A stretch of DNA of 64,000 bases, taken from contig OY970063.1 of the NCBI GenBank assembly GCA_963705275.1, positions 412,438 to 476,437 of the forward strand, given 5' to 3'. Of the stretch, positions 1 to 64,000 are shown piece by piece. The notes beneath the pieces are model-generated. The model worked only from the letters and a program-made list of their open reading frames with translations. It was not told the origin of the DNA and did no database searches. Each line of letters starts with the position of its first letter. The first letter of the stretch is position 1. The position numbers were made by a program, and so were the translations under genes. This stretch comes from an uncultured delta proteobacterium. GTDB lineage: Bacteria > Desulfobacterota > Syntrophia > Syntrophales > UBA2185.

Positions 1-50
1 CCGAAGTGTACACCCGCTTCAAGTAACAGCTTCATTGATATATTTGCCAT
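1..50 (-). CDS. rpsB: 30S ribosomal protein S2, first ~16 codons only (gene runs off the left edge)
   Basis: The reverse complement of 1-50 reads MANISMKLLLEAGVHFG, the conserved S2 N-terminus. An AAGGAG Shine-Dalgarno (complement of 58-63) lies 7 nt upstream of the ATG. Confidence 0.7.
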   Translation of the reverse strand, partial: MANISMKLLLEAGVHF

Positions 51-269
51 ATTGCAACTCCTTTTGTTTTTTTACCGCCATCCTTCTCTCTTTGTACAGG
101 GAACTTTTCGCTCTGAAAAGCAACGCCCCGCCAATCAAAGGATGTGTGAAATCCGCTGGCAATTAGCATATAGATGTTAAATTAGCAAGAGAAAAAAGGC
201 AAATACGAAAGCAGGTGAATGTGCAGCGGGATATTCCTGCCGATACTGGACTTATACAATATCCTACAG

Positions 270-1472
270 TTAGGTGCTATAGTGGGCATTAATTTTGACA
301 TAGTCAAAGGTTAGATCAGACGTGCATATTCTATGTGATTTGTTACCCATTCCGAGTTTTAAGAAGACCTTAATCCTTCTCTTGGACATGATTTCCAAGA
401 GCTCCTTTTCATGGCCATCCACGCCTTTTCCATGAACAAATACCGGAATTTCTTCAAAGTACAGTTTAACGCCATCAACGGGAAGATTAATGCCGGTCGA
501 GCCGGCAGCCGCTAGTATCCTCCCCCAGTTGGGGTCGCCGCCGTAAAAGGCGGTTTTCACCAGACTTGAATTGGCTACGGCATAGGCAACTTTTTTTGCA
601 TCTGTCATCGAACATGCTTCATCAACGATTATTTCTATGAATTTAGTCGCCCCTTCGCCATCCCTGACGATGGCATCAGAGAGATCAGACATTACGCCGA
701 AAAGCATTTCTTTAAACAAAGATAAATTATTGGAATTTCGCTTCAGTTGTTTATTCCCGGCGATGCCGTTTGCCAAGATTATCGCCGTATCATTGGTACT
801 CATGCATCCGTCAACCGTGATTGCATTAAAGCTCCCGTCCACGGCCTGTCTAAAAACCGCATTCAGGGTATGAAAATCGATGTCGAGATCGGTCATGGCA
901 AATGCGAGCATGGTTGCCATGTTAGGCTCAATCATGCCCGCTCCCTTGGCAATCCCGCATACAGAAACTTCTTTCGAACCGATCATGCTTTTCCGGCAAG
1001 ACATCTTGGCAAATTTATCCGTTGTCATGATTGCCTCTGCAGCCGCAGGAATGCCATTTGGATGCAAGCCCCCAACCAGCCCTTCCATGCCTTTTTTGAT
1101 ATTCCCTATGGGAGGCCTGTGTCCGATTATTCCCGTAGATGCCACTAGAACGAGTTCATCGGCGATATTCAGATTATCGGAAGCACATCTTGACATGTCC
1201 ACGGCATCGGCATATCCACCCTTGCCGGTCGCCGCATTGGCATTGCCGCTATTTACCAGAATCGCCTGAGCAACACCCGCTTTTATCCGCTCCATATCAA
1301 GGAGAACCGGCGCCGCCTTAAAGCAATTCTTCGTAAATACCGCCGATGCTCTTGCCGGTACACCGGAAAAAATCAGGGCGAGGTCTTTAATGCCAGTTTC
1401 CTTGATACCCGCATGAATCCCATTCGCCAGAAAACCGGGAACGGCATAGGTGTCCGACTCTTTACAGATCAT
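270..1472 (-). CDS. argJ: Bifunctional ornithine acetyltransferase / N-acetylglutamate synthase
   Basis: 400-aa ORF with the ArgJ self-cleavage motif PNMATMLAF and typical length and overall pattern. Confidence 0.93.
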   Translation of the reverse strand: MICKESDTYAVPGFLANGIHAGIKETGIKDLALIFSGVPARASAVFTKNCFKAAPVLLDMERIKAGVAQAILVNSGNANAATGKGGYADAVDMSRCASDNLNIADELVLVASTGIIGHRPPIGNIKKGMEGLVGGLHPNGIPAAAEAIMTTDKFAKMSCRKSMIGSKEVSVCGIAKGAGMIEPNMATMLAFAMTDLDIDFHTLNAVFRQAVDGSFNAITVDGCMSTNDTAIILANGIAGNKQLKRNSNNLSLFKEMLFGVMSDLSDAIVRDGEGATKFIEIIVDEACSMTDAKKVAYAVANSSLVKTAFYGGDPNWGRILAAAGSTGINLPVDGVKLYFEEIPVFVHGKGVDGHEKELLEIMSKRRIKVFLKLGMGNKSHRICTSDLTFDYVKINAHYST

Positions 1473-1525
1473 AAAGCACCTTCTTTGACAGGTCTAAAAT
1501 AAATTATCATGTCTCCTGCACATAT

Positions 1526-4045
1526 TTACTGTCCGCAGCACTTTTTATACTTCTTTCCGCTGCCGCACGGACACGGATCATTTCTCCCCACCTTTTTCGT
1601 ATCTCTCTTCACGGTAGATATCTGTGCAGTCTGTTCCCCGCGGCTCATGACATAATCCTGACTGGCCTCTTCCCGCATTTCTTCGATCTCTTCTTCCCTC
1701 TGGATTCTGACGATGCAGAGTTTTTCGATGGTATCCTCCTTAATGCGGTGGATCATTTCCATGAACATTTCATAGCCCTCTTTCTGGTATTCCCGGACAG
1801 GATCCTTCTGTCCATAACCTCTGAGGCCAATGCCTTCTTTTAAGTGATCCATGCTAAGCAGATGATCTTTCCAGTGAGAATCGATAGACTGTAACATGAT
1901 TACCTTCATGAGATAATCCATGAGGGGTTTGCCGTATTCCTCCTCCTTCTTCTTCAGCATGGCCTTAACAGCGTCAATGAGCGTTTCTTCAATGGCTTCC
2001 CTGCTGAGATTTCTCCCTGTTTCACTGAAGTTCAATCGCAACGAGAATTGCTTGAAGACAATATCGTCCAATCCTTTCAGATTCCATTCATCCGGATGCG
2101 CCTTCTCATCTATGTACTCGGAGACTATTTGTTCGACAAGTTCTTCCAGCATCTCTTCGACATCCGTCCATAGCTCCTCTCCCTTGAGCACCTTCTTGCG
2201 CTGCTCGTAAATCACCTGTCTTTGTCTGTTCATTACATCGTCAAATTCCAAGAGGTGCTTGCGTATATCAAAATTATGCGCCTCGACCCTCTTTTGCGCA
2301 TTTTCTATAGCCTTCGAAATGAGATTATGCTCAATAGGTTGATTTTCTTCCATGCCAATCCGATCCATAATGGATGAGATTCTCTCTGCACCGAATATGC
2401 GCAGAAGATCGTCCTCCAGCGCGAGATAAAACCGCGAAGAGCCTAAATCTCCCTGGCGCCCCGATCTCCCCCTTAGCTGATTGTCTATACGGCGGCTTTC
2501 ATGCCTTTCCGTCCCGAGGATATGGAGGCCGCCAAGCTCGGCGACTCCTTCGCCCAGCTTTATATCGGTCCCGCGGCCCGCCATATTGGTCGATATGGTC
2601 ACCATACCCGGTTGCCCCGCCTGAGCAATGATTTCTGCTTCTTTTTCATGATGCTTCGCGTTCAGGACGTGGTGTTTGATCCCTGTCCGCGAAAGATATC
2701 TGCTTAGGAGTTCAGACTTTTCGATGGATATTGTACCAACCAGAACGGGTCTTTTCTTCTTGTGCAGTTCTTTAATCTCCTCGATCGCGGCATTAAATTT
2801 TTCTGCCTCGGTTTTATAAATTACGTCAGGATTATCGATCCTGATCATCGGCATATTGGTTGGAACCACAACTACATCGAGCTTGTATATCTTATTGAAT
2901 TCTGCCGCCTCCGTATCCGCCGTGCCCGTCATTCCTGCAAGCTTGTTATACATCCTAAAGTAATTCTGGAATGTTATTGACGCAAGTGTCTGATTTTCTC
3001 TCTCTATCTTAACTTTCTCTTTCGCTTCCAGAGCCTGATGCAAGCCGTCACTGTACCTTCTTCCCGGCATAACTCTGCCCGTAAACTCATCAACGATAAT
3101 GACCTGGCCTTCTTTGACCAGATAGTCCACATCGCGCCTGAAAAGTGTATGGGCCTTCAATGCTTGATTAACGTGATGGAGAAGCTCCATATTTTTTGGC
3201 TCAAAGAGGTTCTGCACCTTCAAGTGACCTTCAACCCTGGCAACCCCTTCTTCCGTCAAGACTACGGTCCGGCTCTTTTCATCAATCGTGTAATCCTTGT
3301 CCCTTCTCAATTTAGGTATTACCTGGTTGATCATATAGTATTTATCGGTGGATTCCTCAGATGGACCTGATATTATCAGCGGCGTTCTAGCTTCATCGAT
3401 GAGGATGCTGTCAACCTCGTCAACAATGGCATAATTGAATTCCCTCTGAACATAATCATCAAGGCTGAACTTCATATTATCGCGCAGATAATCGAACCCG
3501 AATTCATTGTTTGTGCCATAGGTTATATCGGCACTATAGGCCCTTCTTCTTTCATCGTCATCCATGCCATGAACAATGACTCCCACCGTGAGACCGAGGA
3601 ATTTGTAAATAGGTCCCATCCACTCTGCATCTCTCTTCGCCAGATAATCATTTACAGTAACCAGATGGCAACCTTCGCCGGACAGGGCATTCAGATAAAG
3701 GGGCATGGTAGCTGCGAGGGTCTTTCCTTCCCCGGTTTTCATTTCTGCAATTCTCCCCTCGTGCAAAACAAGGCCTCCTATGACCTGAACATCGAAAGGC
3801 CGCATCAGCAATGTTCTTCTCGCTGCTTCTCTGGCAACGGCAAACGCCTCCGCCAGGATATCGTCGCGTTCCGCACCACCGCTCAGCCGTTCCTTAAAAT
3901 ATGGCGTTTTCGCTTCCAGTTCCGCATCACTCAAGCTCATCATCGTGGGCTCAAGATCGTTCACTTCTTCAAGGATAAAAGACAGTCGTTTTAATTCTCG
4001 ATCATTCTTGCTGCCTATCACCTTTCCCAGCAAAGACCCAAGCAT
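1526..4045 (-). CDS. secA: Preprotein translocase ATPase SecA
   Basis: [22 protein letters not shown]-terminus, Walker [28 protein letters not shown], and the C-terminal zinc motif [14 protein letters not shown]. The ORF extends to 4060, but the conserved start is the second Met (4045). Confidence 0.97.
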
Positions 4046-4138
4046 ACATAATCCTCTCAAAAAAAAACCGGCATGAAACCGGACTGTTAGATAACCAATA
4101 ACGAACCATCCCGCGTATTACATGCGGGCGGATAAAAT

Positions 4139-5077
4139 CTAATTTAAATATTTCCTCGGATTAACGTAAATGCCGTTTAATGTTACGGAGTAATGGAGAT
4201 GCGAGCCTGTACTTCGTCCGGAATTCCCAACATAACCGATGAGGTCTCCCCTTTGAACCATGCTCCCCTGCTTCACGGCAGTTCTCAAAAGGTGACCGTA
4301 CCAACTCGTAATCCCGTACCCATGATTTATCTTAACCATGTGTCCCACATCCCGATCATAAGATATCTCAGAAACTAAACCGTCCGCAGGCGCCACCACA
4401 TGTACACCCATTCTCGTCGCAATATCAATTCCCTTGTGAAATTCTCTCGCGCCGCTAAGCGGCGATGATCTATATCCAAACTCCGATGTAACCCACCCCT
4501 GGACAGGCCAAATCGAGGGCGTAGCAGCAAGTATGGACTTCTGTCTCTTAAGAAATCTAAACAGCTCATTAAAACTGCTCTTCTGCTCGACTGCATCTTT
4601 CGACAGTTGATCAACATTTTGATCTATTTTAGCAATGACCATCCGCTGGTCAGTCTCTCCGCGTGAGTATGCCCTTGTAGTATCGTCGTTTATCGAACCG
4701 CCGGCGCCGAGGATCCGCCCTTTGTAGCGCCTATCTTCGACGTTAGCCATGGACCTGATATTCTTATCAAGCTGATTGAGTTCCTCCATCCTCACGGCAA
4801 AGCTGTTTACCTTCTCTACCAAGCCGTCGATCTGCACTTTTTGTTCTTTTGTTTGCCTCCGCAAGCTTTCCAGATCAATCTTGTCTCTCTTCATCCTGAT
4901 GTAATCGTAATATGTATACATGGATGCCAGAATGACAGCCATTACACAAAATGCGATGCCCTTCAAAACCTTGTTCGAAAGAGTAATTTTTTTAGCAGAA
5001 CTTTTTCTCTTGGGGATTATCAGGAAGGTATAAAAATTTTTTGGCATCTTTATTCCTTTCGGGTATCCTCGCGACAA
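4139..5077 (-). CDS. M23/LytM-family murein endopeptidase with N-terminal membrane anchor and coiled coil
   Basis: HKGIDI and GNSGRSTGSHLHY metal-binding motifs and a TM helix near the N-terminus. The start may be the internal MPKNFY Met (5047). Confidence 0.85.
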   Translation of the reverse strand: MSRGYPKGIKMPKNFYTFLIIPKRKSSAKKITLSNKVLKGIAFCVMAVILASMYTYYDYIRMKRDKIDLESLRRQTKEQKVQIDGLVEKVNSFAVRMEELNQLDKNIRSMANVEDRRYKGRILGAGGSINDDTTRAYSRGETDQRMVIAKIDQNVDQLSKDAVEQKSSFNELFRFLKRQKSILAATPSIWPVQGWVTSEFGYRSSPLSGAREFHKGIDIATRMGVHVVAPADGLVSEISYDRDVGHMVKINHGYGITSWYGHLLRTAVKQGSMVQRGDLIGYVGNSGRSTGSHLHYSVTLNGIYVNPRKYLN

Positions 5078-5227
5078 ACCGGAACCGTAAAGCTACCATA
5101 ATCATGCTAATTGTCAAGCATAGTTTATTCATCTTTTAGAAAATTGACTTGACTTTGCAAGGGGGAATACGCTACACACCGCAAGCATCTTTACCAATTG
5201 CTACCGGTAGCTTAGAAAGGAGTTCTC

Positions 5228-7306
5228 ATGTCAAAATATGAACCTAACTCATTAAGAAATATAGCAATTGTGGGGCACGGAGCAACAGGTAAGACATCTC
5301 TCTGTGAGTCCCTGCTTTTCATCGCCGGCAAAACGGACAGGCAAGGCAGGGTTGATGATGGAACTTCGTCTATGGATTTTGAACCGGAAGAGCAGAAGCG
5401 TCGTATTTCAATCAGTGCGGCGACAAATTTTTTCGAATGGGAAAAGCATAAGATAACGATCCTCGATACACCGGGTGATTCCAATTTCGCCTATGATACA
5501 AGAAATTGTCTCCGCGTAGCCGATGGAGCTGTCGTCGTCATAGATGCTGTCGGAGGTGTCGAATTTCAAACCGAGAAGGTCTGGGAATATGCTGACGACT
5601 ATAGGCTGCCGCGAGTCGTTTTTATCAGCAGAATGGACCGCGAACGGGCCGATTTCTTTACATGTCTGGAGACTATTAAGAGCCGCTTGGGAAAAAAGGC
5701 TACGCCCGTAGTACTGCCCATCGGCACGGAGGAGAAATTCCAGGGGGTAGTCGACCTCATAACCAAGAAGGCCCTCATTTTTGACGGCACCGGCGGCAAG
5801 TATAAGTCGGCGGATATTCCTGTCGAGATGAAAGACATCGTGGAAAAATACCGCGAAAACATGGTCGAGGACATCGCAGAGTCAGACGAGAAACTAATGG
5901 ACAAATATCTGGATGCGGGAGAACTCAGCGATGATGAACTCAAGACGGGGCTGAAGAAAGGCGTAATGTCCTCAAGTCTGATACCTGTCGTCTGTGGATC
6001 TGCAGTGAAGAATATCGGCATTGCACCCCTTATTGATCTGGTAATAAACGCCCTCCCCTCCCCGTCGGAACGCGGCCCTGTTACGGGGAAGAAGCCCGGT
6101 AAAGACGAAATAGAAACGCGTCTGCCTGAGGAATCTGCACCCTTTTCTGCCTTGGTCTTCAAGACCATTGCCGACCCTTATGCTGGACGGCTCACTTTAT
6201 TCCGTGTCTTCTCGGGAACGGTTACCTCCGATTCAACGTTTTACAATTCATCCCGAAAAATTACGGAAAGGTTTGGAAACGTCTTTTTCCTGGAAGGAAA
6301 GAGCCAGAAACCGGTTGAGTCTCTCGTGCCGGGAGATATTGCCGCTGTGGCAAAGCTCAAAGAAACCTCCACCGGAGATACAATCTGCAATGAAAAAAAA
6401 CCTATAATTTTTGAGAAAGTAATTCCACCGCCACCCATCATGTCCTTTGCAGTCGCACCCAAGAGCAGGGGAGATGAAGACAAGATAGTTTCCTCGATCA
6501 ACCGCATAATCGAGGAGGACCCCACCCTGACGTTCCGGCGGGAGGAACAGACCAAAGAAATGATCCTCTCCGGAATGGGGCAGGTACATATAGAGGTCTC
6601 TATCGAAAAGATGAAGCGGAAATTCGGGGTGGAACTGACCTTGAAAACACCCAAAGTCCCGTACAAGGAAACTATCAAAGGCAAGACCAACGTCCAGGGC
6701 AAATACAAAAAACAGTCGGGCGGACGCGGGCAATTCGGAGACTGCTGGCTCGACATAGAGCCTCTGCCGCGCAGTGGAGGCTATGAATTCCTGGACAAGA
6801 TCGTGGGCGGCGTAATTCCTCAACAGTACAGGCCTGCCGTTGATAAGGGTATTGTTGAGGCCATGTCGGAGGGCGTTCTTGCCGGATACCCTGTTGTTGA
6901 CGTAAAGGTTTCTCTCGTGGATGGGTCTTACCACACAGTCGACTCCTCGGAGATGGCCTTCAAGATAGCAGGTTCAATGGGCTTCAAGAAAGGCATACTG
7001 GCCTGTCAGCCGGTACTGCTTGAACCCATCGTCAATATCGACATCGAGATACCCGACGAGTACATGGGTGACGTCATCGGTGATTTAAATGGCCGCCGCG
7101 GTAAAGTCCTGGGCATGGAATCAAAAGGACCGAATAGAATCATAAAGGGACAGGTTCCCCTTGCCGAGATCCTGAGATACGCGCCTGATCTGCGATCGAT
7201 GACGAGCGGCAGAGGTACGTTTACATACGAGCACTCACATTACGAAGAGGTCCCACCATTCATCGCAGAGAAGATTATCGCCGAATCGAAAAAGGAACAG
7301 CAATAG
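5228..7306 (+). CDS. fusA: Elongation factor G family GTPase (stand-alone paralogue, not in an str operon)
   Basis: 692 aa with G1 GHGATGKT, G3 DTPGD and five-domain EF-G length. GAAAGGAG RBS upstream. Confidence 0.9.
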   Translation: MSKYEPNSLRNIAIVGHGATGKTSLCESLLFIAGKTDRQGRVDDGTSSMDFEPEEQKRRISISAATNFFEWEKHKITILDTPGDSNFAYDTRNCLRVADGAVVVIDAVGGVEFQTEKVWEYADDYRLPRVVFISRMDRERADFFTCLETIKSRLGKKATPVVLPIGTEEKFQGVVDLITKKALIFDGTGGKYKSADIPVEMKDIVEKYRENMVEDIAESDEKLMDKYLDAGELSDDELKTGLKKGVMSSSLIPVVCGSAVKNIGIAPLIDLVINALPSPSERGPVTGKKPGKDEIETRLPEESAPFSALVFKTIADPYAGRLTLFRVFSGTVTSDSTFYNSSRKITERFGNVFFLEGKSQKPVESLVPGDIAAVAKLKETSTGDTICNEKKPIIFEKVIPPPPIMSFAVAPKSRGDEDKIVSSINRIIEEDPTLTFRREEQTKEMILSGMGQVHIEVSIEKMKRKFGVELTLKTPKVPYKETIKGKTNVQGKYKKQSGGRGQFGDCWLDIEPLPRSGGYEFLDKIVGGVIPQQYRPAVDKGIVEAMSEGVLAGYPVVDVKVSLVDGSYHTVDSSEMAFKIAGSMGFKKGILACQPVLLEPIVNIDIEIPDEYMGDVIGDLNGRRGKVLGMESKGPNRIIKGQVPLAEILRYAPDLRSMTSGRGTFTYEHSHYEEVPPFIAEKIIAESKKEQQ

Positions 7307-7307
7307 A

Positions 7308-7799
7308 TTGGAAATTCAAGCGGGTGTTATCACCATAAGCGACAAGGGGTTCCGGGGGGAGCGGGAGGATAAGAGCGGCCAGGAAATCATTGCGATGTTG
7401 AAAGATGCGGGAATTCATGTCGCCTGCATCAAAATAATCCCCGATGAGAAAGATCTGATAAAAGAAACCCTGATCGACTTTGCGGACAAGAAGAACATTC
7501 CCCTCATTGTAACGACAGGCGGTACCGGCGTCAGTCCAAGGGATGTGACTCCTGATGCGACGCTCGAAGTGATCGACAAGGAAGTGCCCGGTATGGCAGA
7601 GGCAATGCGGCAGGCAAGCGCCGCTGTAACACCGCATGCAATGATCTCGCGCGCCGTCGTCGGAATCAGAGGTAAGGCGCTGATCGTCAATCTGCCGGGC
7701 TCTCCCAAGGCTGTTCGCGAAAACCTCGCGGTGATCCTGCCTGCACTCCCGCACGCAGTTGAAAAAATCAAGGGTGATGACTCTGAATGTGCGTCTTAA
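7308..7799 (+). CDS. mog: MogA/MoaB-family molybdopterin adenylyltransferase
   Basis: 163 aa with the TTGGTGVSPRD motif. TTG start one nt after the EF-G stop. Confidence 0.85.
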   Translation: MEIQAGVITISDKGFRGEREDKSGQEIIAMLKDAGIHVACIKIIPDEKDLIKETLIDFADKKNIPLIVTTGGTGVSPRDVTPDATLEVIDKEVPGMAEAMRQASAAVTPHAMISRAVVGIRGKALIVNLPGSPKAVRENLAVILPALPHAVEKIKGDDSECAS

Positions 7800-8235
7800 G
7801 ATGGTTAAGAGCGTTATCTATATGTGTGCCTGGCCAGAAGATCCCTTTGCAAATGGGACATCTGCGAAATGCGCTATGAGTATCATAAACGAAGGCCGGA
7901 ACCATACCGGCAACATCCTCTTTATCTACCGCCACTAATGCCTCGTTGCATCTCACGCAGATACTGAACAACCGGCTTGCATCAGCAGAGATAGACAGTT
8001 TTTCCATCACCTCCAATATCTGTTCCTGAACATGATCACTCCCAACTATGATAAGCTTTCCCGAGAACTGCCTAGCCGTCATATCCTTTTTTCTCGTCAG
8101 AACAACTCTCCCTTCCCTCTGTGCCTTCCTCAAAAAATTTCGATCCGCATTTCCTGGGTATAATGTGGTGTCGTAGCCCAAAATACGGAGCCACTTCGCC
8201 AGTTTTCCAAGATTACTATCCGTTAAGAACTTCAT
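7768..8235 (-). CDS. Mut7-C RNase domain protein (PIN-like N-terminus plus C-terminal zinc ribbon)
   Basis: MKFLTDSNLGKLAKWLRILGYD N-terminus and CxRCN...CPxC cysteines. Its 3' end overlaps mog convergently by 32 nt. Confidence 0.75.
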   Translation of the reverse strand: MKFLTDSNLGKLAKWLRILGYDTTLYPGNADRNFLRKAQREGRVVLTRKKDMTARQFSGKLIIVGSDHVQEQILEVMEKLSISADASRLFSICVRCNEALVAVDKEDVAGMVPAFVYDTHSAFRRCPICKGIFWPGTHIDNALNHLKTHIQSHHP

Positions 8236-8270
8236 GTCTCAAGGCATTCAGCAATCTATGTGTTTAATGT

Positions 8271-8588
8271 TCATTGATGATCAGCGGGGCCTTTCGTCTC
8301 CTCCTCGCTCATCACCTCCTTCTTACTATCCCTGACCTCTCTTCTGAGTTCTCTGATTGTCTTGTTTGATTTGCTTATCATTCTATTCAGCCTGAATCTC
8401 TCAACGATTCCCATAAACCCCGTAAAGATGACCCCTGCGAGGAACGCGACAAAAACCAGCATATACGCTGGTGCGGTCACATTGAAAAAATCATAGTATT
8501 TTAATTGAATGGGAAGAGTATTCTCTAACGAAAAGGTAATCACAAAAAGCACAACCAGAACAACAATTACAGTATAGATAACTTTCAT
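8271..8588 (-). CDS. LapA-like small inner-membrane protein (two TM helices, basic tail)
   Basis: 105 aa with two hydrophobic helices followed by a charged C-terminus. Same-strand operon with the HIT and phosphoesterase genes. Confidence 0.6.
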   Translation of the reverse strand: MKVIYTVIVVLVVLFVITFSLENTLPIQLKYYDFFNVTAPAYMLVFVAFLAGVIFTGFMGIVERFRLNRMISKSNKTIRELRREVRDSKKEVMSEEETKGPADHQ

Positions 8589-8589
8589 C

Positions 8590-9075
8590 TCAGACCTCCG
8601 GACGATATTTTTCGAAATAAGGCATTAGAAGCTCACATGTCTTGTATATGTCTTCCGGGATAACACGTATATCTCCCACAGCGGTTATGAAATTGGTGTC
8701 TCCGGACCACCTTGGCACAATATGCACATGCATGTGATCGATTATCCCAGCGCCCGCGGCTTTTCCCAGATTGATGCCGATGTTAAAACCTTCGGGATTC
8801 ATAGCCTTCTTCAGAATCTTTACTGACATATCCAAAAGGTCGAATATTTCCCGTTTTTCATCGGGCAGGAGATCTTCCATCTCGCATATGTGTCTCGCAG
8901 GCACGATCATGAGATGACCGCTATTATATGGGTAGCGATTCATCATTACGAACGCCGAATTCCCTTCAAACAGTACAAGATCATGACATCTGACAGATTC
9001 CTTGCAGAAAACGCAGCCTGTCTGCTTTTCACCTTTAATGAATTCCATTCTCCATGGCGCGTATATCTTTTCCAT
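8590..9075 (-). CDS. HIT-family nucleotide hydrolase/phosphorylase
   Basis: Histidine triad HMHVHIVPR and an N-terminal CVFC motif. Confidence 0.88.
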   Translation of the reverse strand: MEKIYAPWRMEFIKGEKQTGCVFCKESVRCHDLVLFEGNSAFVMMNRYPYNSGHLMIVPARHICEMEDLLPDEKREIFDLLDMSVKILKKAMNPEGFNIGINLGKAAGAGIIDHMHVHIVPRWSGDTNFITAVGDIRVIPEDIYKTCELLMPYFEKYRPEV

Positions 9076-9083
9076 TTATTAAC

Positions 9084-9569
9084 CTACAGATAATTCAGTT
9101 CTATAATTTCCCCTCTGATCCCTTCCCCGATCTCCAGTATGCCAACACTATTTCGAGATGCAAATCGCGTATCCGTCGCCGATCCCGGATTGAAGAACAG
9201 GACGCCGTCCTTAACCGCATTCGTCGCACGATGTGTGTGCCCGTATACCAGACAATCTACATTGCCCATTTCTTCTAAAAGTTTGCGCTCGATGCCGAAG
9301 GGCATCCCCCAGCCGTGAATGAGCCCCACTTTATAATTGTTTACGTCGAGCACCAGTTTCTTGGGAAGTGACTGCCTTACGGAAGGCAAATCCATATTGC
9401 CGCAGACCGCCTTCACTTCTTTTCCCGCAAATGCATCAAGAACCCTTAAATCGACCAGATCTCCTGCATGCAAAATCAGATCGACATCACGAAAATGATC
9501 TTTCAGGAGACGCGTTAGTCTGTCATCGCAACTGGTAAGGTGGGTATCTGATATTACGCCTATCTTCAC
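9084..9569 (-). CDS. YfcE/MJ0936-family metallophosphoesterase
   Basis: Motifs ISDTH, AGDLVD, GNMD and GHTH occur in the canonical order. Confidence 0.85.
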   Translation of the reverse strand: MKIGVISDTHLTSCDDRLTRLLKDHFRDVDLILHAGDLVDLRVLDAFAGKEVKAVCGNMDLPSVRQSLPKKLVLDVNNYKVGLIHGWGMPFGIERKLLEEMGNVDCLVYGHTHRATNAVKDGVLFFNPGSATDTRFASRNSVGILEIGEGIRGEIIELNYL

Positions 9570-9751
9570 CCTTTAGATTCCTTAATATGTTTACGAAGAA
9601 TTATATCGCTACAGTTCAAAAAGACAAGCATTATTTGTATATGCCGATGACTCATTGGCAAGACGCATATCAGACACGAACCGGTAAATCAAGATGAACG
9701 CTTCCTGCGATTTCGCACGAATCCGGTGAGTAATTGACCAGCGGTTTTAGT

Positions 9752-9779
9752 TTGACATTATGTTCTCACTTTTTATACT
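9752..9779 (+). promoter_or_regulatory. Sigma-70-type promoter (TTGACA-16 nt-TATACT)
   Basis: TTGACA at 9752-9757 and TATACT at 9774-9779. It sits about 30 nt upstream of the ATG at 9809, which has an AAAGGA RBS. Confidence 0.6.
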
Positions 9780-9808
9780 ATTTATCTAAAGACCTAAGAA
9801 AGGAACTG

Positions 9809-10084
9809 ATGACCGTGCTTGAATCCGCATTGGATAAGATGGCAGAAACCATCCTCAGTCTCGATGAGGCATCGCTCGCCAGTCTGTGGGATAAATACAA
9901 GGCAAAGATGGAGCATTTCGAAACAACGAAGGAGTGGGAGAAATCCGTTATCATCTTTTTCATCATCAATGCCGTGCGCGTGAAGAATCACATCTTTAAC
10001 GAAAACATGCTTGAGCTGCAAAAGAAGCACGACAAACCCCAGAAGCCGCCAAAGAAGAAGCCTAACTTAAGACTGGTCAAGTGA
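9809..10084 (+). CDS. Hypothetical protein with lysine/proline-rich tail
   Basis: The ORF is open from 9734, but the promoter at 9752-9779 and the RBS favour the Met at 9809 (MTVLESALDKM...). It directly precedes ligA. Confidence 0.5.
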   Translation: MTVLESALDKMAETILSLDEASLASLWDKYKAKMEHFETTKEWEKSVIIFFIINAVRVKNHIFNENMLELQKKHDKPQKPPKKKPNLRLVK

Positions 10085-12377
<2,293 letters not shown>

Positions 12378-12384
<7 letters not shown>

Positions 12385-13563
12385 CGGAATTCCTTAAAAG
12401 TCTCTTCGAAACCCTTCATTGAATTAACAATCGTCGTATCGTCCACACAGAAAGCGATCCGGAAATTACCGGGCCACCCGAAGCCCTTCCCCGGAACGGT
12501 CAGAATTTTTCTTTTCGTAAGGGCCCTGACGAATTCGATGTCATCTCCTCCGGGCGCCTTTGGAAAGAGATAGAATGTCCCATCGGGCTTTATGAATTCA
12601 TAACCGATGGATGCAAGGCCGTCGCAGAGTAGCTCCCGCTTTTTCCTGTATTCCGCCACATCCACTGTCACGCCCTGTATTTTTGCAATCACCCTCTGCA
12701 TCAATGCCGGTGCATTCACGAAACCGAGCGCCCTGTTGAAAAGGACCAAGCCGCCCATCACATCTTCAAGATCGGAAATCGCGGGATTCACAGCCAGATA
12801 GCCTATGCGCTCACCCGCGAGCGAAAGACTCTTCGAGTACGAAGAGGCAATTATACTATTTCTATAAGCCGAAAGGATGCTCGGCACCGTGATCCCGTCG
12901 TAGACGATCTCTCTATAGGGCTCATCGGAAACAAGGTAAATATCCTTGCTGTATGCCCTGCTTCTATCCTCCAATAGTTCGGCAAGTCCCCGAATCGATG
13001 CTTCGTTGTATACCTTCCCAGTCGGATTATTGGGAGAATTGATGAGGATTATCTTCGTCCTTTCTGTAATGGCATCTCTCATCGCGGCAAGATCCAGGGA
13101 GAAATCATCCTTCGTCTTCACGAACTTGGCAATACCATTTGCGTTATCGGTATAAATTCTATATTCCACAAAACACGGCGTAGGTACGAGCAGCTCATCA
13201 CCCGGTTCAAGCAGGACTTTACATATGACATTCAGTGCCCCTGCCGCCCCGCAGGTCATGATAACTGTGATCCGCGGAGAGCGGTACTCCGTGATCCTTG
13301 CCGAGAGCCTGAGCAACCACCTGCCTTGTTCCAAGGTATCCTGCGTTTGACATATAGCCGTGAGCGCCGGATACGTCTTCGGCTGCAACCTGGCGAAGCG
13401 CTTTCTTAAACTCAATCGGCGGTTCGAGACTGGGGTTCCCGATGCTGAAATCAAAAACCTTCTCCGCCCCGAATTGCTTTTTCAGCCTGTCACCTTCCTC
13501 AAACATCTTCCTGATCCAGGAAGATTGTGAGATGAAGCCGCGAACCTTTTCAGAAACCGCCAT
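12378..13563 (-). pseudogene. Class I/II PLP-dependent aminotransferase (aspartate/alanine type) split by one frameshift
   Basis: The N-terminal 114-aa ORF (13219-13563) is family-like up to ...GVPLSADH. The 358-aa ORF (12378-13454) becomes family-like from ITVIMTCGAAGALNV and carries the PLP-lysine motif SYSKSLSLAGERIGY. The frames switch at about 13263-13270. Confidence 0.85.
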
Positions 13564-14202
13564 ACTCTGCCCCTCAACTCTGATTAATGTATGCTCTTAC
13601 GAGTCATTAACACAGCAAGTCTCTTGCGTCAATATTACGAATCGCCACACGAAATTGATTTTGATTCTGGATTAGTATTTACTGTTAACAAGAATTGGCG
13701 ACAAAACCCACTTATTTAAGATTGAGTCATTCTTTAAGACCATGGATTTCGGATTGAAAGAGCGTATCATTTAGTCAGGAGTTTTCCTGTATAATCCATT
13801 TGGATAGTCCTGCGGCTACCGCCAGCCGTGAAATATTTTCGATGGACAGTATCTGTGTCGGTTAGGGTCCGGAATCTTCCCGGTCGAAATATCTCCACTA
13901 GGGGTATGATCAACAAGAAAACATCTCATCAATTGGTCCAGCATCCAACAGTATCACAATACTTTTTAAATGTCGCTATATTAACCTGTGATTTAATCTG
14001 AACGTAAAGCTCTCTTGCCGGACACGGGCGAGAGTAAATTACGTCACCATTTCGCAAGAGACATTTGTTCTGTTGCCTCTACCTGACTGTCGGAAACTTC
14101 ACTGCCACCCGGAATGAGTAAGAATCAAATCGCAAAGCATCTCTGGGAAGATAGAAATTTCCCCTGTCCAGCCAAGTGATCGCGAATCAATCCTTCTAGT
14201 GC

Positions 14203-14727
14203 CTATTCGCAGCGAAGTACAGCGGATGTTTTGGCAAGTTCCAGATAAGCATCACGCTGGCGACCACTTACAAGCAACGTTTCGAGTCGGTCAAACAAAT
14301 CAACTGAGAACGTGAAGTCTCCTGCAGAGATGCTTAGTGTTTGAGCATCCTCACGGATTGGTCCACGCCAAAAGGGGTGAGTGCAATGAATTCCCTGTTG
14401 AAGTGCCATTGCAACATCATTTTGGTCATAAGCGACAAGGATATATTGGTTAATGTCGTCCTTAAATATTCCAGCCGGAAAAGGCAGAATTATGACGACG
14501 AAGCCCATTTTTGTTTCTGAGCTGGTATCACGAAAGAGATCAATCCCCCAGTAACGACTCGTTGCGATAGGTTTACCCAACAATTTATGCATTTCTGAGC
14601 GGCTAATATCCTTAGAGAATAGGATATTCGATCTATCCGGGAATTTGGCTGGCCAGGTATACTCTCCCGGGCACCCTCCCAAGAACGGAAGACAGAACAT
14701 GACAAATATCATGCAAACTCGACGCAT
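14203..14727 (-). CDS. Orphan lipoprotein, unknown function
   Basis: MRRVCMIFVMFCLPFLGGC is a signal peptide plus lipobox (LGGC). The ORF extends to 14778. I recognise no family. Confidence 0.5.
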   Translation of the reverse strand: MRRVCMIFVMFCLPFLGGCPGEYTWPAKFPDRSNILFSKDISRSEMHKLLGKPIATSRYWGIDLFRDTSSETKMGFVVIILPFPAGIFKDDINQYILVAYDQNDVAMALQQGIHCTHPFWRGPIREDAQTLSISAGDFTFSVDLFDRLETLLVSGRQRDAYLELAKTSAVLRCE

Positions 14728-14830
14728 AAGGTCTCGACCAAACAGCCAGGACTCATGCGAACCTGACCAAAGTCTCATTCGACGAAGAGCTTACCGTCAC
14801 AAACATATTCTCCATTTCGTTTATCCACCA

Positions 14831-14866
14831 ATAAAAAACCCCGACTCTTCTTTGAGAAACGGGGTT
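14831..14866 (-). terminator. Intrinsic terminator on the minus strand with no obvious upstream gene
   Basis: The minus strand reads AACCCCG-(16 nt)-CGGGGTT followed by TTTTTTAT. Confidence 0.6.
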
Positions 14867-15078
14867 TCAATAATCAGACCATATTACCCTCACGCAATGT
14901 TAAAGGGTTTATGAATTTTAATCTCGGGATTTATGTCTTTTGACTATCACGATTGCCATTAGAAATCTACAATGAAAATCAAAGATGGCTAGTCATTACT
15001 GGACTGTCAGGAAGTTGTTGTTCATTTGCAATGATTTGAACAATAGGACACACGATTGAAAAAATTAAATATTAATCC

Positions 15079-15107
15079 TTGACTTCCGAGATAAGACTCC
15101 ATATACT
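15079..15107 (+). promoter_or_regulatory. Sigma-70-type promoter of cspA (TTGACT-17 nt-TATACT)
   Basis: TTGACT at 15079-15084 and TATACT at 15102-15107. It implies a leader of about 140 nt. Confidence 0.65.
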
Positions 15108-15157
15108 ACAACCACTAAGTAAGTTTGGATTAAGACATTTTGAATTGCAAAGGATGG

Positions 15158-15191
15158 CCACCATACTTTTTAGAGTATCGGTGGTTTTTTT
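15158..15191 (+). terminator. Terminator-like hairpin plus U-tract inside the cspA leader (candidate attenuator)
   Basis: CCACCATACT-ttttag-AGTATcGGTGG forms a 10-bp stem with a 1-nt bulge, followed by TTTTTTT. It lies between the promoter and the cspA ATG. Confidence 0.55.
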
Positions 15192-15250
15192 CTTTCTGTC
15201 ATAGTGAAAATCCGACTTAAGAGAATATTTGGGAAAGGAGGATTAAAGCT

Positions 15251-15451
15251 ATGTCAGAAGGTAAAGTAAAGTGGTTTAATGAACACAAAGGCTTTGGTTT
15301 CATCGAAAATGATGAAGGCGGCGATTTGTTTGTTCATCACAGCGCCATACAGGGCGAAGGCTTCAAGACGTTGTCTGAAGGTCAGCGAGTGAGCTTTGAT
15401 GTTACCAAGGGCAAGAAAGGCCCGGCAGCAGAAAATGTGAAAGCATTATAA
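15251..15451 (+). CDS. cspA: Cold-shock protein (CSD)
   Basis: 66 aa with [12 protein letters not shown] and [11 protein letters not shown] motifs. AAGGAGG RBS. Confidence 0.95.
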
Positions 15452-15471
15452 GTTCACAGGAACTAAGCAAG

Positions 15472-15513
15472 AGGCACTCAGAAATGAATTAGTGAGAGTG
15501 CCTTTTTGTTTTT
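15472..15513 (+). terminator. Intrinsic terminator after cspA
   Basis: AGGCACTC...GAGTGCCT 8-bp stem followed by TTTTTGTTTTT. Confidence 0.75.
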
Positions 15514-15591
15514 CCAATAATCCCGCGTATCGGTGATCAATAACGCGGGGTTCAAAAGATCGATTAACAATTTAAATGAGAGGAAAAATAA

Positions 15592-15921
15592 ATGAATAAG
15601 AATTTATATGTAGGCAATCTCACGGTGAATGCCACCGAAGATGTCTTAAAGGAGAATTTTGCTACAGCGGGAACAGTAGCTACAGTGACTGTTATCAAAG
15701 ACAACTACACAAAACAGTCCAAGGGATTTGGATTCGTAGAAATGGAGACTGAGGAAGGTGCGCGTCAAGCCATCGAAATGTTCAACGGTGGAAAGCTTGA
15801 CGGCAATGTAATTGTCGTCAATGAGGCTAAACCCAAGAGAGACCAGGGAGGTCCGAGACGCGATTTCGGTCGAGGCGGAGGATTTAGAGGCGGAAATAGC
15901 GGAGGCGGTCGCAGATACTAA
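15592..15921 (+). CDS. RRM-type RNA-binding protein with RGG-rich tail
   Basis: RNP2 LYVGNL, RNP1 KGFGFVEM, and the C-terminal GRGGGFRGGNSGGGRRY. Confidence 0.92.
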   Translation: MNKNLYVGNLTVNATEDVLKENFATAGTVATVTVIKDNYTKQSKGFGFVEMETEEGARQAIEMFNGGKLDGNVIVVNEAKPKRDQGGPRRDFGRGGGFRGGNSGGGRRY

Positions 15922-15969
15922 AGAGGGTGAAGATAATTTGCTTCACGGCATCTCTTAATCTTATCAATA

Positions 15970-16008
15970 AAAAGGCAGTTCCAGAAATGGCTCTGCCTTT
16001 TTTATTTT
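15970..16008 (+). terminator. Intrinsic terminator after the RRM gene
   Basis: AAAGGCAG...CTGCCTTT stem followed by TTTTATTTT. Confidence 0.75.
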
Positions 16009-16083
16009 GGTATCGTTTAAGAATTGGGGGTTGGAATAGATTGCCACTCGAATACAGGGAGGATGACGAATCATTTGAATGCC

Positions 16084-16112
16084 CTTGACATTCAGACGCT
16101 CAATGTTTAAAG
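16084..16112 (+). promoter_or_regulatory. Sigma-70-type promoter (TTGACA-17 nt-TAAAGT)
   Basis: TTGACA at 16084-16089 and TAAAGT at 16107-16112, about 40 nt upstream of the zinc-ribbon gene. Confidence 0.55.
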
Positions 16113-16149
16113 TTTGAATAATTGAAGGCCATTACGATAAGAGGAAGAC

Positions 16150-16356
16150 ATGCCCATTTACGAATTCAAATGCAGAAAATGCCGCAATACCTTTGAGGTT
16201 TTATTCCTGTCCGGCAGCGACAATCCGCCCGTAGCCTGCCCCGCGTGTAAATCAAGAAAGGCAGAGCGTTTGATGTCTAAATTCGGCGGAAAGATCGGCA
16301 ATACATCATCGGCAGGCTGCTCGTCCTGTGCGGCAACGTCCTGCGGCCCCTCCTGA
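16150..16356 (+). CDS. FmdB-family zinc-ribbon protein
   Basis: MPIYEFKCRKCRNTFEVL...CPACKS is the CxxC...CxxC pattern of the FmdB/CxxC_CxxC_SSSS family, with a Ser/Cys-rich tail. Confidence 0.85.
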   Translation: MPIYEFKCRKCRNTFEVLFLSGSDNPPVACPACKSRKAERLMSKFGGKIGNTSSAGCSSCAATSCGPS

Positions 16357-16570
16357 TCAGGCTGATCGCCTGTGGCAGGTCGCCACTTCAAAAAAAAAAT
16401 CAGTTATAATTATTGTTGTAAAAAAAGATGTAATTTACTATAAGCATGCAGCCGTGGCTGCCTGCCTTGAAATGCCAAGGCTAATATCATTAATAATTTC
16501 TCCTTTGTGATGACAAAAGCCGCAGGTTTCTGATACCTGCAAAAAATACTTTTAGAAAGAGACGAAGACA

Positions 16571-17245
16571 ATGAATATTCTTATGTTCGGACCAAATGGC
16601 AGCGGTAAGGGGACGTTCGGCGCAGTTTTAAGCGACAGATTCGGAATTCCCCAGATAGAGACAGGCGTAATCTTCAGAGACAATATCTCGAAAGGCACGC
16701 CATTGGGGAAAGAGGCGAAGTCATACATTGACAAGGGCGAGCTGGTCCCCGATGGAATTACCATTCCCATGATTCTCAGCCGTCTTAAAGAAAAGGACTG
16801 CGAAAAAGGGTGGCTGTTAGACGGGTTCCCGCGAAACAAGACGCAGGCGGTGGCCTTCTGGGATGCCCTCCAGAAAGAAAAGATAAAGCTTGATTACGTT
16901 GTTGAGCTTATTCTCGACAGGGATACAGCCAAGAAGCGCATCATGGGAAGACGTTTGTGCCCCAAGGACAACAACCATCCAAACAATATTTACGTCAAGG
17001 CAAATCTGCCCGTGGAGAAAGAAGGCAAGCTATACTGCCGCGTCTGCGGGAGCCCGGGACTCTTAACCAGGGCAGACGATCAGGATGAAGCGGCAATTGA
17101 CAAGAGGCATGGCATTTACTTTGATACGAATGCTGGTACACTCGCCGCCGTCAACTACTTCAAGGAAAGAGTAAAGGTCATTCAGGTGGATACTGTTCCC
17201 GGCGTCAAGGAGGTTTCGGAAAGTCTCTTTAAATTGGTGAAGTAG
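16571..17245 (+). CDS. adk: Adenylate kinase (divergent P-loop and long LID)
   Basis: GPNGSGKGT P-loop, LLDGFPRN, and a long LID ending in LTRADDQDE. Confidence 0.85.
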   Translation: MNILMFGPNGSGKGTFGAVLSDRFGIPQIETGVIFRDNISKGTPLGKEAKSYIDKGELVPDGITIPMILSRLKEKDCEKGWLLDGFPRNKTQAVAFWDALQKEKIKLDYVVELILDRDTAKKRIMGRRLCPKDNNHPNNIYVKANLPVEKEGKLYCRVCGSPGLLTRADDQDEAAIDKRHGIYFDTNAGTLAAVNYFKERVKVIQVDTVPGVKEVSESLFKLVK

Positions 17246-17270
17246 AGAGCAAAAAAATACTGCACAGTAG

Positions 17271-17304
17271 AAGCCTTCCTCAGATGCAACGGGAAGGCTT
17301 TTTT
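17271..17304 (+). terminator. Intrinsic terminator after adk
   Basis: AAGCCTTCC...GGAAGGCTT 9-bp stem followed by TTTTT. Confidence 0.75.
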
Positions 17305-17348
17305 GTCGGCATTCCCAAATGCTGTGCGCAAGTATAACGCAGCAACCG

Positions 17349-18014
17349 TCAAAGCGCCTTGCCTAAATAAGCGAGAATGTCCTGGAAATTTTCATAGTGC
17401 ACGCACGCAGTGCCGTCCTGCCTGCAGGTCTCATATAGGACATCCTTGGCAAAAACGAGGTCTGCGTCTTTCGCAGGACATATATCGGAATATCCGTTGC
17501 CTACGTAGATTACCCGGTCATAGTCCGATCGGTACTCTCTCAGAACGCCCTTCTTACACGTGCCGCACTTCTCACATTCATCGTTCATCCGGGGAAATTC
17601 TATTGAGAGCTTGTTGCCATCATGAAAAACCGTCACATTGGAAAAAAATTCAATATCCTGAAGATTGTTCTTTTTCAGTATCGCGTCTATATAAAAATCG
17701 AGGCCGTCGGATACGATCTTGAGATCTACTCCATTGCTTAGACAGAACCGGTAGAACTCAAGAAAATATGGATCTATCCTTTCGCGGCTGCTGACAAATT
17801 CCAGCATCTGTGCCCTGCTCCCTGTGAAGAGAGAAGCTACCTGCGTGTAGGCAACCAGGGAACCAATCTCGCCCATACAATACGCGCGGTCTATCTCTTC
17901 CCAGCCCTTATCGGTGAAGCGGTTCAGGATTTCATTTCCCATATCAACAGTGGAGACGGTTCCGTCAAAGTCACACAGAACCAGCATTCTCGGTTTCTTT
18001 GCGCCTGCACTCAT
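17349..18014 (-). CDS. HAD-IB family phosphatase (MtnX-like)
   Basis: HAD motif I CDFDGTVS, a later GNGYSD motif, and a CEKCGTCK cysteine cluster. Confidence 0.7.
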   Translation of the reverse strand: MSAGAKKPRMLVLCDFDGTVSTVDMGNEILNRFTDKGWEEIDRAYCMGEIGSLVAYTQVASLFTGSRAQMLEFVSSRERIDPYFLEFYRFCLSNGVDLKIVSDGLDFYIDAILKKNNLQDIEFFSNVTVFHDGNKLSIEFPRMNDECEKCGTCKKGVLREYRSDYDRVIYVGNGYSDICPAKDADLVFAKDVLYETCRQDGTACVHYENFQDILAYLGKAL

Positions 18015-18337
18015 GATTGCTGTTTTTTCTTATAATGCTTTATCAGAACATTGATGCCGAAAAGGATCAAGAGCACGGGAAGGAGGTATTTTGCAATTAT
18101 GTGAAGATCGTACCCCCAGTTATTTACCAAGAGGAAAATCACCCCGGCCGCGCCGATGAACCATCCCCCGATATCCTTAACACGCTGCATCAGCGTGCCC
18201 GCGGCAATGGCCATCAAGAGTATGGGCCAGCTCTTATCGAACCCATAGATACCAGTATTGTCCAGGATAATGAGCACGCCCAATGTAATAAGGATCATCC
18301 CGCCTGTCAGGATATGTCTCTTTTCCCTTGCCTCCAT
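18011..18337 (-). CDS. Small integral membrane protein (about 4 TM helices)
   Basis: 108 aa, almost entirely hydrophobic helices. ATGA overlap with the HAD gene. Confidence 0.5.
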   Translation of the reverse strand: MEAREKRHILTGGMILITLGVLIILDNTGIYGFDKSWPILLMAIAAGTLMQRVKDIGGWFIGAAGVIFLLVNNWGYDLHIIAKYLLPVLLILFGINVLIKHYKKKQQS

Positions 18338-18364
18338 TTGCAGTCAACTCCTATTCAAAGAAGA

Positions 18365-19123
18365 TCATTTCCCTCTCTCTGCAAGGCTCAGAAAGGGTTT
18401 GAACAGATCGATCGGAATGGGAAAGAGCGTCGTCGAGTTGTTCTCGGCTGCGATCTGATTCAAGGTCTGGAGATACCGGAGCTGCAGGGACATCGGCTGT
18501 GTTTCCATGAGGGCCGCCGCTTCGATCAGCTTCTGGGCGGCCTGGAACTCGCCTTCCGCATTGATGACCTTTGCCCGCCGTTCTCTCTCCGCTTCGGCCT
18601 GTTTGGCAATGGCCCGTTTCATCTCCTCGGGCAGATCGATCTGCTTGACCTCGACGTGAGAAACCTTGATTCCCCAAGGTTCGGTGCTCCGGTCCAGGAT
18701 CTCCTGGAGCTGGAGGTTGATCTTCTCCCGCTGCGAGAGGATTTCGTCGAGCTCCACCTGGCCGCAGACGCTCCGGAGGGTCGTCTGGGCAAGCTGGGAC
18801 GTGGCATAGAGGTAATTCTCCACGTTAATCACGGCGTCGTTCGCGTCCATGACCTTGAAATAAACGACGGCGTTGACCTTGATCGATACATTGTCCCGGG
18901 TGATCACGTCCTGCGGGGGAACATCCATCGTGATCGTCCGCATGTCGATCTTGACCATCCTGTCGACGACCGGTATCAGGATGATAAGCCCCGGGCCCTT
19001 TGTGTCGATGACCCTCCCCAGACGGAAGATTACGCCTCGTTCATACTCGTTGAGGATCCGGATGGCTGATGCCAGAAACATGACTACCAAGACTACCAGT
19101 ACAATAAATGGAATGGAAAACAT
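18365..19123 (-). CDS. SPFH/band-7 (stomatin-like) protein
   Basis: N-terminal TM helix, then the conserved pattern [16 protein letters not shown]...TRDNV...[11 protein letters not shown]. Confidence 0.93.
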
Positions 19124-19143
19124 AATAACCCTCCCTGTCTATT

Positions 19144-20445
19144 TTAGATTTCTTCAACCTTGATTTTCAGACCTTCGACCTTTACGACCTTAATCCCCCT
19201 ACCCGCCTCAATGCGCTTGTCGCTTGTTGCATTCCAATACTCCCCCTTTATGAGGGCTGTTCCTGTTTCATAAATATCGGTGACCGCTTTTCCTTCCTCA
19301 CCGGCCATGCCTTCCTTTCCTGTCCGCCGTTTTCTCATCTGAGCCTTCAGGACCAGGGCGATTACACCCGCAAAAAACAAGCAGATGATGGTCAGCACAG
19401 GGATCATGACACTCCACGACACCCGCAGCGCCGGGTCAGGCGATTCGAAGAGCAATAGCGAACCCAGGACAAGGGAAATAATCCCTCCCACCGTCAGCAG
19501 GCCATGACTGATAACCTTTATCTCTGCGATAAAGAGGATGATACCGAAAAGAATAAGCAGGATCCCCGCATAATTGACCGGCAGCGTCTGCAGGGCAAAA
19601 AAGGCCATGATGAGCGAGATGCCGCCGATGACTCCGGGGAGGATGACACCCGGATGGGCCAGTTCGAAATAAAGACCTGCAAGTCCGACGAGCAGGAGGA
19701 TATACGCTATATTCGGATCGCTGATAGCTGCAAGAACCCTCTGTCGCGTGCCCATTTTCTTCTCATTGATTACGGCATACTTTGTCCTGATCACTCTCTT
19801 CCCGGATGAAACGGATACCTCTTTCCCGTCCATCTGCTCCAGCAGCCTGTTTAGATCGGGCGCAACAAAATCTATTACCTTGAGTTTAAGGGCCTCTTCA
19901 GCTGTAACAGACTCGCTCTTTCTGACTGATTTCTCGACCCAGTCTGCATTTCGCCCCCTCTTGTCTGCTATTCCTCTGACATAGGCTACGGCATCATTTT
20001 CCACCTTCTTCATCATAGTCTTATCCGAAGCGCCCATGCCCAGGCCCACCGGGTGGGCGGCGCCGATATTCGTGCCGGGGGTCATGGCCGCGACGTGCGC
20101 GGCAATCGTGATTATCACTCCTGCGGAAGCTGCCCGTGCTCCGGAAGGATGCACGTATACTATAACAGGTATGGATGAGTTTAAAATAGCCTTCGCAATA
20201 TCCCTCATGGCGAGATCCAAACCACCGGGCGTATCCAGGAGAATGATCAGTCCATCGGAACCTGTTTTCGCCGAAGCATCTATGCTTTGAACAATATATT
20301 CGGCAATAGGCGGCGTAATCGTCGCATGGACGGTGATGGTATCAAAGACGGGCTTTTTTTCTTCTGCGAGCAATTGGCCGAAAATAGGCACGACGAGAAG
20401 CAATGCAAAAATTAGAACCGGAATATTGATTTTATTTCTTGTCAT
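19144..20445 (-). CDS. NfeD-family membrane-bound serine protease (ClpP-like domain, TM block, C-terminal OB)
   Basis: 433 aa with a signal sequence, a ClpP-like region (SAGV...), 4-5 TM helices and the C-terminal NfeD beta-domain. It lies immediately upstream of the SPFH gene, the usual pairing. Confidence 0.88.
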   Translation of the reverse strand: MTRNKINIPVLIFALLLVVPIFGQLLAEEKKPVFDTITVHATITPPIAEYIVQSIDASAKTGSDGLIILLDTPGGLDLAMRDIAKAILNSSIPVIVYVHPSGARAASAGVIITIAAHVAAMTPGTNIGAAHPVGLGMGASDKTMMKKVENDAVAYVRGIADKRGRNADWVEKSVRKSESVTAEEALKLKVIDFVAPDLNRLLEQMDGKEVSVSSGKRVIRTKYAVINEKKMGTRQRVLAAISDPNIAYILLLVGLAGLYFELAHPGVILPGVIGGISLIMAFFALQTLPVNYAGILLILFGIILFIAEIKVISHGLLTVGGIISLVLGSLLLFESPDPALRVSWSVMIPVLTIICLFFAGVIALVLKAQMRKRRTGKEGMAGEEGKAVTDIYETGTALIKGEYWNATSDKRIEAGRGIKVVKVEGLKIKVEEI

Positions 20446-20481
20446 GGATTGCCTCTCTCAATCTTTCAGCTGTATGATAAA

Positions 20482-21231
20482 TTATTGTGCAATTTGCCCT
20501 GACAACATTTTCATTATCTTCTGAACGTCTTCCCACACCTGCTTCTTTGCGCCCGGATTCCTCAGAAGATACGCGGGATGATAAGTAGGCATCAATTGAA
20601 TCCCGTGATATGCGTGAAACTTGCCCCGCAGCAATGTTATGGGTACATCCGTCTTGAGCAACGTGCGGGCGGCAAACGTCCCCAGCGCACAGATTACCCG
20701 TGGGTTAATCGCCTCAAGCTGCTTGACAAGAATCGGTTCACAGGCAGCTATTTCTTCAGGCCTGGGGTTGCGGTTACCTGGAGGACGGCATTTGAGGATG
20801 TTGCATATATAGACGTCAGTCCTCTTCAATCCCATGGCCTCGATAATCCTGGTCAGGAGCTGTCCGGCGCGTCCGACAAATGGTCTTCCCTGGATATCTT
20901 CATCTCCGCCCGGCGCCTCGCCAACAAAGACGATCTCGGCCTTAGGATTACCCTCGCCAAAGACAATATTGGTTCTGAGGCGTCCGAGGGGGCATCTCTG
21001 ACAATCACCGAGTTCTTTTTTCACATCTCCGAGAGTCAATGTTTTCCGGGACGGCTCCAGGCTCTGCATCCCGGATTTGTCACCGGTGGATTTGACATCA
21101 GCCGCAGCCTCTGCTTTCATACGCAGGTACGTCGGCGTTTTCCCCGCATCGATATCAGACTGGATTTGTGATTTCAGTGATCGAACCAGCTCCAGAAGCT
21201 CATCTGCCGGATTCCCTTTTGCACCTTCCAT
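20482..21231 (-). CDS. Family 4 uracil-DNA glycosylase
   Basis: CxRC...GEAPGGDED motif and HPAYLLRNP near the C-terminus. Confidence 0.88.
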
Positions 21232-21238
21232 GGTGGGA

Positions 21239-22474
21239 CTACCTGTCCCGAACTGCGGGCCGCTTTCTAGGAGCAGGCTGCCTGCTCGTTATGATCTTCT
21301 TAACCCTGTCAAGAATTCTGTCCGCAACATCCATCTTGCCCATCAAGGGTACATTTTCGATTTTACCGTCGGCGCTGATGATCTTGATTATATTTGTGTC
21401 GTATCCGAATCCGGCACCTTCCTTCGTTACGTCATTGGCAACAATAATATCCATATTTTTTTTCTTCAGTTTGTTCCTGGCATTTTCAACAATATTCTCC
21501 GTCTCCACGGCAAAACCTACGAGGATACGATTGCCCTTCTTTCTGCCGATTTCCAGTATAATGTCCGGATTCCGCTCCAGTTTTAGATCAAGCCCGTTGC
21601 CGCCTTTCTTAATCTTGCGGGCGGAACGGGACGATGGACGATAATCGGCCACGGCGGCGGCTTTGATGACAACGGTTGAAGAATCAAAATGGTCCATAAC
21701 GGCGTCTCTCATATCGACAGCGCTTGCGACAGAAATGAATGTCATATCACGCGGCGTGGGCAACGTCGTAGGGCCGCTTATCAGTGTAACTTGTGCGCCT
21801 CGCCGCTTTGCAGTGATTGCCAATGCATATCCCATTTTTCCTGAGGAATAATTGGTGATATATCTAACCGGGTCAAACGGTTCACGGGTGGGGCCTGCCG
21901 TTACAAGTATCTTTTCTCCCACGAGATCCTTGGGCGTAAGTACGGATTCCACCTCTTCCAAAATGTCCGGTATCTCCGGCAACCTCCCATAGCCCTCCGC
22001 CTTGCAGGCAAGCTCGCCATACCCGGGCACCATGAACAGATAGCCATGGGCCGTCAGCTTGCTGATATTCTCTTTCACGATGGCGTTATTGTACATGTTC
22101 ACATTCATGGCTGGACAGATGAGCACCGGGGCTTTCGTTGCCATAACCGTCGTAGTCAGAATATCGTCTGCCAGCCCCGAAGCTATCTTCCCGATGATAT
22201 TTGCTGTGGCGGGCGCAATCACGACGATATCCGCGTACTCTGCAAGGGAAATATGGGCCATATCGAAGTCTGTCAAAGGAACGAACATTTCCGTAAAGAC
22301 GGGATGCCCTGAAAGGGTCTGGAGGGTGAGAGGCGTTATGAACTCGCACGCGTTCTTTGTCATGATTACCCTGACCATGGCCTCCTTCTTTACAAACTCC
22401 CTCGTCAGCTCAGCGGATTTATAGGCAGCAATCCCCCCCGTTACGCCAAGAACTATTTTTTTATCTTTTAGCAT
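21239..22474 (-). CDS. coaBC: Bifunctional phosphopantothenoylcysteine decarboxylase / synthetase
   Basis: GVTGGIAAYKS flavoprotein N-domain and a C-terminal synthetase domain. The ORF is open to 22510; the MLKDKK start is preferred. Confidence 0.93.
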   Translation of the reverse strand: MLKDKKIVLGVTGGIAAYKSAELTREFVKKEAMVRVIMTKNACEFITPLTLQTLSGHPVFTEMFVPLTDFDMAHISLAEYADIVVIAPATANIIGKIASGLADDILTTTVMATKAPVLICPAMNVNMYNNAIVKENISKLTAHGYLFMVPGYGELACKAEGYGRLPEIPDILEEVESVLTPKDLVGEKILVTAGPTREPFDPVRYITNYSSGKMGYALAITAKRRGAQVTLISGPTTLPTPRDMTFISVASAVDMRDAVMDHFDSSTVVIKAAAVADYRPSSRSARKIKKGGNGLDLKLERNPDIILEIGRKKGNRILVGFAVETENIVENARNKLKKKNMDIIVANDVTKEGAGFGYDTNIIKIISADGKIENVPLMGKMDVADRILDRVKKIITSRQPAPRKRPAVRDR

Positions 22475-22675
22475 CTTTTCTTCTTCCTCAAAGTTCATTG
22501 TGCATGCCATAAAAAGAACAGACCAGTCTATATATCCTCATATAGCAAGTCTGATACACAACTTCAAGAAGTAATGCAGGCATTTGTCGGAATATTGCGC
22601 TTTTAACCTTGCAAAGCGGTCCGAAAATCATTATAAATCAGCCCGGCATGATTCAACAACCGTGTGAGGTATTTT

Positions 22676-24004
22676 ATGAAAACCTATAGACTACACATAA
22701 TAGCCGTCTTGATTATATTGATTGCCGGTTTTGGCTTCTGGTTTTTCAATTCCTGGGGTGAACTGGAAAAGCCGAGCATCCAGCTCGATCAAGACTTAAC
22801 GGCGATCGGAAGGTCTAAGACGTTTAATATAGCATTTGCGGACCGGAAGAGCGGCCTTCGCAATTCAACTGTCACGATAGTTCAGGATAATCAGACGCAG
22901 GCTCTTTCTTCACTCAACTACGTAGACCAAGTTACGAGAGAGAATAATGTGAGCGTAACTATAGACCCTGTGGCGATCAAACTTCATGAAGGCCCGGCCA
23001 CGCTCTATGTTTCAGCAACAGACAACTCGCTTTGGAAGAACGAGACGACTCTCGCCATACAGGTCAATATCGATTTCATGCCTCCTCAAATATTTTTACT
23101 CACTTCCACCAACCATATTAATCCCGGCGGCACGTGTGTGATTTTGTACAGAACATCAAAACCGGTGGTTTCAAGCGGAGTGATGGTCGAAAAGAATTTT
23201 TCTCAGGGATATGCGACGACTATCTCAGAGAAACCATGTACCATCAGTTATTTTTCTCTTCCCATGGATGCCAAGCATGGTGGAACAACGATAAAAGTCA
23301 TCGCCCGGGACCAGGCAGGGAATGAAACTTCAATTGCACTGCCGAATCTTATCAGAAAGAAAAAATTCCGCAGTGATAAGATGACCCTGAGCGAAAATTT
23401 CTTGCAGCAGAAGATGCCCGAATTTCAGAGTCATAACCCCGCTCTTCAGGGTAAAACGCCTCTTGACACCTTCATATATGTAAACGGAAAGATGAGGGAA
23501 GAAAACGATAATGCAATCCGGGATATCTGCCGGACATCGAATCCCCGGCAATTATGGGAGGGTACATTCCTCCGAATGAAGAATGCCGCTCCCATGGCCT
23601 TGTTCGGCGATAAGAGAAAATATCTGTATCATGGCACAGTAGTCGGCGAGAGCATCCACACGGGCGTTGATCTCGCTTCCACGACAAATGCCCCGGTGGA
23701 AGCCGCTAATCATGGTATAATTGCATACGCCGGCTACCTCGGCATCTACGGCAATTTCGTGATCATCGATCACGGCTTCGGATTCTTCAGCGTTTACGGC
23801 CATCTTAATTCTATAGATGTCAAGAAAGGACAGGAGATCAGGAAAGGTGACATTATTGGCCACACGGGATCTTCAGGCCTTGCAGGCGGGGATCATCTGC
23901 ATTTTGGAATGCTTGTCGGGGGGCAGTTTGTAAATCCCCAGGAGTGGTGGGACGCCCATTGGATTGAGGACAACGTCACCAAAAAGATGGCAATTTCTTA
24001 TTAG
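22676..24004 (+). CDS. M23-family peptidase with N-terminal membrane anchor
   Basis: HTGVDL and GHTGSSGLAGGDHLHF motifs. The ORF is open from 22664. Confidence 0.85.
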   Translation: MKTYRLHIIAVLIILIAGFGFWFFNSWGELEKPSIQLDQDLTAIGRSKTFNIAFADRKSGLRNSTVTIVQDNQTQALSSLNYVDQVTRENNVSVTIDPVAIKLHEGPATLYVSATDNSLWKNETTLAIQVNIDFMPPQIFLLTSTNHINPGGTCVILYRTSKPVVSSGVMVEKNFSQGYATTISEKPCTISYFSLPMDAKHGGTTIKVIARDQAGNETSIALPNLIRKKKFRSDKMTLSENFLQQKMPEFQSHNPALQGKTPLDTFIYVNGKMREENDNAIRDICRTSNPRQLWEGTFLRMKNAAPMALFGDKRKYLYHGTVVGESIHTGVDLASTTNAPVEAANHGIIAYAGYLGIYGNFVIIDHGFGFFSVYGHLNSIDVKKGQEIRKGDIIGHTGSSGLAGGDHLHFGMLVGGQFVNPQEWWDAHWIEDNVTKKMAISY

Positions 24005-24088
24005 ATTCTTTGCGTGAAATAGTTGGGCCGGCTGACATTCGAAATTCAAAATTTTAGCTTCTAAACATTTAGAACCCGTAATATTTGG

Positions 24089-24955
24089 CTAACTCTTATT
24101 GATATCCCTGTGGTTTATCGTCACTACGTAATTTTTATCTGAAAAATAAGAGCCCAGTTTATTTGCCATCACGACCGACCTGTGTCTCCCGCCTGTGCAT
24201 CCCAGTGCTATATTAAGTCTTGCCTTCCCCTCCTTTTCATAGAGCGGGATGAGAAATGCCATCAGCTCAAAAAGCTTTTGAATAAATATCCTGCTTTCGT
24301 CGGATTCGAGCACATAATTCTCAACATCTGGATGGTGACCATCATAAACTTTTAGTTCTTCGACGAAATATGGATTGGGGAGAAAACGCACATCAAGCAC
24401 GATGTCTGCATCAGCAGGTATGCCATACCGGTACCCGAATGAAGTCACATGAACGATCATCCTTTCATTTACGGATGATGAAATAAAATGCCGTTGGACA
24501 ACATCCTTTAACTGATGCACATTGTATGACGTGGTATCAATGACTTTATCGGCCATTTGCTTCAACGGGGCCAGCTTTTCCCTCTCCAGATTAATGCCTT
24601 CCATGACGGAACCCTTCACTGACGTGGGATGTACTCTCCTCGTTTCACTGAATCGATGCAGGAGAGCGTCATCGCCCGATTCGAGAAATAGTATTTCTAT
24701 CTTGTAACCCTCGTTCTTCAGCTGGTCAAAAATCTTTGTATATTTTTCCAGAAAGCTCTTCTCCCTCAAATCCATGACCATGGCGACCTTTGCGATGTCC
24801 TTGGAGGCATCAGACTGAATCTTGAGAAATCTCGGAAGAAGAACAACAGGCAGGTTATCTACGCAGAAAAAACCGATGTCTTCCAGTGCCCGGAGCGCAG
24901 TACTCTTGCCTGATCCAGAAAGTCCTGTGATAATTACTACACGCAGGTTGTTCAT
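24089..24955 (-). CDS. rapZ: RNase adapter / nucleotide-binding protein RapZ
   Basis: Walker A GLSGSGKS and C-terminal [10 protein letters not shown]. Confidence 0.93.
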
Positions 24956-25834
24956 GAGTCGCCTCTTTCCATTTTCCTCATCAATTCTTGCACGCGGAGC
25001 TCAACGTGCCTGTAAATTTTCCGGGTCTGCGGAAAGCCCGGCAGTTCCATGCAAGGCAGCTTAACCCCCATGATATCCCACAATTTTTCTTCTGAGTCGA
25101 TCTTCTGCCACCCCTTTTGATCCGTTTTCTTTAATTCAACGATAAGGTCTATGACCGAACCGTCAAGAATGGCTTGAGCACCGAGAAGTTTATCTGCTTC
25201 AACGATGCCTCTGCTTCTAATATTTATAAAACTCTTGACGAGATCGTGACCCCGGCCATACAACAAATCTCCTCTTCTTTCGATGTCTAGGGCGTCGTCT
25301 GCTATCCACTGATGCCCTCTTCCCACCAGTTCCAGAGCGTATTCAGTCTTCCCTGTACCACTGTCCCCTACGAAGATTACGCCACGGCCTGAAACATTCA
25401 CAAATGTCCCGTGCATGGAAATTGACTTATTAATCTTTGCTCTCAAGAGGCGGGAGAGACGACTTTCCAACAGAAACTCATCGTACATCGATGCAAACAC
25501 AGGAATGCCGTATAACTCTGAAAGAGCGATCAATGGACCTGGTACTCTCTCTGCTTCTGAAGACCGCTATGCAGGGAATGCGGTTTGAAATGATAGCTTG
25601 AAAAATCTTTTTGCTGGATTCGGGCGGTAGTGTTTTGAGTTCGGAAACACATGAAGGAGTGACTACAAGGATAACATCGGGAATAATCCTGTTCCAGAAT
25701 CCTTCGGCTTCCTCATACCGCTGAACTCGGATACTGCTTGTGGATCTGGAGAGGCCGGCTTCACCGACAATTTGTTTGAGTCCTAACTCGTCCTCTGAAC
25801 CTTGAAGAATGTCTCTTAATCGGAGCTGAGCCAT
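24952..25834 (-). pseudogene. hprK: HPr kinase/phosphorylase split by one frameshift
   Basis: The N-domain ORF (25478-25855) reads ...SNRIPCIAVF and then loses similarity. The C-domain frame (24952-25533, open upstream to about 25566) reads SSEAERVPGPLIALSELYGIPVFAS...GDSGTGKTE (P-loop). The frames switch at about 25553-25566. Confidence 0.85.
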
Positions 25835-25855
25835 GGAAGTAAAATACCTTGACAA

Positions 25856-26317
25856 TCAACTTGCGTCATCCTTATCCGCAATTATCAGATATAGCTCGTC
25901 CTTTGACTTGGCGTCTATGAGCTTCTTCCTGAATGAGCTGTCTTTCAGCATCTTCGATATTTTAGCGAGCGCTTTCAAGTGCAGGCCGGTTGTGCTCTCC
26001 GGGGCCAACAGCAGGAAGAAAAGATTGGCCGGTTTGCCGTCCATGGAATCAAAAGCTACACCTTCCTTGCTTCTGCCGAATGTGACAATCAACTCATCAA
26101 TATCTGCCAGCTTGCCATGGGGAATTGCGATACCATCTCCTATGCCGGTGCTGCCTAACTTTTCTCTCTCCAAGAGAGTGTTAATCATGTACTCGTGATT
26201 GATCCTGCCATTCTCACGATGAAACACACCAGACAGTTCAGCAAGGACATCCCTTTTGGTCTTCGCCTTTAGTTCTTCGATGATATATTCTTTCCTGAAG
26301 ATATCCATGATTTTCAT
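25856..26317 (-). CDS. ptsN: PTS-Ntr EIIA
   Basis: 153 aa with the active-site pattern GDGIAIPHG. Position is downstream of hpf. Confidence 0.9.
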   Translation of the reverse strand: MKIMDIFRKEYIIEELKAKTKRDVLAELSGVFHRENGRINHEYMINTLLEREKLGSTGIGDGIAIPHGKLADIDELIVTFGRSKEGVAFDSMDGKPANLFFLLLAPESTTGLHLKALAKISKMLKDSSFRKKLIDAKSKDELYLIIADKDDAS

Positions 26318-26333
26318 GATGCTTCCTCAAACT

Positions 26334-26870
26334 TCAACTGCTTGTCTCTATGAGCGCATACTTCCCGTCGTCGCGGACATATATAATACTGACTTTTTCT
26401 GTAGAAGAATCTCTGTAAACAACAAAACGGTTTCTCGATACATCAATCTCCATAATTGCATCTTCGAGAGACATTGGTTTCAACACAACTTTTCTCATTT
26501 CCACTATTCTTACTTCCTGCGCTTCATCGTCATCTTGATATACTTCCCGAGGTGCTGCTCCTTCTGACCGCGAAGCATTCGTTTTATGACCCCGCGTCCT
26601 TTCTTTGCGTTTCTTCAGTTGACGTTCTATCTTTTCAACCGCATTATCAATAGCAAGATTCATTTCCTTGGCTTCTTCCTTGGCATTTAGAGTCTGCCCA
26701 TTAGCCATTAAATTTACCTCCGCCACATTTCTGAACTTTTCAACGGAAAGAACAACACGTGCCTCCACCGGCGTGTCCAAATACTTTTCAAGTTTTTTTA
26801 GTCTTTGATCGATATATTCCTTGTGCCAGTCATCCCCTTCTGTATTCCTGAAGGTTACGGAAATCTTCAT
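26334..26870 (-). CDS. hpf: Ribosome hibernation promoting factor (long form)
   Basis: 178 aa with an S30AE N-domain and a C-terminal dimerisation domain. Position is downstream of rpoN. Confidence 0.92.
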   Translation of the reverse strand: MKISVTFRNTEGDDWHKEYIDQRLKKLEKYLDTPVEARVVLSVEKFRNVAEVNLMANGQTLNAKEEAKEMNLAIDNAVEKIERQLKKRKERTRGHKTNASRSEGAAPREVYQDDDEAQEVRIVEMRKVVLKPMSLEDAIMEIDVSRNRFVVYRDSSTEKVSIIYVRDDGKYALIETSS

Positions 26871-27206
26871 AACTACACCCTCCTAAGTTTCAATACATTT
26901 TGCCGCGCCCTCTTTGTGTCTCTTCCGAGGGCGGGCATCCTAATCTTAAAATCATCTGAGGTCAACCTGTTTTTTAAGGCCTGACCAACTGCTCCACCAA
27001 ACTTCAAAAATCGAGTGAAAAATGGACGGCTAAATAAGTCCGGAGAAACGGCGACTCCATCCGCCGGATTTGATTGAACAAATCTGAGACATAAGGCATG
27101 TATAGACGCAAGCCATAGCTTGACCTCAGCCTGCAATGGAAAGGACGAAGCCCAATCTATGCCGGAGCCTGCCCGTGCGAAAGCGGGGATACTTTCTACA
27201 ATACCG

Positions 27207-28670
27207 TCAGAAATACTTTTTCCTCTTGGAAGAAGGCAGAACACCCATCATTTCTCTGTACTTTGCAACAGTCCTTCTCGCAATTGATATGCCTGATTTT
27301 TTCAGGAGATCAACGATGTCACTGTCACTGTACGGCTTCTTGGGATTTTCCGCGCTCACGATATTTTTTATCTCTTCCTTAACACTCTTCGATGCAACGG
27401 CATCACCGCTTGTTTTTTGTATCCTGCTGCTGAAGAAATATTTGAGTTCGAATATGCCTCTCGGCGAATGCATATACTTATTCGTCACTACCCTGCTTAT
27501 GGTTGACTCATGCATCTCCACATCATCGGCAATATCTCTAAGTACCAACGGCTTTAAATAATTTATACCGTAATCGAAGAAGTCCCTCTGCAGCTTCAAG
27601 ATGCTTTCCGTCACTTTGTATATTGTCCTCTGCCTCTGCTGTATGCTCTTGATAAGCCATGTGGCCGATTGCATTCTCTCTCTTATGTATTTCCTGCTGC
27701 TTTCTGCATCCGGATATGTGTTGCTGCCGCCCATAATCTCCTTGTAAAAGTTGCTGATCCGGAGCTTCGGCAAACCGTCGTCATTAAGAATGATCTTATA
27801 CTCCTCGCCTGCCTTGAATACATACACATCGGGCGTAATGGTATCTATCCTCTCTTCGGTATAGACGCTCCCAGGTTTCGGATCCATGCTGCTTATTATA
27901 CAGACTGCCTGCAGAACTTCAGATATGGGGACCTTCAATTTTCTTGATATGTTGGTATAGTTCTTTGTTTCTAAATCCTTGAGATGTTCATTTATAATCG
28001 ACTCGACGAGAGGGGTCAGCATACCCATGATTCTCGCCTGAATCAGAAGACATTCCTTGATGTCCCTTGCTGCAATCCCGGGGGGATCAAATTCCTGAAT
28101 CTTCTTCAAAACGCCTTCAACGAAACTCTCTTCAACACCCTCCTGCTTGGCAATCTCCTCTACAGACGCCATCAAATATCCATTATTGTCAAGGTTGCCA
28201 ATTATCTGCTCTCCAATCTTCGTTTCGGCTTCCGTAATGCGGGAAAGCTTAAGTTGCCACATGAGATGATCCGTCAGGGACGGCTTTACCATAAGCATAT
28301 TATCCCACGACGGCGCCTCATCATCCTTGCGGTCGTACCTCACGCCCGTCGGACCGTAGTCCTCAAGATAGCTATTCCAGTCAAATTCTTCCTTGCCATC
28401 ACCCTCGCCGGTTATCTCCTCTGTACGCTCAACAGCTTTAATCTCTTCCCTGTCGGTTATTTCAACTGTATCGGATTCCGGGACGGTCGTCTCTTCCGGG
28501 TATTCTTCTGATGTTACCTCTTCAAGTAACGGATTCTCCTCCATCTCCTGGGTGATTAAGTCGGTCAACTCCAGCCTCGAAAGTTGCAACAGTTTTATTG
28601 CCTGTTGCAGCTGAGGCGTCATGACCAGCTGTTGACTCAATTTTAGATTTTGTTTGAGTTCAAATGCCAT
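27207..28670 (-). CDS. rpoN: RNA polymerase sigma-54
   Basis: MAFELKQNLKLSQQLVMTPQLQQAIKLLQLSRLEL N-terminus and the RpoN box ARRTVAKYR. Confidence 0.97.
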   Translation of the reverse strand: MAFELKQNLKLSQQLVMTPQLQQAIKLLQLSRLELTDLITQEMEENPLLEEVTSEEYPEETTVPESDTVEITDREEIKAVERTEEITGEGDGKEEFDWNSYLEDYGPTGVRYDRKDDEAPSWDNMLMVKPSLTDHLMWQLKLSRITEAETKIGEQIIGNLDNNGYLMASVEEIAKQEGVEESFVEGVLKKIQEFDPPGIAARDIKECLLIQARIMGMLTPLVESIINEHLKDLETKNYTNISRKLKVPISEVLQAVCIISSMDPKPGSVYTEERIDTITPDVYVFKAGEEYKIILNDDGLPKLRISNFYKEIMGGSNTYPDAESSRKYIRERMQSATWLIKSIQQRQRTIYKVTESILKLQRDFFDYGINYLKPLVLRDIADDVEMHESTISRVVTNKYMHSPRGIFELKYFFSSRIQKTSGDAVASKSVKEEIKNIVSAENPKKPYSDSDIVDLLKKSGISIARRTVAKYREMMGVLPSSKRKKYF

Positions 28671-28710
28671 TGTTCCGTAAACCTGATCAATGCTTTCTCA
28701 TATCCGCCAT

Positions 28711-29433
28711 TCAGAGATAAAAATCTTCTCCCAAGTAAATCTTTCTCGCAATTTCACAATTGGCTATAGTGTCAGGGTCCCCTTCAACCATAATCGCTCC
28801 CTCGTTGACAATATAGGCTCTGTCACAGACAGAAAGAGTTTCTCTGACGTTATGATCGGACACGACAACGCCGATTCCTTTAGATTTCAGTTTGGATATG
28901 ATTCTCTGTATATCTTGAACGGCAAGAGGATCAATCCCCGCGAAAGGCTCATCGAGGAGAATGTACTTGGGAGATGTTACAAGAGCCCTTGTAATTTCAA
29001 CACGCCGTCTCTCTCCGCCTGACAGCGAATATGCGCGCGCATCTGACAGGTGCGAAATATCAAGTTCTCCCAGCAGTTCCTTCAGTCGCTTGTCTCTCTC
29101 ATTCTTGTCTATATCCAGGGTCTCAAGAATTGCCATGATGTTCTCTGCCACCGTCAGCTTCCTGAATATTGACGGCTCCTGAGGCAGGTAGTTCAATCCT
29201 TTCCGCGCCCGGACATACATGGGGCATTTAGTGACATCCTCTCCGTTTAAAAAGATACTGCCCTCGTCGGGCCATATCAAACCCACTATCATATAAAAGG
29301 TTGTGGTCTTACCTGCCCCATTAGGGCCTAACAGGCCTACCACTTCTCCAGGACCGATTTCCAGATCAATCTTATTTACGACAACCCTGCTTCCATAGAT
29401 TTTTACCAGCCCCTTGGCCAATAGCGTTTCCAT
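28711..29433 (-). CDS. lptB: LPS export ABC transporter ATPase
   Basis: GPNGAGKTT, LSGGERRR and LLDEPFAG motifs. The ORF is open to 29454. Confidence 0.93.
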   Translation of the reverse strand: METLLAKGLVKIYGSRVVVNKIDLEIGPGEVVGLLGPNGAGKTTTFYMIVGLIWPDEGSIFLNGEDVTKCPMYVRARKGLNYLPQEPSIFRKLTVAENIMAILETLDIDKNERDKRLKELLGELDISHLSDARAYSLSGGERRRVEITRALVTSPKYILLDEPFAGIDPLAVQDIQRIISKLKSKGIGVVVSDHNVRETLSVCDRAYIVNEGAIMVEGDPDTIANCEIARKIYLGEDFYL

Positions 29434-29524
29434 TAATTTATAATATCCATACATCTAAATTTGCGCATTTACAATTGCCTTCATATGATGAAACGAACGC
29501 TGAAAACCCGGCAATGCAAGTTCT

Positions 29525-30088
29525 TCATTTCTTTTTGTCCTTGTCCTCAGGATATATTGTGGCCTTAACTCTGCCTTTTTCAACACTTTCGACGACACCT
29601 CTGTCTTCATCAAGAAATACCACTATCCTGTCACCGTTGATGACGTTTCTTCCCTCCCGCATCACTGCATTGCCCAGCATAATAATCTTTTGCGTATCCT
29701 GGTAGAAGATTGCCTCATTCCCCGTTACAATCCTTTCACCCTGTGTTATTGTGACATGACCTTTCGCTTCAATCTTCTCCAAATCGCCTGCACTGCCAAT
29801 ATCCTGAGTGCCGGCCTTTGCGGGGGCCCGGGGATCTTTCTTATAATACAGAAAGAGGCGGTCTGCCTTTATCGTTTTATCACCCTGCGTAGCAACAGCA
29901 TTGCCCGAAAATACCACCAGTTTTTTTTCGTTGTAAGCGTCCAAGCGGTCAGAAACAATCTGTATCGGTTGATCCTTGTCCAACTTGATTTTTTTCTTCG
30001 TGTCAGTATCCTTAGCGCCCAAATATGCGACGCTAAAAAAGAGCATTATTAGAGGTACTATTATCCTGCTTTTCACAATCATAGTCAA
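29525..30088 (-). CDS. lptA: LPS transport periplasmic protein LptA (OstA-like)
   Basis: Signal peptide, OstA-type beta-jellyroll repeat pattern, and position between lptC and lptB. Confidence 0.85.
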   Translation of the reverse strand: MTMIVKSRIIVPLIMLFFSVAYLGAKDTDTKKKIKLDKDQPIQIVSDRLDAYNEKKLVVFSGNAVATQGDKTIKADRLFLYYKKDPRAPAKAGTQDIGSAGDLEKIEAKGHVTITQGERIVTGNEAIFYQDTQKIIMLGNAVMREGRNVINGDRIVVFLDEDRGVVESVEKGRVKATIYPEDKDKKK

Positions 30089-30148
30089 AGTAAGTTATTG
30101 CAACTCTATACCCCAGGGAGCATTTATGATGACGCCCGCCCGGCCACA

Positions 30149-30700
30149 TTACTTTATGCTGGCTTTCACCTTCGATAACAATGCTACATCTTTATCTTCC
30201 AGCGAAAAGGACAACCCCACCCCTTTCACCTGCATGCGCGAGTTCTCCAGTTTGACGGCAGAGTCGGTGTATATCCGCTGCTCTGAACCAGAATATTTGA
30301 GGATGTCCGTAGTCAGGCGATCACCTTTTTCCGAGATGATTTCCACATTTCCGGAAATTTCCATATCCTTCGTTTCCGTGTTTGATTTGCCTTTGTTCCC
30401 CGTCATAACCAGGGTCCTTCCGTCAGACATTACAAGCTTCACCCTGATCCGATCAAAAAGGACAAGGTTCTCATTCTTGACATACTTGGCGCTATCCGCC
30501 TTGATCTCCCATTTCACGCCTGAAGCGCCAACGTCCGTATAAAGGACATTCTTAACCTGAAGGTCTACCTTGTCCGACAATATATTAAGAAGCTGGTTCT
30601 TGGAAGACCTGCTGCTTTCCACAAAGAAAATGACAGCTGCCGCTCCTGTGATAGCAACAACCAGAATCATGATGATAATGTTACTTTTCTTGAATTTCAT
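30149..30700 (-). CDS. lptC: LPS export system protein LptC
   Basis: Single N-terminal TM anchor, 183 aa, and position upstream of lptA. Confidence 0.8.
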   Translation of the reverse strand: MKFKKSNIIIMILVVAITGAAAVIFFVESSRSSKNQLLNILSDKVDLQVKNVLYTDVGASGVKWEIKADSAKYVKNENLVLFDRIRVKLVMSDGRTLVMTGNKGKSNTETKDMEISGNVEIISEKGDRLTTDILKYSGSEQRIYTDSAVKLENSRMQVKGVGLSFSLEDKDVALLSKVKASIK

Positions 30701-31023
30701 AAGACTTCGTCTATTTAGGAAAGGTGATCTTCATTTCTTCCGCACACCCAAGCTCTGAAAATAAACGCTCCCAAAGACAGGCTCGTTTTATATCATCCGC
30801 TTTTATATATGTAAAGGTCAAACGCGCACAGCCGCGTCCGCTGCGGAAGTCCAACCGCTTTACCTGCACTGTATCCCGGCAATCGGACTGCGCATTCACT
30901 TAGCCTCCATTTCTCGAAGGCGCGTCGCAAATACAGCGGCTCATCCTTTACAATTATCGATGAGACGGTTATATACAATTGCCTGGCGGCGGTTTAGTGA
31001 GATCACCATCAACTGCTCATTCT

Positions 31024-31569
31024 TCATAGGAAGCCATATTTTCTTGCTACATCAGTCCATTCGCCCTTAGCTTTCAGGATAACTTCACAGACCTCCCTTA
31101 CGGCACCGCGGCCCCCTTTTCTTATAGTAACGTAATCAGCGCATTTTTTTACATCCTCTGCAGCATCGGCTACGGCCGCAGAAAATCCTGCTCTTCTTAG
31201 CAGCGAGATATCGACTATATCGTCTCCCACAAAGGCTATATGTTCATAATTAAGAGACCGATTACGGAGTATAGTATCGGCGATTTCAAGTTTGTTGGTG
31301 ACGCCCTGATGAACCTCGCTGATGCCGAGATCTCTGGCACGATGTTCAACGACCGTAGACCTTCTTCCCGTCACCAGTACTACATCGATTCCGTATCTCA
31401 TCAGGACCTTGATCCCGTGTCCATCTTTCACGTCAAAATTTTTTATTTCGCGACCTGCATAATCCATGATTATCCGTCCGTCCGTCATGACTCCATCAAC
31501 ATCCAGAATCAAAAGACGGATCAGTCTAATTCTTGCAATCACTTTGTCGTCGAGAATCCCGCCTGTCAC
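31024..31569 (-). CDS. kdsC: KDO-8-phosphate phosphatase
   Basis: HAD motif LDVDGVMTDG and FVGDD. Confidence 0.9.
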   Translation of the reverse strand: MTGGILDDKVIARIRLIRLLILDVDGVMTDGRIIMDYAGREIKNFDVKDGHGIKVLMRYGIDVVLVTGRRSTVVEHRARDLGISEVHQGVTNKLEIADTILRNRSLNYEHIAFVGDDIVDISLLRRAGFSAAVADAAEDVKKCADYVTIRKGGRGAVREVCEVILKAKGEWTDVARKYGFL

Positions 31570-31589
31570 ATCTTCCCCCTTTTGTCTCT

Positions 31590-32423
31590 CTAATCGGCTT
31601 TCGTCTTTTTTGTTATCGCGTCAATCCGCATCAGCGTAGCAAGAAGGTCATGGAGTGAATCGAGACCCACTGAATTCGGACCGTCGCATTTTGCAAGCTC
31701 AGGCTCATGATGCACTTCCACAAAGATGCCGTCAACTCCAACTGCAACGGCTGCCCGCGAGAGGTGGGGAACCATATAATTCTGACCTCCGGAGGATGTG
31801 CCCATTCCGCCCGGAAGCTGCACGCTATGTGTGGCGTCGAAAATCACGGGATAACCCATCTCCCTCATTAAAGGCAGTGAACGATAATCAACTACGAGAT
31901 TATTATATCCGAAGGTCGCTCCCCTTTCCGTGACCATTATATTTTCGTTCCCCGTTGAAGATGCCTTGAGAAGTATGTTTTTAACATCCCACGGCGCAAG
32001 AAACTGTCCCTTCTTGATATTGACGATCTTGGCCTTTCTGGCAACTTCAATTACGAAGTCTGTCTGCCTGCAGAGAAATGCAGGCACCTGCATCACATCG
32101 AGAATCTCTGAAGCAGGGCCAATCTCTTCGAAACGATGCACATCTGAGAGGATCTTAATGCCAAAATCCGTCTTTATGTCAGCTAGAATCCGAAGCCCCT
32201 CAACGACTCCAGGACCTCTGAAGGAATCGATGGACGTCCGGTTTGCCTTGTCATAAGACGCTTTAAATATGAAAGGCAGCTTCAGCCGACCGGTAATGTC
32301 TTTCAAAAATAGCGCCGTTTTTCTTGTCGTCTCTTCGTCCTCTATAACACAGGGACCGGCGATGAGAATGAAGGGGGCCCCATCTCCAATAACCATATCA
32401 TCCAGGATAATCTGCCTCATCAT
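31590..32423 (-). CDS. kdsA: 3-deoxy-8-phosphooctulonate synthase
   Basis: 277 aa with KASYDKANRTS and DATHSVQLPG motifs. Confidence 0.95.
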   Translation of the reverse strand: MMRQIILDDMVIGDGAPFILIAGPCVIEDEETTRKTALFLKDITGRLKLPFIFKASYDKANRTSIDSFRGPGVVEGLRILADIKTDFGIKILSDVHRFEEIGPASEILDVMQVPAFLCRQTDFVIEVARKAKIVNIKKGQFLAPWDVKNILLKASSTGNENIMVTERGATFGYNNLVVDYRSLPLMREMGYPVIFDATHSVQLPGGMGTSSGGQNYMVPHLSRAAVAVGVDGIFVEVHHEPELAKCDGPNSVGLDSLHDLLATLMRIDAITKKTKAD

Positions 32424-32504
32424 TTTCTACCTCTTCATCGTACTCATAAATCTGTCAATGCGCTCTGCCTCATCCATCTTCTCCGATCTCAACTATGCCG
32501 CTGC

Positions 32505-34526
32505 TCACGATTCACGATGCTTCTGCTGCAATATCTTTATCTTCAAAGCAGGAATCTTCTTGGCTGCCACGTTCGAATCAGGATTGAGCTCATAGGCATG
32601 AATGTAAGCTTTTAGGGCATCCTGATACATCCCCTTCTTTTCATATGCCTTACCCAGACTAAGATAGACATCATCGTCCTCTGCATCATACCTTAATGAA
32701 ATTTTATAGTATTCAATCTCCTTATCTACATCATTCTTGAGACCGTAGACATATCCGAGGCCCGAGTAAGCAGTCGCTCTCTTAGGATTAATATTTATCA
32801 TTTTCTTGTAGGTTTTGATGGCATTTTCATACTGCTTTTCATCCGTGTAGTGTTCCGCCAGAATATCCAGGACATCCATGTTCGGACGGGACGAGGCTAC
32901 ATACTCGTACTCGCGAATGGCTTCTTTTTTTCTGCCAAGCTTATCGTAAGTGTATGCAAGGTTATAATGGACCTGAGCATCCTTAATTCCATATTTGATC
33001 GCTTTTTCGTAGTACTCAGCTGATAGCTTATATTTCTTAAGTTCGCCGTATGCAAAACCAAGATTAGCATGAATGGCTGCTTTTCTGGGTGAGGTTTTCA
33101 GAATTTTCTCATAAACCCTGATAGCTTCATTGTAACGCTTATTCTTGAAGTCGATGTCAGCCAGTTTTGTTGTGGCTTCCAGATCCCCCGGATTTGTCTT
33201 GAGAACTGCCTGGTATTCCCGTGCGGCATCATGGTCTTGATTCCTTTTTTCGTAAGCAGAAGCAAGATTGTAGTGAACCACAGGATCCTTCGGATTCAAA
33301 GATATGGCCTTCTTATAATTCTCTATTTCTTCCTTCCACTGTCCCTTGCCGCCATAGGCAAGGCCCAGATTTGCGTAGGCTGTGGCATTACGCGGCTGTT
33401 TAGCAACAATTTCCTTATACAACCTTATAGATTCATCGTAGTTTCCGGCCCTAAGGTTGGCGCCGGCTAAGGCAATCTTTACGTGCTCAGTTTCCCGCGC
33501 CTTTGTCAGAACAATCCTGTACTGCTCGACGGCATTTTTTAAATCATTCGCCTTTTCATACGCCTCGCCAAGTCTGAATCGCACCAGCGTATCATCGGGG
33601 TTTATCTGCAGGGATTCTTTATAGTTCGCAATGGCCTTTCCCCATGCTCCCGTATTGCCATAAGCATATCCGATATTTGCTAACACAGACGCATCGCGGG
33701 GACTTATCTTAAGGAGCTTCACGCCCGCTTTGATTGCTTTATCATAATCCCGTGTCTTAATATAGCACCTTAAGAGTCCCGCCAAAGAACCGGCATCATC
33801 CCTCTTCAGCGAAAGGATATCGTTATACTGAGCAATTGCCTTCTCTGCCAAGCCTGACTGCTCGTAGATAGCCGCCAGCATTTTGCGAACGCCGACATCT
33901 TTCTTATTCATGTCTATGGCCCGTTTCAGATACTCAATCTGGGCTTGCTGATTCTCCGAATTCTTGGCATATCTCAACCAGTCCTGCGGCATAATTACGA
34001 CTTTCATGGGAACGGATGCAATTACTTCCCCTTTATATTTTACTGCTATACTGCCGGCATCGGCGGCTGCATCACGCTGGCCTTTACTCCGGGTCATGAC
34101 AACCTTATCGACCAAATCGATGCCTCGAAGCATTACGCGGAAGTGATCCGTTCCGCCAAGCCCATCAACATGCACCGTAACTCCGCGACCGAAAAAGACG
34201 TCCGTGGTAATGTCTTTCACAACAAATTCATCCCGATAAGAAATATCTAATACATCGCCCTTTTTCAATCTGTAGTCTTTCCCGTTCTTTTCCACGTCCA
34301 GATAATAAAATTGCGGTTTCCCTCCAAGAAGAACAAATGAAAAAGTGTTCTTTAATCTCACGAGACTTAAGGGATACTTATGCATTTTCTCGGGAAATGC
34401 ATAAGTGGCGATTATCCAGGCAAGAATGAGCATGGCCGCCACGGAAGCTGCAATGATGGCGATAAACAACCCTCTGCCCGGCCTATTAAGACCCTCCCAT
34501 TTTCTTCTGATAAAGCTGGATCCCAT
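32505..34526 (-). CDS. Membrane-anchored tetratricopeptide-repeat protein
   Basis: N-terminal TM helix, a non-repeat domain of about 170 aa, then more than 12 TPR units (A..YN.LG.AY...G....A...Y..AL...P). Confidence 0.8.
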   Translation of the reverse strand: MGSSFIRRKWEGLNRPGRGLFIAIIAASVAAMLILAWIIATYAFPEKMHKYPLSLVRLKNTFSFVLLGGKPQFYYLDVEKNGKDYRLKKGDVLDISYRDEFVVKDITTDVFFGRGVTVHVDGLGGTDHFRVMLRGIDLVDKVVMTRSKGQRDAAADAGSIAVKYKGEVIASVPMKVVIMPQDWLRYAKNSENQQAQIEYLKRAIDMNKKDVGVRKMLAAIYEQSGLAEKAIAQYNDILSLKRDDAGSLAGLLRCYIKTRDYDKAIKAGVKLLKISPRDASVLANIGYAYGNTGAWGKAIANYKESLQINPDDTLVRFRLGEAYEKANDLKNAVEQYRIVLTKARETEHVKIALAGANLRAGNYDESIRLYKEIVAKQPRNATAYANLGLAYGGKGQWKEEIENYKKAISLNPKDPVVHYNLASAYEKRNQDHDAAREYQAVLKTNPGDLEATTKLADIDFKNKRYNEAIRVYEKILKTSPRKAAIHANLGFAYGELKKYKLSAEYYEKAIKYGIKDAQVHYNLAYTYDKLGRKKEAIREYEYVASSRPNMDVLDILAEHYTDEKQYENAIKTYKKMININPKRATAYSGLGYVYGLKNDVDKEIEYYKISLRYDAEDDDVYLSLGKAYEKKGMYQDALKAYIHAYELNPDSNVAAKKIPALKIKILQQKHRES

Positions 34527-34547
34527 AATTTGCCTTTAGATCACTTA

Positions 34548-35483
34548 TTAGCCTCTCGGGTGGTATCTCTTATGGATGGATTTCAATCTTTCCCGAGTAA
34601 TATGCGTGTAGATCTGTGTCGTTGCTATATCTGCATGACCGAGCATAATCTGAACGGAGCGGAGATCAGCTCCCCCTTCCAGCAGATGTGACGCAAAAGA
34701 GTGCCTGAATGTATGGGGATGTACTTTTTTGTTGAGCCCAGCTCGAAGCACATACCGTCTCACAATTTTCCAGAAACCCTGACGTGTCAGCCCATAACCC
34801 GACCTATTGAGAAAGAGGATGTTCGTTTTTTGCCCCTTAATGAACTTCGGTCTTTCCTGATTTACATATTCACAAACACAGTTATAGGCGGATCGTCCTA
34901 TGGGAACAATACGTTCTTTGCCGCCCTTACCCATAACAACAAGGTATCCAACCTGCCAGTTAATGCTGTTCATGGTCAGCGCAATAATTTCCGAAACGCG
35001 AATCCCTGTTGCGTACATGAGTTCCATCATCGCAGTGTCCCTTATGGCTGCGGGATTTTTCATGCCTGGCTGAGCAAGAAGCAGATTCATTTCTTCCTTA
35101 CTGAGTGTATCAGGGAGACGCGCCCAAACCTTCGCCAGTCCGATATTCGCCAGGGGATTTGCATCAATTCTTTTCTCGCGGAGCAAGAACTTAAAGAACC
35201 CTCTAACAGCCGCCAGTCCTCTATTCACAGATCTCGCGTTGAGTCCGCCTTTCTTGACCTGCTCCAAATATGAAATAATTTCATCAGGTGTAACATCTGC
35301 GGCTTCTTGTTTGCCTCTATTTTGCACAAGGTTGACAAATCGATTCAAATCGTGGCTGTAGGCCTCTATCGTGAGGCGGGAAGCCCCTTTCTCAACGGCA
35401 AGAAAATTCAGATACTCATCAATCAAATCATTCACGGAAAGGCCTTTGGACAATCTGCAAGAGGCATCACAACCGGCAAACAA
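34548..35483 (-). CDS. xerD: XerC/XerD-type tyrosine recombinase (housekeeping dimer resolution)
   Basis: N-terminal SAM-like domain (LTIEAYSHDLNRF). Catalytic residues in HTFRHSFASHLL and LGHADIATTQIYTH. Confidence 0.85.
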   Translation of the reverse strand: MFAGCDASCRLSKGLSVNDLIDEYLNFLAVEKGASRLTIEAYSHDLNRFVNLVQNRGKQEAADVTPDEIISYLEQVKKGGLNARSVNRGLAAVRGFFKFLLREKRIDANPLANIGLAKVWARLPDTLSKEEMNLLLAQPGMKNPAAIRDTAMMELMYATGIRVSEIIALTMNSINWQVGYLVVMGKGGKERIVPIGRSAYNCVCEYVNQERPKFIKGQKTNILFLNRSGYGLTRQGFWKIVRRYVLRAGLNKKVHPHTFRHSFASHLLEGGADLRSVQIMLGHADIATTQIYTHITRERLKSIHKRYHPRG

Positions 35484-35707
35484 TCACCCTTTCTCTGTTT
35501 GACCGTAACAAAAATAATTGTCCCCGCGTGCTTTCGCTGCCGAATTACCAATGCGGACTATTACAGGGAGCCGCCCTATTCACCTGTTAGACTCTCAACG
35601 TGTTTTTAACTTAAATGATTGAAGGACGCAAAGATTTTTTGCCTGTCGCCATTAATGATAAAGCATGAAGTGCAAAGATAGAGGAAATTAAATGGAAAGG
35701 CAGATCA

Positions 35708-38323
35708 TCATTTTGGCAGATTATCCAGTATCGCTTTCATCTTCTCGATGTCATATGGAACATCAACTCTCCAGCAGAATTCATTCTCCTTGAATTCTGA
35801 AACGAGGGGATCATCCGAATATCCGCATGAAACAATGGCCTTGACATGAGGATCTATGGTAAAAAGTTCCTTCAAGGTATCCTTCCCGCCCATCCCGTCT
35901 GGCACGTTCAGATCCAATACGACCGCATAAAATGGATAACCTTTTTCTGCGGCCATCTTATAGAGATCAACGGCTTCACTGCCATTCTTTGCATACTCAA
36001 CTTCATATCCAAGATAGTTAAGGACAATGCCTGTTGAATTCCGTACCGCCTCATCGTCATCCATAACCAATACCTTACCCTTTCTGGTAATTATTTGTTC
36101 CGTGACGCCTTTCCCTGAGGAGTCCAGCTGCGGTGAAGCAGGCAAATAGACGATGACGGTAGACCCCATACCCGGTTCAGATTCGACGGTGATGAAGCCA
36201 TCGTGTTTCTTTATGATGGAATAGCATACGGCAAGTCCCAGACCCATGCCTCTTGCGCTTCCTGTCGGCTTCGTCGTGAAATAAGGGTCAAATATTTTCG
36301 GCAAATCCTCCTTCGAAATACCGGCGCCATGATCCCTGATGGACCATTTCACATAACTGCCATCTTTCAACGGCAGACCGTTGCCTGCCGATATATTCAC
36401 ATTTTCGGCACGAATAGTTATTATTCCGACGTTATGCATAGCTTCGCGCGCATTGATCAAGAGATTGTGGATCACCTGTCGGATCTGCACATCATCCATT
36501 TCTACAGGCCACAGATTATCAGGCAGCGAGGATTCACATATTACATTAGAACCGCTCAGAGGAAGATCTACAGAATCCGTCAATAACTTTGAAATGGAGC
36601 CGATTTTTCTTAGGGGTTCGCCTCCTTTGGCGAAGGTCATCAAACGATGGGCCAATTCCTTCGCCTGATGACCCACCTTCTCAGCTATTTCGAGCCCCTC
36701 TCCCAAGAGTTCCTGTTGTTCATCTGGAAGAGATAATTTGGCGGCAAATATATTGCGCAGCATGACAGATACTAAATTATTAAAGTCATGCGCAATTCCA
36801 CTGGCAAAAATACCGAGTGATTCAAGCTTATTAACTCGTGACAACTCTTCTTCCGCCCTTCGGCGATCCGTAACATCATCCAGTGTTTCTATTGCGCCAA
36901 CAAGACTTCCTTGGGTATCCCTGATTACCGCTGCAGTAAAGTGAAGCCATTTCCCCGTCTCTCCCAGTTCCGGAAAAAAGTCTGTTGCCTCATAAGCCTC
37001 GTCCACCAACCGCGACTTCGTGTACTTATCAAGATACCACTGAGGAATTGACTCCAAGGCTTGATCCACCAATAGATCCGCCAAACAGGGTCTCTCTGCG
37101 CCATAGAATGCCCTCCATTGCCCTTTTGTGCCGACGATCTCTTCCGCCTTGATGCCACTGAGTTCCTCCAACGCCCTGTTCCAGTATATTACTCTGTGGT
37201 CTTTCCCGATTACGAACGTTGGAATGGGGGAACCTTCAATAACTCTGTGTAATCTCTGCTCACTCTCCTTGAGCTTTTCCTCCGCCTTCTTACGATCGGT
37301 GATGTCAGTAAAGATGGCGATACTACCTAAATACTGCCCATCCTTGTCATATACCGGCTTTGGCGAAACCAAGACTTGAATCTTATTGCCATCTTTGTGG
37401 GTGATAACAATTTCATAGGGGTCATCTTCCCCCTTTTCTCTCTTAATCCGTTGTTCCTGGAAAATTTTTTGATTCTCCTCTTCTACATACAATTTTGCGG
37501 CAGGATAACCGACAAGCTCTTCCTTGGGATATCCGGTCATCTCACAGAATTTCCTATTAACAAAGGTGCGAATACCTTTATTATCAACCATCCCTAAACC
37601 TTCATTCATGGTCTCAATCAGTAGCCGGTATTGCTCTTCGCTCTCCCTGAGCTTTTCCTCCGCCTTCTTACGATCGGTGATGTCAGCAAAGATGGCGATA
37701 CTACCTACATACTGCCCATCCTTGTCATATACCGGCTTTGGCGAAACCAAGACTTGAATCTTATTGCCATCTTTGTGGGTGATAACAATTTCATAGGGGT
37801 CATCTTCCCCCTTTTCTCTCTTAATCCGTTGTTCCTGGAAAATTTTTTGATTCTCCTCTTCTACATACAATTTTGCGGCAGGATAACCGACAAGCTCTTC
37901 CTTGGGATATCCGGTCATCTCACAGAATTTCCTATTAACAAAGGTGCGAATACCTTTATTATCAACCATCCCTAAACCTTCATTCATGGTCTCAATCAGT
38001 AGCCGGTATCTCTCTTCGGTCTCCCGCAGGGCATTTTCCGATTTACGGATAGAGTAGAAGAGCGGTGCAATCAAGGCAACTCCTGCCACCATCAGCACGG
38101 ATATAACAACGCCAACCAAATCGTCGAGCAGTGTGATATTAGGGGTTACTTGTATATGAAGAAAGGGCAATACATCTACGATGCGCCTCACAGCCATGAG
38201 TACAAGCCCAATCGCTATTAATATCCACGCGGCTCGAGCTTCTGTTACGCGTATCAACCTAAGCGCCAAGACGGCTGCCACTACTTGAAGCAAAACTGAA
38301 ATCAATAAAATATACTCAATCAT
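35708..38323 (-). CDS. Hybrid sensor histidine kinase: TM region, three PAS domains (two are near-identical copies), HisKA/HATPase, receiver
   Basis: H-box IAHDFNNL, G-boxes DHGAGI and GMGLGL, and a receiver with MDDDE...DLNVPDGMGG. Confidence 0.92.
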   Translation of the reverse strand: MIEYILLISVLLQVVAAVLALRLIRVTEARAAWILIAIGLVLMAVRRIVDVLPFLHIQVTPNITLLDDLVGVVISVLMVAGVALIAPLFYSIRKSENALRETEERYRLLIETMNEGLGMVDNKGIRTFVNRKFCEMTGYPKEELVGYPAAKLYVEEENQKIFQEQRIKREKGEDDPYEIVITHKDGNKIQVLVSPKPVYDKDGQYVGSIAIFADITDRKKAEEKLRESEEQYRLLIETMNEGLGMVDNKGIRTFVNRKFCEMTGYPKEELVGYPAAKLYVEEENQKIFQEQRIKREKGEDDPYEIVITHKDGNKIQVLVSPKPVYDKDGQYLGSIAIFTDITDRKKAEEKLKESEQRLHRVIEGSPIPTFVIGKDHRVIYWNRALEELSGIKAEEIVGTKGQWRAFYGAERPCLADLLVDQALESIPQWYLDKYTKSRLVDEAYEATDFFPELGETGKWLHFTAAVIRDTQGSLVGAIETLDDVTDRRRAEEELSRVNKLESLGIFASGIAHDFNNLVSVMLRNIFAAKLSLPDEQQELLGEGLEIAEKVGHQAKELAHRLMTFAKGGEPLRKIGSISKLLTDSVDLPLSGSNVICESSLPDNLWPVEMDDVQIRQVIHNLLINAREAMHNVGIITIRAENVNISAGNGLPLKDGSYVKWSIRDHGAGISKEDLPKIFDPYFTTKPTGSARGMGLGLAVCYSIIKKHDGFITVESEPGMGSTVIVYLPASPQLDSSGKGVTEQIITRKGKVLVMDDDEAVRNSTGIVLNYLGYEVEYAKNGSEAVDLYKMAAEKGYPFYAVVLDLNVPDGMGGKDTLKELFTIDPHVKAIVSCGYSDDPLVSEFKENEFCWRVDVPYDIEKMKAILDNLPK
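37262..38010 (-). repeat. Tandem direct duplication, 2 x 378 bp (126 codons, in frame), one PAS domain per copy
   Basis: 37271-37631 and 37649-38009 align without gaps over 361 bp with 2 mismatches (37309 T/37687 C and 37330 A/37708 C), compared base by base. Confidence 0.95.
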
Positions 38324-38748
38324 GACTCGCCTTCGTCGCCTTAATGCGAAGATAAATAATAAAATCCTAGCAGATTTTCACTGCGGGTGGAATTTCTATC
38401 ACAAAAGCCCCTGCACATGAAGGAATATTTGATACGCCACGCTCTTCCCGTTGCGCCCCCACATTGGTCGTGGTCATCGTGCGGAGCTACGAAATGTCAG
38501 AACGTGCTGTAAGTGATAATATGCCACTTTGCTTAATATCTGTACAGCAACACTTTTTACGCTTCCGTATAATCGGAGAAGTAGGCGTGTTTTCTCCAGA
38601 GTAGTCAAAAATTCTGTTGACACAGCGAATAGCATATGGTAAGCGCACTCCCGTACTTTACGGACGCATTGTGTTGCGATAAGAACATCCTGGTATTTAT
38701 TGACAACAGACAAATCCTCTAAATATCTCTAGAAGTTGGAAATTTAAA

Positions 38749-39111
38749 TTGACCCTCCACGAATTAAAAAAGCTTCTTGACGCAGAAGTCCTGATCGGTG
38801 AAGACCAGATGGACATGGAAGTGAAGACAGCCTTTGTCGCCGACCTCATGAGTGACGTTCTTGCCTTCGCGACTGCAGGGAGTCTTTTGATTACAGGTTT
38901 AACAAATCCTCAGGTTGTAAGGACAGCAGATGTGCTTGATATAGCTGCAATAATCATGGGTCGAGGGAAATTACCATCCCAGGAGACCTTCCAGTTAGCG
39001 GAGGAACTTAACATCCCCATTCTTACGACCAAGTATATTCTGTTTGAGATCGCTGGACGGTTGTACGCTAAAGGTATAAGAGGTTGTATAGAAAAAGTGG
39101 GGAGTAAATAA
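38749..39111 (+). CDS. DRTGG-domain protein (copy 1)
   Basis: 120 aa with a TTG start. The pattern ...FVADLMSDVLAFA..GSLLITGLTNPQVVRTADVLDIAAIIMGRGK...IPILTT...FEIAGRLY matches small DRTGG proteins. Confidence 0.8.
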   Translation: MTLHELKKLLDAEVLIGEDQMDMEVKTAFVADLMSDVLAFATAGSLLITGLTNPQVVRTADVLDIAAIIMGRGKLPSQETFQLAEELNIPILTTKYILFEIAGRLYAKGIRGCIEKVGSK

Positions 39112-39119
39112 GCGTAATC

Positions 39120-39566
39120 GTGGATGAAAAACCCCTGTATGAAGGAAGTTTTACAGTCGTCGGCGGTAATTTTGACAATGCTGGAGAAGTGTCAACTAAT
39201 ATCAAGTCGATTTTGAAGAAGATAGGGCTCTCCAAAGATGTGGTCAGGAAAGCGGCCCTCGTTGCTTATGAATCGGAAATAAATATTGTGTCTTATGCTA
39301 GAAAAGGGATGATCAGACTCCGCGTTGTCCCTGACTGCATAATGATAGAGGCTATAGATGAAGGCCAGGGGATTCCGGACATCGAGCAGGCCATGCAACC
39401 CGGATTCTCGACGGCGAATCAGAAGATCAGGGAAATGGGGTTTGGTGCCGGAATGGGATTGTGCAATATAAGAAGCTTTTCTGATGTATTTCAAATCTCG
39501 TCTGAAATCGGCAAAGGCACACACCTCAAAATGATCATCAAGGCGAACAGCAGCGTTATTCAATAG
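39120..39566 (+). CDS. RsbW/SpoIIAB-like GHKL serine-kinase-type ATPase ('anti-sigma regulatory factor')
   Basis: 148 aa with a GTG start, N-box-like ESEINIV, G1 DEGQGIPD and G2 GFGAGMGL. Confidence 0.75.
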   Translation: MDEKPLYEGSFTVVGGNFDNAGEVSTNIKSILKKIGLSKDVVRKAALVAYESEINIVSYARKGMIRLRVVPDCIMIEAIDEGQGIPDIEQAMQPGFSTANQKIREMGFGAGMGLCNIRSFSDVFQISSEIGKGTHLKMIIKANSSVIQ

Positions 39567-39588
39567 TCGCCAAAAGGAGTGCCGTGAC

Positions 39589-39933
39589 GTGGATTTAGAA
39601 TCTGTCGTCAAAGCCCTGAATTTAAAGGTCAGATCCGGTGAGGACAAGCTGAAAGCGGAGATTCGCGGAGGGTACGTAGGGGATTTGTTGAGCGATGTCA
39701 TGGCAAACAGCAAAGAGGGCGACATCTGGATTACCCGCCAGGTTCATCAGAATATCGTTGCCGTGGCCAGTCTTAAAGAACATGCGGGTATAATCCTCGT
39801 TCACGGAAGCGAGCCTGCAAAGGACACCATCGAAAAAGCCATCAAAGGGGGCGTTCCTGTAATGGTATCGGATCTTCCGTGTTTTGAGATTACCGGCAGA
39901 ATATACGCATTAATAAGCAAGAAGACCGATTGA
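39589..39933 (+). CDS. DRTGG-domain protein (copy 2)
   Basis: 114 aa with GGYVGDLLSDVMANSKEGDIWITRQVHQNIVAVASL...FEITGRIY. Confidence 0.8.
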   Translation: MDLESVVKALNLKVRSGEDKLKAEIRGGYVGDLLSDVMANSKEGDIWITRQVHQNIVAVASLKEHAGIILVHGSEPAKDTIEKAIKGGVPVMVSDLPCFEITGRIYALISKKTD

Positions 39934-39996
39934 AGCAGGAGCGGAGAAAAGAAAACACCGACAGCGGCCTTTTCTTCTCATGGATACTAAGTCTAT

Positions 39997-40737
39997 ATGC
40001 TCAGGGCATTTCGTTGCGATCTCCATGTACATACGTGCCTTTCACCCTGCGCAGACTTAGATATGTATCCTCGGGCAGTGGTAGACAAAGCCGTTGCCGA
40101 AAAATTGGACATCATTGCTATATGCGATCACAATGCCTCGGAGAATGCACGATTTGTATTGAGGTCTGCTGAGGGGAAACCGCTCACAGTCCTCCCGGGG
40201 ATGGAAATAACAAGCAGTGAAGAAGTTCATCTGCTGGCTCTTTTTGATACGTTGGATGGTCTGAAAAACATCCAGAATATTATTTATGCTCATCTTTCCG
40301 GTACGAATCGAGAGGAGATATTCGGATGCCAAGCTATCGTCAATGACTTAGACGAAGTTGAGGGCTTTAACGATAGGTTTCTCCTCGGAGCAGCCAAGTT
40401 ATCGCTGCCTGAAATTGTTGATCAGATTCATGGGTTCGGCGGGCTTGTGATCGCCTCTCATATCGATCGGGAAAGCTATAGCGTCATCAGCCAATTGGGG
40501 TTTATCGACCCGGATATTCATCTTGATGCCCTTGAGGTAACGCACCACACCGGATTTAAAGAGGCCCGGATAAAGTATCCAGAACTATCAGATTACCCTA
40601 TCATTGAGTCATCCGATGCGCATTTTATTAATGACATCGGAGGCGTGGCGACAACGATATTTATGGAAAGTGGTACTGTCTCGGAACTGAAAATGGCCTT
40701 TAGGAAACAAGGTGGCAGATATATTCAGGAGACATAG
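39997..40737 (+). CDS. PHP-domain metal-dependent phosphoesterase
   Basis: CDLHVHTCLSPCA...ICDHN...SHIDR...SSDAH histidine/aspartate pattern of the PHP fold. Confidence 0.8.
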   Translation: MLRAFRCDLHVHTCLSPCADLDMYPRAVVDKAVAEKLDIIAICDHNASENARFVLRSAEGKPLTVLPGMEITSSEEVHLLALFDTLDGLKNIQNIIYAHLSGTNREEIFGCQAIVNDLDEVEGFNDRFLLGAAKLSLPEIVDQIHGFGGLVIASHIDRESYSVISQLGFIDPDIHLDALEVTHHTGFKEARIKYPELSDYPIIESSDAHFINDIGGVATTIFMESGTVSELKMAFRKQGGRYIQET

Positions 40738-41286
40738 TTGCTTGAGATCTCCCTGCATATCCTGGATATTGTAGAAAACTCCACCAGGGCCGGTGCTAAT
40801 ACCGTATGTATTGACATTATAGAAAATACAGCAAAGGACATCCTGTCTTTAGAAATACGGGATAATGGTTCCGGGATGACCGCGGATGTTCTAAATAAAG
40901 TCATTGATCCATTTTTCACGACGAAAACGGTTCGCAGCGTCGGGTTAGGGCTCCCCATGCTTGCCCAGGCAGCCGAAAGAGCAGATGGTAGATTTATAAT
41001 CGAATCGAAGGGCGGTGAAGGAACGAGGGTTGCTGCAGATTTTAGACTCAGTCATATTGACAGACAGCCCCTTGGAGACATATCGGGTACACTTGTCACC
41101 CTGATTGCCGGAAATGAGGACGTCGATCTTATTTATCGTCATGAACATAATGGTCAGGTATATATTTTCGATACACGAGAAATTAAAAAAGAAATTGAAG
41201 ATATACCAATTAATCATGTGGCTGTTCTGAACTTCATCAGGGATCATGTAATAGAAGGCCTGAAGGAAATCGGGGCAGAGGCATGA
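40738..41286 (+). CDS. Stand-alone HATPase_c (GHKL) protein lacking a DHp/His phosphoacceptor domain
   Basis: TTG start abutting the PHP stop. N-box ENSTRAGA, G1 RDNGSGM, and FFTTK...GLGLPM. Confidence 0.75.
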   Translation: MLEISLHILDIVENSTRAGANTVCIDIIENTAKDILSLEIRDNGSGMTADVLNKVIDPFFTTKTVRSVGLGLPMLAQAAERADGRFIIESKGGEGTRVAADFRLSHIDRQPLGDISGTLVTLIAGNEDVDLIYRHEHNGQVYIFDTREIKKEIEDIPINHVAVLNFIRDHVIEGLKEIGAEA

Positions 41287-41308
41287 AGCTTTAAGGAGGA
41301 TTGAATGC

Positions 41309-41827
41309 ATGAAAGCGGGTAACGGAGATTTTGACATAAATAAAGAATTTACTGCCGAACAACTTGCAAAGCTTGACGACATCATCAAGAAATCCAAGGA
41401 CAAACCGGGCGCGCTAATTCCTGTTTTGGAGGAAGCGCAGATGGTCCTTGAATTCTTACCGATGCCTATTTTGCAGATAATTGCAAAAGGGCTGAATCTG
41501 CCGATGAGTCGTGTATACGGGGTCGTGACCTTTTATTCATTCTTTACGATGACCCCCCGCGGCAAGCATACATTGCGCGTGTGCCTCGGTACAGCTTGCT
41601 ACGTCCGCGGAGGCAAGTCCATCATGGAGGCAATACAGAAAGAGCTCGGCGTAAAAGAAAAAGAGACAACAGCCGACAGGCTCTTTTCGCTTGAGTCCGT
41701 CAGATGCCTTGGCGCCTGCGGATTGGCCCCGGTCATAGTCATCACCGAAGACGTCCACGGCCGGATGAAAACGCAAAAGGTAAGGGAAATACTGAGTCCA
41801 TACAGGGAAGAAACTGTATCAGCCTAA
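41309..41827 (+). CDS. NuoE/HydC-like thioredoxin-fold [2Fe-2S] subunit
   Basis: CLGTAC...CLGACGLAP cysteine pattern; 172 aa. Confidence 0.9.
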   Translation: MKAGNGDFDINKEFTAEQLAKLDDIIKKSKDKPGALIPVLEEAQMVLEFLPMPILQIIAKGLNLPMSRVYGVVTFYSFFTMTPRGKHTLRVCLGTACYVRGGKSIMEAIQKELGVKEKETTADRLFSLESVRCLGACGLAPVIVITEDVHGRMKTQKVREILSPYREETVSA

Positions 41828-41854
41828 CAAATTTTTCAGACGAGGGAAATAGCT

Positions 41855-42223
41855 ATGGCAAAACTCACGATAGCAGATTTAAAGAAGATCAAGGATAAAG
41901 TTCATTCCGAAACCTCATTGAGGGCGGGGGAGCATAGGGGTAAGGTAACGGTACACATGGGAACCTGTGGTATTGCCGCAGGTGCACGGGCAGTAATGGA
42001 CTCGTTGATGGGGGCGATCGCCGAAGCCAATGTATCCGATGTCATCGTGACAACGTCGGGATGCGCGGGACTATGCAGCCAGGAGCCTATGGTAACTGTT
42101 GAGCTTACGGGGAAGAACCCTATAGTCTATGGTAAGATCGATGCAAACAAGATGCGACAGATATTTATGAGACATGTCATGCAGGGAGAGGTGCAGACCC
42201 CGTTTGCGATAGCCAAGGTCTAA
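41855..42223 (+). CDS. Thioredoxin-like [2Fe-2S] ferredoxin
   Basis: 122 aa with GTCGIAAGA...TSGCAGLCSQEP. Confidence 0.8.
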   Translation: MAKLTIADLKKIKDKVHSETSLRAGEHRGKVTVHMGTCGIAAGARAVMDSLMGAIAEANVSDVIVTTSGCAGLCSQEPMVTVELTGKNPIVYGKIDANKMRQIFMRHVMQGEVQTPFAIAKV

Positions 42224-42285
42224 ATATCCATCAATACTAATGAACAAGTTAATTATACTAAAATGCTAAGGAGGAAGATATCCAC

Positions 42286-45200
42286 ATGAAAGTGTTTCGT
42301 TCACATTTTTTGATCTGTGGAGGAACCGGTTGTCATGCTTCAGGAACTGGCAAGGTCAAGAAGGCCTTGATGGAAGAGATTGATAAGAGAGGTCTTTCAA
42401 AAGACGTCAAGATCGTTGAGACCGGTTGTAATGGATTCTGTGCCTTGGGGCCTATTATGGTGGCCTATCCCGAGGGCGTTGTGTATATGTCAATGAAAGC
42501 TGAAGATATGCCTGAGCTGGTAGAGGAACATTTGGTCAAGGGCAGAATACTTCAAAGGCTTCTCTACAAGGAACCCACGACGCAAGAAGTGATCCCCGCC
42601 ATGAATGACATACCCTTTTTCGCCCTTCAGGAACTGAGGGTATTGAGAAATAGAGGGCTCATTGACCCGGAAAACATCGATGAGGCAATTGCGAGGGATG
42701 CCTACTCTGGAATGGCTAAGGCCCTGACGGAAATGACGCCCGAACAGATTGTTAAGGAGGTTTTGGATTCAGGTCTACGAGGCAGAGGTGGGGCAGGCTT
42801 CCCCACAGGTCTTAAGTGGAGATTCTGCTCCCAGTCCCCCAGCGATTTGAAATATGTTCTCTGTAATGCCGACGAGGGAGACCCCGGAGCATTCATGGAC
42901 AGGAGCGTCCTCGAGGCTGACCCCCATGCCGTCCTCGAGGGAATGGTGATTGCCGCCAAGGCCATCGGCTCTCACAGCGGATATATTTACTGCCGTGCTG
43001 AGTATCCTCTGGCCATCCACCGGCTGAACGTCGCCATCGACCAAGCCAAGGCGTACGGCCTCCTCGGTAAAGATATTCTGGGGACTGGTTTTGATTTCGA
43101 TTTACAAATCTACCAGGGCGCTGGCGCCTTCGTCTGCGGCGAAGAGACCGCCCTGATGACTTCAATTGAAGGCAAGCGCGGCATGCCAAGGCCTCGCCCG
43201 CCCTTCCCTGCCATTGCGGGACTCTGGCAGAAACCTTCTATTTTGAATAACGTAGAGACCTTTGCCAATATCGCACAGATCATTTTGAAGGGTGCTTCCT
43301 GGTACAATGCTGTAGGGACAGAAAAGAGCAAAGGAACGAAGGTATTCGCTCTTACAGGAGACGTGAACAACGTCGGCCTCGTGGAAGTTCCCATGGGAAC
43401 CTCTCTCGGGCAAATTGTTTATGACATCGGTGGTGGAATCCCCCGCGGCAGGAAGTTCAAAGCCGCTCAGCTGGGCGGTCCATCCGGTGGCTGTATTCCC
43501 GCTGAGCATCTTAATGCTCCTATTGACTTTGAGCGCGTCACGGAACTGGGAGCCATCATGGGTTCCGGCGGTATGATCGTTCTGGATGAAGATAAATGCG
43601 CAGTGGACATGGCCCGTTTCTTTATGGACTTCGTTCAGGACGAGTCCTGCGGAAAGTGTACACCCTGCCGTGAAGGAACCAAGAGAATGCTTGAGATGCT
43701 GACGAACATCAGCCAGGGCAAGGGCAAGGAAGGAGACATCGAACTCTTGGAAGAGATGGCGGCCATAATCAAGAACGCATCGCTCTGCGGTCTAGGACAG
43801 ACGGCCCCGAATCCTGTGCTCAGTACCATTCGGTATTTCAGGGATGAATATGAGCAGCACATCAGAGATAAGCGTTGCAAAGCCGTCGTTTGCTCCGCCC
43901 TTTTCAAATCACCCTGTCAGCATACATGCCCGGCAGGTATGGACGTTCCGGCTTATATCGCCCTCATCAGGTCCGGACGTTTTGAAGATGCGTACAAGGT
44001 AATGTTGCAGACGAATCCCCTCCCCTCTGTGTGCGGAAGGGTCTGCGATCACAAGTGCCAGTCGAAGTGCCGCAGAGGCAAGCTTGACGAATCCCTTGCC
44101 ATCAAATTCTTAAAGAGATTTATTACCGACAATGCGCCGCGGCCCAAAATCACTCCCGTTAGTGTAACGCGGAAAGAAAGAATAGCCGTCATCGGCGCAG
44201 GGCCTGCCGGTCTGACGGCGGCTCGGGATCTGGCACGCAGAGGATATAAGGTAACTGTATTCGAGGAACTTTCGGAACCAGGTGGAATGCTCCGCTGGGC
44301 TATTCCTGCTTACAGGCTGCCGAGGGAAACCCTTGCCAGTGAAATTAATGACAATATTAAATCTCTGGGAGTAGAAATCAAATGCAATACCCGCGTGGGC
44401 AAAGACATTTCTTTTGAACAGGTGGGCAAAGATTTCGATTACATCTTCCTCGCGCCCGGTGCCCAAAAGAGCCAGCCCATGGGCGTTCCCGGAGAAAATC
44501 TAAAGGGCGTCTACGGAGGAGTTGAATTCCTCAGAGATTTTAATGCCAATGAGGAAGCCTGGTTGAGCGGCAAGAAAACGCTCGGTTCAAAAGTGGCTGT
44601 AATCGGTGGTGGTAATTCCGCTATCGATGCTGCCCGCGTTGCGCTCCGTCTGGGGGCCGATGTAACCATTCTTTACCGTCGCGAGAGAAAGGATATGCCG
44701 GCGGCTGAGGAAGAGATCATCGCTGCGGAAGAGGAAGGCGTCAAGATTGAATATCTTGTCGCCCCGCTAAAAATCAACGAAAAGGATGGCAAGATAAACG
44801 GCATCACCTGTCAGAGGATGAAGTTAAGTGAGTTCGACCGAAGCGGGCGAAAGAAACCTGCGCCAATTGCGGGCTCCGAATTTACCCTGAGCGTAGATGC
44901 CGTCGTCGCCGCAATCGGTCAGACGTCAGACATGACCTTCGTCCCCAAGGACAGCGGTGTGAATGTCAATAAATGGTCCACTTTTGATCTTGCCAAGGGA
45001 AGCAAATCTCAGACAACGAATCCAAAATTCTTCACCGGTGGTGATGCACTAACCGGACCCGACACCGTCATCGGCGCCATTGAGGCCGGACACCAGGCAG
45101 CCAGAGATATGGACAGCCACATCAGGAAAATCAACGGTGAACCTGCTTACGTGGAACCGCCTGAGGATAAGATTGAAATTCCCTTTATCATTGATGAGGA

Positions 45201-45348
45201 GGCCGTGGAAGCTCCTCAGGCAAAGATGCCGGAGTTGCACGGGCCTGAGCGTAAACGCAATTTCAAAGAGGTCGAATTGGGCTACTTGAGAGAAGTGGCT
45301 ATTCAGGAAGCGTGCCGCTGTCTGCGGTGCGATGCTGAAATCAGCTAA
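42286..45348 (+). CDS. Fusion protein: 2Fe-2S domain + NuoF/HydB-like FMN/NADH module + GltD/NfnB-like FeS-FAD-NAD(P)H module
   Basis: 1020 aa. N-terminus has CGGTGC...CNGFC. The NuoF part has GRGGAGFPTGLKW, ESCGKCTPCREG and SLCGLGQTAPNP. From about aa 545 (nt ~43,900) it has CQHTCPAGMDVPAYI...VCGRVCDHKCQSKC. Two Rossmann motifs follow (VIGAGPAGLTAA and VIGGGNSAIDAARV...ILYRR), then a terminal CLRCD. Confidence 0.88.
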   Translation: MKVFRSHFLICGGTGCHASGTGKVKKALMEEIDKRGLSKDVKIVETGCNGFCALGPIMVAYPEGVVYMSMKAEDMPELVEEHLVKGRILQRLLYKEPTTQEVIPAMNDIPFFALQELRVLRNRGLIDPENIDEAIARDAYSGMAKALTEMTPEQIVKEVLDSGLRGRGGAGFPTGLKWRFCSQSPSDLKYVLCNADEGDPGAFMDRSVLEADPHAVLEGMVIAAKAIGSHSGYIYCRAEYPLAIHRLNVAIDQAKAYGLLGKDILGTGFDFDLQIYQGAGAFVCGEETALMTSIEGKRGMPRPRPPFPAIAGLWQKPSILNNVETFANIAQIILKGASWYNAVGTEKSKGTKVFALTGDVNNVGLVEVPMGTSLGQIVYDIGGGIPRGRKFKAAQLGGPSGGCIPAEHLNAPIDFERVTELGAIMGSGGMIVLDEDKCAVDMARFFMDFVQDESCGKCTPCREGTKRMLEMLTNISQGKGKEGDIELLEEMAAIIKNASLCGLGQTAPNPVLSTIRYFRDEYEQHIRDKRCKAVVCSALFKSPCQHTCPAGMDVPAYIALIRSGRFEDAYKVMLQTNPLPSVCGRVCDHKCQSKCRRGKLDESLAIKFLKRFITDNAPRPKITPVSVTRKERIAVIGAGPAGLTAARDLARRGYKVTVFEELSEPGGMLRWAIPAYRLPRETLASEINDNIKSLGVEIKCNTRVGKDISFEQVGKDFDYIFLAPGAQKSQPMGVPGENLKGVYGGVEFLRDFNANEEAWLSGKKTLGSKVAVIGGGNSAIDAARVALRLGADVTILYRRERKDMPAAEEEIIAAEEEGVKIEYLVAPLKINEKDGKINGITCQRMKLSEFDRSGRKKPAPIAGSEFTLSVDAVVAAIGQTSDMTFVPKDSGVNVNKWSTFDLAKGSKSQTTNPKFFTGGDALTGPDTVIGAIEAGHQAARDMDSHIRKINGEPAYVEPPEDKIEIPFIIDEEAVEAPQAKMPELHGPERKRNFKEVELGYLREVAIQEACRCLRCDAEIS

Positions 45349-45380
45349 TCTCTCTTTAGCAATCAGAATTGTTTTACCTT

Positions 45381-45409
45381 GAACCCCGTCCCCTGGACGG
45401 GGTTCTTTT
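45381..45409 (+). terminator. Intrinsic terminator closing the operon
   Basis: GAACCCCGTCC-cct-GGACGGGGTTC 11-bp stem followed by TTTT. Confidence 0.7.
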
Positions 45410-45423
45410 ATGAAGTGGCGGAA

Positions 45424-45936
45424 ATGGCAGAGATAAAAAGCACGCTGGACATCATCATGGAACGGACAAAGAACCTGACCATGACGGATAAAGAGAAGGC
45501 ATCCTTCAAGCGGAAAGAAGCAGAAGGTAAAGTTAAAGGATGGATACAAAAATATAAGGATGGAATAGTCGGGCTTGATATACTGAGGTCAGACTTCGAG
45601 AAGGAGAGAAAAGAATATCCGGAAGTGCGCCAGATTCTCCAGTCGCAGCTCCTCGACTGCTTGAGACTGACTGGGGACAACGGAAAGATATTAAGACTTC
45701 TTGAAGATGTCCTTGGGATAAGTACAAATACCATTAAGAGTACGATTCAGTCTCTCAAGCAGGAGACGGAGATTCTGCGGAAGGAGAGAATGGCAACAGT
45801 CAGGGACGACCTTAGAGAAAAGAAGATATACGGATCAGCGGTTGTTCCCAATCCGGATCGCGACGGATATTTGCAGGAGAGCATACTGAAGGCGGAATCT
45901 GAGATGAGGAAACGGTTGAAGGCTCTTGAAGGATAA
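45424..45936 (+). CDS. Hypothetical coiled-coil protein
   Basis: The ORF is open from 45379, but that stretch is the terminator hairpin. The Met at 45424 (MAEIKSTLDIIMERTK...) is the first start after it. Confidence 0.5.
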   Translation: MAEIKSTLDIIMERTKNLTMTDKEKASFKRKEAEGKVKGWIQKYKDGIVGLDILRSDFEKERKEYPEVRQILQSQLLDCLRLTGDNGKILRLLEDVLGISTNTIKSTIQSLKQETEILRKERMATVRDDLREKKIYGSAVVPNPDRDGYLQESILKAESEMRKRLKALEG

Positions 45937-46007
45937 GGCCCCTACTTTCCTCAACCTGCAAAGGTGCGGATGAATGCGGCGCAACGGCAAGATTCTTTGC
46001 CGTGACG

Positions 46008-46649
46008 TTATAGATAATCGAACCAGTAGTTTTTTATCTTCTCGAAGTTCATCTTTACTTCTTTTTTCCCCGCCACAATCTCTCCATGCCCGGAGAGAAG
46101 ATACTCTACATCCATCTCCGATATCCTCTTGATACTCTCCTTGAGCATGCCGCCGTTTCCTCCGGGCAGATCGGTGCGTCCTATACTCTGGCTAAAGACC
46201 AGGTCGCCGGTAAACAACGCCTTCTTCAGAGGCCAGTAGAGACAGATGGACCCGGGGGAGTGTCCCGGAGTTGCTATCACCTCGAACCTCTCTTCACCGA
46301 TGACCAAATCTCCCCCTTGCAGGAAGAAATAAGGCTCCGGAATCTTAAAATATTTTCCGGCGAACTCGCTGATAAAACGGTACTCTTCAGCACTCATGGC
46401 AAGCATGGTAGATTTGCCAAGCCCTTGCACCGCCTCCAGATGATCAGGATGACCGTGTGTCGCGATAACAAGATCGATCCGCTCCGGAGAAATGCCCAGG
46501 GCATTCAAATTCTTAAGCACATTATCAAACAGATGCAGATGGCCGGGATCTACGAGGATCTTCAACTCACCATCGATAAGATAGGTATTGCAGTTGTTCT
46601 GTGCATGGGCCCTCCAAATGAAGGCATGGAGACCATCGAATATTTGCAT
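46008..46649 (-). CDS. MBL-fold metallo-hydrolase
   Basis: THGHPDH motif and later ATPGHSPGS. Confidence 0.88.
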   Translation of the reverse strand: MQIFDGLHAFIWRAHAQNNCNTYLIDGELKILVDPGHLHLFDNVLKNLNALGISPERIDLVIATHGHPDHLEAVQGLGKSTMLAMSAEEYRFISEFAGKYFKIPEPYFFLQGGDLVIGEERFEVIATPGHSPGSICLYWPLKKALFTGDLVFSQSIGRTDLPGGNGGMLKESIKRISEMDVEYLLSGHGEIVAGKKEVKMNFEKIKNYWFDYL

Positions 46650-46703
46650 GAGGTTAATCTTCTATCGTGTCGATTTGAGGAGTCGCTTCAAAATTACTTT
46701 CCC

Positions 46704-47183
46704 TCAGAATTCAATACTCAGATTGACCTGAGGCTCAAAAATCTTGCCAAGCGATTCAAGAGTATCCTTGTGCGGTGAGTTGAGGAACATGGAGGGAAGG
46801 GATTTGATAGTATTCACCTTGTCGCTCTCGCTTCCCGTTAATTGGCGTATATCCACCTTCATCTGATCCATCAGCACACGTGAAAAAGATATCGTGACAT
46901 TATGTATCTTGAGACCATTAAGCGGATTTTCATCTTTCTTATCCGCAGCTTCATGATAGATTGAAATGATCCTATCCATTTCCATAAATTCGCCGCGCGG
47001 GGAAGATACTATGTCGGCATCGATGCCCTGCACATATGATGCTAGTTCCGTCTTTGCCTTAAAAGGTTCCCACGCGCTGATCATCCCGGAGGCATTGCTA
47101 TCCACTCCTGTTACAAGCACTACAAGAAAAAGATAAATTAGCCAGGCGTATTTAAGCCCTCTTGACGTCTTCATATCAAACAT
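46704..47183 (-). CDS. Hypothetical exported protein
   Basis: N-terminal hydrophobic signal/anchor (AWLIYLFLVVLVTGV). I recognise no family. Confidence 0.45.
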   Translation of the reverse strand: MFDMKTSRGLKYAWLIYLFLVVLVTGVDSNASGMISAWEPFKAKTELASYVQGIDADIVSSPRGEFMEMDRIISIYHEAADKKDENPLNGLKIHNVTISFSRVLMDQMKVDIRQLTGSESDKVNTIKSLPSMFLNSPHKDTLESLGKIFEPQVNLSIEF

Positions 47184-47197
47184 TCTCGTGTTTCAGA

Positions 47198-49231
47198 TTA
47201 CGATGGAGGAACTTTCAGCTTCTGGTCGACATAGAGCACATCAGCTCGTTTGATTCGATTCAGCCTTCGTAATTCATCGACACTTGTGTTACATCGTTTG
47301 GCGATCTTATCAAGCGTATCGCCTTTCTTGACCCTGTATACGTTTGCCTTTGACTGATTGCCGGCAGCCTTTTCCGCTTGCCCTGCGTTTGCTTCCGCGG
47401 ATGGCAATCTTATTTTCCTGCCGACATACAGAGGTTCCTGCATCTTCATCTTATTCAGTCTTAACAGCTCACCGATAGTCGTATTGTTTCTTTTTGCTAT
47501 CTTGTCGATCGAGTCACCTTTCCTGACTATATAAACCGTCGTCTCCGGTTGAGGAGCGCGAGTCGGAGATTTCGTATCTCTTGGCGCCTCGACTGCCCCC
47601 TGCTTCTCCCCGGCCGTGTCGCTGACCGGCACCCTTAGGGTACGGCCGACGTAGAGAGGTTCTTCGAGCTTCATTCTGTTTAGCTTCAACAGGATACTGA
47701 TCGTAGTATTAGTATTCCTGGCTACTTTGTCAAGGGTGTCACCCCTCTTAACCTTATAAGCCTTGGTCATCAGGGCAGGCGCGGGAGGTGGAGATTTTTC
47801 ACCCGCACTAGATGCTTTGTCTCCTTCACTCTTCGAGTCGGAAATTTCCTTCTCTTGTATCGGCACCCTTAGCACGCGACCGGAGTATAAGGGATCGGTA
47901 ATTTTCATACCGTTGAGCTTTAAAAGGACGTTGATCTTCGTGTCATGCTTTCGCGCAATGATGTCGAGAGTATCGCCCGGCTTGATTGTATAGTTTGTGC
48001 TTGGCGGCAGTTCTACGTTGTCTTTTTTAGATGATTTTGAGCTCGCTTCCTCACTTTCCTCTTTTTTCTTTGAGGCAATGCGCGCGGTCGGGGGCTCCTG
48101 CGTAATCTGCGCAGGTAAAAATTCCGTTACGGAGGCTGCTATCGCCTTCGCGATCTCCGTTTGAAAGCCGCTGCTCCGCAACAGATTTTCTTCGCCCGGA
48201 TTTGATATGTAGGCCGTTTCGATAAGTATCGACGGAATCTCCGGCAGTTTCAGCACTATGAAGGGCGCCTCCTGAACTTTCCCGTATTTCACCTTGGTTA
48301 CACCGTTGAGATGCCTCATAACACAACTGCCAAAGGTTTTTGACAAGTTGATTGTATTTGTTTGAAACATGTTCAGGATGATGGGATCTGATTCATCGCT
48401 ATTCTCACCATTGGGGGAGCCCCCAATTATGTCGGCCATATTTTCATTCCTCGCCAGAAGCTTCGCGGCTTCACTGCTCGCCCCCCTTAGGGACAGGCAG
48501 TAAACAGAGCTGCCCCTTGCGCCTCTCTGCCTGAAGGCGTCCGCGTGGATACTCACGAATAGATCGGCCCCGTATTCCCGCGCTATTCTGAGTCTCTTCT
48601 TGAAAGGCACATAGTAGTCCCCGTCCCTCGTAAGAAAGGCACGGTAGCCTTCTTTCTTATTTAGGATGTCCCTCAGCTTCCTGCCGATTTCCAGGACGAC
48701 CTTCTTCTCCTGCGTCTTGTGCTTCCCGACCGCTCCCGGATCATCTCCTCCGTGTCCCGGATCGATGACGATAATTCTGTTCTTCGTTAGGACCTTCTCC
48801 TGTTCCCTCTTTTTGCTCTCCTGTTTCTCCACCTCGGGGAATTCAATATCAATGACGATACGGTCGGGTTTGTCCTGGAATTTCTTTTGTTTAAATACCT
48901 TCGTAATAACATTTTCGCCAATAGCCAATTCAATGCTCACGCCCTCCGGATGGGACGTTATCATTATATTGTCGATGCCCCGCTTCTTCAATATGATTTC
49001 ATGCGGAAAGTCCTCTCTCACACAGGTTTCTTCAAGATTAATAATCAATTTCTTGTCAGCTTCGTCGACAGTATAAGGGACATCGTCACTGACATCTATG
49101 ACAACTCTCGTATGATCGGGTGCAGCCCAATGTCGGATATTGAGGATATTGTGGAGGGCAAATACGGGACAAGCGTAAAAAATCACGCCCAGCAGGACAA
49201 GTGAAAATGTAAACCTATATGCTCGTGTCAT
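47198..49231 (-). CDS. N-acetylmuramoyl-L-alanine amidase with N-terminal AMIN-like domain and four C-terminal LysM domains
   Basis: Amidase_3 core (VIDPGHGGDDPGA...SIHAD...ETAYISNP). Four units of Y.V..GDTLDKIA......LL.LN......LYVG..L.VP. Confidence 0.9.
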   Translation of the reverse strand: MTRAYRFTFSLVLLGVIFYACPVFALHNILNIRHWAAPDHTRVVIDVSDDVPYTVDEADKKLIINLEETCVREDFPHEIILKKRGIDNIMITSHPEGVSIELAIGENVITKVFKQKKFQDKPDRIVIDIEFPEVEKQESKKREQEKVLTKNRIIVIDPGHGGDDPGAVGKHKTQEKKVVLEIGRKLRDILNKKEGYRAFLTRDGDYYVPFKKRLRIAREYGADLFVSIHADAFRQRGARGSSVYCLSLRGASSEAAKLLARNENMADIIGGSPNGENSDESDPIILNMFQTNTINLSKTFGSCVMRHLNGVTKVKYGKVQEAPFIVLKLPEIPSILIETAYISNPGEENLLRSSGFQTEIAKAIAASVTEFLPAQITQEPPTARIASKKKEESEEASSKSSKKDNVELPPSTNYTIKPGDTLDIIARKHDTKINVLLKLNGMKITDPLYSGRVLRVPIQEKEISDSKSEGDKASSAGEKSPPPAPALMTKAYKVKRGDTLDKVARNTNTTISILLKLNRMKLEEPLYVGRTLRVPVSDTAGEKQGAVEAPRDTKSPTRAPQPETTVYIVRKGDSIDKIAKRNNTTIGELLRLNKMKMQEPLYVGRKIRLPSAEANAGQAEKAAGNQSKANVYRVKKGDTLDKIAKRCNTSVDELRRLNRIKRADVLYVDQKLKVPPS

Positions 49232-49472
49232 ATTGTCAGATCTTTTGAATTTTGCGCCAATCTATCAGATTTATCATATGATTTCAATAGCCTTATGCTG
49301 ACACGCCAATGTTTGAAATTCATACCCGGAAGAACTGAATAACAATACAGGGCGCAAGAGACGTGTCCAATTTAACTTTAAAGAATTCTGCGACGTTTTC
49401 TGAAATATAAAACATATTGACAATTCCTTCTCGTGATGACATTTTCCCAAGGACATATTTTGGAGTAAGACT

Positions 49473-50342
49473 GTGAAAATTAGGGAACTACTTTCTCAAA
49501 AGAAATTTATCCTTTCGTTCGAGGTTTTCCCTCCGAAGAGAGAAGGCAATCTTGATAGTCTGTATGTCACGATTACGGAACTGTCGGAATCGAAGCCTGA
49601 TTTCATCTCTGTAACCTACGGAGCAGGAGGAAGCACGAGGGAGAAAACAATAGAAATATCCTCCAAGGTCAAGAATGAATTTAAGCTGGAGGTGCTGGCC
49701 CATCTCACCTGCGTTCAGTCCACCAGGGATGACATAGCGCGGATTCTCGATTGCCTTAAGGATGAAAACGTGGAGAACATCCTTGCCCTGCGGGGCGACC
49801 CGCCGGAAGGAATGGACAAATTCACAATGACGGAAGGCGGCTTCGGGCATGCGAACGAGCTTGTAGAATTCATCAGGGGCCGCGCCGACTTCTCGATAGG
49901 CGTTGCCGGTTATCCGGAGGGACACATCGAGGCCCCCAGCATTGAATTCGACATGAAGTATTTGAAGAGGAAGGTGGATGCGGGCGCGGACTTCATCATC
50001 ACCCAGCTATTCTATGATAACGACTTCTTCTACAGCTTTCGCGATCGCGCCATGGCACTTAAAATTGATGTTCCCATAATACCGGGGATATTCCCCATCC
50101 TGAACTACAACCAGATCAAACGGATTGCATCCCTTGCCGGCGTGAAGATACCGACGAAATTCGGCGAAAAGGTCGAAAAGAATAAAGACCGGCCGGAGGA
50201 CGTTGAGAAATACGGAATAGAATACGCAACCCTTCAGGCGGAGAACCTGATTAAGAACGATGTAGCAGGCCTGCATCTTTACTGCATGAACAAGAGCCAT
50301 CCGGTGAAGACGATCCTTGCTGAATTATCTTTACCCCGCTGA
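49473..50342 (+). CDS. metF: Methylenetetrahydrofolate reductase
   Basis: 289 aa with a GTG start, FEVFPPK, SVTYGAGGSTR and ALRGDPP motifs. Confidence 0.92.
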   Translation: MKIRELLSQKKFILSFEVFPPKREGNLDSLYVTITELSESKPDFISVTYGAGGSTREKTIEISSKVKNEFKLEVLAHLTCVQSTRDDIARILDCLKDENVENILALRGDPPEGMDKFTMTEGGFGHANELVEFIRGRADFSIGVAGYPEGHIEAPSIEFDMKYLKRKVDAGADFIITQLFYDNDFFYSFRDRAMALKIDVPIIPGIFPILNYNQIKRIASLAGVKIPTKFGEKVEKNKDRPEDVEKYGIEYATLQAENLIKNDVAGLHLYCMNKSHPVKTILAELSLPR

Positions 50343-50399
50343 CTCGAACAAATGGCGGGAACGCATGCTTCCCTGCACGATTAACAACCTGCATACGAC

Positions 50400-50476
50400 G
50401 GGCGATTAGCTCAGTTGGATAGAGCGCTGGTCTCCGGAACCAGAGGCCCCGGGTTCAAGTCCCGGATCGTCCGCCA
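50400..50476 (+). tRNA. tRNA-Arg (anticodon CCG), CCA encoded
   Basis: Hand-folded cloverleaf of 77 nt: acceptor GGGCGAT/ATCGTCC, D arm GCTC-AGTTGGATA-GAGC (A20), anticodon arm CTGGT-CTCCGGA-ACCAG, T arm CCGGG-TTCAAGT-CCCGG, discriminator G, then CCA. Confidence 0.9.
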
Positions 50477-51157
50477 AATAATATCAGCAATTTAGAAAAA
50501 AATTCTAAACCTTTACATTAATATCACACAGACGTTTCCAACTATATTTCCAACCTTTGTGGACTAACAGAATAAGCCATTTCCGACCCCTGCCCTTCCC
50601 GGCTAAGCATGCTTTAATAAGTTCATCCTGTAACTAACGTTTGACCACTCTCGAAAAAGCAGTAAATTTCTTCTAAGAATAGAGAACTTCTTTGAGCGGT
50701 TCGAGCTACGCCGAACGAACTACCATCGTATAGATTAAGACAACCATGGAAAATTAACACAGCTGGATTCACGTAAAATTCTTTAAAAAAGATCTTCCAG
50801 TGTTTTTGTCAACTGACACCGAAACAGAGACACTAATAGAAGAGTTGCTAAACTCTTGCAAGATAAACCCCAAGAATTTCATGCACAACTACTATCATGT
50901 GGCAAGAATTTATTAAGCGTATCATCTCGAAATCTATCGAATGTCTGAGTAACGAAAGCGACTCTCCCAGAAGAGTTCAAAAGAGGCCGTCCTCAAATAC
51001 ATCGACACTTTTACGGTATTTGAAGATATGCTTTGGGACTGACGAAACTTACAGAGATCATACTTCACTCTCTTTGGGTATTTTGATTGGTCATGAATTG
51101 TATAACCCGCCTTGGTGGTTACGACAGCATCAACATAGCAGGGCAGATCAAAATTGA

Positions 51158-51529
51158 CTATCGAAAGGAAAACTTTATTTCATCGCAGAAGCAAGTAGGC
51201 ACGAGAACACACATGGAAGCGATGTGGGGAATGATCTCATTCTGCATGACCTTGGATATCCTATTGAAAACATGATGAGAACCCAAAGCGTATTTCGTGA
51301 TATACTTGAGCCATTTGCAATTGATTTCAATTCGGTATTTCAAATTGATGTCGGCTCTCGTATCACTCTTTTGCATCAAAGTATTTGCGATCGCTCTCCA
51401 CATGTATAGGCCCGAAGGATAACCCACAACGAAGCAAAGAACCTTTACGAGAAGGCTAAGAAGGAAGGGAACACAGGTTATTGAGACGGCCACGACGAGC
51501 AAGGACGAGGGGATTGAGATAGAATTCAA
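51158..51529 (-). CDS. Hypothetical membrane protein, possibly a gene remnant
   Basis: TTG start and two N-terminal hydrophobic helices. After its stop, a further stretch of about 83 codons (to ~50,930) is open in another minus-strand frame and has no start codon. Confidence 0.25.
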   Translation of the reverse strand: MNSISIPSSLLVVAVSITCVPFLLSLLVKVLCFVVGYPSGLYMWRAIANTLMQKSDTRADINLKYRIEINCKWLKYITKYALGSHHVFNRISKVMQNEIIPHIASMCVLVPTCFCDEIKFSFR

Positions 51530-51757
51530 AATTGCTTCTGTGAATAAAGCACATTCGCTTGGAGTTCCATACTAGCTGTTAAAAACATCGATATCTGCCG
51601 AAGGTAACTATAAAGGTGGTGGCATCGTGATTATTTAAAGCTTTTAACTCAGAAAGATATTTTATATTCTATATTGCATCATACTTCCGAAGAGCCGAAG
51701 GATGAAGCCGTCAATCGCTTTCAGTTGTTTTATTATTATAGATGATATTAGGAAACC

Positions 51758-51934
51758 ATGAGATACAGTCGAGGCGGCAAATCAAGGGGGCTTAAATCAG
51801 AATATTGTGAAGTGGAGTGGGATATAGATAAAAATATGACAACAGTTAAACTTGACTACCAGGGCATAAGAACTGGATGCAAATCCAAATACTCACAATG
51901 GAAAACAAATACAAGATCCAAAATCGAGAAGTAA
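51758..51934 (+). CDS. Hypothetical 58-aa basic protein (below the ORF-track cut-off)
   Basis: ATG preceded by AGGAAA. Translation: MRYSRGGKSRGLKSEYCEVEWDIDKNMTTVKLDYQGIRTGCKSKYSQWKTNTRSKIEK. Confidence 0.3.
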   Translation: MRYSRGGKSRGLKSEYCEVEWDIDKNMTTVKLDYQGIRTGCKSKYSQWKTNTRSKIEK

Positions 51935-52130
51935 AAGCGATTCATGCTATGTGATGAGCTTAAATTCCTTCATGAAAAGGCTGGGTTTTATAAAGATATG
52001 CAACTAGTTCTCTTTTAAAGATTCAGTGCCAATTCCCTCAAAGGAGATTCCTGACAACTATATCTGACAGCCATCGCCAATTTTCATCCCCTCATCCAAG
52101 CCTATAAGAAGTAAATAAGGGGCGATCATC

Positions 52131-52370
52131 ATGACAAATCCTGAAGAAAGAAAAATCGAAGCTGCTGAAAGGGCTGCCGATGCTGCTGAAAAGTCGGCCA
52201 GTTTCACAGGGCAGTCTGCTGATGCAGCATTAAGACAAGCAAGTGCAGCAGAGAATGCTTCTGAATACGTGAAGAATACGGCGATTTATACCCGTGATTC
52301 GAGCCAAGTGGCTGAAACGGTCTGTTATTATACTTATGCTCAGTGTCGTGGCAACCTTGATATTCTCTAG
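52131..52370 (+). CDS. Hypothetical alanine-rich protein
   Basis: GGGGCGA purine-rich tract (RBS-like) before the ATG, and an A/E-rich helical N-terminus. It overlaps the next ORF by 77 nt. Confidence 0.35.
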   Translation: MTNPEERKIEAAERAADAAEKSASFTGQSADAALRQASAAENASEYVKNTAIYTRDSSQVAETVCYYTYAQCRGNLDIL

Positions 52371-52578
52371 TTTAACGTGGCTTCGTGAAGATACGTTATT
52401 TTATGCGCGTAAAAGGTCGCAAATTCAAGCAATGGTTTCGGATGTCGCATATGACCATGCGCCCAAAGATAACAGTGATCGTCCAAGCAGTTCTAATCGT
52501 AAATCCAGTTTTACTAGCGTGAAATTTGATCTCGTCAACTACAGTGGGTTCGATGCACAGGATATACTATTAATGTAA
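52294..52578 (+). CDS. Hypothetical protein with N-terminal TM anchor
   Basis: GTG start, KWLKRSVIILMLSVVATLIFSSLTW helix, then a Ser-rich region. Confidence 0.3.
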   Translation: MIRAKWLKRSVIILMLSVVATLIFSSLTWLREDTLFYARKRSQIQAMVSDVAYDHAPKDNSDRPSSSNRKSSFTSVKFDLVNYSGFDAQDILLM

Positions 52579-52672
52579 GATTTCCGGATATGGCATGGAT
52601 ATATGATTGGAAGCTTTCAAATGAAAAGAAAGGAGACCAGAAGATGATCTTGATTCACAAAAAATATCTTCT

Positions 52673-52909
52673 TTGCCTTTTTTGGGAGCAAAGAAATCCC
52701 TGCCATTCCCTCCAATCACAGGAGAGTACTCGTTGGAGGAAGCCTGTGAGAAACGGATAGAGGTTCCGGTCTCTGTCCGATTGAGATGGCAAAGCGAGAA
52801 TGGTTATATAGCTAACAGAGAGCAAGAATTCAGAATCATCTGCACAACAGTTGATGGGAAGAGGGTCTTCTCTATGCATGCCGTCAAAATTATTTCGCGA
52901 GAGGATTAA
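52673..52909 (+). CDS. Hypothetical protein, start unresolved
   Basis: The 78-codon ORF has only a TTG start and no RBS. A good RBS plus ATG at 52629-52646 is in a different frame (see findings). Confidence 0.3.
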   Translation: MPFLGAKKSLPFPPITGEYSLEEACEKRIEVPVSVRLRWQSENGYIANREQEFRIICTTVDGKRVFSMHAVKIISRED

Positions 52910-53272
52910 CATCAATGAAGATTATCCAGTCGGGTGGTCGTTATCGCACTTCTTATTGAACTTCAACGGTCAGTAAGAAATCCTCATCAAGCCTTTTCTC
53001 GAAAGGCCATGCCTTTCGAGAAGATCTTTTATCTCTTCTAAAAATTCTTTCAATTCATTCTTCTGCAAGACGTTATGGAAAAATCATCGGTGCTATCACC
53101 TGGGTTAATTTTGTGCCGTAATCACCGATAATGCTGCACTCCAAGTCCTGCATAAAAATTGTTGATTTACTGAAAAAAATATTATAGAAATCAATTCCAC
53201 TTAAAATCTTAATATTCAGGACTCCTTGTTCGTGCAAATAGTACGGACTTTAGAGCCATGAGGAGGTAAAAG

Positions 53273-53710
53273 TTGAAAAGATACGAAACTCTGTTTATTG
53301 TCCAAATTGACCTTCCCGCCGACGAGATCAATAGTATTATCGACCGCTATAAAGCAATTGTAACGGCTCTCAAAGGCACAATCATCAAAGCCGAAAAATG
53401 GGGCAAGAGAAAATTAGCCTACGAGATCAGGAAGCAATCAAACGGCTTCTACATCCTGCTCGATTTCGCAGGCAAGAGCGCCATCATCGACGAACTGGAA
53501 AGAAATTTCAAAATCGATGACAAAGTGCTGAAATTCATGACAATAATGAAGAACCGCAACGTTGATCTGGCAGCGATCGAAAAAGAAATACAGGGGGAAA
53601 GCAAGAGTGAGACGCCACGTCCGACCCTGATGTTCGAAAGCCGGGAAAGTGCTGAACCGAAAATGGAGACCGATGCAAATAAAGACTCCACGCCATCAGA
53701 GCCCACATAA
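53273..53710 (+). CDS. rpsF: 30S ribosomal protein S6
   Basis: MKRYETLFIV...AEKWGKRKLAYEI, with a TTG start after GAGGAGG. Confidence 0.95.
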   Translation: MKRYETLFIVQIDLPADEINSIIDRYKAIVTALKGTIIKAEKWGKRKLAYEIRKQSNGFYILLDFAGKSAIIDELERNFKIDDKVLKFMTIMKNRNVDLAAIEKEIQGESKSETPRPTLMFESRESAEPKMETDANKDSTPSEPT

Positions 53711-53750
53711 AGGATCATATAACCGGGAAACGGAGGAAAAAGTATAACAG

Positions 53751-54029
53751 ATGCCAACACCATCAAGAGATACAAGGCCATCAAGGCCGGATTCAAGACC
53801 GCAGAAGAAATTTTACCATAAGAGAAAATTTTGTCGCTTTTGCACAGATTCGGAGATAAGAATTGAATACAAAGAACCTCTTGTCTTGAAAGATTACATA
53901 ACGGACAGGGGCAAGATTATACCGAGAAGAATCACCGGGAATTGTGCCAAACATCAAAGGGAAGTTACTGTGGCCATAAAAAGGGCGAGGACCATAGCCC
54001 TGCTGCCCTTTGTTGTCTCCGAATGGTAA
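53751..54029 (+). CDS. rpsR: 30S ribosomal protein S18
   Basis: KFCRFC...[25 protein letters not shown]...[14 protein letters not shown]. Confidence 0.95.
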
Positions 54030-54079
54030 TATCATATTGGAAGATGGCCGCTTCAGGTCAAGATTGATGGATTCAGACT

Positions 54080-55048
54080 TTGAACAAAGAAAGGGGTGCA
54101 TTCTTTAAGAGTAATTTTTCCCTGGGCATAGCCGTATCCTCCCTGGCCTTTCTCGCTGCATCGCTCATTCCTATGTTGGGTGCTTTCTTTCTTGTCCTGA
54201 CACCCCTGCCGACTATTTATTATTATTCCAAGACAGGCAGGATACAGGGATTTGCAATCTTAGTCGTATCTCTTTTTCTGGTCGGAATAGTCCTGACGAT
54301 TTCAGGTTCTCTCGCGAATCTACCGTTGCTATTCATGACAGGATTATTGGGGCTATTTCTTTCAGAAATTTTTCGGAGGAATTACTCCATAGAGAGAACC
54401 ATCATCTACCCTGTGACTGCGGTCTTGATGCTTTGGTGCTCTTTCATAGTTATCCAAAGTCTCTCCGCAGGGGAAGAGCCATGGCGTCTCATTGAGGATT
54501 ACATAGGGAAAAATATCCAGGACAGCATTCAATTCTATGCCCAATTGGATATTCCCGCAGAGCAAATTGACTTTCTCAAGGAAAATCTTAAAGAGATAGC
54601 CAATTTCTTTGCAAACATCTTCCCTGCTATTGTCCTGGTGAGCGCGTCCTTTGTAGTGTGGCTAAATATACTGGCAGCAAAAGAGATATTCGCAAGAACG
54701 GGGATGTGGTATCCCGATTTCGGCGATCTTTCACGTTGGAAGGCGCCTGAGCGGCTGATATGGCTTCTCATCGCTGCCGGGGGGCTGCTTATGGTCCCTG
54801 ATTCATTGTTGAGGATAATCAGCCTGAATCTCGTGATCGTTTGCACGTTTGTGTATCTTCTTCAGGGTTTGTCAATTATAAGTTTTTTATTCAAGACAAG
54901 AAATGTTCACAGATATTTCAGGATGCTTTTTTATTTTCTTATTTTTGCTCAACAATATTTAATACTGCTCCTGGCTATCGTAGGCGTGTTTGATCTGTGG
55001 GTTGATTTTAGAAAATTTATCAAACCAGCTACATCCTCCACTTCATAG
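54080..55048 (+). CDS. DUF2232/YybS-like polytopic membrane protein
   Basis: 322 aa with about 8 TM helices, sitting between rpsR and rplI as yybS does in Bacillus-type operons. Confidence 0.7.
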   Translation: MNKERGAFFKSNFSLGIAVSSLAFLAASLIPMLGAFFLVLTPLPTIYYYSKTGRIQGFAILVVSLFLVGIVLTISGSLANLPLLFMTGLLGLFLSEIFRRNYSIERTIIYPVTAVLMLWCSFIVIQSLSAGEEPWRLIEDYIGKNIQDSIQFYAQLDIPAEQIDFLKENLKEIANFFANIFPAIVLVSASFVVWLNILAAKEIFARTGMWYPDFGDLSRWKAPERLIWLLIAAGGLLMVPDSLLRIISLNLVIVCTFVYLLQGLSIISFLFKTRNVHRYFRMLFYFLIFAQQYLILLLAIVGVFDLWVDFRKFIKPATSSTS

Positions 55049-55175
55049 ACAAGATCACAAGAGCCCCTGGCTTGATAATCTTGCAAAAAGTGGACATATA
55101 CGGGCAAGTTGTTTAGCCTCTCTTGTATTCGCTTAGAACTTATGTGGAGAAATTCAGACTTAACGAGGAGAGCTT

Positions 55176-55622
55176 ATGAAGGTAATATTGAAACAGAATG
55201 TTGATTCTCTTGGAAAGGCGGGAGATGCGGTAAAAGTGGCCGATGGTTATGCGAGGAACTATCTGATACCCAAAGGTTTCGCAGTGGAAGCGAGCAACTG
55301 GTCTCTCAAGGCTTTCGAAAATGAAAAAAAGCAAATAATGAAGAATATCGAAACTGAAAGAAAAAAAGCCGAAGCGATGATTGAGAGGCTCGCAGGTGTG
55401 ACTGTCAGCCTTACCAGGCGCGTCGGGGAACAGGACAAGCTGTTCGGGTCGGTCACTACGAAAGATATAGAAAAATCCCTCCATGATCTGGGAATAGAGA
55501 TAGATAAAAAAATGATATTACTTGAAGAACCTATAAAGACTCCCGGTGAATTTCTGGCCAAGATTAAACTTCAACCTGGGGTAATGACTGACATAAAGAT
55601 AACAGTAATTGGAGAGGCATAG
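55176..55622 (+). CDS. rplI: 50S ribosomal protein L9
   Basis: MKVILKQNVDSLGKAGDAVKVADGYARNYLIPKGFA. Confidence 0.96.
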   Translation: MKVILKQNVDSLGKAGDAVKVADGYARNYLIPKGFAVEASNWSLKAFENEKKQIMKNIETERKKAEAMIERLAGVTVSLTRRVGEQDKLFGSVTTKDIEKSLHDLGIEIDKKMILLEEPIKTPGEFLAKIKLQPGVMTDIKITVIGEA

Positions 55623-55630
55623 AACTGTCG

Positions 55631-56992
55631 ATGAAAGATATTGACACCTCATTGCATCGGGTGCCGCCCCAGAATCTTGAAGCTGAGCAGTCCGTAATCG
55701 GAGGAATCCTCCTCGATAATCAGGCACTGAACAGCGTTCTGGAAGTGCTTCATGTCGATGATTTCTATAGCGAGGCTCATCGTAAAATATTCGCTGCCAT
55801 TATTGAACTCTATGACAGAAATGAACCAAGTGATCTCATCACATTAAGTAACATACTAAGAAGCAAGAATCAGCTCGATCAAGCGGGGGGAGCATCCTAC
55901 CTATCGACGCTCGCGGATAATGTGCCGTCTGCAGCCAATATAGACCATTATTCCAAGATCGTTAAAGAGAAGTCTATTTTGCGCAAATTAATCGGCACAG
56001 CCACCGATATTCTGGGCAAGAGTTACAATGCAGGTACGGACATCGATACGGTCCTCGACGAAGCTGAACGTGCCATATTCGACATATCGGAAAATAAAAT
56101 AAGGCCGGCCTTCAGCCCTTTCAAAGACATAATAAAGGAAAGCGTCAAGACTATTGAGAGGCTATATGAAAGAAAAGAGCTTGTAACCGGTGTTCCCACT
56201 GGATTTGAAAAGATGGACGATATCACCTCAGGACTGCAAAAATCCGATTTGGTGATAATTGCAGGTCGGCCAAGCATGGGGAAAACAGCATTCGCCCTTA
56301 ACATTGCGCAGTATGCGGCTCTCGAAGCGAATGTCGCCGTTGCAATTTTCTCTCTGGAAATGTCGAAAGAGCAGCTCGCCCTGCGCATGCTTTCCTCGGA
56401 AGCGAGGGTTGATTCGCAGAGAATCAGGAGGGGCTTCCTCGGAGAGGCTGATTGGCCGAGGCTGATCTCCGCCGCTGGAAGGCTTTCCGAGGCCCAGATA
56501 TTTATCGATGATTCATCGGCGATTACCGCATTGGAAATGAAGGCAAAGGCACGACGGCTGAAATCCACCGTCGACCTCGGCCTGATCATACTGGATTATC
56601 TCCAACTTATGAGGAGCGGCGGTTACAGGGAAACATCACGAGAGCAGGAAATATCGGAAATCAGCCGTTCACTAAAGGCCCTTGCAAAGGAATTGAATGT
56701 TCCGGTAATAGCGCTTTCCCAGCTGAACCGAAAGTTGGAAGACAGGACCAATAAGCGACCACAGATGGCGGATCTGAGGGATTCAGGGGCAATTGAGCAG
56801 GACGCAGATTTGATCGCCTTTATTTACAGGGATGAGGTCTATGAGAAGTCCGAGGAAAATCCTGAAAAAGGCATGGCCGAGATAATTATTGGTAAACAAA
56901 GAAACGGGCCAACGGGTATGGTTAAGCTGGCATTTCAGGACAAGTTTGCTCGTTTTGAAAACCTCGCCAGAGGGATTGACATGGAGCCTTAG
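55631..56992 (+). CDS. dnaB: Replicative DNA helicase
   Basis: PPQNLEAEQSVIGGILLDN N-terminus and Walker A GRPSMGKTAF. Confidence 0.97.
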   Translation: MKDIDTSLHRVPPQNLEAEQSVIGGILLDNQALNSVLEVLHVDDFYSEAHRKIFAAIIELYDRNEPSDLITLSNILRSKNQLDQAGGASYLSTLADNVPSAANIDHYSKIVKEKSILRKLIGTATDILGKSYNAGTDIDTVLDEAERAIFDISENKIRPAFSPFKDIIKESVKTIERLYERKELVTGVPTGFEKMDDITSGLQKSDLVIIAGRPSMGKTAFALNIAQYAALEANVAVAIFSLEMSKEQLALRMLSSEARVDSQRIRRGFLGEADWPRLISAAGRLSEAQIFIDDSSAITALEMKAKARRLKSTVDLGLIILDYLQLMRSGGYRETSREQEISEISRSLKALAKELNVPVIALSQLNRKLEDRTNKRPQMADLRDSGAIEQDADLIAFIYRDEVYEKSEENPEKGMAEIIIGKQRNGPTGMVKLAFQDKFARFENLARGIDMEP

Positions 56993-57133
56993 CCATATGG
57001 GAAAACTTCAATTGTGATCTTCAAGTCCCTCCTCTCTAAAGGTTCTTGCATTACCCGTCTTCAGCAAACAATCAGGGCTTTATCGACACCGTATCGATTA
57101 GAATCTGCCACATCTTGCGAAGTTTGCTAGGTC

Positions 57134-57994
57134 TCATGCCTCCAGCAGATCCCGCTCTTTCCCTAAATATGGAATTGCCAGTCTCAATTTTTTGAGGGCC
57201 TGCTTCTCAATCTGTCTGGCCCGCTCCCTGGTAATGTTATATTTATTGCCAATTTCCTGTAGGGTTTTCGGGCTGTCCGTCATTATACGATGTCTGACGA
57301 TGTAGCTCTCCCTTTCATTTAGATTTGTGAGGGCCCCGGCGATGTTTCTCTTTACGATATCCATCTCTTCTTTCTTAATCAAGGACGTCTCCTGATCCTC
57401 TCCCTTGTAAGTCAAATAATCGAGATGAGACGTTTCTCCCTCTCCGCTGATGTATGAATCAAGCGAGAGATCGCGATAAGTAAGCCTCTGGTCCATTTCT
57501 CGAATTTCTGTTTCCTTGACGCCAAGAGATTCCGCAATCTCGCCGAATTCAGGGTTCTTCTGCGAAAGGGCCTCAAGTTTCTTTTTCGCCTGACCGAGCT
57601 TGAAAAAAAGTTTCCTCTGGGCCTGCGTGGTCCCGATCTTTACAAGACTCCACGATTTAATTATAAAATTTTGTATATATGCCCTTATCCACCACACCGC
57701 ATAAGATATGAGCCTGTATCCTTTATAGGGATCAAACTTTTTCACGGCGTGCATGAGGCCTATATTCCCTTCCTGAATCAGATCGGCCAGTTTGACTCCG
57801 TAATTTCTGTATTCGTGCGCGATCTTGACAACAAACCTCAGGTTCGAAACGACCAGCTTCTCGGCTGCCTCCATGTCATTATATTTCTTAAATTTCACGG
57901 CAAACCTGAATTCTTCATCTGCGCTCAGAAGGGGATGGCGATTAATCTGTGCTATATAGATCTCAAGAGTACTCGTTACTGACGGCAGTTCCAA
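57134..57994 (-). CDS. rpoH: Heat-shock sigma factor RpoH (sigma-32)
   Basis: Sigma-70 regions 2-4 plus the RpoH box QAQRKLFFKL. Confidence 0.88.
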   Translation of the reverse strand: MELPSVTSTLEIYIAQINRHPLLSADEEFRFAVKFKKYNDMEAAEKLVVSNLRFVVKIAHEYRNYGVKLADLIQEGNIGLMHAVKKFDPYKGYRLISYAVWWIRAYIQNFIIKSWSLVKIGTTQAQRKLFFKLGQAKKKLEALSQKNPEFGEIAESLGVKETEIREMDQRLTYRDLSLDSYISGEGETSHLDYLTYKGEDQETSLIKKEEMDIVKRNIAGALTNLNERESYIVRHRIMTDSPKTLQEIGNKYNITRERARQIEKQALKKLRLAIPYLGKERDLLEA

Positions 57995-58310
57995 TTAACA
58001 CTCCTATATTCTGCTTTGATCGACTTACAATGTTTGATTTTATTATGCTTTTAGTCCTTCAGTCAATATCTTTGACACATTTTTTCTTCATGATGCATAT
58101 CTTGACAGATTAACTATCCGTGTTTACATTTATAAAGATAATCCGCTATTTGGATGTGCATTGATAGTGAAACCCTGAAGAGCGTGAAGGCGCAAGTTAC
58201 GCCATATCTTTCTTCGTTGCAGCCACACATCAACGTAAATGTTACTGGGGTCGATATACTGCTGATAAGACCGGATGTTAAAGGGTGAACCCAGGATTAT
58301 TGGAGGTATC

Positions 58311-60902
58311 ATGAGATTTGATAAATTTACTTTAAAAGTTCAAGAAGCCCTGCAGGAGGCTCAGACCCTTGCAAAGAAATACGGAAACCAGAGCGTCGAT
58401 GTCGAGCATCTTCTTACTGCATTTCTCATGCAGCCGGAAGGCATTGTCGGGGAAATACTGAAAAAATTGGGGGCAGATCCAAAAGGAGTTGAAACTGAGA
58501 TCAGGAAATCTCTGGAAAAACTGCCGAGAGTTGAAGGTGCCGGTGTCACCGAGACCTACCTGACGCCGAGATTAAATAAGATATTAGACGATGCCCTTGT
58601 TGAAGCAGCGCGCCTGAAGGATGAGTATGTAAGTGCCGAGCACATACTGGTTGTGATGGCGGAAGAAAAGATCGGAGCTGTCGGAAAAATTCTTAAGGGC
58701 AAAGGCGTTACTAAGGACAATATATTCACGGCCCTTCTCGAAATCAGAGGCAACCAGAGGATCACAGACCCGAATCCGGAAGAGAAATATCAGGCCCTAA
58801 AGCGCTATGCCCGGGATTTCAATGATCTTGCCAAGAAGGGATCTTTTGACCCCGTCATTGGAAGAGACGATGAAATCAGGAGAATCATGCAGGTGCTCTC
58901 CAGAAGAACGAAGAATAATCCTGTTCTCATAGGCGAACCGGGCGTGGGTAAGACAGCTATTGTGGAGGGGCTCGCGCAGCGAATTGTAAACGGTGACGTG
59001 CCGGAAAGCCTGAAGGACAAGCGCGTTGTCGGTTTAGATATCGGCGCCTTGGTTGCCGGCGCCAAGTACAGGGGAGAATTTGAAGAAAGACTCAAGGCGG
59101 TGCTTAAGGAAATAACAAGCGCACAGGGAGAAGTCATCCTTTTCATAGATGAGATCCATACAGTAGTCGGCGCAGGAGCCGCCGAGGGAGCAGTCGACGC
59201 TTCTAATATGATGAAACCTGCCCTTGCCCGCGGCGAATTACGATGTATAGGTGCGACAACATTAAATGAATATCGTAAACATATCGAAAAAGATCCTGCC
59301 CTTGAGCGCAGATTCCAGCCGATTATCGTGAAGGAACCTACAGTTGAGGATACTATAGCAATCCTCCGGGGGTTAAAAGAGCGCTATGAAGTGCACCATG
59401 GAGTGAGGATCAAAGACTCTGCAATTATCGCTGCAGCAACACTTTCAGCCCGTTACATCAGCGACAGGTTCCTGCCGGATAAGGCAGTGGATTTGATTGA
59501 CGAGGCCGCCTCTCGCTTACGGATTGAACTCGATAGCATGCCCTCTGAAATTGACTCAATAGAAAGAAAGGTGACCCAACTGGAGATCGAGCGGCAGTCG
59601 CTAAAGAACGAGTCAGATAAAACGACGCAGGATAGACGCAATAAAATTGATAAGGAATTGAAAAAGCTCAGGGAATCAATGGATAAAATGAAGGCTCACT
59701 GGGCCCAGGAGAAAGAAATCATTAAGAACATGCAGGCCATAAAAAGCAAGATCGAAGAATACAAGGCAGAGGAATTAAACGCCCAGAGAGAAGGAAACCT
59801 CGCCAGGGCTGCCGAGATACGTTATGGAAAACTGGTCGAACTTAACGCGGAGTTGGAGCGGGAGCACGCTCATCTTTCCGAGATCCAGAAAGATAATAAG
59901 ATGCTAAAAGAAGAGGTCGATGCGGAAGATGTGGCGGAGGTTGTGGCAAACTGGACAGGCATTCCGGTCTCACGTATGATGGAAAGTGATGTTCAAAAAC
60001 TGATCCATATGGAAGACAGACTCAAGAAAAGGGTCATAGGTCAGGATGAGGGTATTGCCGCTGTATCGAGCGCCTTAAGAAGGGCCCGTTCAGGTTTACA
60101 GGATCCCAACAGGCCTATTGGCTCCTTTATTTTTCTCGGGCCTACAGGCGTTGGAAAGACAGAGTTGGCGCGAGCTTTAGCAGAATTCATGTTTGACAAT
60201 GAACATGCCATGATCAGAATTGATATGTCTGAGTACATGGAAAAACACTCCGTTGCCCGGCTGATCGGCGCACCGCCAGGATATGTGGGGTACGACGAAG
60301 GCGGTTACCTCACTGAAGCAGTCCGGAGAAGACCATACGCAGTTTTACTTTTCGATGAAATCGAAAAAGCGCACGTGGATGTGTTCAACATACTTTTGCA
60401 AATTCTGGATGATGGCAGGTTGACCGATGGCCACGGCAGGACTGTTGATTTCAAGAATACCATCGTAATTATGACGTCAAATATTGGAAGCCAATGGACT
60501 CAGGATTTATCCCTCAGTGATGAAGAGCGGCGAGCCAGGACGCTGGAAGCGATGAAGTCCACGTTCAGACCGGAGTTCTTGAATAGAATAGACGATATTA
60601 TAACTTTCAGATCTCTGACAATAGACGATATCGATAAGATAATCGATATCCAGATCGGGCTGATCCAGAAGAGGCTCAAAGACCGCAAATTGACCATTGA
60701 ATTGACAGAAAATGCGAAAAATTATATAGCTAAAACCGGATACAGCCCGGTTTACGGTGCACGGCCGCTCAAAAGGGCCCTCCAGAAAATGCTTCTGGAC
60801 AATCTTGCCATGGGAATTCTTGAGGGGAAATTTGCTGAAGGAGAGCACATTACAGTTGACGCGAAAGACAGTGGCGAGATGATTTTTAAAAAGAAAAAAT
60901 GA
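58311..60902 (+). CDS. clpB: ATP-dependent disaggregase ClpB
   Basis: Two AAA modules (GEPGVGKT and GPTGVGKT) and a long middle coiled coil. The ORF is open from 58275; a GGAGG RBS precedes the Met at 58311. Confidence 0.97.
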
Positions 60903-60922
60903 AATGAGAAGGAGGTTTATTG

Positions 60923-61771
60923 ATGAACACCATCAAGACAGGTATATTACTCGGCGCCCTGACGGGTCTGTTAATGCTGATAGGAGGATATTTCGGCGGC
61001 AAACAGGGCGTTGTCATCGCATTTATTTTTGCTACGGCGATGAATTTTGGAGCGTACTGGTTTTCTGACAAACTTATATTGCGGATGTACAAAGCGCAGG
61101 AAGTCAGAGAAAACCAAGCGCCCCAGCTGTATGCCATAGTCAAGGATTTAGCTTTGAAAGCCGGCCTTCCCATGCCGAAGGTCTATATTGTCCCCGGCGA
61201 CACGCCCAACGCCTTCGCCACAGGACGTAATGAAAACCACGCCGTAGTCGCCGTGACGGAAGGAATCCTAAGAATGCTAAACAAAGAAGAGCTGGAAGGG
61301 GTTCTCGCACACGAATTGACGCATATTAAGAACAAGGACATGCTTATCGGCTCCATTGCCGCAACCCTGGCTGGTGCCATCGTCATGCTCGCAAACATGG
61401 CTCAATGGGCGGCTATCTTTGGTGGGTCAAGCCGTGACGACAGCGAGGAAGGGAGCGGTATCGTCGGCCTCATCATGATGGCGATTCTTGCACCCATTGC
61501 GGCTACTATCATACAAATGGCGATTTCGAGATCCAGAGAATACCTCGCTGATGAAGGCGGGGCACGTGTATCAGGCAAACCTTACGGTCTGGCCGGCGCC
61601 CTGGAAAAACTGTCGCGGGCATCACAGGTAGCTCCCATGGAGGCAAACCCTTCAACTGCTCATATGTTCATCGTAAACCCGCTCACAGGGAAATCCCTTA
61701 TGAACCTCTTCAGCACACATCCTCCAATTGAAGAACGTGTTGCAAGATTAAGAAGCATGAAGCCCATGTGA
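60923..61771 (+). CDS. htpX: Zinc metalloprotease HtpX
   Basis: HELTHIKN zinc motif, four TM helices, and an AAGGAGG RBS. Confidence 0.93.
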
Positions 61772-61886
61772 GCTGCTTAATTTAAAGGAGTTCAAGCGCT
61801 ATCAAGAATATGTAAGCTTATTCTCGGCATTCAGTCCAGCGTCAACAGATGAACAGGGGTGCTTGTTTTCATATAAGGAGAGTATT

Positions 61887-62306
61887 ATGAAGGATGGAAA
61901 AGAAGATAAAGGATTTGTAATTAAGGATAAGCGAATTTTTGATGAATCCGGAGAGGCACGCGGGGAAGATTTAAAGAAGGAAGCAGCTACAGGCGAGAAA
62001 TCGGAAAATATATCTCCGGAAAAGGATGACCGGGCAAGTGCCCAGGAAGAATATTTCCCGGAAGTCACCTTTTCCAGTTTCGTCCTCTCGCTAAGTACAA
62101 CCGTAATGTATCATCTCGGTGATTTTCCAGACCCGACAACAAAGAAGGCGGAAAGAAATCTTGCCGCAGCGAAACAGACTATTGACATGCTCAGCATGCT
62201 AAGAAATAAGACAACTGGAAATCTCGATACTGATGAAAAGCAACTCCTGGAGGGAATCCTCTATGAACTCATGATAAGATACGTCAAAGAGAAGGACGCG
62301 GGATGA
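61887..62306 (+). CDS. DUF1844-family protein
   Basis: Acidic N-terminus followed by EVTFSSFVLSLSTTVMYHLG. An AAGGAG RBS precedes the Met at 61887. Confidence 0.7.
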   Translation: MKDGKEDKGFVIKDKRIFDESGEARGEDLKKEAATGEKSENISPEKDDRASAQEEYFPEVTFSSFVLSLSTTVMYHLGDFPDPTTKKAERNLAAAKQTIDMLSMLRNKTTGNLDTDEKQLLEGILYELMIRYVKEKDAG

Positions 62307-63145
62307 TCAGCAAATTATCACCTGCAAAAGTTAATCTCCACCTCCGCGTACTTGGGAAGCGTGTAGATGGCTTTCACGACATCTCAACATTGATGCAAAG
62401 GATTAGTCTTTATGATGAAATGATGTTCTCCCCGGCTGCCCACGGTATCACCTTGAGTTGCCCCGGCAGCTCCATCCCGGAAAACGATGATAACATCGTG
62501 TACAGAGCGGCAGATGCCCTCCTTGCTCCCCTGTCACATTCTCCAGGCATACATATCACCATTAAGAAAAGGATTCCGGTGGCCGCGGGGCTCGGCGGAG
62601 GGAGTTCGAATGCAGCGACAACCCTCCTCACCATAAACGATTTGATGGATTTTCACTATACCACTGATGATCTGATGAAAATAGGGACGAGGCTGGGCGC
62701 GGATGTCCCTTTTTTTATTTTCGAGAAGACAGCCTGGGCATCAGGTATCGGTGATCGGCTGCGATATGCCGAGAACATTCCTCCCCTGTGGTTTGTCCTG
62801 ATTAATCCCGGCTTTGAAGTCTCCACAAGAATGGTTTATGAAGGTCTCAATTTAAGATTGACAAAACGAGTTGTAAATTATAAATGTCCAGTGCTTTATA
62901 CTGTAGATGACATAGTTAAAGGACTCCACAACGATCTCGAAGGGGTCGCTCTGGTCATTCATCCCATTCTGCGGTATTTCAAGAGTCTTTTAGTGCAAAA
63001 TGGTGCTCTTGGCGCTTTAATGTCTGGTAGTGGTCCAACGGTTATGGGGATTTACACAGATGAAGAAGGCGCTACAAAAGCTGAAAAGGCCTTGGAGAAA
63101 GCGGGAGGTAACGAATGGTCTATATACAGGGCTCATTCCATATGA
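62303..63145 (+). CDS. ispE: 4-diphosphocytidyl-2-C-methyl-D-erythritol kinase
   Basis: PAKVNLHLRV N-terminus and GHMP motif PVAAGLGGGSSNAA. Confidence 0.95.
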   Translation: MISKLSPAKVNLHLRVLGKRVDGFHDISTLMQRISLYDEMMFSPAAHGITLSCPGSSIPENDDNIVYRAADALLAPLSHSPGIHITIKKRIPVAAGLGGGSSNAATTLLTINDLMDFHYTTDDLMKIGTRLGADVPFFIFEKTAWASGIGDRLRYAENIPPLWFVLINPGFEVSTRMVYEGLNLRLTKRVVNYKCPVLYTVDDIVKGLHNDLEGVALVIHPILRYFKSLLVQNGALGALMSGSGPTVMGIYTDEEGATKAEKALEKAGGNEWSIYRAHSI

Positions 63146-63210
63146 CGGGCATCCATCATGCCTATCATCATAGTCTACCCTGGTGCCTGTACTGCTCTCT
63201 CATTCAATGA

Positions 63211-63285
63211 TGGGGCGTCGTCAAGCGGTAAGACACAAGATTTTGGTTCTTGCATACGGAGGTTCGAATCCTCCCGCCCCAGCCA
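63211..63285 (+). tRNA. tRNA-Gln (anticodon TTG), CCA encoded
   Basis: TGGGGCG acceptor, anticodon arm CAAGA-TTTTGGT-TCTTG, T arm GGAGG-TTCGAAT-CCTCC, and closing ...CGCCCCAGCCA. Confidence 0.92.
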
Positions 63286-63315
63286 CATATAATTACTTTT
63301 TTTGAAGGGATTTAC

Positions 63316-64000
63316 ATGCTTGATAGAATGAGAATATTCTCCGGCAATGCGAACTTGCCTCTTGCCCACAAGGTCTGCGAAAACCTGGGTGTATCGCTCG
63401 GCAAGGCCAATGTGACGACATTCAGCGATGGTGAGACGAGGGTGGAAATCAATGAAAACGTACGTGGTATGGATGCTTTCATTATTCAATCGACGTGTCC
63501 GCCCGTAAATATCACCTGCATGGAACTCCTCATCATGATCGATGCCATGAAGAGAGCTTCGGCAGACAGGATTACAGCTGTAATACCATACTACGGCTAT
63601 GCGAGGCAGGATAGAAAGGTGGCCCCGAGGGCACCAATTTCAGCAAAGCTTGTGGCAGATCTCATCACAGCGGCAGGCGCCTCGCGTGTCCTTTCCATAG
63701 ACCTCCATGCCGGTCAGATCCAGGGTTTCTTTAATATCCCTGTTGACAATCTGTTCGCCACCCCCGTTCTCCTGGATTACATCAGAAGAAACTATCAGGG
63801 CAATATTGTCATCGTATCTCCTGATACTGGGGGCGTGGAAAGAGCGAGGGCGTTCGGCAAGCGGTTGGATGTAAATATTGCCATCGTGGATAAGAGGAGG
63901 GAAGGCCCCAATGAATCAGCGGTCATGAATATCATCGGTGACGTGAAGGGCGCAAGGGTGATCGTCCTTGACGATATGATTGATACAGCAGGAACCATAA
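63316..64000 (+). CDS. prs: Ribose-phosphate pyrophosphokinase, 5' part (runs off the right edge)
   Basis: My translation from the ATG at 63316 reads [25 protein letters not shown]...[10 protein letters not shown]...[11 protein letters not shown]...[11 protein letters not shown]. It is absent from the ORF track because there is no stop in the window. Confidence 0.92.

Follow-up and report, generated by a model that had tools for sequence, protein, structure and literature searches.

Gene content and layout of the operon

Within the window, the 64-kb stretch of DNA analyzed here from a Syntrophales bacterium, an open reading frame check confirmed five co-directional genes at 38749-41286, with the coordinates and lengths given in a preliminary description of the locus. 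That description had named five packed short genes by domain, and profile-HMM searches recovered the same series (DRTGG, HATPase_c_2, DRTGG, PHP, and HATPase_c), all five above the Pfam gathering score. The cassette runs on into genes for a NuoE-like subunit, a [2Fe-2S] ferredoxin, and a NuoF::GltD fusion on the same strand, giving the following features:

35708..38323, minus strand: membrane-anchored hybrid histidine kinase (Pfam PAS x3, HATPase_c, Response_reg)
38324..38748, no strand: divergent intergenic region, 425 bp between the PAS hybrid kinase gene and the cassette
38749..39111, plus strand: DRTGG adaptor 1, 120 aa (Pfam DRTGG 2.6e-10)
39120..39566, plus strand: SpoIIAB/RsbW-like GHKL protein, 148 aa (Pfam HATPase_c_2 4.6e-08)
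39589..39933, plus strand: DRTGG adaptor 2, 114 aa (Pfam DRTGG 7.2e-06)
39997..40737, plus strand: PHP metal-dependent phosphoesterase, 246 aa (Pfam PHP 2e-07 and PHP_C)
40738..41286, plus strand: GHKL ATPase, 182 aa (Pfam HATPase_c 1.5e-13, HATPase_c_3 5.6e-07)
41309..41827, plus strand: NuoE/HoxE/BfuC-like [2Fe-2S] subunit, 172 aa (Pfam 2Fe-2S_thioredx 5.8e-50)
41855..42223, plus strand: small thioredoxin-like [2Fe-2S] ferredoxin, 122 aa, HydD/BfuD-like (NCBIfam fdxn_Clost 7.6e-09)
42286..45348, plus strand: NuoF::GltD fusion, 1020 aa (Pfam Complex1_51K 3.9e-46, NADH_4Fe-4S 3e-37, Fer4_20 6.1e-26, Pyr_redox_2 4.3e-32)
45381..45405, plus strand: intrinsic-terminator-like hairpin just after the NuoF::GltD stop (11-bp stem with 8 G-C pairs, then TTTTAT)

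The intergenic gaps from the first cassette gene to NuoE were 8, 22, 63, 0, and 22 nt, and the cassette start codons (TTG, GTG, GTG, ATG, and TTG in gene order) matched the N-termini of about 80 homologues per protein. Inside 38.7-45.3 kb no long-stemmed terminator-like site was found, and the placement of the downstream hairpin fits, without proving, a single transcription unit over this interval. Promoters presumably sit in the 38324-38748 intergenic region, where no sigma-54 consensus match was found and no sigma-70 match was reported; Rfam gave no match in 38200-46100 at E<=0.1. Pfam and NCBIfam searches of the operon identified no STAS domain, sigma factor, HisKA/DHp, receiver, or DNA-binding domain, bearing out the earlier remark that the classical partners of such kinases are missing. 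The PAS hybrid kinase gene, starting 425 bp upstream of the cassette and divergent from it, holds a 378-bp tandem duplication at 37263-38025.

Conserved features of the encoded proteins

The two DRTGG adaptors are paralogues with 34% identity over their full length. The DLMS35DV motif of adaptor 1 was nearly invariant in 78 homologues and is shared by adaptor 2 as DLLS35DV, likewise conserved among its homologues; DL(M/L)SDV was specific to the cassette DRTGG proteins and was not seen in CBS-pyrophosphatase DRTGG. The 148-aa GHKL protein is a putative Ser/Thr kinase, matching NCBIfam spIIAB at 1.2e-14, a value under the family cutoff, with the SpoIIAB entries 1til and 1l0o as nearest PDB relatives (1.3e-07) and with N, G1, and G2 boxes conserved across 75 homologues.

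Sequence and model comparisons place the 246-aa PHP protein, which lacks a Zn-ribbon, in the EndoQ/TrpH lineage. Alignment of 78 diverse homologues showed H12, D44, H45, E70, H155, D207, H209, S16, and C18 as invariant and H10 and H78 as nearly so, with S16 and C18 being family-specific within the motif LH[IV]H[TS]xLSPC. The best PDB match of the PHP profile was Endonuclease Q (6e-19), which also led the Foldseek search with the structural model (1e-12), followed by TrpH-like proteins and RNase AM, while the protein-tyrosine phosphatases CpsB and YwqE were absent from the top 50 PHP-domain relatives. The protein also matched NCBIfam models for RNase RNM, 3',5'-nucleoside bisphosphate phosphatase, and, weakly, TrlF-family ATPases.

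The 182-aa GHKL ATPase has a catalytic domain resembling that of histidine kinases, in which the N-box is MutL-like and the N, G1, and G2 boxes are conserved, together with the invariant motif S105-H106-I-D-R-x-P-L-G-D; for its C-terminal portion, an alpha/beta subdomain of roughly 75 aa, the Pfam search returned no match. The AF2 model of the ATPase (pLDDT 89.6, pTM 0.87) gave Foldseek matches to histidine kinase CA domains for residues 1-105 and only weak GyrB/MutL/TopoVI-B matches for the whole protein; BCKD kinase was among the matches with a local identity of 30-37%. The protein may act as an ATPase switch rather than as a kinase.

Among the downstream products, the 172-aa NuoE-like subunit matched NCBIfam HoxE at 2.4e-50, under the cutoff, and the Cys motifs of the 122-aa ferredoxin were conserved in 69 homologues. 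The fusion protein comprises, in order, an N-terminal 2Fe-2S domain, FMN/NADH and 4Fe-4S domains, a GltD-type 2x[4Fe-4S] domain, and an FAD/NAD(P)H domain. The three proteins probably form a stand-alone NADH-NADPH oxidoreductase of the Bfu/Nfn type, possibly coupled to ferredoxin.

Conservation and neighborhood of the cassette

Neighborhoods were counted in 81 related loci spanning many phyla, 52 of which were adequately flanked; the sample of 80 genome loci consisted of the most query-similar of at least 595 matches and was not random, and all counts below refer to these best matches. The conserved order is DRTGG, SpoIIAB-like GHKL kinase, optional sensor, DRTGG, PHP phosphoesterase, and GHKL ATPase. 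It was kept across more than 10 phyla in the well-flanked loci (first DRTGG gene 50/52; kinase, second DRTGG gene, and GHKL ATPase 51/52 each), and the string is far beyond chance because it recurs in order in 50-51 of the 52 loci. NuoE and/or NuoF lay within 10 kb in 47 of the 52 best-matching, well-flanked loci; the five exceptions were L052, L059, L068, L076, and L079, and two additional Pfam-annotated loci (L083, L084) had Hdr-like or unrelated neighbors. The gene following the GHKL ATPase was NuoE in 41 and ferredoxin in 16 of the best 80 matches, the ferredoxin gene occurred in 64 of 81 loci, mostly one to two genes past the ATPase, and the NuoF::GltD fusion recurred in 27 of 81.

The cassette is also interleaved with the structural genes, lying between NuoE and ferredoxin/NuoF (L027, L035, L036, L050, L075), between NuoF and NuoG (L039, L051, L061, L066), or directly before nuoE inside a complete nuoA-J operon (L038 and, by Pfam, L080), and a DRTGG paralogue sits inside the NuoE-DRTGG-NuoF operons of L046 and L077. 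Partner enzymes in the loci compared were [NiFe] hydrogenase (13 loci), Fdh/molybdopterin proteins (16), and [FeFe] HydA (4), and at least 10 sensor-less loci had no catalytic partner, several being stand-alone operons like that of the window. The cassette is probably genetically dedicated to the NADH-oxidizing NuoE/NuoF module, whichever enzyme uses it (hydrogenase, formate dehydrogenase, complex I, or stand-alone NAD(P)H flavoprotein), in agreement with the proposal in the preliminary description that it tracks NuoE/NuoF rather than H2 metabolism. The accompanying claim of a genome without any hydrogenase is good for the window alone, 64 kb being too little to judge a genome by; in close Syntrophales relatives the corresponding NuoF::GltD gene is followed immediately by NuoG-like genes plus HoxY/HoxH, by HydA, or by FdhA. 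The stand-alone operon ending at NuoF::GltD recurred in several related loci.

Three variants of the cassette were distinguished: one with an inserted HydS-like gene, a group D (M2e) sensory [FeFe]-hydrogenase gene whose place is right after the kinase gene and right before that of adaptor 2; one in which the kinase carries an N-terminally fused CBS pair (12 loci); and the sensor-less form of the window. In view of these sensors in relatives, the earlier statement that the cassette has no input was too strong; ligand binding by the DRTGG and GHKL domains is a further possible input. Besides CBS::kinase, Rosetta-stone fusions comprised DRTGG1::kinase (L056, L075), receiver::NuoE (L072 and, by Pfam, L054), and natural PHP::GHKL proteins, the latter carrying HATPase_c; a concatenated PHP+GHKL model had confident domains with uncertain relative placement (pTM 0.62). 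Synteny of the PAS hybrid kinase was limited to the nearest relatives (L001, L002, L004, L015); most other Syntrophales loci lacked the gene, and L019 and L021 also had a histidine kinase nearby. It is therefore a lineage-specific neighbor outside the conserved cassette and a weak candidate for the missing phosphodonor that it had been suggested to be.

Possible function and relation to known systems

We give an even chance to the reading that the five genes are the stripped-down, sensor-less core of a widespread, conserved signaling cassette dedicated to the NuoE/NuoF module and gating it post-translationally; such control of the flavoprotein complex is plausible. The proteins would form two physically coupled sub-modules, adaptor 1 with the kinase and adaptor 2 with the PHP protein and the GHKL ATPase. 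The ATP-dependent GHKL enzymes would write, and the PHP phosphoesterase would erase, a mark, either phosphorylation or a nucleotide state, carried by the two adaptors with their invariant DL(M/L)S35DV and/or by the neighboring NuoE or ferredoxin. The mark might gate activity or assembly of the complex, by a logic for which SpoIIAB/SpoIIE partner switching and the PDK/PDP control of 2-oxoacid dehydrogenases are models. In loci that have one, a HydS-like or CBS sensor would bias the switch by H2 or adenylate status, and the sensor-less form could respond to ATP, to a ligand of the DRTGG or GHKL domains, or to the complex's own redox state. This reading is favored by the conserved catalytic motifs of all three enzymes (the PHP metal ligands and, in each GHKL protein, the N/G1/G2 boxes), by the conserved gene order, by the NuoE/NuoF neighborhood and interleaving with varied partner enzymes, by the fusions and the specific DL(M/L)SDV motif, by the lack of a DNA-binding domain at any conserved cassette position, and by the BCKD kinase match of the GHKL ATPase. 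It is weakened by the PHP relatives being nucleases and nucleotide phosphoesterases, by the MutL-like N-box of the GHKL ATPase, by the uncertain domain placement in the PHP+GHKL model, by the two-component genes flanking some loci, and by the loci in which NuoE/NuoF was not nearby.

The cassette could instead be a transcriptional front end passing its state to a two-component system or sigma-54 activator, here the PAS hybrid kinase, that sets operon expression and leaves the complex unmodified. Two-component kinases and receivers, including an NtrC-type activator, flanked it in about 20 of the 52 well-flanked best matches; a 10-kb neighborhood contained histidine-kinase cores in 20 of these loci and receiver domains in 13. 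The gene next after the GHKL ATPase encoded an NtrC-type REC-AAA-HTH protein in L059 and a single receiver in L076 and L079, the hybrid kinase was divergent in the window as in its four syntenic relatives, and sensory hydrogenases are taken in the literature as transcription regulators (PMC6163223; PMC3561251). However, most loci, including most Syntrophales, had no nearby kinase, receiver, or DNA-binding gene, no DNA-binding domain occupied a conserved cassette position in the loci compared, and the intergenic region of the window had no sigma-54 promoter match, while the interleaving and the receiver::NuoE fusions point to the protein complex itself; we regard this explanation as unlikely. 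Somewhat more improbable is that the target of the PHP-GHKL pair is not a protein but a nucleotide or nucleic acid, and that the pair acts by degrading a small nucleotide signal (pAp-, Ap4A-type, or cyclic nucleotide) bound by DRTGG or CBS domains, or by ATP-gated RNA cleavage tuning operon expression. In favor of this are the closest relatives of the PHP protein by sequence and by structure, its matches to RNase RNM and the bisphosphate phosphatase, the MutL-like N-box and HATPase_c_3 match of the ATPase, and the kinase-fused CBS pair of one variant; CBS pairs in other proteins bind adenosine nucleotides. Yet the PHP protein is without the Zn-ribbon and C-terminal domains of EndoQ, no nucleic-acid-binding domain, conserved signal cyclase or synthetase, or structured RNA match was found in the cassette or operon, and the SpoIIAB-like kinase would be left with no obvious role.

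The cassette might also use ATP to assemble or mature the flavin/Fe-S N-module, serving cofactor insertion or quality control rather than regulation, which would account for its tight interleaving with the genes for NuoE, NuoF, NuoG, and ferredoxin and for its position exactly before the N-module genes in a complex I operon. Hsp90 and other chaperones belong to the GHKL ATPases, and flavin nucleotides could be a phosphoesterase substrate. Nevertheless, signaling is favored by the adjacent receivers and by the HydS-like and CBS sensors that some loci carry, and well-studied NuoEF-containing enzymes, namely E. coli complex I and the characterized heterologously expressed Bfu enzymes, have no such genes on published maps (PMC9304861; PMC12018979); we regard this explanation as very improbable. 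Weak PHP-domain matches to the defense proteins PDC-M49A (1.5e-06) and Ppl (7.6e-06) in PADLOC, and the likewise weak match to TrlF-family ATPases, raised the prospect of incidental adjacency or of a mobile or defense module (PHP nuclease plus GHKL ATPase) beside redox genes. This has next to no credibility and is essentially refuted by the conserved, ordered NuoE/NuoF neighborhood across many phyla and by PADLOC, which gave no match for the other four proteins; the redox- and sensor-domain fusions are incompatible with chance or a defense island.

Under the preferred reading of a post-translational switch, the SpoIIAB/SpoIIAA/SpoIIE and RsbW/RsbV/RsbU modules offer a parallel, sharing a small HATPase_c_2-type GHKL kinase with SpoIIAB-like G1 and G2 boxes, a small co-encoded, sometimes fused partner, and an opposing phosphoesterase; the cassette differs in having DRTGG for the STAS antagonist, PHP for the PP2C phosphatase, no sigma factor, and a redox enzyme as its presumed target. 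In the PDK/PDP and BCKDK/PPM1K pairs, which serve as a working analogy, GHKL-fold kinases with a dedicated phosphatase switch multi-subunit redox enzymes, the mitochondrial 2-oxoacid dehydrogenases. BCKDK appeared among the Foldseek matches of the GHKL ATPase; no homology extends past the GHKL fold, and the two systems would have different targets and adaptors. Endonuclease Q and TrpH/YciV (RNase AM, pAp phosphatase), the closest relatives of the PHP protein, have the same full metal-ligand set, whereas the cassette protein is 246 aa against about 400 for EndoQ and adjoins redox enzyme rather than DNA repair genes.

The closest gene-level counterparts are the putative sensory [FeFe]-hydrogenase clusters of group D (M2e; HydDB 'C1') upstream of bifurcating HydABC in Firmicutes, exemplified by the TamHydS context, TTE0887, Cthe_0335, Athe_1292, and Halsa_1862-1871, which share the anti-sigma-type Ser/Thr kinase, PHP protein, ATPase-domain-only 'histidine kinase', and adjacency to NuoE, small ferredoxin, and NuoF (PMC4237134; PMC3561251). 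The Halanaerobium operon Halsa_1862-1871, listing an anti-sigma Ser/Thr kinase, Fe-S hydrogenase, PHP protein, NuoE, histidine kinase, ferredoxin-like protein, NuoF, and HydA (PMC4237134), substantiates the statement in the preliminary description that the string fronts NuoE/NuoF-type hydrogenase operons in Firmicutes, while Thermotoga is listed with a PAS-type C/D(M2f) sensor rather than the cassette type (PMC3561251). The association of sensory hydrogenase and kinase with bifurcating hydrogenases in Firmicutes is described with no mechanism, as the description had also held, and a 2026 paper still asks for the interaction partners of the sensor to be identified (PMC13104023); no discussion of the DRTGG components was found in the literature searched. 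The window operon differs from these clusters in having no HydS-like gene or hydrogenase, in its NuoF::GltD fusion, and in its Syntrophales host. With the Bfu family (HydABC, NiFe-HydABCSL, NfnABC/Stn) and Hox-type diaphorase modules it shares BfuC/NuoE-like and BfuB/NuoF-like subunits and a BfuD/HydD-like ferredoxin, and relatives of the operon continue into NuoG-like plus [NiFe], HydA, or FdhA genes. It differs in having no BfuA subunit and in a GltD module that replaces the C-terminal ferredoxin-like domain of BfuB; one Vallitalea hydrogenase is reported to have an enlarged beta subunit bearing GltD (PMC6163223).

Gene content of the window operon and properties of the cassette proteins

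The five cassette genes are present exactly as the preliminary description had set them out in coordinates, lengths, gaps, and strand, and a profile-HMM check of their products recovered the proposed string of DRTGG, HATPase_c_2, DRTGG, PHP, and HATPase_c domains. Together with the three genes that follow, the operon comprises:

38749-39111, + strand, DRTGG1, 120 aa (Pfam DRTGG, above gathering score)
39120-39566, + strand, SpoIIAB-like putative kinase, 148 aa (Pfam HATPase_c_2, 4.6e-08, above gathering score)
39589-39933, + strand, DRTGG2, 114 aa (Pfam DRTGG, above gathering score)
39997-40737, + strand, PHP protein, 246 aa (Pfam PHP and PHP_C, above gathering score)
40738-41286, + strand, GHKL ATPase, 182 aa (Pfam HATPase_c with HATPase_c_3, above gathering score)
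41309-41827, + strand, NuoE/HoxE-like protein (Pfam 2Fe-2S_thioredx)
41855-42223, + strand, thioredoxin-like 2Fe-2S ferredoxin, 122 aa
42286-45348, + strand, NuoF::GltD fusion, 1020 aa (Complex1_51K, NADH_4Fe-4S, Fer4_20 and Pyr_redox_2)

Successive cassette genes are followed by gaps of 8, 22, 63, 0, and 22 nt, and a strong hairpin with a T-run at 45381-45405 marks the end of the unit. The closest homologues (87-93% identity) belong to Syntrophales metagenome-assembled genomes. A 185-aa ORF 3' of the operon (45379-45936) matches no Pfam or NCBIfam family and is conserved at just one other locus, that of the near-identical relative L002. The TTG start of this ORF overlaps the terminator hairpin, which makes an ATG near 45421 the probable true start.

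The divergent PAS hybrid kinase gene (35708-38323, minus strand), which lies 425 bp upstream of the cassette and had been put forward as the missing phosphodonor, is a weak candidate for that role, being a lineage-specific neighbor whose synteny does not reach beyond the closest relatives. This gene contains a tandem duplication of 378 bp (37263-38025; 2.0 copies, 98% identical) that doubles one PAS domain, and the ORF of its orthologue at the related locus L004 is shorter by about 126 aa, which fits a recent duplication in the window lineage. Further along the window (50400-54080), some 3.5 kb of DNA with low GC (0.42 versus about 0.47 elsewhere) lies behind tRNA-Arg(CCG), 50400-50476; it contains only small ORFs (<150 aa) and may represent non-coding sequence or the remains of an integration event.

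The two DRTGG proteins are full-length paralogues that align gap-free at 34% identity. In both families the motif DL(M/L)S35DV hardly varies, and a second motif, GR(L/I)Y, is found C-terminally; the first does not occur in the regulatory insert of a CBS-pyrophosphatase, the one DRTGG relative with a solved structure. Judged by its sequence, the 148-aa protein is a SpoIIAB-like putative GHKL Ser/Thr kinase that retains the E-x-x-x-N, DxGxG, and GxGxG boxes, with SpoIIAB entries as its best PDB matches and a hit to NCBIfam spIIAB (1.2e-14) below the cutoff of that model. Across 78 diverse members of its family, the metal ligands of the PHP protein and the family-specific Ser16 and Cys18 show little or no variation.

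The GHKL ATPase combines a MutL-like N-box (HILDIxENSxxAGA) with a histidine-kinase-like ATP lid (DPFFTTK...GLGLP). In its confident AlphaFold model (pLDDT 89.6, pTM 0.87), residues 1-105 superpose on histidine-kinase catalytic domains (Foldseek), the whole protein matches GyrB, MutL, and TopoVI-B weakly in the PDB (TM 0.45-0.57), and the C-terminal alpha/beta subdomain gave no convincing Pfam or structural match. Directly after the GHKL core stands an invariant S105-H106-I-D-R-x-P-L-G-D segment (residues 105-114); by eye it recalls the SHELRTPL type of HisKA H-box, a likeness that profile searches did not back, as neither the C-terminal 88 aa (which also lack any other credible Pfam match) nor the full 182-aa protein matched HisKA. 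A concatenated PHP+GHKL model that mimicked natural fusions, built from an unpaired alignment plus four such fusions, returned confident domains (pLDDT 88.4) in an unreliable mutual arrangement (pTM 0.62).

Conservation of the cassette and its attachment to NuoE/NuoF modules

The PHP protein family comprises 421 clusters at 50% identity (E<=1e-30, representative library) and more than 7900 proteins at E<=1e-20 in the 90% library, and a scan of one genome per species returned at least 595 loci with the PHP signature peptide LH[IV]H[TS]xLSPC. The 80 of these most similar to the query, which are not a random sample, were examined along with four Pfam-annotated contigs, using phmmer with a limited query set (window proteins and locus-derived proteins) and Pfam spot checks. 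Among 52 well-flanked loci (at least 2.5 kb upstream and at least 5.5 kb downstream of the PHP gene), DRTGG1 was found in 50 and the kinase, DRTGG2, and GHKL ATPase in 51 each, with an identical gene order throughout; the ordered string of DRTGG, HATPase_c_2 kinase, DRTGG, PHP, and HATPase_c-only protein is complete in the window. No further conserved gene position within the cassette was seen across 81 loci.

Carriers include members of the Thermodesulfobacteriota, Nitrospirota, Acidobacteriota, Bacteroidota/Ignavibacteria, Cloacimonadota, Fidelibacterota, Zixibacteria, Spirochaetota, Stahlbacteria/WOR-3, KSB1, and Clostridia, and the best 120 PHP profile-search matches included no named Firmicutes or Thermotogae. 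The preliminary description had placed the same string in both of the latter groups: a listed Halanaerobium operon agrees with the Firmicutes occurrence (PMC4237134), and the Thermotogae occurrence is probably mistaken, as a PAS-type sensor is listed there (PMC3561251).

Three variants were distinguished among the 66 loci with sufficient upstream flank. In the HydS type (33/66), a gene of about 1.25 kb separates the kinase gene from that of DRTGG2; its product contains two Fer4 domains, Fe_hyd_lg_C, and a C-terminal FeS domain (PF04060), the domain layout of putative sensory [FeFe]-hydrogenases belonging to group D (M2e). The CBS type (8/66) carries a CBS pair at the kinase N-terminus. The sensor-less type (25/66) includes most Syntrophales loci, several Nitrospirota loci, and the window, where just 22 nt separate the kinase and DRTGG2 genes and no HydS-like gene is present. 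Given these three variants, the window cassette is the minimal core of a modular system and not an orphan invention. At the related locus L082 (573-6472, one long contig), EtfB/EtfA and CCG-domain (HdrD-like) genes precede a HydS-type cassette on the same strand, and that cassette is accompanied by a [NiFe] hydrogenase operon of the Bfu (bifurcating enzyme family) type.

NuoE and/or NuoF were found within 10 kb of the cassette in 47 of the 52 well-flanked loci. Genomes hold few NuoE/NuoF genes, and their chance presence in a 20-kb neighborhood is therefore estimated at a few per cent at most. Both were absent within this distance at L052, L059, L068, L076, and L079, while L083 has Hdr-like neighbors and L084 retains only the ferredoxin beside the cassette. 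The first gene within 400 nt 3' of the GHKL ATPase encodes NuoE at 41 of 80 loci and a small ferredoxin at 16. Interleaving with the structural genes is common: the cassette is placed between NuoE and ferredoxin/NuoF (L027, L035, L036, L050, L075) or between NuoF and NuoG (L039, L051, L061, L066). A divergent operon at L046 and L077 has a DRTGG gene inserted between those for NuoE and NuoF.

The partner enzymes of the NuoE/NuoF module vary, and together with the 47/52 count this supports the earlier proposal that the cassette tracks NuoE/NuoF and not H2 metabolism. Partners include a NuoG-like protein with HoxY/HoxH [NiFe] hydrogenase (13 loci), [FeFe] HydA (four loci, including L003, L017, and L021), and formate dehydrogenase or another molybdopterin subunit (16 loci), some of the last with an in-frame stop that by sequence is consistent with a selenocysteine codon; at some loci no catalytic subunit was recognized. 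The NuoG/FdhA-like genes of L007 (15589-18399), L016 (17639-20710), and L019 (5385-8090), directly 3' of NuoF::GltD, each contain one such stop, consistent with the selenocysteine codon of an NAD(P)-linked formate dehydrogenase. The statement that the cassette occurs without any hydrogenase is valid for the 64-kb window and not for close Syntrophales relatives, as L001 and L010 are among the [NiFe] loci.

In the window the operon is stand-alone and stops at NuoF::GltD. The next gene lies on the opposite strand in four other Syntrophales loci (L008, L009, L012, L020), nothing recognizable follows in three more (L013, L018, L022), and in L002 the same 185-aa ORF comes next; being shared in this way, the layout is a recurrent architecture and not a truncation. 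At the other extreme, Pfam annotation of L080 (Desulfomonilaceae, 5484-19100) revealed a split cassette embedded in a complete complex I operon in the order DRTGG1, CBS::kinase, nuoA, nuoB, nuoC, nuoD, DRTGG2, PHP, GHKL ATPase, nuoE, ferredoxin, nuoF, nuoG, nuoH, nuoI, nuoJ. L038 has the same order (phmmer), so that within complex I operons the cassette directly precedes the N-module genes, and NuoB/NuoD surroundings were also identified at L037, L044, L045, L067, and L079.

Gene fusions suggest that the components are physically linked. DRTGG1::kinase fusions (L056, L075) and PHP::GHKL ATPase fusions (395-433 aa), the latter in agreement with the 0-nt gap between these genes in the window, point to two sub-modules, DRTGG1 with the kinase and DRTGG2 with the PHP protein and GHKL ATPase; CBS::kinase fusions also occur among the cassette loci. 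Two Nitrospirota loci encode a receiver::NuoE fusion (L054, 7639-8529, Pfam Response_reg 4.7e-32 and 2Fe-2S_thioredx 9.9e-50; L072, 1879-2766) in genes that adjoin the cassette and a NuoF/NuoG-formate-dehydrogenase-type operon, suggesting that phospho-signaling is wired straight into NuoE in some lineages. No description of such a fusion was found in the literature examined. The NuoE of four CBS-type loci (L047, 12447-13382; L051, 373-1266; L061, 3821-4786; L066, 5169-6071) is about 300 aa long, with a putative N-terminal HdrA-like FAD-binding segment, identified from sequence motifs, and a 4Fe-4S motif.

A putative post-translational switch and its alternatives

NuoE/NuoF flavin modules are the point at which NADH enters and leaves complex I, bifurcating hydrogenases, formate dehydrogenases, and transhydrogenases, and the enzymes that contain them govern redox balance in anaerobes and syntrophs. 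To our knowledge, next to nothing has been established about the short-term control of their activity. The identity of the cassette and its association with NuoE/NuoF are near certain, and the module is the indicated target since the cassette persists beside it without an H2 sensor and without any hydrogenase. The GHKL proteins would write a phosphorylation or nucleotide state that the PHP protein would erase; this state would be carried by the DRTGG adaptors and/or NuoE or the ferredoxin and would gate the flavoprotein complex post-translationally, on the same logic as SpoIIAB/SpoIIE partner switching or the regulation of dehydrogenase complexes by PDK/PDP. The enzyme controlled in the window would be the NuoE/ferredoxin/NuoF::GltD complex, which from its domains should transfer electrons between NADH (FMN site) and NADPH (GltD FAD site), possibly with ferredoxin participation. 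The writer/eraser mechanism perhaps falls a little short of an even chance, and the combined statement of identity, association, and post-translational gating is finely balanced.

Among the rival explanations, a transcriptional output through neighboring two-component or sigma-54 systems is unlikely. Nitrospirota loci L076 and L079 encode a single-domain receiver 3' of the GHKL ATPase and L059 an NtrC-type activator; in the window operon, Pfam and NCBIfam detected no STAS, sigma factor, DHp, receiver, or DNA-binding domain, and no sigma-54 promoter, riboswitch, or leader RNA was seen upstream of the cassette. Activity of the PHP and GHKL proteins directed at a nucleotide or nucleic acid is improbable, though by both sequence profile and fold the nearest relatives of the PHP protein are Endonuclease Q, TrpH-type nucleotide phosphoesterases, and RNase AM. 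The Endonuclease Q match (profile 6e-19, Foldseek 1e-12) covers the PHP part only, and PHP protein-tyrosine phosphatases were not among the top PHP sequence-profile or fold matches.

That the cassette acts as an assembly factor is very unlikely. Incidental adjacency or a defense module is hardly credible: matches of the PHP protein to anti-phage defense models were weak and confined to its PHP domain, and the other four cassette proteins matched none.

The comparison of loci yields a concrete, testable candidate signaling set of two DRTGG adaptors, two GHKL ATP-binding proteins, and a PHP phosphoesterase. If confirmed, post-translational control of NuoE/NuoF enzymes by the cassette would be a bacterial counterpart of the kinase/phosphatase control of mitochondrial dehydrogenase complexes and would open a way to engineer fluxes of H2, formate, and NAD(P)H. 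A broader version, which we regard as rather doubtful, is a general post-translational on/off switch for NuoE/NuoF acting via reversible phosphorylation of DRTGG Ser35 and/or of NuoE or the small ferredoxin, with swappable sensors for H2 (group D HydS) or adenylate (CBS). Were it true, one switch would serve complex I, bifurcating [NiFe] and [FeFe] hydrogenases, NAD-linked formate dehydrogenases, and Nfn-like transhydrogenases, the long-sought signaling partners of group D sensory hydrogenases would be identified, and DRTGG would be a new phospho-acceptor or adaptor domain replacing STAS.

Comparison with known systems

The window shares with SpoIIAB/RsbW partner switching a HATPase_c_2 GHKL putative kinase, but its operon lacks the STAS antagonist that is Ser-phosphorylated in that module as well as a PP2C phosphatase and a sigma-factor target, with a PHP phosphoesterase instead; it is thus not a classical partner-switching module. 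It is also unlikely to be a two-component system: the operon has no receiver, the only one lying inside the divergent hybrid kinase, and no DHp/HisKA match was obtained for the GHKL ATPase, whose invariant His106 follows the catalytic domain. The PHP protein has the catalytic domain of Endonuclease Q with full metal ligands, whereas at 246 aa compared with about 400 aa it lacks the Zn-ribbon and C-terminal helical DNA-binding domains and so falls outside that family. Relative to a Bfu-type enzyme, the window encodes counterparts of BfuC (NuoE-like) and of BfuB (NuoF-like, with a 2Fe-2S domain at the N-terminus) without BfuA, and no NuoG/HydA-like gene occurs within the 64 kb; where BfuB ends in a ferredoxin-like 2x[4Fe-4S] domain, the window NuoF ends in a GltD module (Fer4_20 and Pyr_redox_2). 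The paper on the Bfu family does not discuss the cassette genes (PMC9304861).

The closest counterpart is the HydS-associated cassette. Group D M2e ("C1") [FeFe]-hydrogenases lie upstream of bifurcating hydrogenases, and in many cases a "histidine/serine kinase" stands between sensory hydrogenases and the bifurcating ones; a sensory role was deduced from this arrangement (PMC3561251, PMC3608648, PMC8542988, PMC6163223). The whole Halanaerobium operon has been listed with a PHP protein, an anti-sigma kinase, and an unidentified ORF among its genes (PMC4237134). TamHydS, a group D "sensory" [FeFe]-hydrogenase characterized spectroscopically, is the sole component of a HydS-type system characterized so far; according to a 2026 study, in which the signaling route is still missing, its C-terminal cluster does not report H2 and its interaction partners must be identified (PMC13104023), in line with the earlier remark that the cassette has no known mechanism. 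In the searchable (incomplete) literature, no paper treated the DRTGG/PHP/GHKL genes as a unit or joined DRTGG, hydrogenase, and PHP (papers with DRTGG and hydrogenase were unrelated), HydS with kinase and phosphorylation gave nothing relevant, and HydS-less or CBS variants and complex I and Fdh contexts of the cassette were not found noted. The window shares with the HydS-associated cassette the gene string and the adjacency to NuoE, a small 2Fe-2S ferredoxin, and NuoF, and differs in having no M2e HydS-like gene inside; the HydS-associated cassette is already known, and the sensor-less form in the window is new.

Follow-up and report, generated by a model that had tools for sequence, protein, structure and literature searches.

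A candidate Bfu-type redox core with a BfuB::GltD fusion protein and no adjacent catalytic subunit gene

Sub-type I BfuABC(D) [FeFe]-hydrogenases were described in 2024 from Hydrogenedentota genomes, with mention of homologues in Syntrophus gentianae and Desulfotignum balticum (PMC11406978). No biochemical study of any sub-type I member was found in the literature, and the subtype is known from sequence alone. A second close group is StnABC of Sporomusa ovata and NfnABC of C. saccharolyticus and T. sibiricus, which are Bfu-type NADH-dependent ferredoxin:NADP+ oxidoreductases (PDB 8oh5, 9bov, 9n5u). B3/B4 form the ferredoxin-reducing exit of Bfu enzymes and are missing from non-bifurcating homologues. 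The FAD of StnC is experimentally non-bifurcating, and the FAD of NfnA is at the chain end.

The locus described here lies in a 64-kb stretch of DNA (the window, i.e. the whole stretch analysed). Five putative regulator genes precede the redox genes and have the same direction. The features are:

38749..39111, + strand: DRTGG-domain protein, 120 aa, first of the five putative regulatory genes (Pfam DRTGG, E = 2.6e-10)
39120..39566, + strand: histidine-kinase-like ATPase, HATPase_c_2, 148 aa (Pfam)
39589..39933, + strand: second DRTGG-domain protein, 114 aa (Pfam DRTGG, E = 7.2e-6; synteny)
39997..40737, + strand: PHP-domain phosphoesterase-like protein, 246 aa (Pfam PHP and PHP_C; synteny)
40738..41286, + strand: second HATPase_c protein, 182 aa (Pfam HATPase_c, E = 1.5e-13; synteny)
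41309..41827, + strand: BfuC/NuoE/HydC-like subunit, 172 aa, with C1 [2Fe-2S] site (PF01257, E = 5.8e-50)
41855..42223, + strand: BfuD-like small thioredoxin-fold protein, 122 aa, putative metal site H34/C38/C70/C74 (PDB matches, synteny)
42286..45348, + strand: NuoF::GltD fusion open reading frame, 1020 aa (Pfam)
42286..42570, + strand: fusion residues 1–95, thioredoxin-like domain with B5 [2Fe-2S] site (PF01257 at residues 6–81)
42571..43905, + strand: fusion residues 96–540, BfuB/NuoF core (Complex1_51K, SLBB, NADH_4Fe-4S)
43906..45348, + strand: fusion residues 541–1020, Stn-type GltD/NfnB module with two [4Fe-4S] clusters, FAD and NADP(H) site (Fer4_20 and Pyr_redox_2)
45381..45405, + strand: intrinsic terminator and operon end (11-bp stem with 8 G-C pairs, followed by TTTTAT)

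The three redox open reading frames, their motifs and the terminator had been listed in an initial annotation, and gene limits, Pfam domains and motif positions agree with it; the hairpin with its T-run is located where a strong terminator had been placed (45,381). On balance, the locus appears to be a Bfu-type redox core without an adjacent catalytic subunit, consisting of BfuC, BfuD and a BfuB in which B3/B4 are exchanged for an NADP(H)-FAD-2x[4Fe-4S] cassette. The predicted cofactor sites are FMN/NAD(H), B1, B2, B5, C1, two GltD-type [4Fe-4S] clusters, FAD and an NADPH-type site. Pfam and the conserved ligands thus bear out the domain content described earlier, namely FMN plus FAD, an FeS chain and two different pyridine-nucleotide sites.

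The N-terminal half of the fusion displays Complex1_51K (residues 160–330), SLBB (353–402) and NADH_4Fe-4S (441–525), and the motif GRGGAGFPTGLKW is present at residues 166–178. With PF01257 these account for the N-terminal 2Fe-2S domain, the FMN/NADH site and the cluster cysteines that had been noted. The core is predicted to contain the FMN/NAD(H) site, SLBB and a four-helix bundle with the B1 [4Fe-4S] cluster and a 3Cys-1His “B2” site. C11, C16, C48 and C52 (B5) are invariant across 112 sequences; G166–G171, C455/C458/C461/C501 (B1) and C438/H525/C531/C536 (B2) are invariant as well. Among solved structures, the top matches are without exception BfuB chains from bifurcating enzymes (812–604 bits), e.g. 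7t2r_B, whose residues 1–542 align with fusion residues 1–542 (E = 7.8e-243), while the non-bifurcating FdsB and Nqo1 give 414 and 386 bits. Foldseek agrees with this ranking (target-normalised TM-score 0.82–0.96 against BfuB chains). Thus the comparison of the first ~540 aa with HydB/NuoF-type chains shows BfuB chains to be the best matches, aligned over the full length of this half. HydB/BfuB chains in the PDB (584–630 aa) align only up to their own residue ~542–573 (for HydB chains, ~542 of 597–630), and nothing in the fusion corresponds to their final ~55 residues, which form the twin-[4Fe-4S] domain; in NiFe-HydB the C-terminal domain starts after residue 536. The replacement of the HydB twin-ferredoxin C-terminus by a GltD module, as first proposed, is therefore upheld.

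The junction is at about residue 540 (nt ~43,903), close to the earlier estimate of 43,900, and C544, the first GltD-cluster ligand, is 8 residues past C536, the last B2 ligand. The C-terminal half shows Fer4_20 at residues 532–617 and Pyr_redox_2 at 632–935. All motifs quoted for the two [4Fe-4S] clusters, the GxGxxG FAD site and the second Rossmann fold were found: CQHTCPAG (544–551), VCGRVCDHKCQSKC (582–595), GAGPAG (637–642) and ILYRR (795–799). The pyridine-nucleotide site is predicted to be of the NADPH type (GxGxxA...YRR). The best PDB match is 9bov_A, residues 101–567 (E = 3e-111). The N-terminus of NfnSL-L (residues 8–43) matches fusion residues 981–1016, i.e. the module is circularly permuted, and its last 40 residues therefore give two of the distal-cluster ligands. 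Invariant ligands are C544/C595/C1012/C1015 (distal cluster) and C548/C587/C591/K610 (proximal cluster); G637/G639/G642, G774–G776/A779 and R798/R799 are also invariant. K610 corresponds to K170, the lysine ligand of StnC/NfnA, where NfnAB has glutamate. Compared with NfnB, GltD and StnC, this half is by its sequence a GltD module of the Stn/NfnABC type, with the permutation and the lysine ligand in common with StnC.

The 122-aa protein has no Pfam match at E ≤ 0.001. It contains just three Cys and a conserved His (H34, C38, C70, C74); H34 is kept in 29/29 orthologues and each Cys in 28/29. Its top-scoring PDB hits are StnB and the NfnB proteins of T. sibiricus and C. saccharolyticus, each in the N-terminal domain (E = 1e-10 to 2e-8), and the sequence is that of a thioredoxin-like domain nearest to these domains. 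The equivalent metal site in the StnB/NfnB domain is occupied by [2Fe-2S] in one structure but by Zn in another, and for this reason the earlier label “2Fe-2S ferredoxin” is not established. Clear orthologues are found in Syntrophales/Syntrophobacteraceae loci, with weak matches (26%–37%) at a few distant loci.

The nuoE-like gene is immediately 5′ of the fusion in nearly all loci that extend far enough, and its C92, C97, C133 and C137 are retained in 71–72 of 72 orthologues. The first DRTGG gene (38749..39111) accompanies the core in Syntrophales/Syntrophobacteraceae loci with any partner type, by synteny. The 148-aa HATPase_c_2 gene is kept with 68%–92% identity in most relatives from the ≥78%-identical group, and is weaker or missing in four loci (L012, L013, L026, L031).

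It had been stated that no catalytic partner follows. This holds for the window, whose 64 kb contain no BfuA-like gene at all. It does not hold for the family: a BfuA-type catalytic gene follows the nuoE and fusion pair in 63 of 77 related loci and is absent from 14. The term “hydrogenase-less” is likewise true only locally, as HydA, NiFe-hydrogenase or FdhA modules are present in these 63 loci. Partners starting within 700 nt comprise 47 HydA, 8 NuoG-like plus NiFe and 7 Fdh-like or other BfuA-type; at locus L019, FdhA is ~950 nt downstream of the fusion. In the fusion-protein tree, branches with different partner types are intermingled. Docking looks modular, because the module can be HydA, NiFe or Fdh even among close Syntrophales relatives, and at locus L006 two partner modules lie behind a single core. 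The window and nine relatives of ≥93% identity make up ten partner-less loci; a second Syntrophales clade and one Planctomycetia locus are also partner-less. Each of these loci closes with a terminator or a convergent gene. The partner-less state is thus stable and seen in at least three lineages. NiFe-hydrogenase partners, FdhA partners and partner-less loci are new relative to PMC11406978, which has [FeFe] partners only; all clusters there contain HydA because the collection began from bfuA. The locus appears to encode the NADH/NADPH-binding core of a widespread class of predicted hydrogen- or formate-converting enzymes.

The NADP(H) module would most likely be attached to the branch gated by C1, whose usual end point is ferredoxin, because C544 is situated where B3/B4 of HydB starts, and B1 would stay the port for a BfuA-type partner. 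The electron path would be NAD(H)-FMN ↔ C1 ↔ 2x[4Fe-4S] ↔ FAD-NADP(H), and the FAD probably does no more than convert between two-electron and one-electron transfer, without bifurcation. In partner-bearing relatives, H2 or formate would be linked to NAD(H) and NADP(H), not to NAD(H) and ferredoxin. Wiring via the C1 branch as opposed to B1 is suggested by sequence position and published structures. Proteins of ~650 aa also exist that have the B1 four-helix bundle and a GltD module without an FMN domain, a hint that GltD clusters may talk straight to B1.

For the window, a stand-alone, regulated NADPH:NAD+ oxidoreductase is tentatively predicted, and is favoured because the partner gene in cis is missing. 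A stand-alone, uncoupled enzyme would dissipate the NADPH/NADH potential difference unless tightly controlled. Only somewhat less probable is that the locus supplies the NAD(H)/NADP(H)-binding core for a hydrogenase or formate dehydrogenase, and that a BfuA-type catalytic subunit from another place in the genome docks at B1. The partners in cis at most related loci, the modular-looking docking, the invariant B1 ligands and the regulator genes of partner-bearing versions, still present here, are consistent with such a subunit; the window without a BfuA-like gene and the recurrence of the partner-less layout, each time with a closed end, argue against it.

The initial annotation saw a candidate ferredoxin-coupled bifurcating oxidoreductase, i.e. 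a self-contained transhydrogenase in which NADPH would reduce NAD+ and ferredoxin together, at the FAD (NfnAB-like) or at the B1-FMN-C1 site. Two flavins with distinct pyridine-nucleotide sites and an FeS chain, the retention of bifurcating-type B2, B5 and C1 sites, and the kinship of the GltD module and BfuD to Stn/NfnABC point in this direction, and the FAD as a second bifurcation centre is also a speculation in PMC11406978. Stand-alone NfnB-like proteins can work as ferredoxin:NADP+ oxidoreductases (PMC12221290), and therefore ferredoxin could still dock at the exposed distal cluster of the fusion. As to residues around the bifurcating flavin, the NfnB Arg that contacts N5 is kept (R677), but it is also kept in StnC, and lysine replaces the NfnB glutamate near the FAD, as in the Stn type. 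Ferredoxin coupling is the weakest part of the claim because B3/B4, the low-potential route to ferredoxin in all studied Bfu enzymes, are missing. The NuoG-like chain A1–A3, which carries NADPH electrons to B1 in Stn/NfnABC, is also missing, the operon has no NfnA/NfnS-like partner as a second exit for the FAD, and most relatives are hydrogenase or formate dehydrogenase subunits. Since the Stn-type FAD does not bifurcate and the ferredoxin-reducing domain is absent, Nfn-like bifurcation is improbable and not the best reading; more likely, the module passes electrons between NAD(H) and NADP(H), either by itself or together with a BfuA from another locus.

[quoted passage not shown]

The survey of fusion frequency found full-length relatives in at least 236 species; full-length homologues, in the hundreds and from independent assemblies, fall in several phyla. 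More than 120 clusters (90% identity) of full-length 1018–1032-aa proteins are ≥79% identical to the fusion, and 120 further clusters lie in a ~55%-identical clade, mostly annotated as Clostridia/Firmicutes. Cultured carriers of homologues include Bacteroides luti, Clostridium sediminicola and Sinanaerobacter chloroacetimidivorans. There are 68 uninterrupted full-length fusion genes from independent assemblies; seven compared genes are all exactly 3060 nt with zero stop codons, and dN/dS is 0.03–0.05 in each half, at dS 0.5–0.8. That separate nuoF and gltD genes were joined by error in assembly or annotation is rejected as next to impossible, given these widespread full-length homologues, the constraint on both sides of the junction and the 8 residues that separate the conserved ligands of the two halves.

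In sub-type I BfuABC(D), as here, B3/B4 of BfuB are replaced by DPD_II (2x[4Fe-4S]) and a FAD/NAD(P) domain, with BfuC present and BfuD, the small subunit, optional; HydA is found in every cluster of that bfuA-based collection, whereas here the adjacent BfuA gene is missing. The BfuB::GltD architecture is already published as sub-type I BfuB (PMC11406978), so it is not a new invention. Domain content, Stn kinship and the B3/B4 exchange are supported from the earlier interpretation; ferredoxin-coupled bifurcation is not supported, and the family is not hydrogenase-less.

Stn/NfnABC share with this locus the NuoE-like and NuoF-like subunits, FMN, B1, the B2 site, C1, the permuted GltD module with Lys on the FAD-proximal cluster, and a BfuD-like domain at the N-terminus of StnB/NfnB. 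However, their GltD module is inserted in a BfuA-like subunit and reaches B1 via further clusters: StnC/NfnA have an A1 [2Fe-2S] domain and a NuoG/Fdh-like cluster chain wiring FAD to B1, and Stn-type BfuB (StnB) still has B3/B4 to serve ferredoxin. Here BfuB itself carries the module where B3/B4 would otherwise be, and a BfuA-like subunit is missing. The likeness to Stn seen earlier is therefore real in the permutation, K610 and the 122-aa protein, but the fusion is not simply StnB joined to StnC.

Residues 1–542 find their best matches, in both sequence and fold, in the electron-bifurcating NiFe-HydABCSL (A. mobile, 7t2r) and FeFe-HydABC (A. woodii, T. kivui, T. maritima), and matching NuoG-like plus NiFe or HydA genes are present at close relatives of this locus; unlike these enzymes, the locus lacks the ferredoxin-like C-terminal domain of HydB, has an added NADP(H)/FAD module and encodes no catalytic subunit. 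NfnAB/NfnSL (T. maritima 4ylf, P. furiosus 5jca) display the NfnB/L-like fold, two [4Fe-4S] clusters, FAD, NADPH site and the Arg near FAD. In contrast to them, the locus has no NfnA/S subunit, the ligand is Lys and not Glu, the N-terminal CxxC segment is now C-terminal, and the task of handling NAD(H) falls to an FMN/NuoF module, not to an FNR-like FAD subunit. In ANME-1 HdrA9-11, where the ferredoxin domain carries an NfnB-like insertion, the host protein is unrelated (HdrA, not NuoF/BfuB) and known from sequence alone, but the design is the same: an NfnB-like NADPH module interrupts a ferredoxin-type domain in a bifurcating enzyme or takes its place (PMC9012536).

The three core open reading frames and every motif quoted for them in the initial annotation are present in the sequence, as is the terminator placed after them:

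41309–41827, plus strand: bfuC (NuoE/HydC type), 172 aa, thioredoxin-like [2Fe-2S] protein (PF01257, E = 5.8e-50)
41855–42223, plus strand: bfuD-like gene, 122 aa
42286–45348, plus strand: NuoF::GltD (BfuB::GltD) fusion, 1020 aa, with the Pfam order short PF01257, NuoF FMN domain, SLBB, NuoF [4Fe-4S] four-helix bundle, Fer4_20 and a two-Rossmann Pyr_redox_2
45381–45405: terminator, the strongest of the region

Fer4_20 is the two-cluster domain of DPD, GltD and NfnB.

The fusion is real. In the protein database, full-length relatives with at least 79% identity make up over 120 clusters, named just "NuoF" or "FAD-dependent oxidoreductase", and there is a second set of 120 clusters at about 55% identity whose annotation is largely Clostridia/Firmicutes. 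A survey of frequency and lineage, using one genome per species, yielded at least 236 fusion loci from several phyla: Syntrophales, Syntrophobacteraceae, Clostridia, Bacteroidia, Spirochaetota, Acidobacteriota, Armatimonadota, Planctomycetia and one archaeon. The fusion is also carried by cultured organisms, including Bacteroides luti (Bacteroidia), Clostridium sediminicola and Sinanaerobacter chloroacetimidivorans. In a comparison with six relatives (95–96% protein identity) the gene measures exactly 3060 nt and contains no stop codon, dS is 0.49–0.79, and dN/dS is 0.03–0.05 in each half. An assembly artefact is ruled out by the many full-length homologues, the 236-species scan and the dN/dS values.

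The Bfu family is defined by an invariant BfuBC core with cluster sites B1–B5 and C1; B2–B5 are missing in non-bifurcating homologues, and a small "type 4" without BfuA, the catalytic or third-substrate subunit, has been described (Schut et al. 2022). From the Bfu structures the bifurcation site is assigned to B1-FMN-C1. The third substrate connects to B1 by way of the A1 cluster of BfuA, and low-potential electrons pass by the mobile C1 to B3/B4 and ferredoxin.

Alignment confirms the assignment of the N-terminal part, residues 1–542 matching BfuB/HydB of solved bifurcating enzymes end to end. The score is 812 bits with the A. mobile NiFe-HydB and 604–770 bits with FeFe-HydB, StnB and NfnB, as compared with 414 bits for the non-bifurcating FdsB and 386 bits for Nqo1. 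In an alignment of 112 sequences (about 51–96% identity) the following are invariant: the B5 site C11/C16/C48/C52 in the N-terminal thioredoxin-like domain, the FMN loop GRGGxG in the Complex1_51K domain (the FMN/NAD(H) site), the B1 [4Fe-4S] ligands C455/C458/C461/C501 in the NADH_4Fe-4S domain, and C438/H525/C531/C536. The last appear to be a 3Cys-1His set fitting the B2 site, which binds Zn in most structures. The four Cys of the C1 [2Fe-2S] site of BfuC are kept in 71–72 of 72 orthologues.

The HydB/BfuB alignments stop at residue ~542. HydB/BfuB chains run about 55 residues further, forming the B3/B4 twin-cluster domain; this is absent from the fusion, where Fer4_20 and Pyr_redox_2, a GltD-type module, stand in its place. 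Foldseek searches with an AlphaFold2 model of the fusion (pLDDT 87, pTM 0.83) return BfuB chains first and NfnA/StnC next, ahead of NfnSL-L, a ranking that by itself leaves the domain positions undecided.

Among solved structures the GltD module matches best to the central domain of C. saccharolyticus NfnA (residues 101–567, E = 3e-111), and next to T. sibiricus NfnA, T. maritima NfnB, P. furiosus NfnL and StnC; its match to a true GltD is much poorer. Ligands of the two [4Fe-4S] clusters (C544/C595/C1012/C1015 and C548/C587/C591/K610), the FAD motif GxGxxG and the NADP(H) motif GGGxxA...YRR are invariant in the 112 sequences. Residues 981–1016, among the last 40, align with the N-terminus of NfnSL-L (residues 8–43, ending in CxxC), as does the equivalent segment of NfnA/StnC, and the chain ends 5 residues past the CxxC motif. 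Thus the module is circularly permuted in the same way as NfnA/StnC. Both of its ends would lie at the distal cluster, a property that may make it an easily inserted cassette.

At the FAD-proximal cluster the one ligand other than Cys is a Lys, K610, equivalent to K170 of StnC/NfnA. Its context is LKRF, as opposed to LERF, with Glu, in 4ylf_B and 5jca_L. The shared permutation and the Lys ligand tie the module to the Stn/NfnABC type. In StnC the FAD is not the bifurcating flavin, as determined by structure and mutagenesis, and in NfnABC it is terminal in the electron chain. An Arg near FAD N5 was rejected as a marker of a bifurcating FAD, since StnC has the same Arg.

The 122-aa protein has no Pfam match at E <= 0.001. 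It is nearest to the N-terminal domains of StnB/NfnB, whose matching site is occupied by a [2Fe-2S] cluster or, in a different enzyme, by Zn; H34, C38, C70 and C74 are conserved. Judged by sequence, it is the equivalent of the published "BfuD".

In the four-helix bundle, with helix limits taken from the AlphaFold2 model, the loops H1-H2 and H3-H4 would supply the B1 ligands at one end, and the start of H1 together with the end of H4 would supply those of B2 at the opposite end. Eight residues past the last B2 ligand, where the HydB ferredoxin-like domain begins, comes the first ligand of the GltD clusters. This spacing and junction would place the two GltD clusters roughly at B3/B4, presumably on the C1-gated branch, and B1 would stay the port for BfuA. 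The predicted electron path would run from NAD(H)-FMN to C1, the distal and then the proximal [4Fe-4S] cluster, and FAD-NADP(H). Two library proteins of ~650 aa (P0206 and P0231) have the B1 four-helix bundle, Fer4_20 and the FAD/NADPH module with no FMN domain, and suggest that direct contact of B1 with the GltD module is possible. A third (P0173, 1130 aa) is a full fusion whose GltD module is followed by an extra twin-[4Fe-4S] domain; the retention of this domain suggests that the cassette may have started as an insertion. The NCBIfam model PRK12771 spans the end of the bundle and the GltD module.

Window genes were compared with 80 related loci, 77 of which include the 3′ end and were used for partner counts. 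The nuoE gene is immediately upstream of the fusion nearly everywhere. A BfuA-type gene starts within 700 nt downstream in 62 of the 77 loci and at ~950 nt in one more (L019). The partner is an [FeFe]-HydA in 47 loci, with Fer2_4, a NuoG-type cluster, a twin-cluster domain and H-cluster domains; eight have a NuoG-like gene with NiFe-hydrogenase small and large subunits, arranged as in A. mobile HydABCSL. Seven have Fdh-like or other BfuA-type partners, mostly an FdhA split in two open reading frames; L017, with a split HydA, and L067, with a BfuA-like gene of an archaeon, also belong here. The neighbour-joining tree built from the fusion proteins displays these partner types interleaved inside a Syntrophales clade of at least 78% identity. 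One locus (L006, 9234–16635) has a single bfuC-bfuD-bfuB::gltD core followed by both a NuoG-like plus NiFe-hydrogenase module and FdhA, which suggests that two catalytic modules may share one core.

Several loci show further features. The FdhA after the fusion in L032 (10995–13688), and also in L009, L019, L025 and L028, consists of two closely spaced open reading frames (~350 and 537 aa), the pattern expected for an in-frame UGA; a selenocysteine codon is probably the cause of the split. Eight Bacteroidia loci (L038, L045, L047, L048, L050, L051, L053 and L076) have a second, canonical nuoE-nuoF-hydA set beside the fusion-type set, ~2 kb downstream of the first hydA. In Spirochaetota/Brevinematales (L039, 5988–7400; also L044 and L066) a stand-alone 470-aa NfnB/GltD-like gene lies directly upstream of nuoE, additional to the fused module.

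The remaining 14 of the 77 loci are without a partner: nine relatives at least 93% identical to the window, of whose arrangement the window is the tenth copy; four loci of a second Syntrophales clade (L007, L008, L021 and L031), where the gene after the fusion is convergent or unrelated; and one Planctomycetia locus. The description of the enzyme as hydrogenase-less holds for the 64-kb window, in which no HydA-, NuoG- or Fdh-like gene was found and the terminator follows the fusion gene, but not for the related loci, 63 of which have a BfuA-type gene. Neighbouring genes scanned in the window are mostly housekeeping or unrelated (EF-G, LigA, RpoN, DnaB, ClpB, MTHFR).

BfuD and DRTGG-HATPase-DRTGG-PHP-HATPase genes (38749–41286) accompany the core in Syntrophales/Syntrophobacteraceae with any partner. 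The five-gene set is present in most of the loci L001–L028 (L014 lacks it upstream, and L016 has it on the other strand) and absent from most distant-clade loci, one of which (L052) retains one HATPase match. No literature was found on the role of the set or linking DRTGG/PHP/HATPase genes with hydrogenases. A sigma-54 promoter upstream of the operon was rejected: TGGCAC-N5-TTGC gave 45 matches versus ~49 expected, with none in the intergenic region 38324–38748. Matches in a sigma-70 scan were at chance level.

Divergent from the operon is a gene for an 871-aa PAS/kinase/receiver hybrid sensor (35708–38323, minus strand). Within it, at 37263–38025, a 378-nt unit is present 2.0 times with 98% identity, an in-frame duplication of a ~126-aa PAS unit. 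A 185-aa open reading frame (45379–45936, plus strand) has a TTG start that overlaps with the terminator hairpin; the Met at ~nt 45424 is therefore the probable true start. This protein has no Pfam or NCBIfam match and is 53–75% conserved where the fusion is 93–96%. An MTHFR gene (49473–50342, plus strand, E = 1.7e-95) lies 4 kb downstream of the operon. In Sporomusa ovata the stn genes are directly downstream of metVF; the resemblance may be a coincidence.

The locus may encode a stand-alone NADPH:NAD+ oxidoreductase, or its BfuA may be encoded elsewhere. We lean slightly toward the stand-alone enzyme, given the repeated occurrence of the partner-less arrangement across several lineages and the strong purifying selection. 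A stronger proposal, which we consider rather unlikely, is that BfuB::GltD, BfuC and BfuD are complete by themselves and constitute the smallest natural Bfu-type machine, its C1-gated low-potential branch ending at NADP(H), not ferredoxin. Such an enzyme could be a conformationally gated NADPH:NAD+ transhydrogenase or a three-substrate bifurcating enzyme, with free ferredoxin acting at the vacant BfuA port (B1) or the exposed distal cluster. Under the same proposal, the partner-bearing relatives would make up a large class, so far unrecognised, of hydrogenases and formate dehydrogenases in which NADH and NADPH are confurcated without ferredoxin.

The initial annotation had proposed a bifurcating transhydrogenase that is coupled to ferredoxin, has no hydrogenase and unites the two large Stn subunits in one chain. 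Kinship to Stn is borne out by the shared permutation, the Lys ligand and the likeness of BfuD to the StnB/NfnB N-terminal domains. The ferredoxin-coupled enzyme is not the best reading, because the B3/B4 exit is missing and the Lys-ligand module is of the type of StnC. A glutamate synthase is rejected, as the operon has no gltB and a hydrogenase/FDH module comes next in 63 of 77 related loci. Likewise rejected is complex I NuoEF: nuo genes are absent from the operon and none was noted among the larger window open reading frames scanned, and the fusion has an extra B5 domain, a B2 site and the GltD module, with 380–386 bits to Nqo1/NuoF versus 812 to BfuB.

The Bfu mechanism is still disputed, the site being taken as B1-FMN-C1 and a mobile B3/B4 domain as the route to ferredoxin. 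A variant found in nature, with an NADP(H)-FAD module at the ferredoxin exit and with BfuA absent in some lineages, is a compact system that comprises three small genes, and its orphan version gives a handle for testing the C1 gate and the need for a low-potential acceptor. Present redox models annotate the subtype, which occurs commonly in Syntrophales, Clostridia, Bacteroidia, Spirochaetota and Acidobacteriota, as "NuoF". If H2 or formate is coupled to NADH plus NADPH, models of peat, sediment and digester syntrophs and fermenters need a new reaction. By our Nernst arithmetic (physiological potentials: NADH −280, NADPH −380, H2 −414 mV), the H2 ceiling of such confurcation would be ~100–150 Pa, versus a few Pa for NADH alone, and would suit syntrophs whose pathways yield little reduced ferredoxin.

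Among known systems, NfnAB/NfnSL differ in having a small subunit (NfnA/S, FNR-like, with [2Fe-2S], FAD and an NAD(H) site) that is not among the eight operon genes, and a Glu ligand on the FAD-proximal cluster where the fusion has Lys. Stn/NfnABC share the Lys-ligated proximal [4Fe-4S] cluster and the C-terminal CxxC segment of the GltD module. However, their module is within a NuoG/Fdh-like BfuA, where A1–A5 link the FAD to B1, and StnB/NfnB carry the B3/B4 C-terminal domain that the fusion is without. With the Bfu family (Schut et al. 2022) the window proteins appear to share the C1, FMN/NAD(H), B1, B2 and B5 features, whereas the ferredoxin-like B3/B4 domain, the ferredoxin-reducing exit, is missing.

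The fusion is not described in papers on Margulisbacteria, Heliorestis, deep-sea Chloroflexi, S. aciditrophicus enoyl-CoA respiration or multimeric hydrogenases. An identical BfuB architecture, "sub-type I", was reported from Hydrogenedentota genomes (PMC11406978, 2024), with B3/B4 replaced by a DPD_II and an FAD/NAD(P) domain and with homologues in several phyla, among them Syntrophus gentianae with BfuD. The authors noted that the presence of FAD alongside FMN-FeS centres "has never been reported" and should be studied; no biochemical characterisation of the fusion or of any sub-type I member was found in the literature. The replacement of B3/B4 is shared by the fusion, but the sub-type I BfuABC(D) cluster includes a bfuA (HydA) and the 64-kb window does not. 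The locus is a BfuA-less copy of this published, biochemically uncharacterised Bfu subtype. The fusion itself is not new, having been published as sub-type I, and the subtype is mechanistically provocative.
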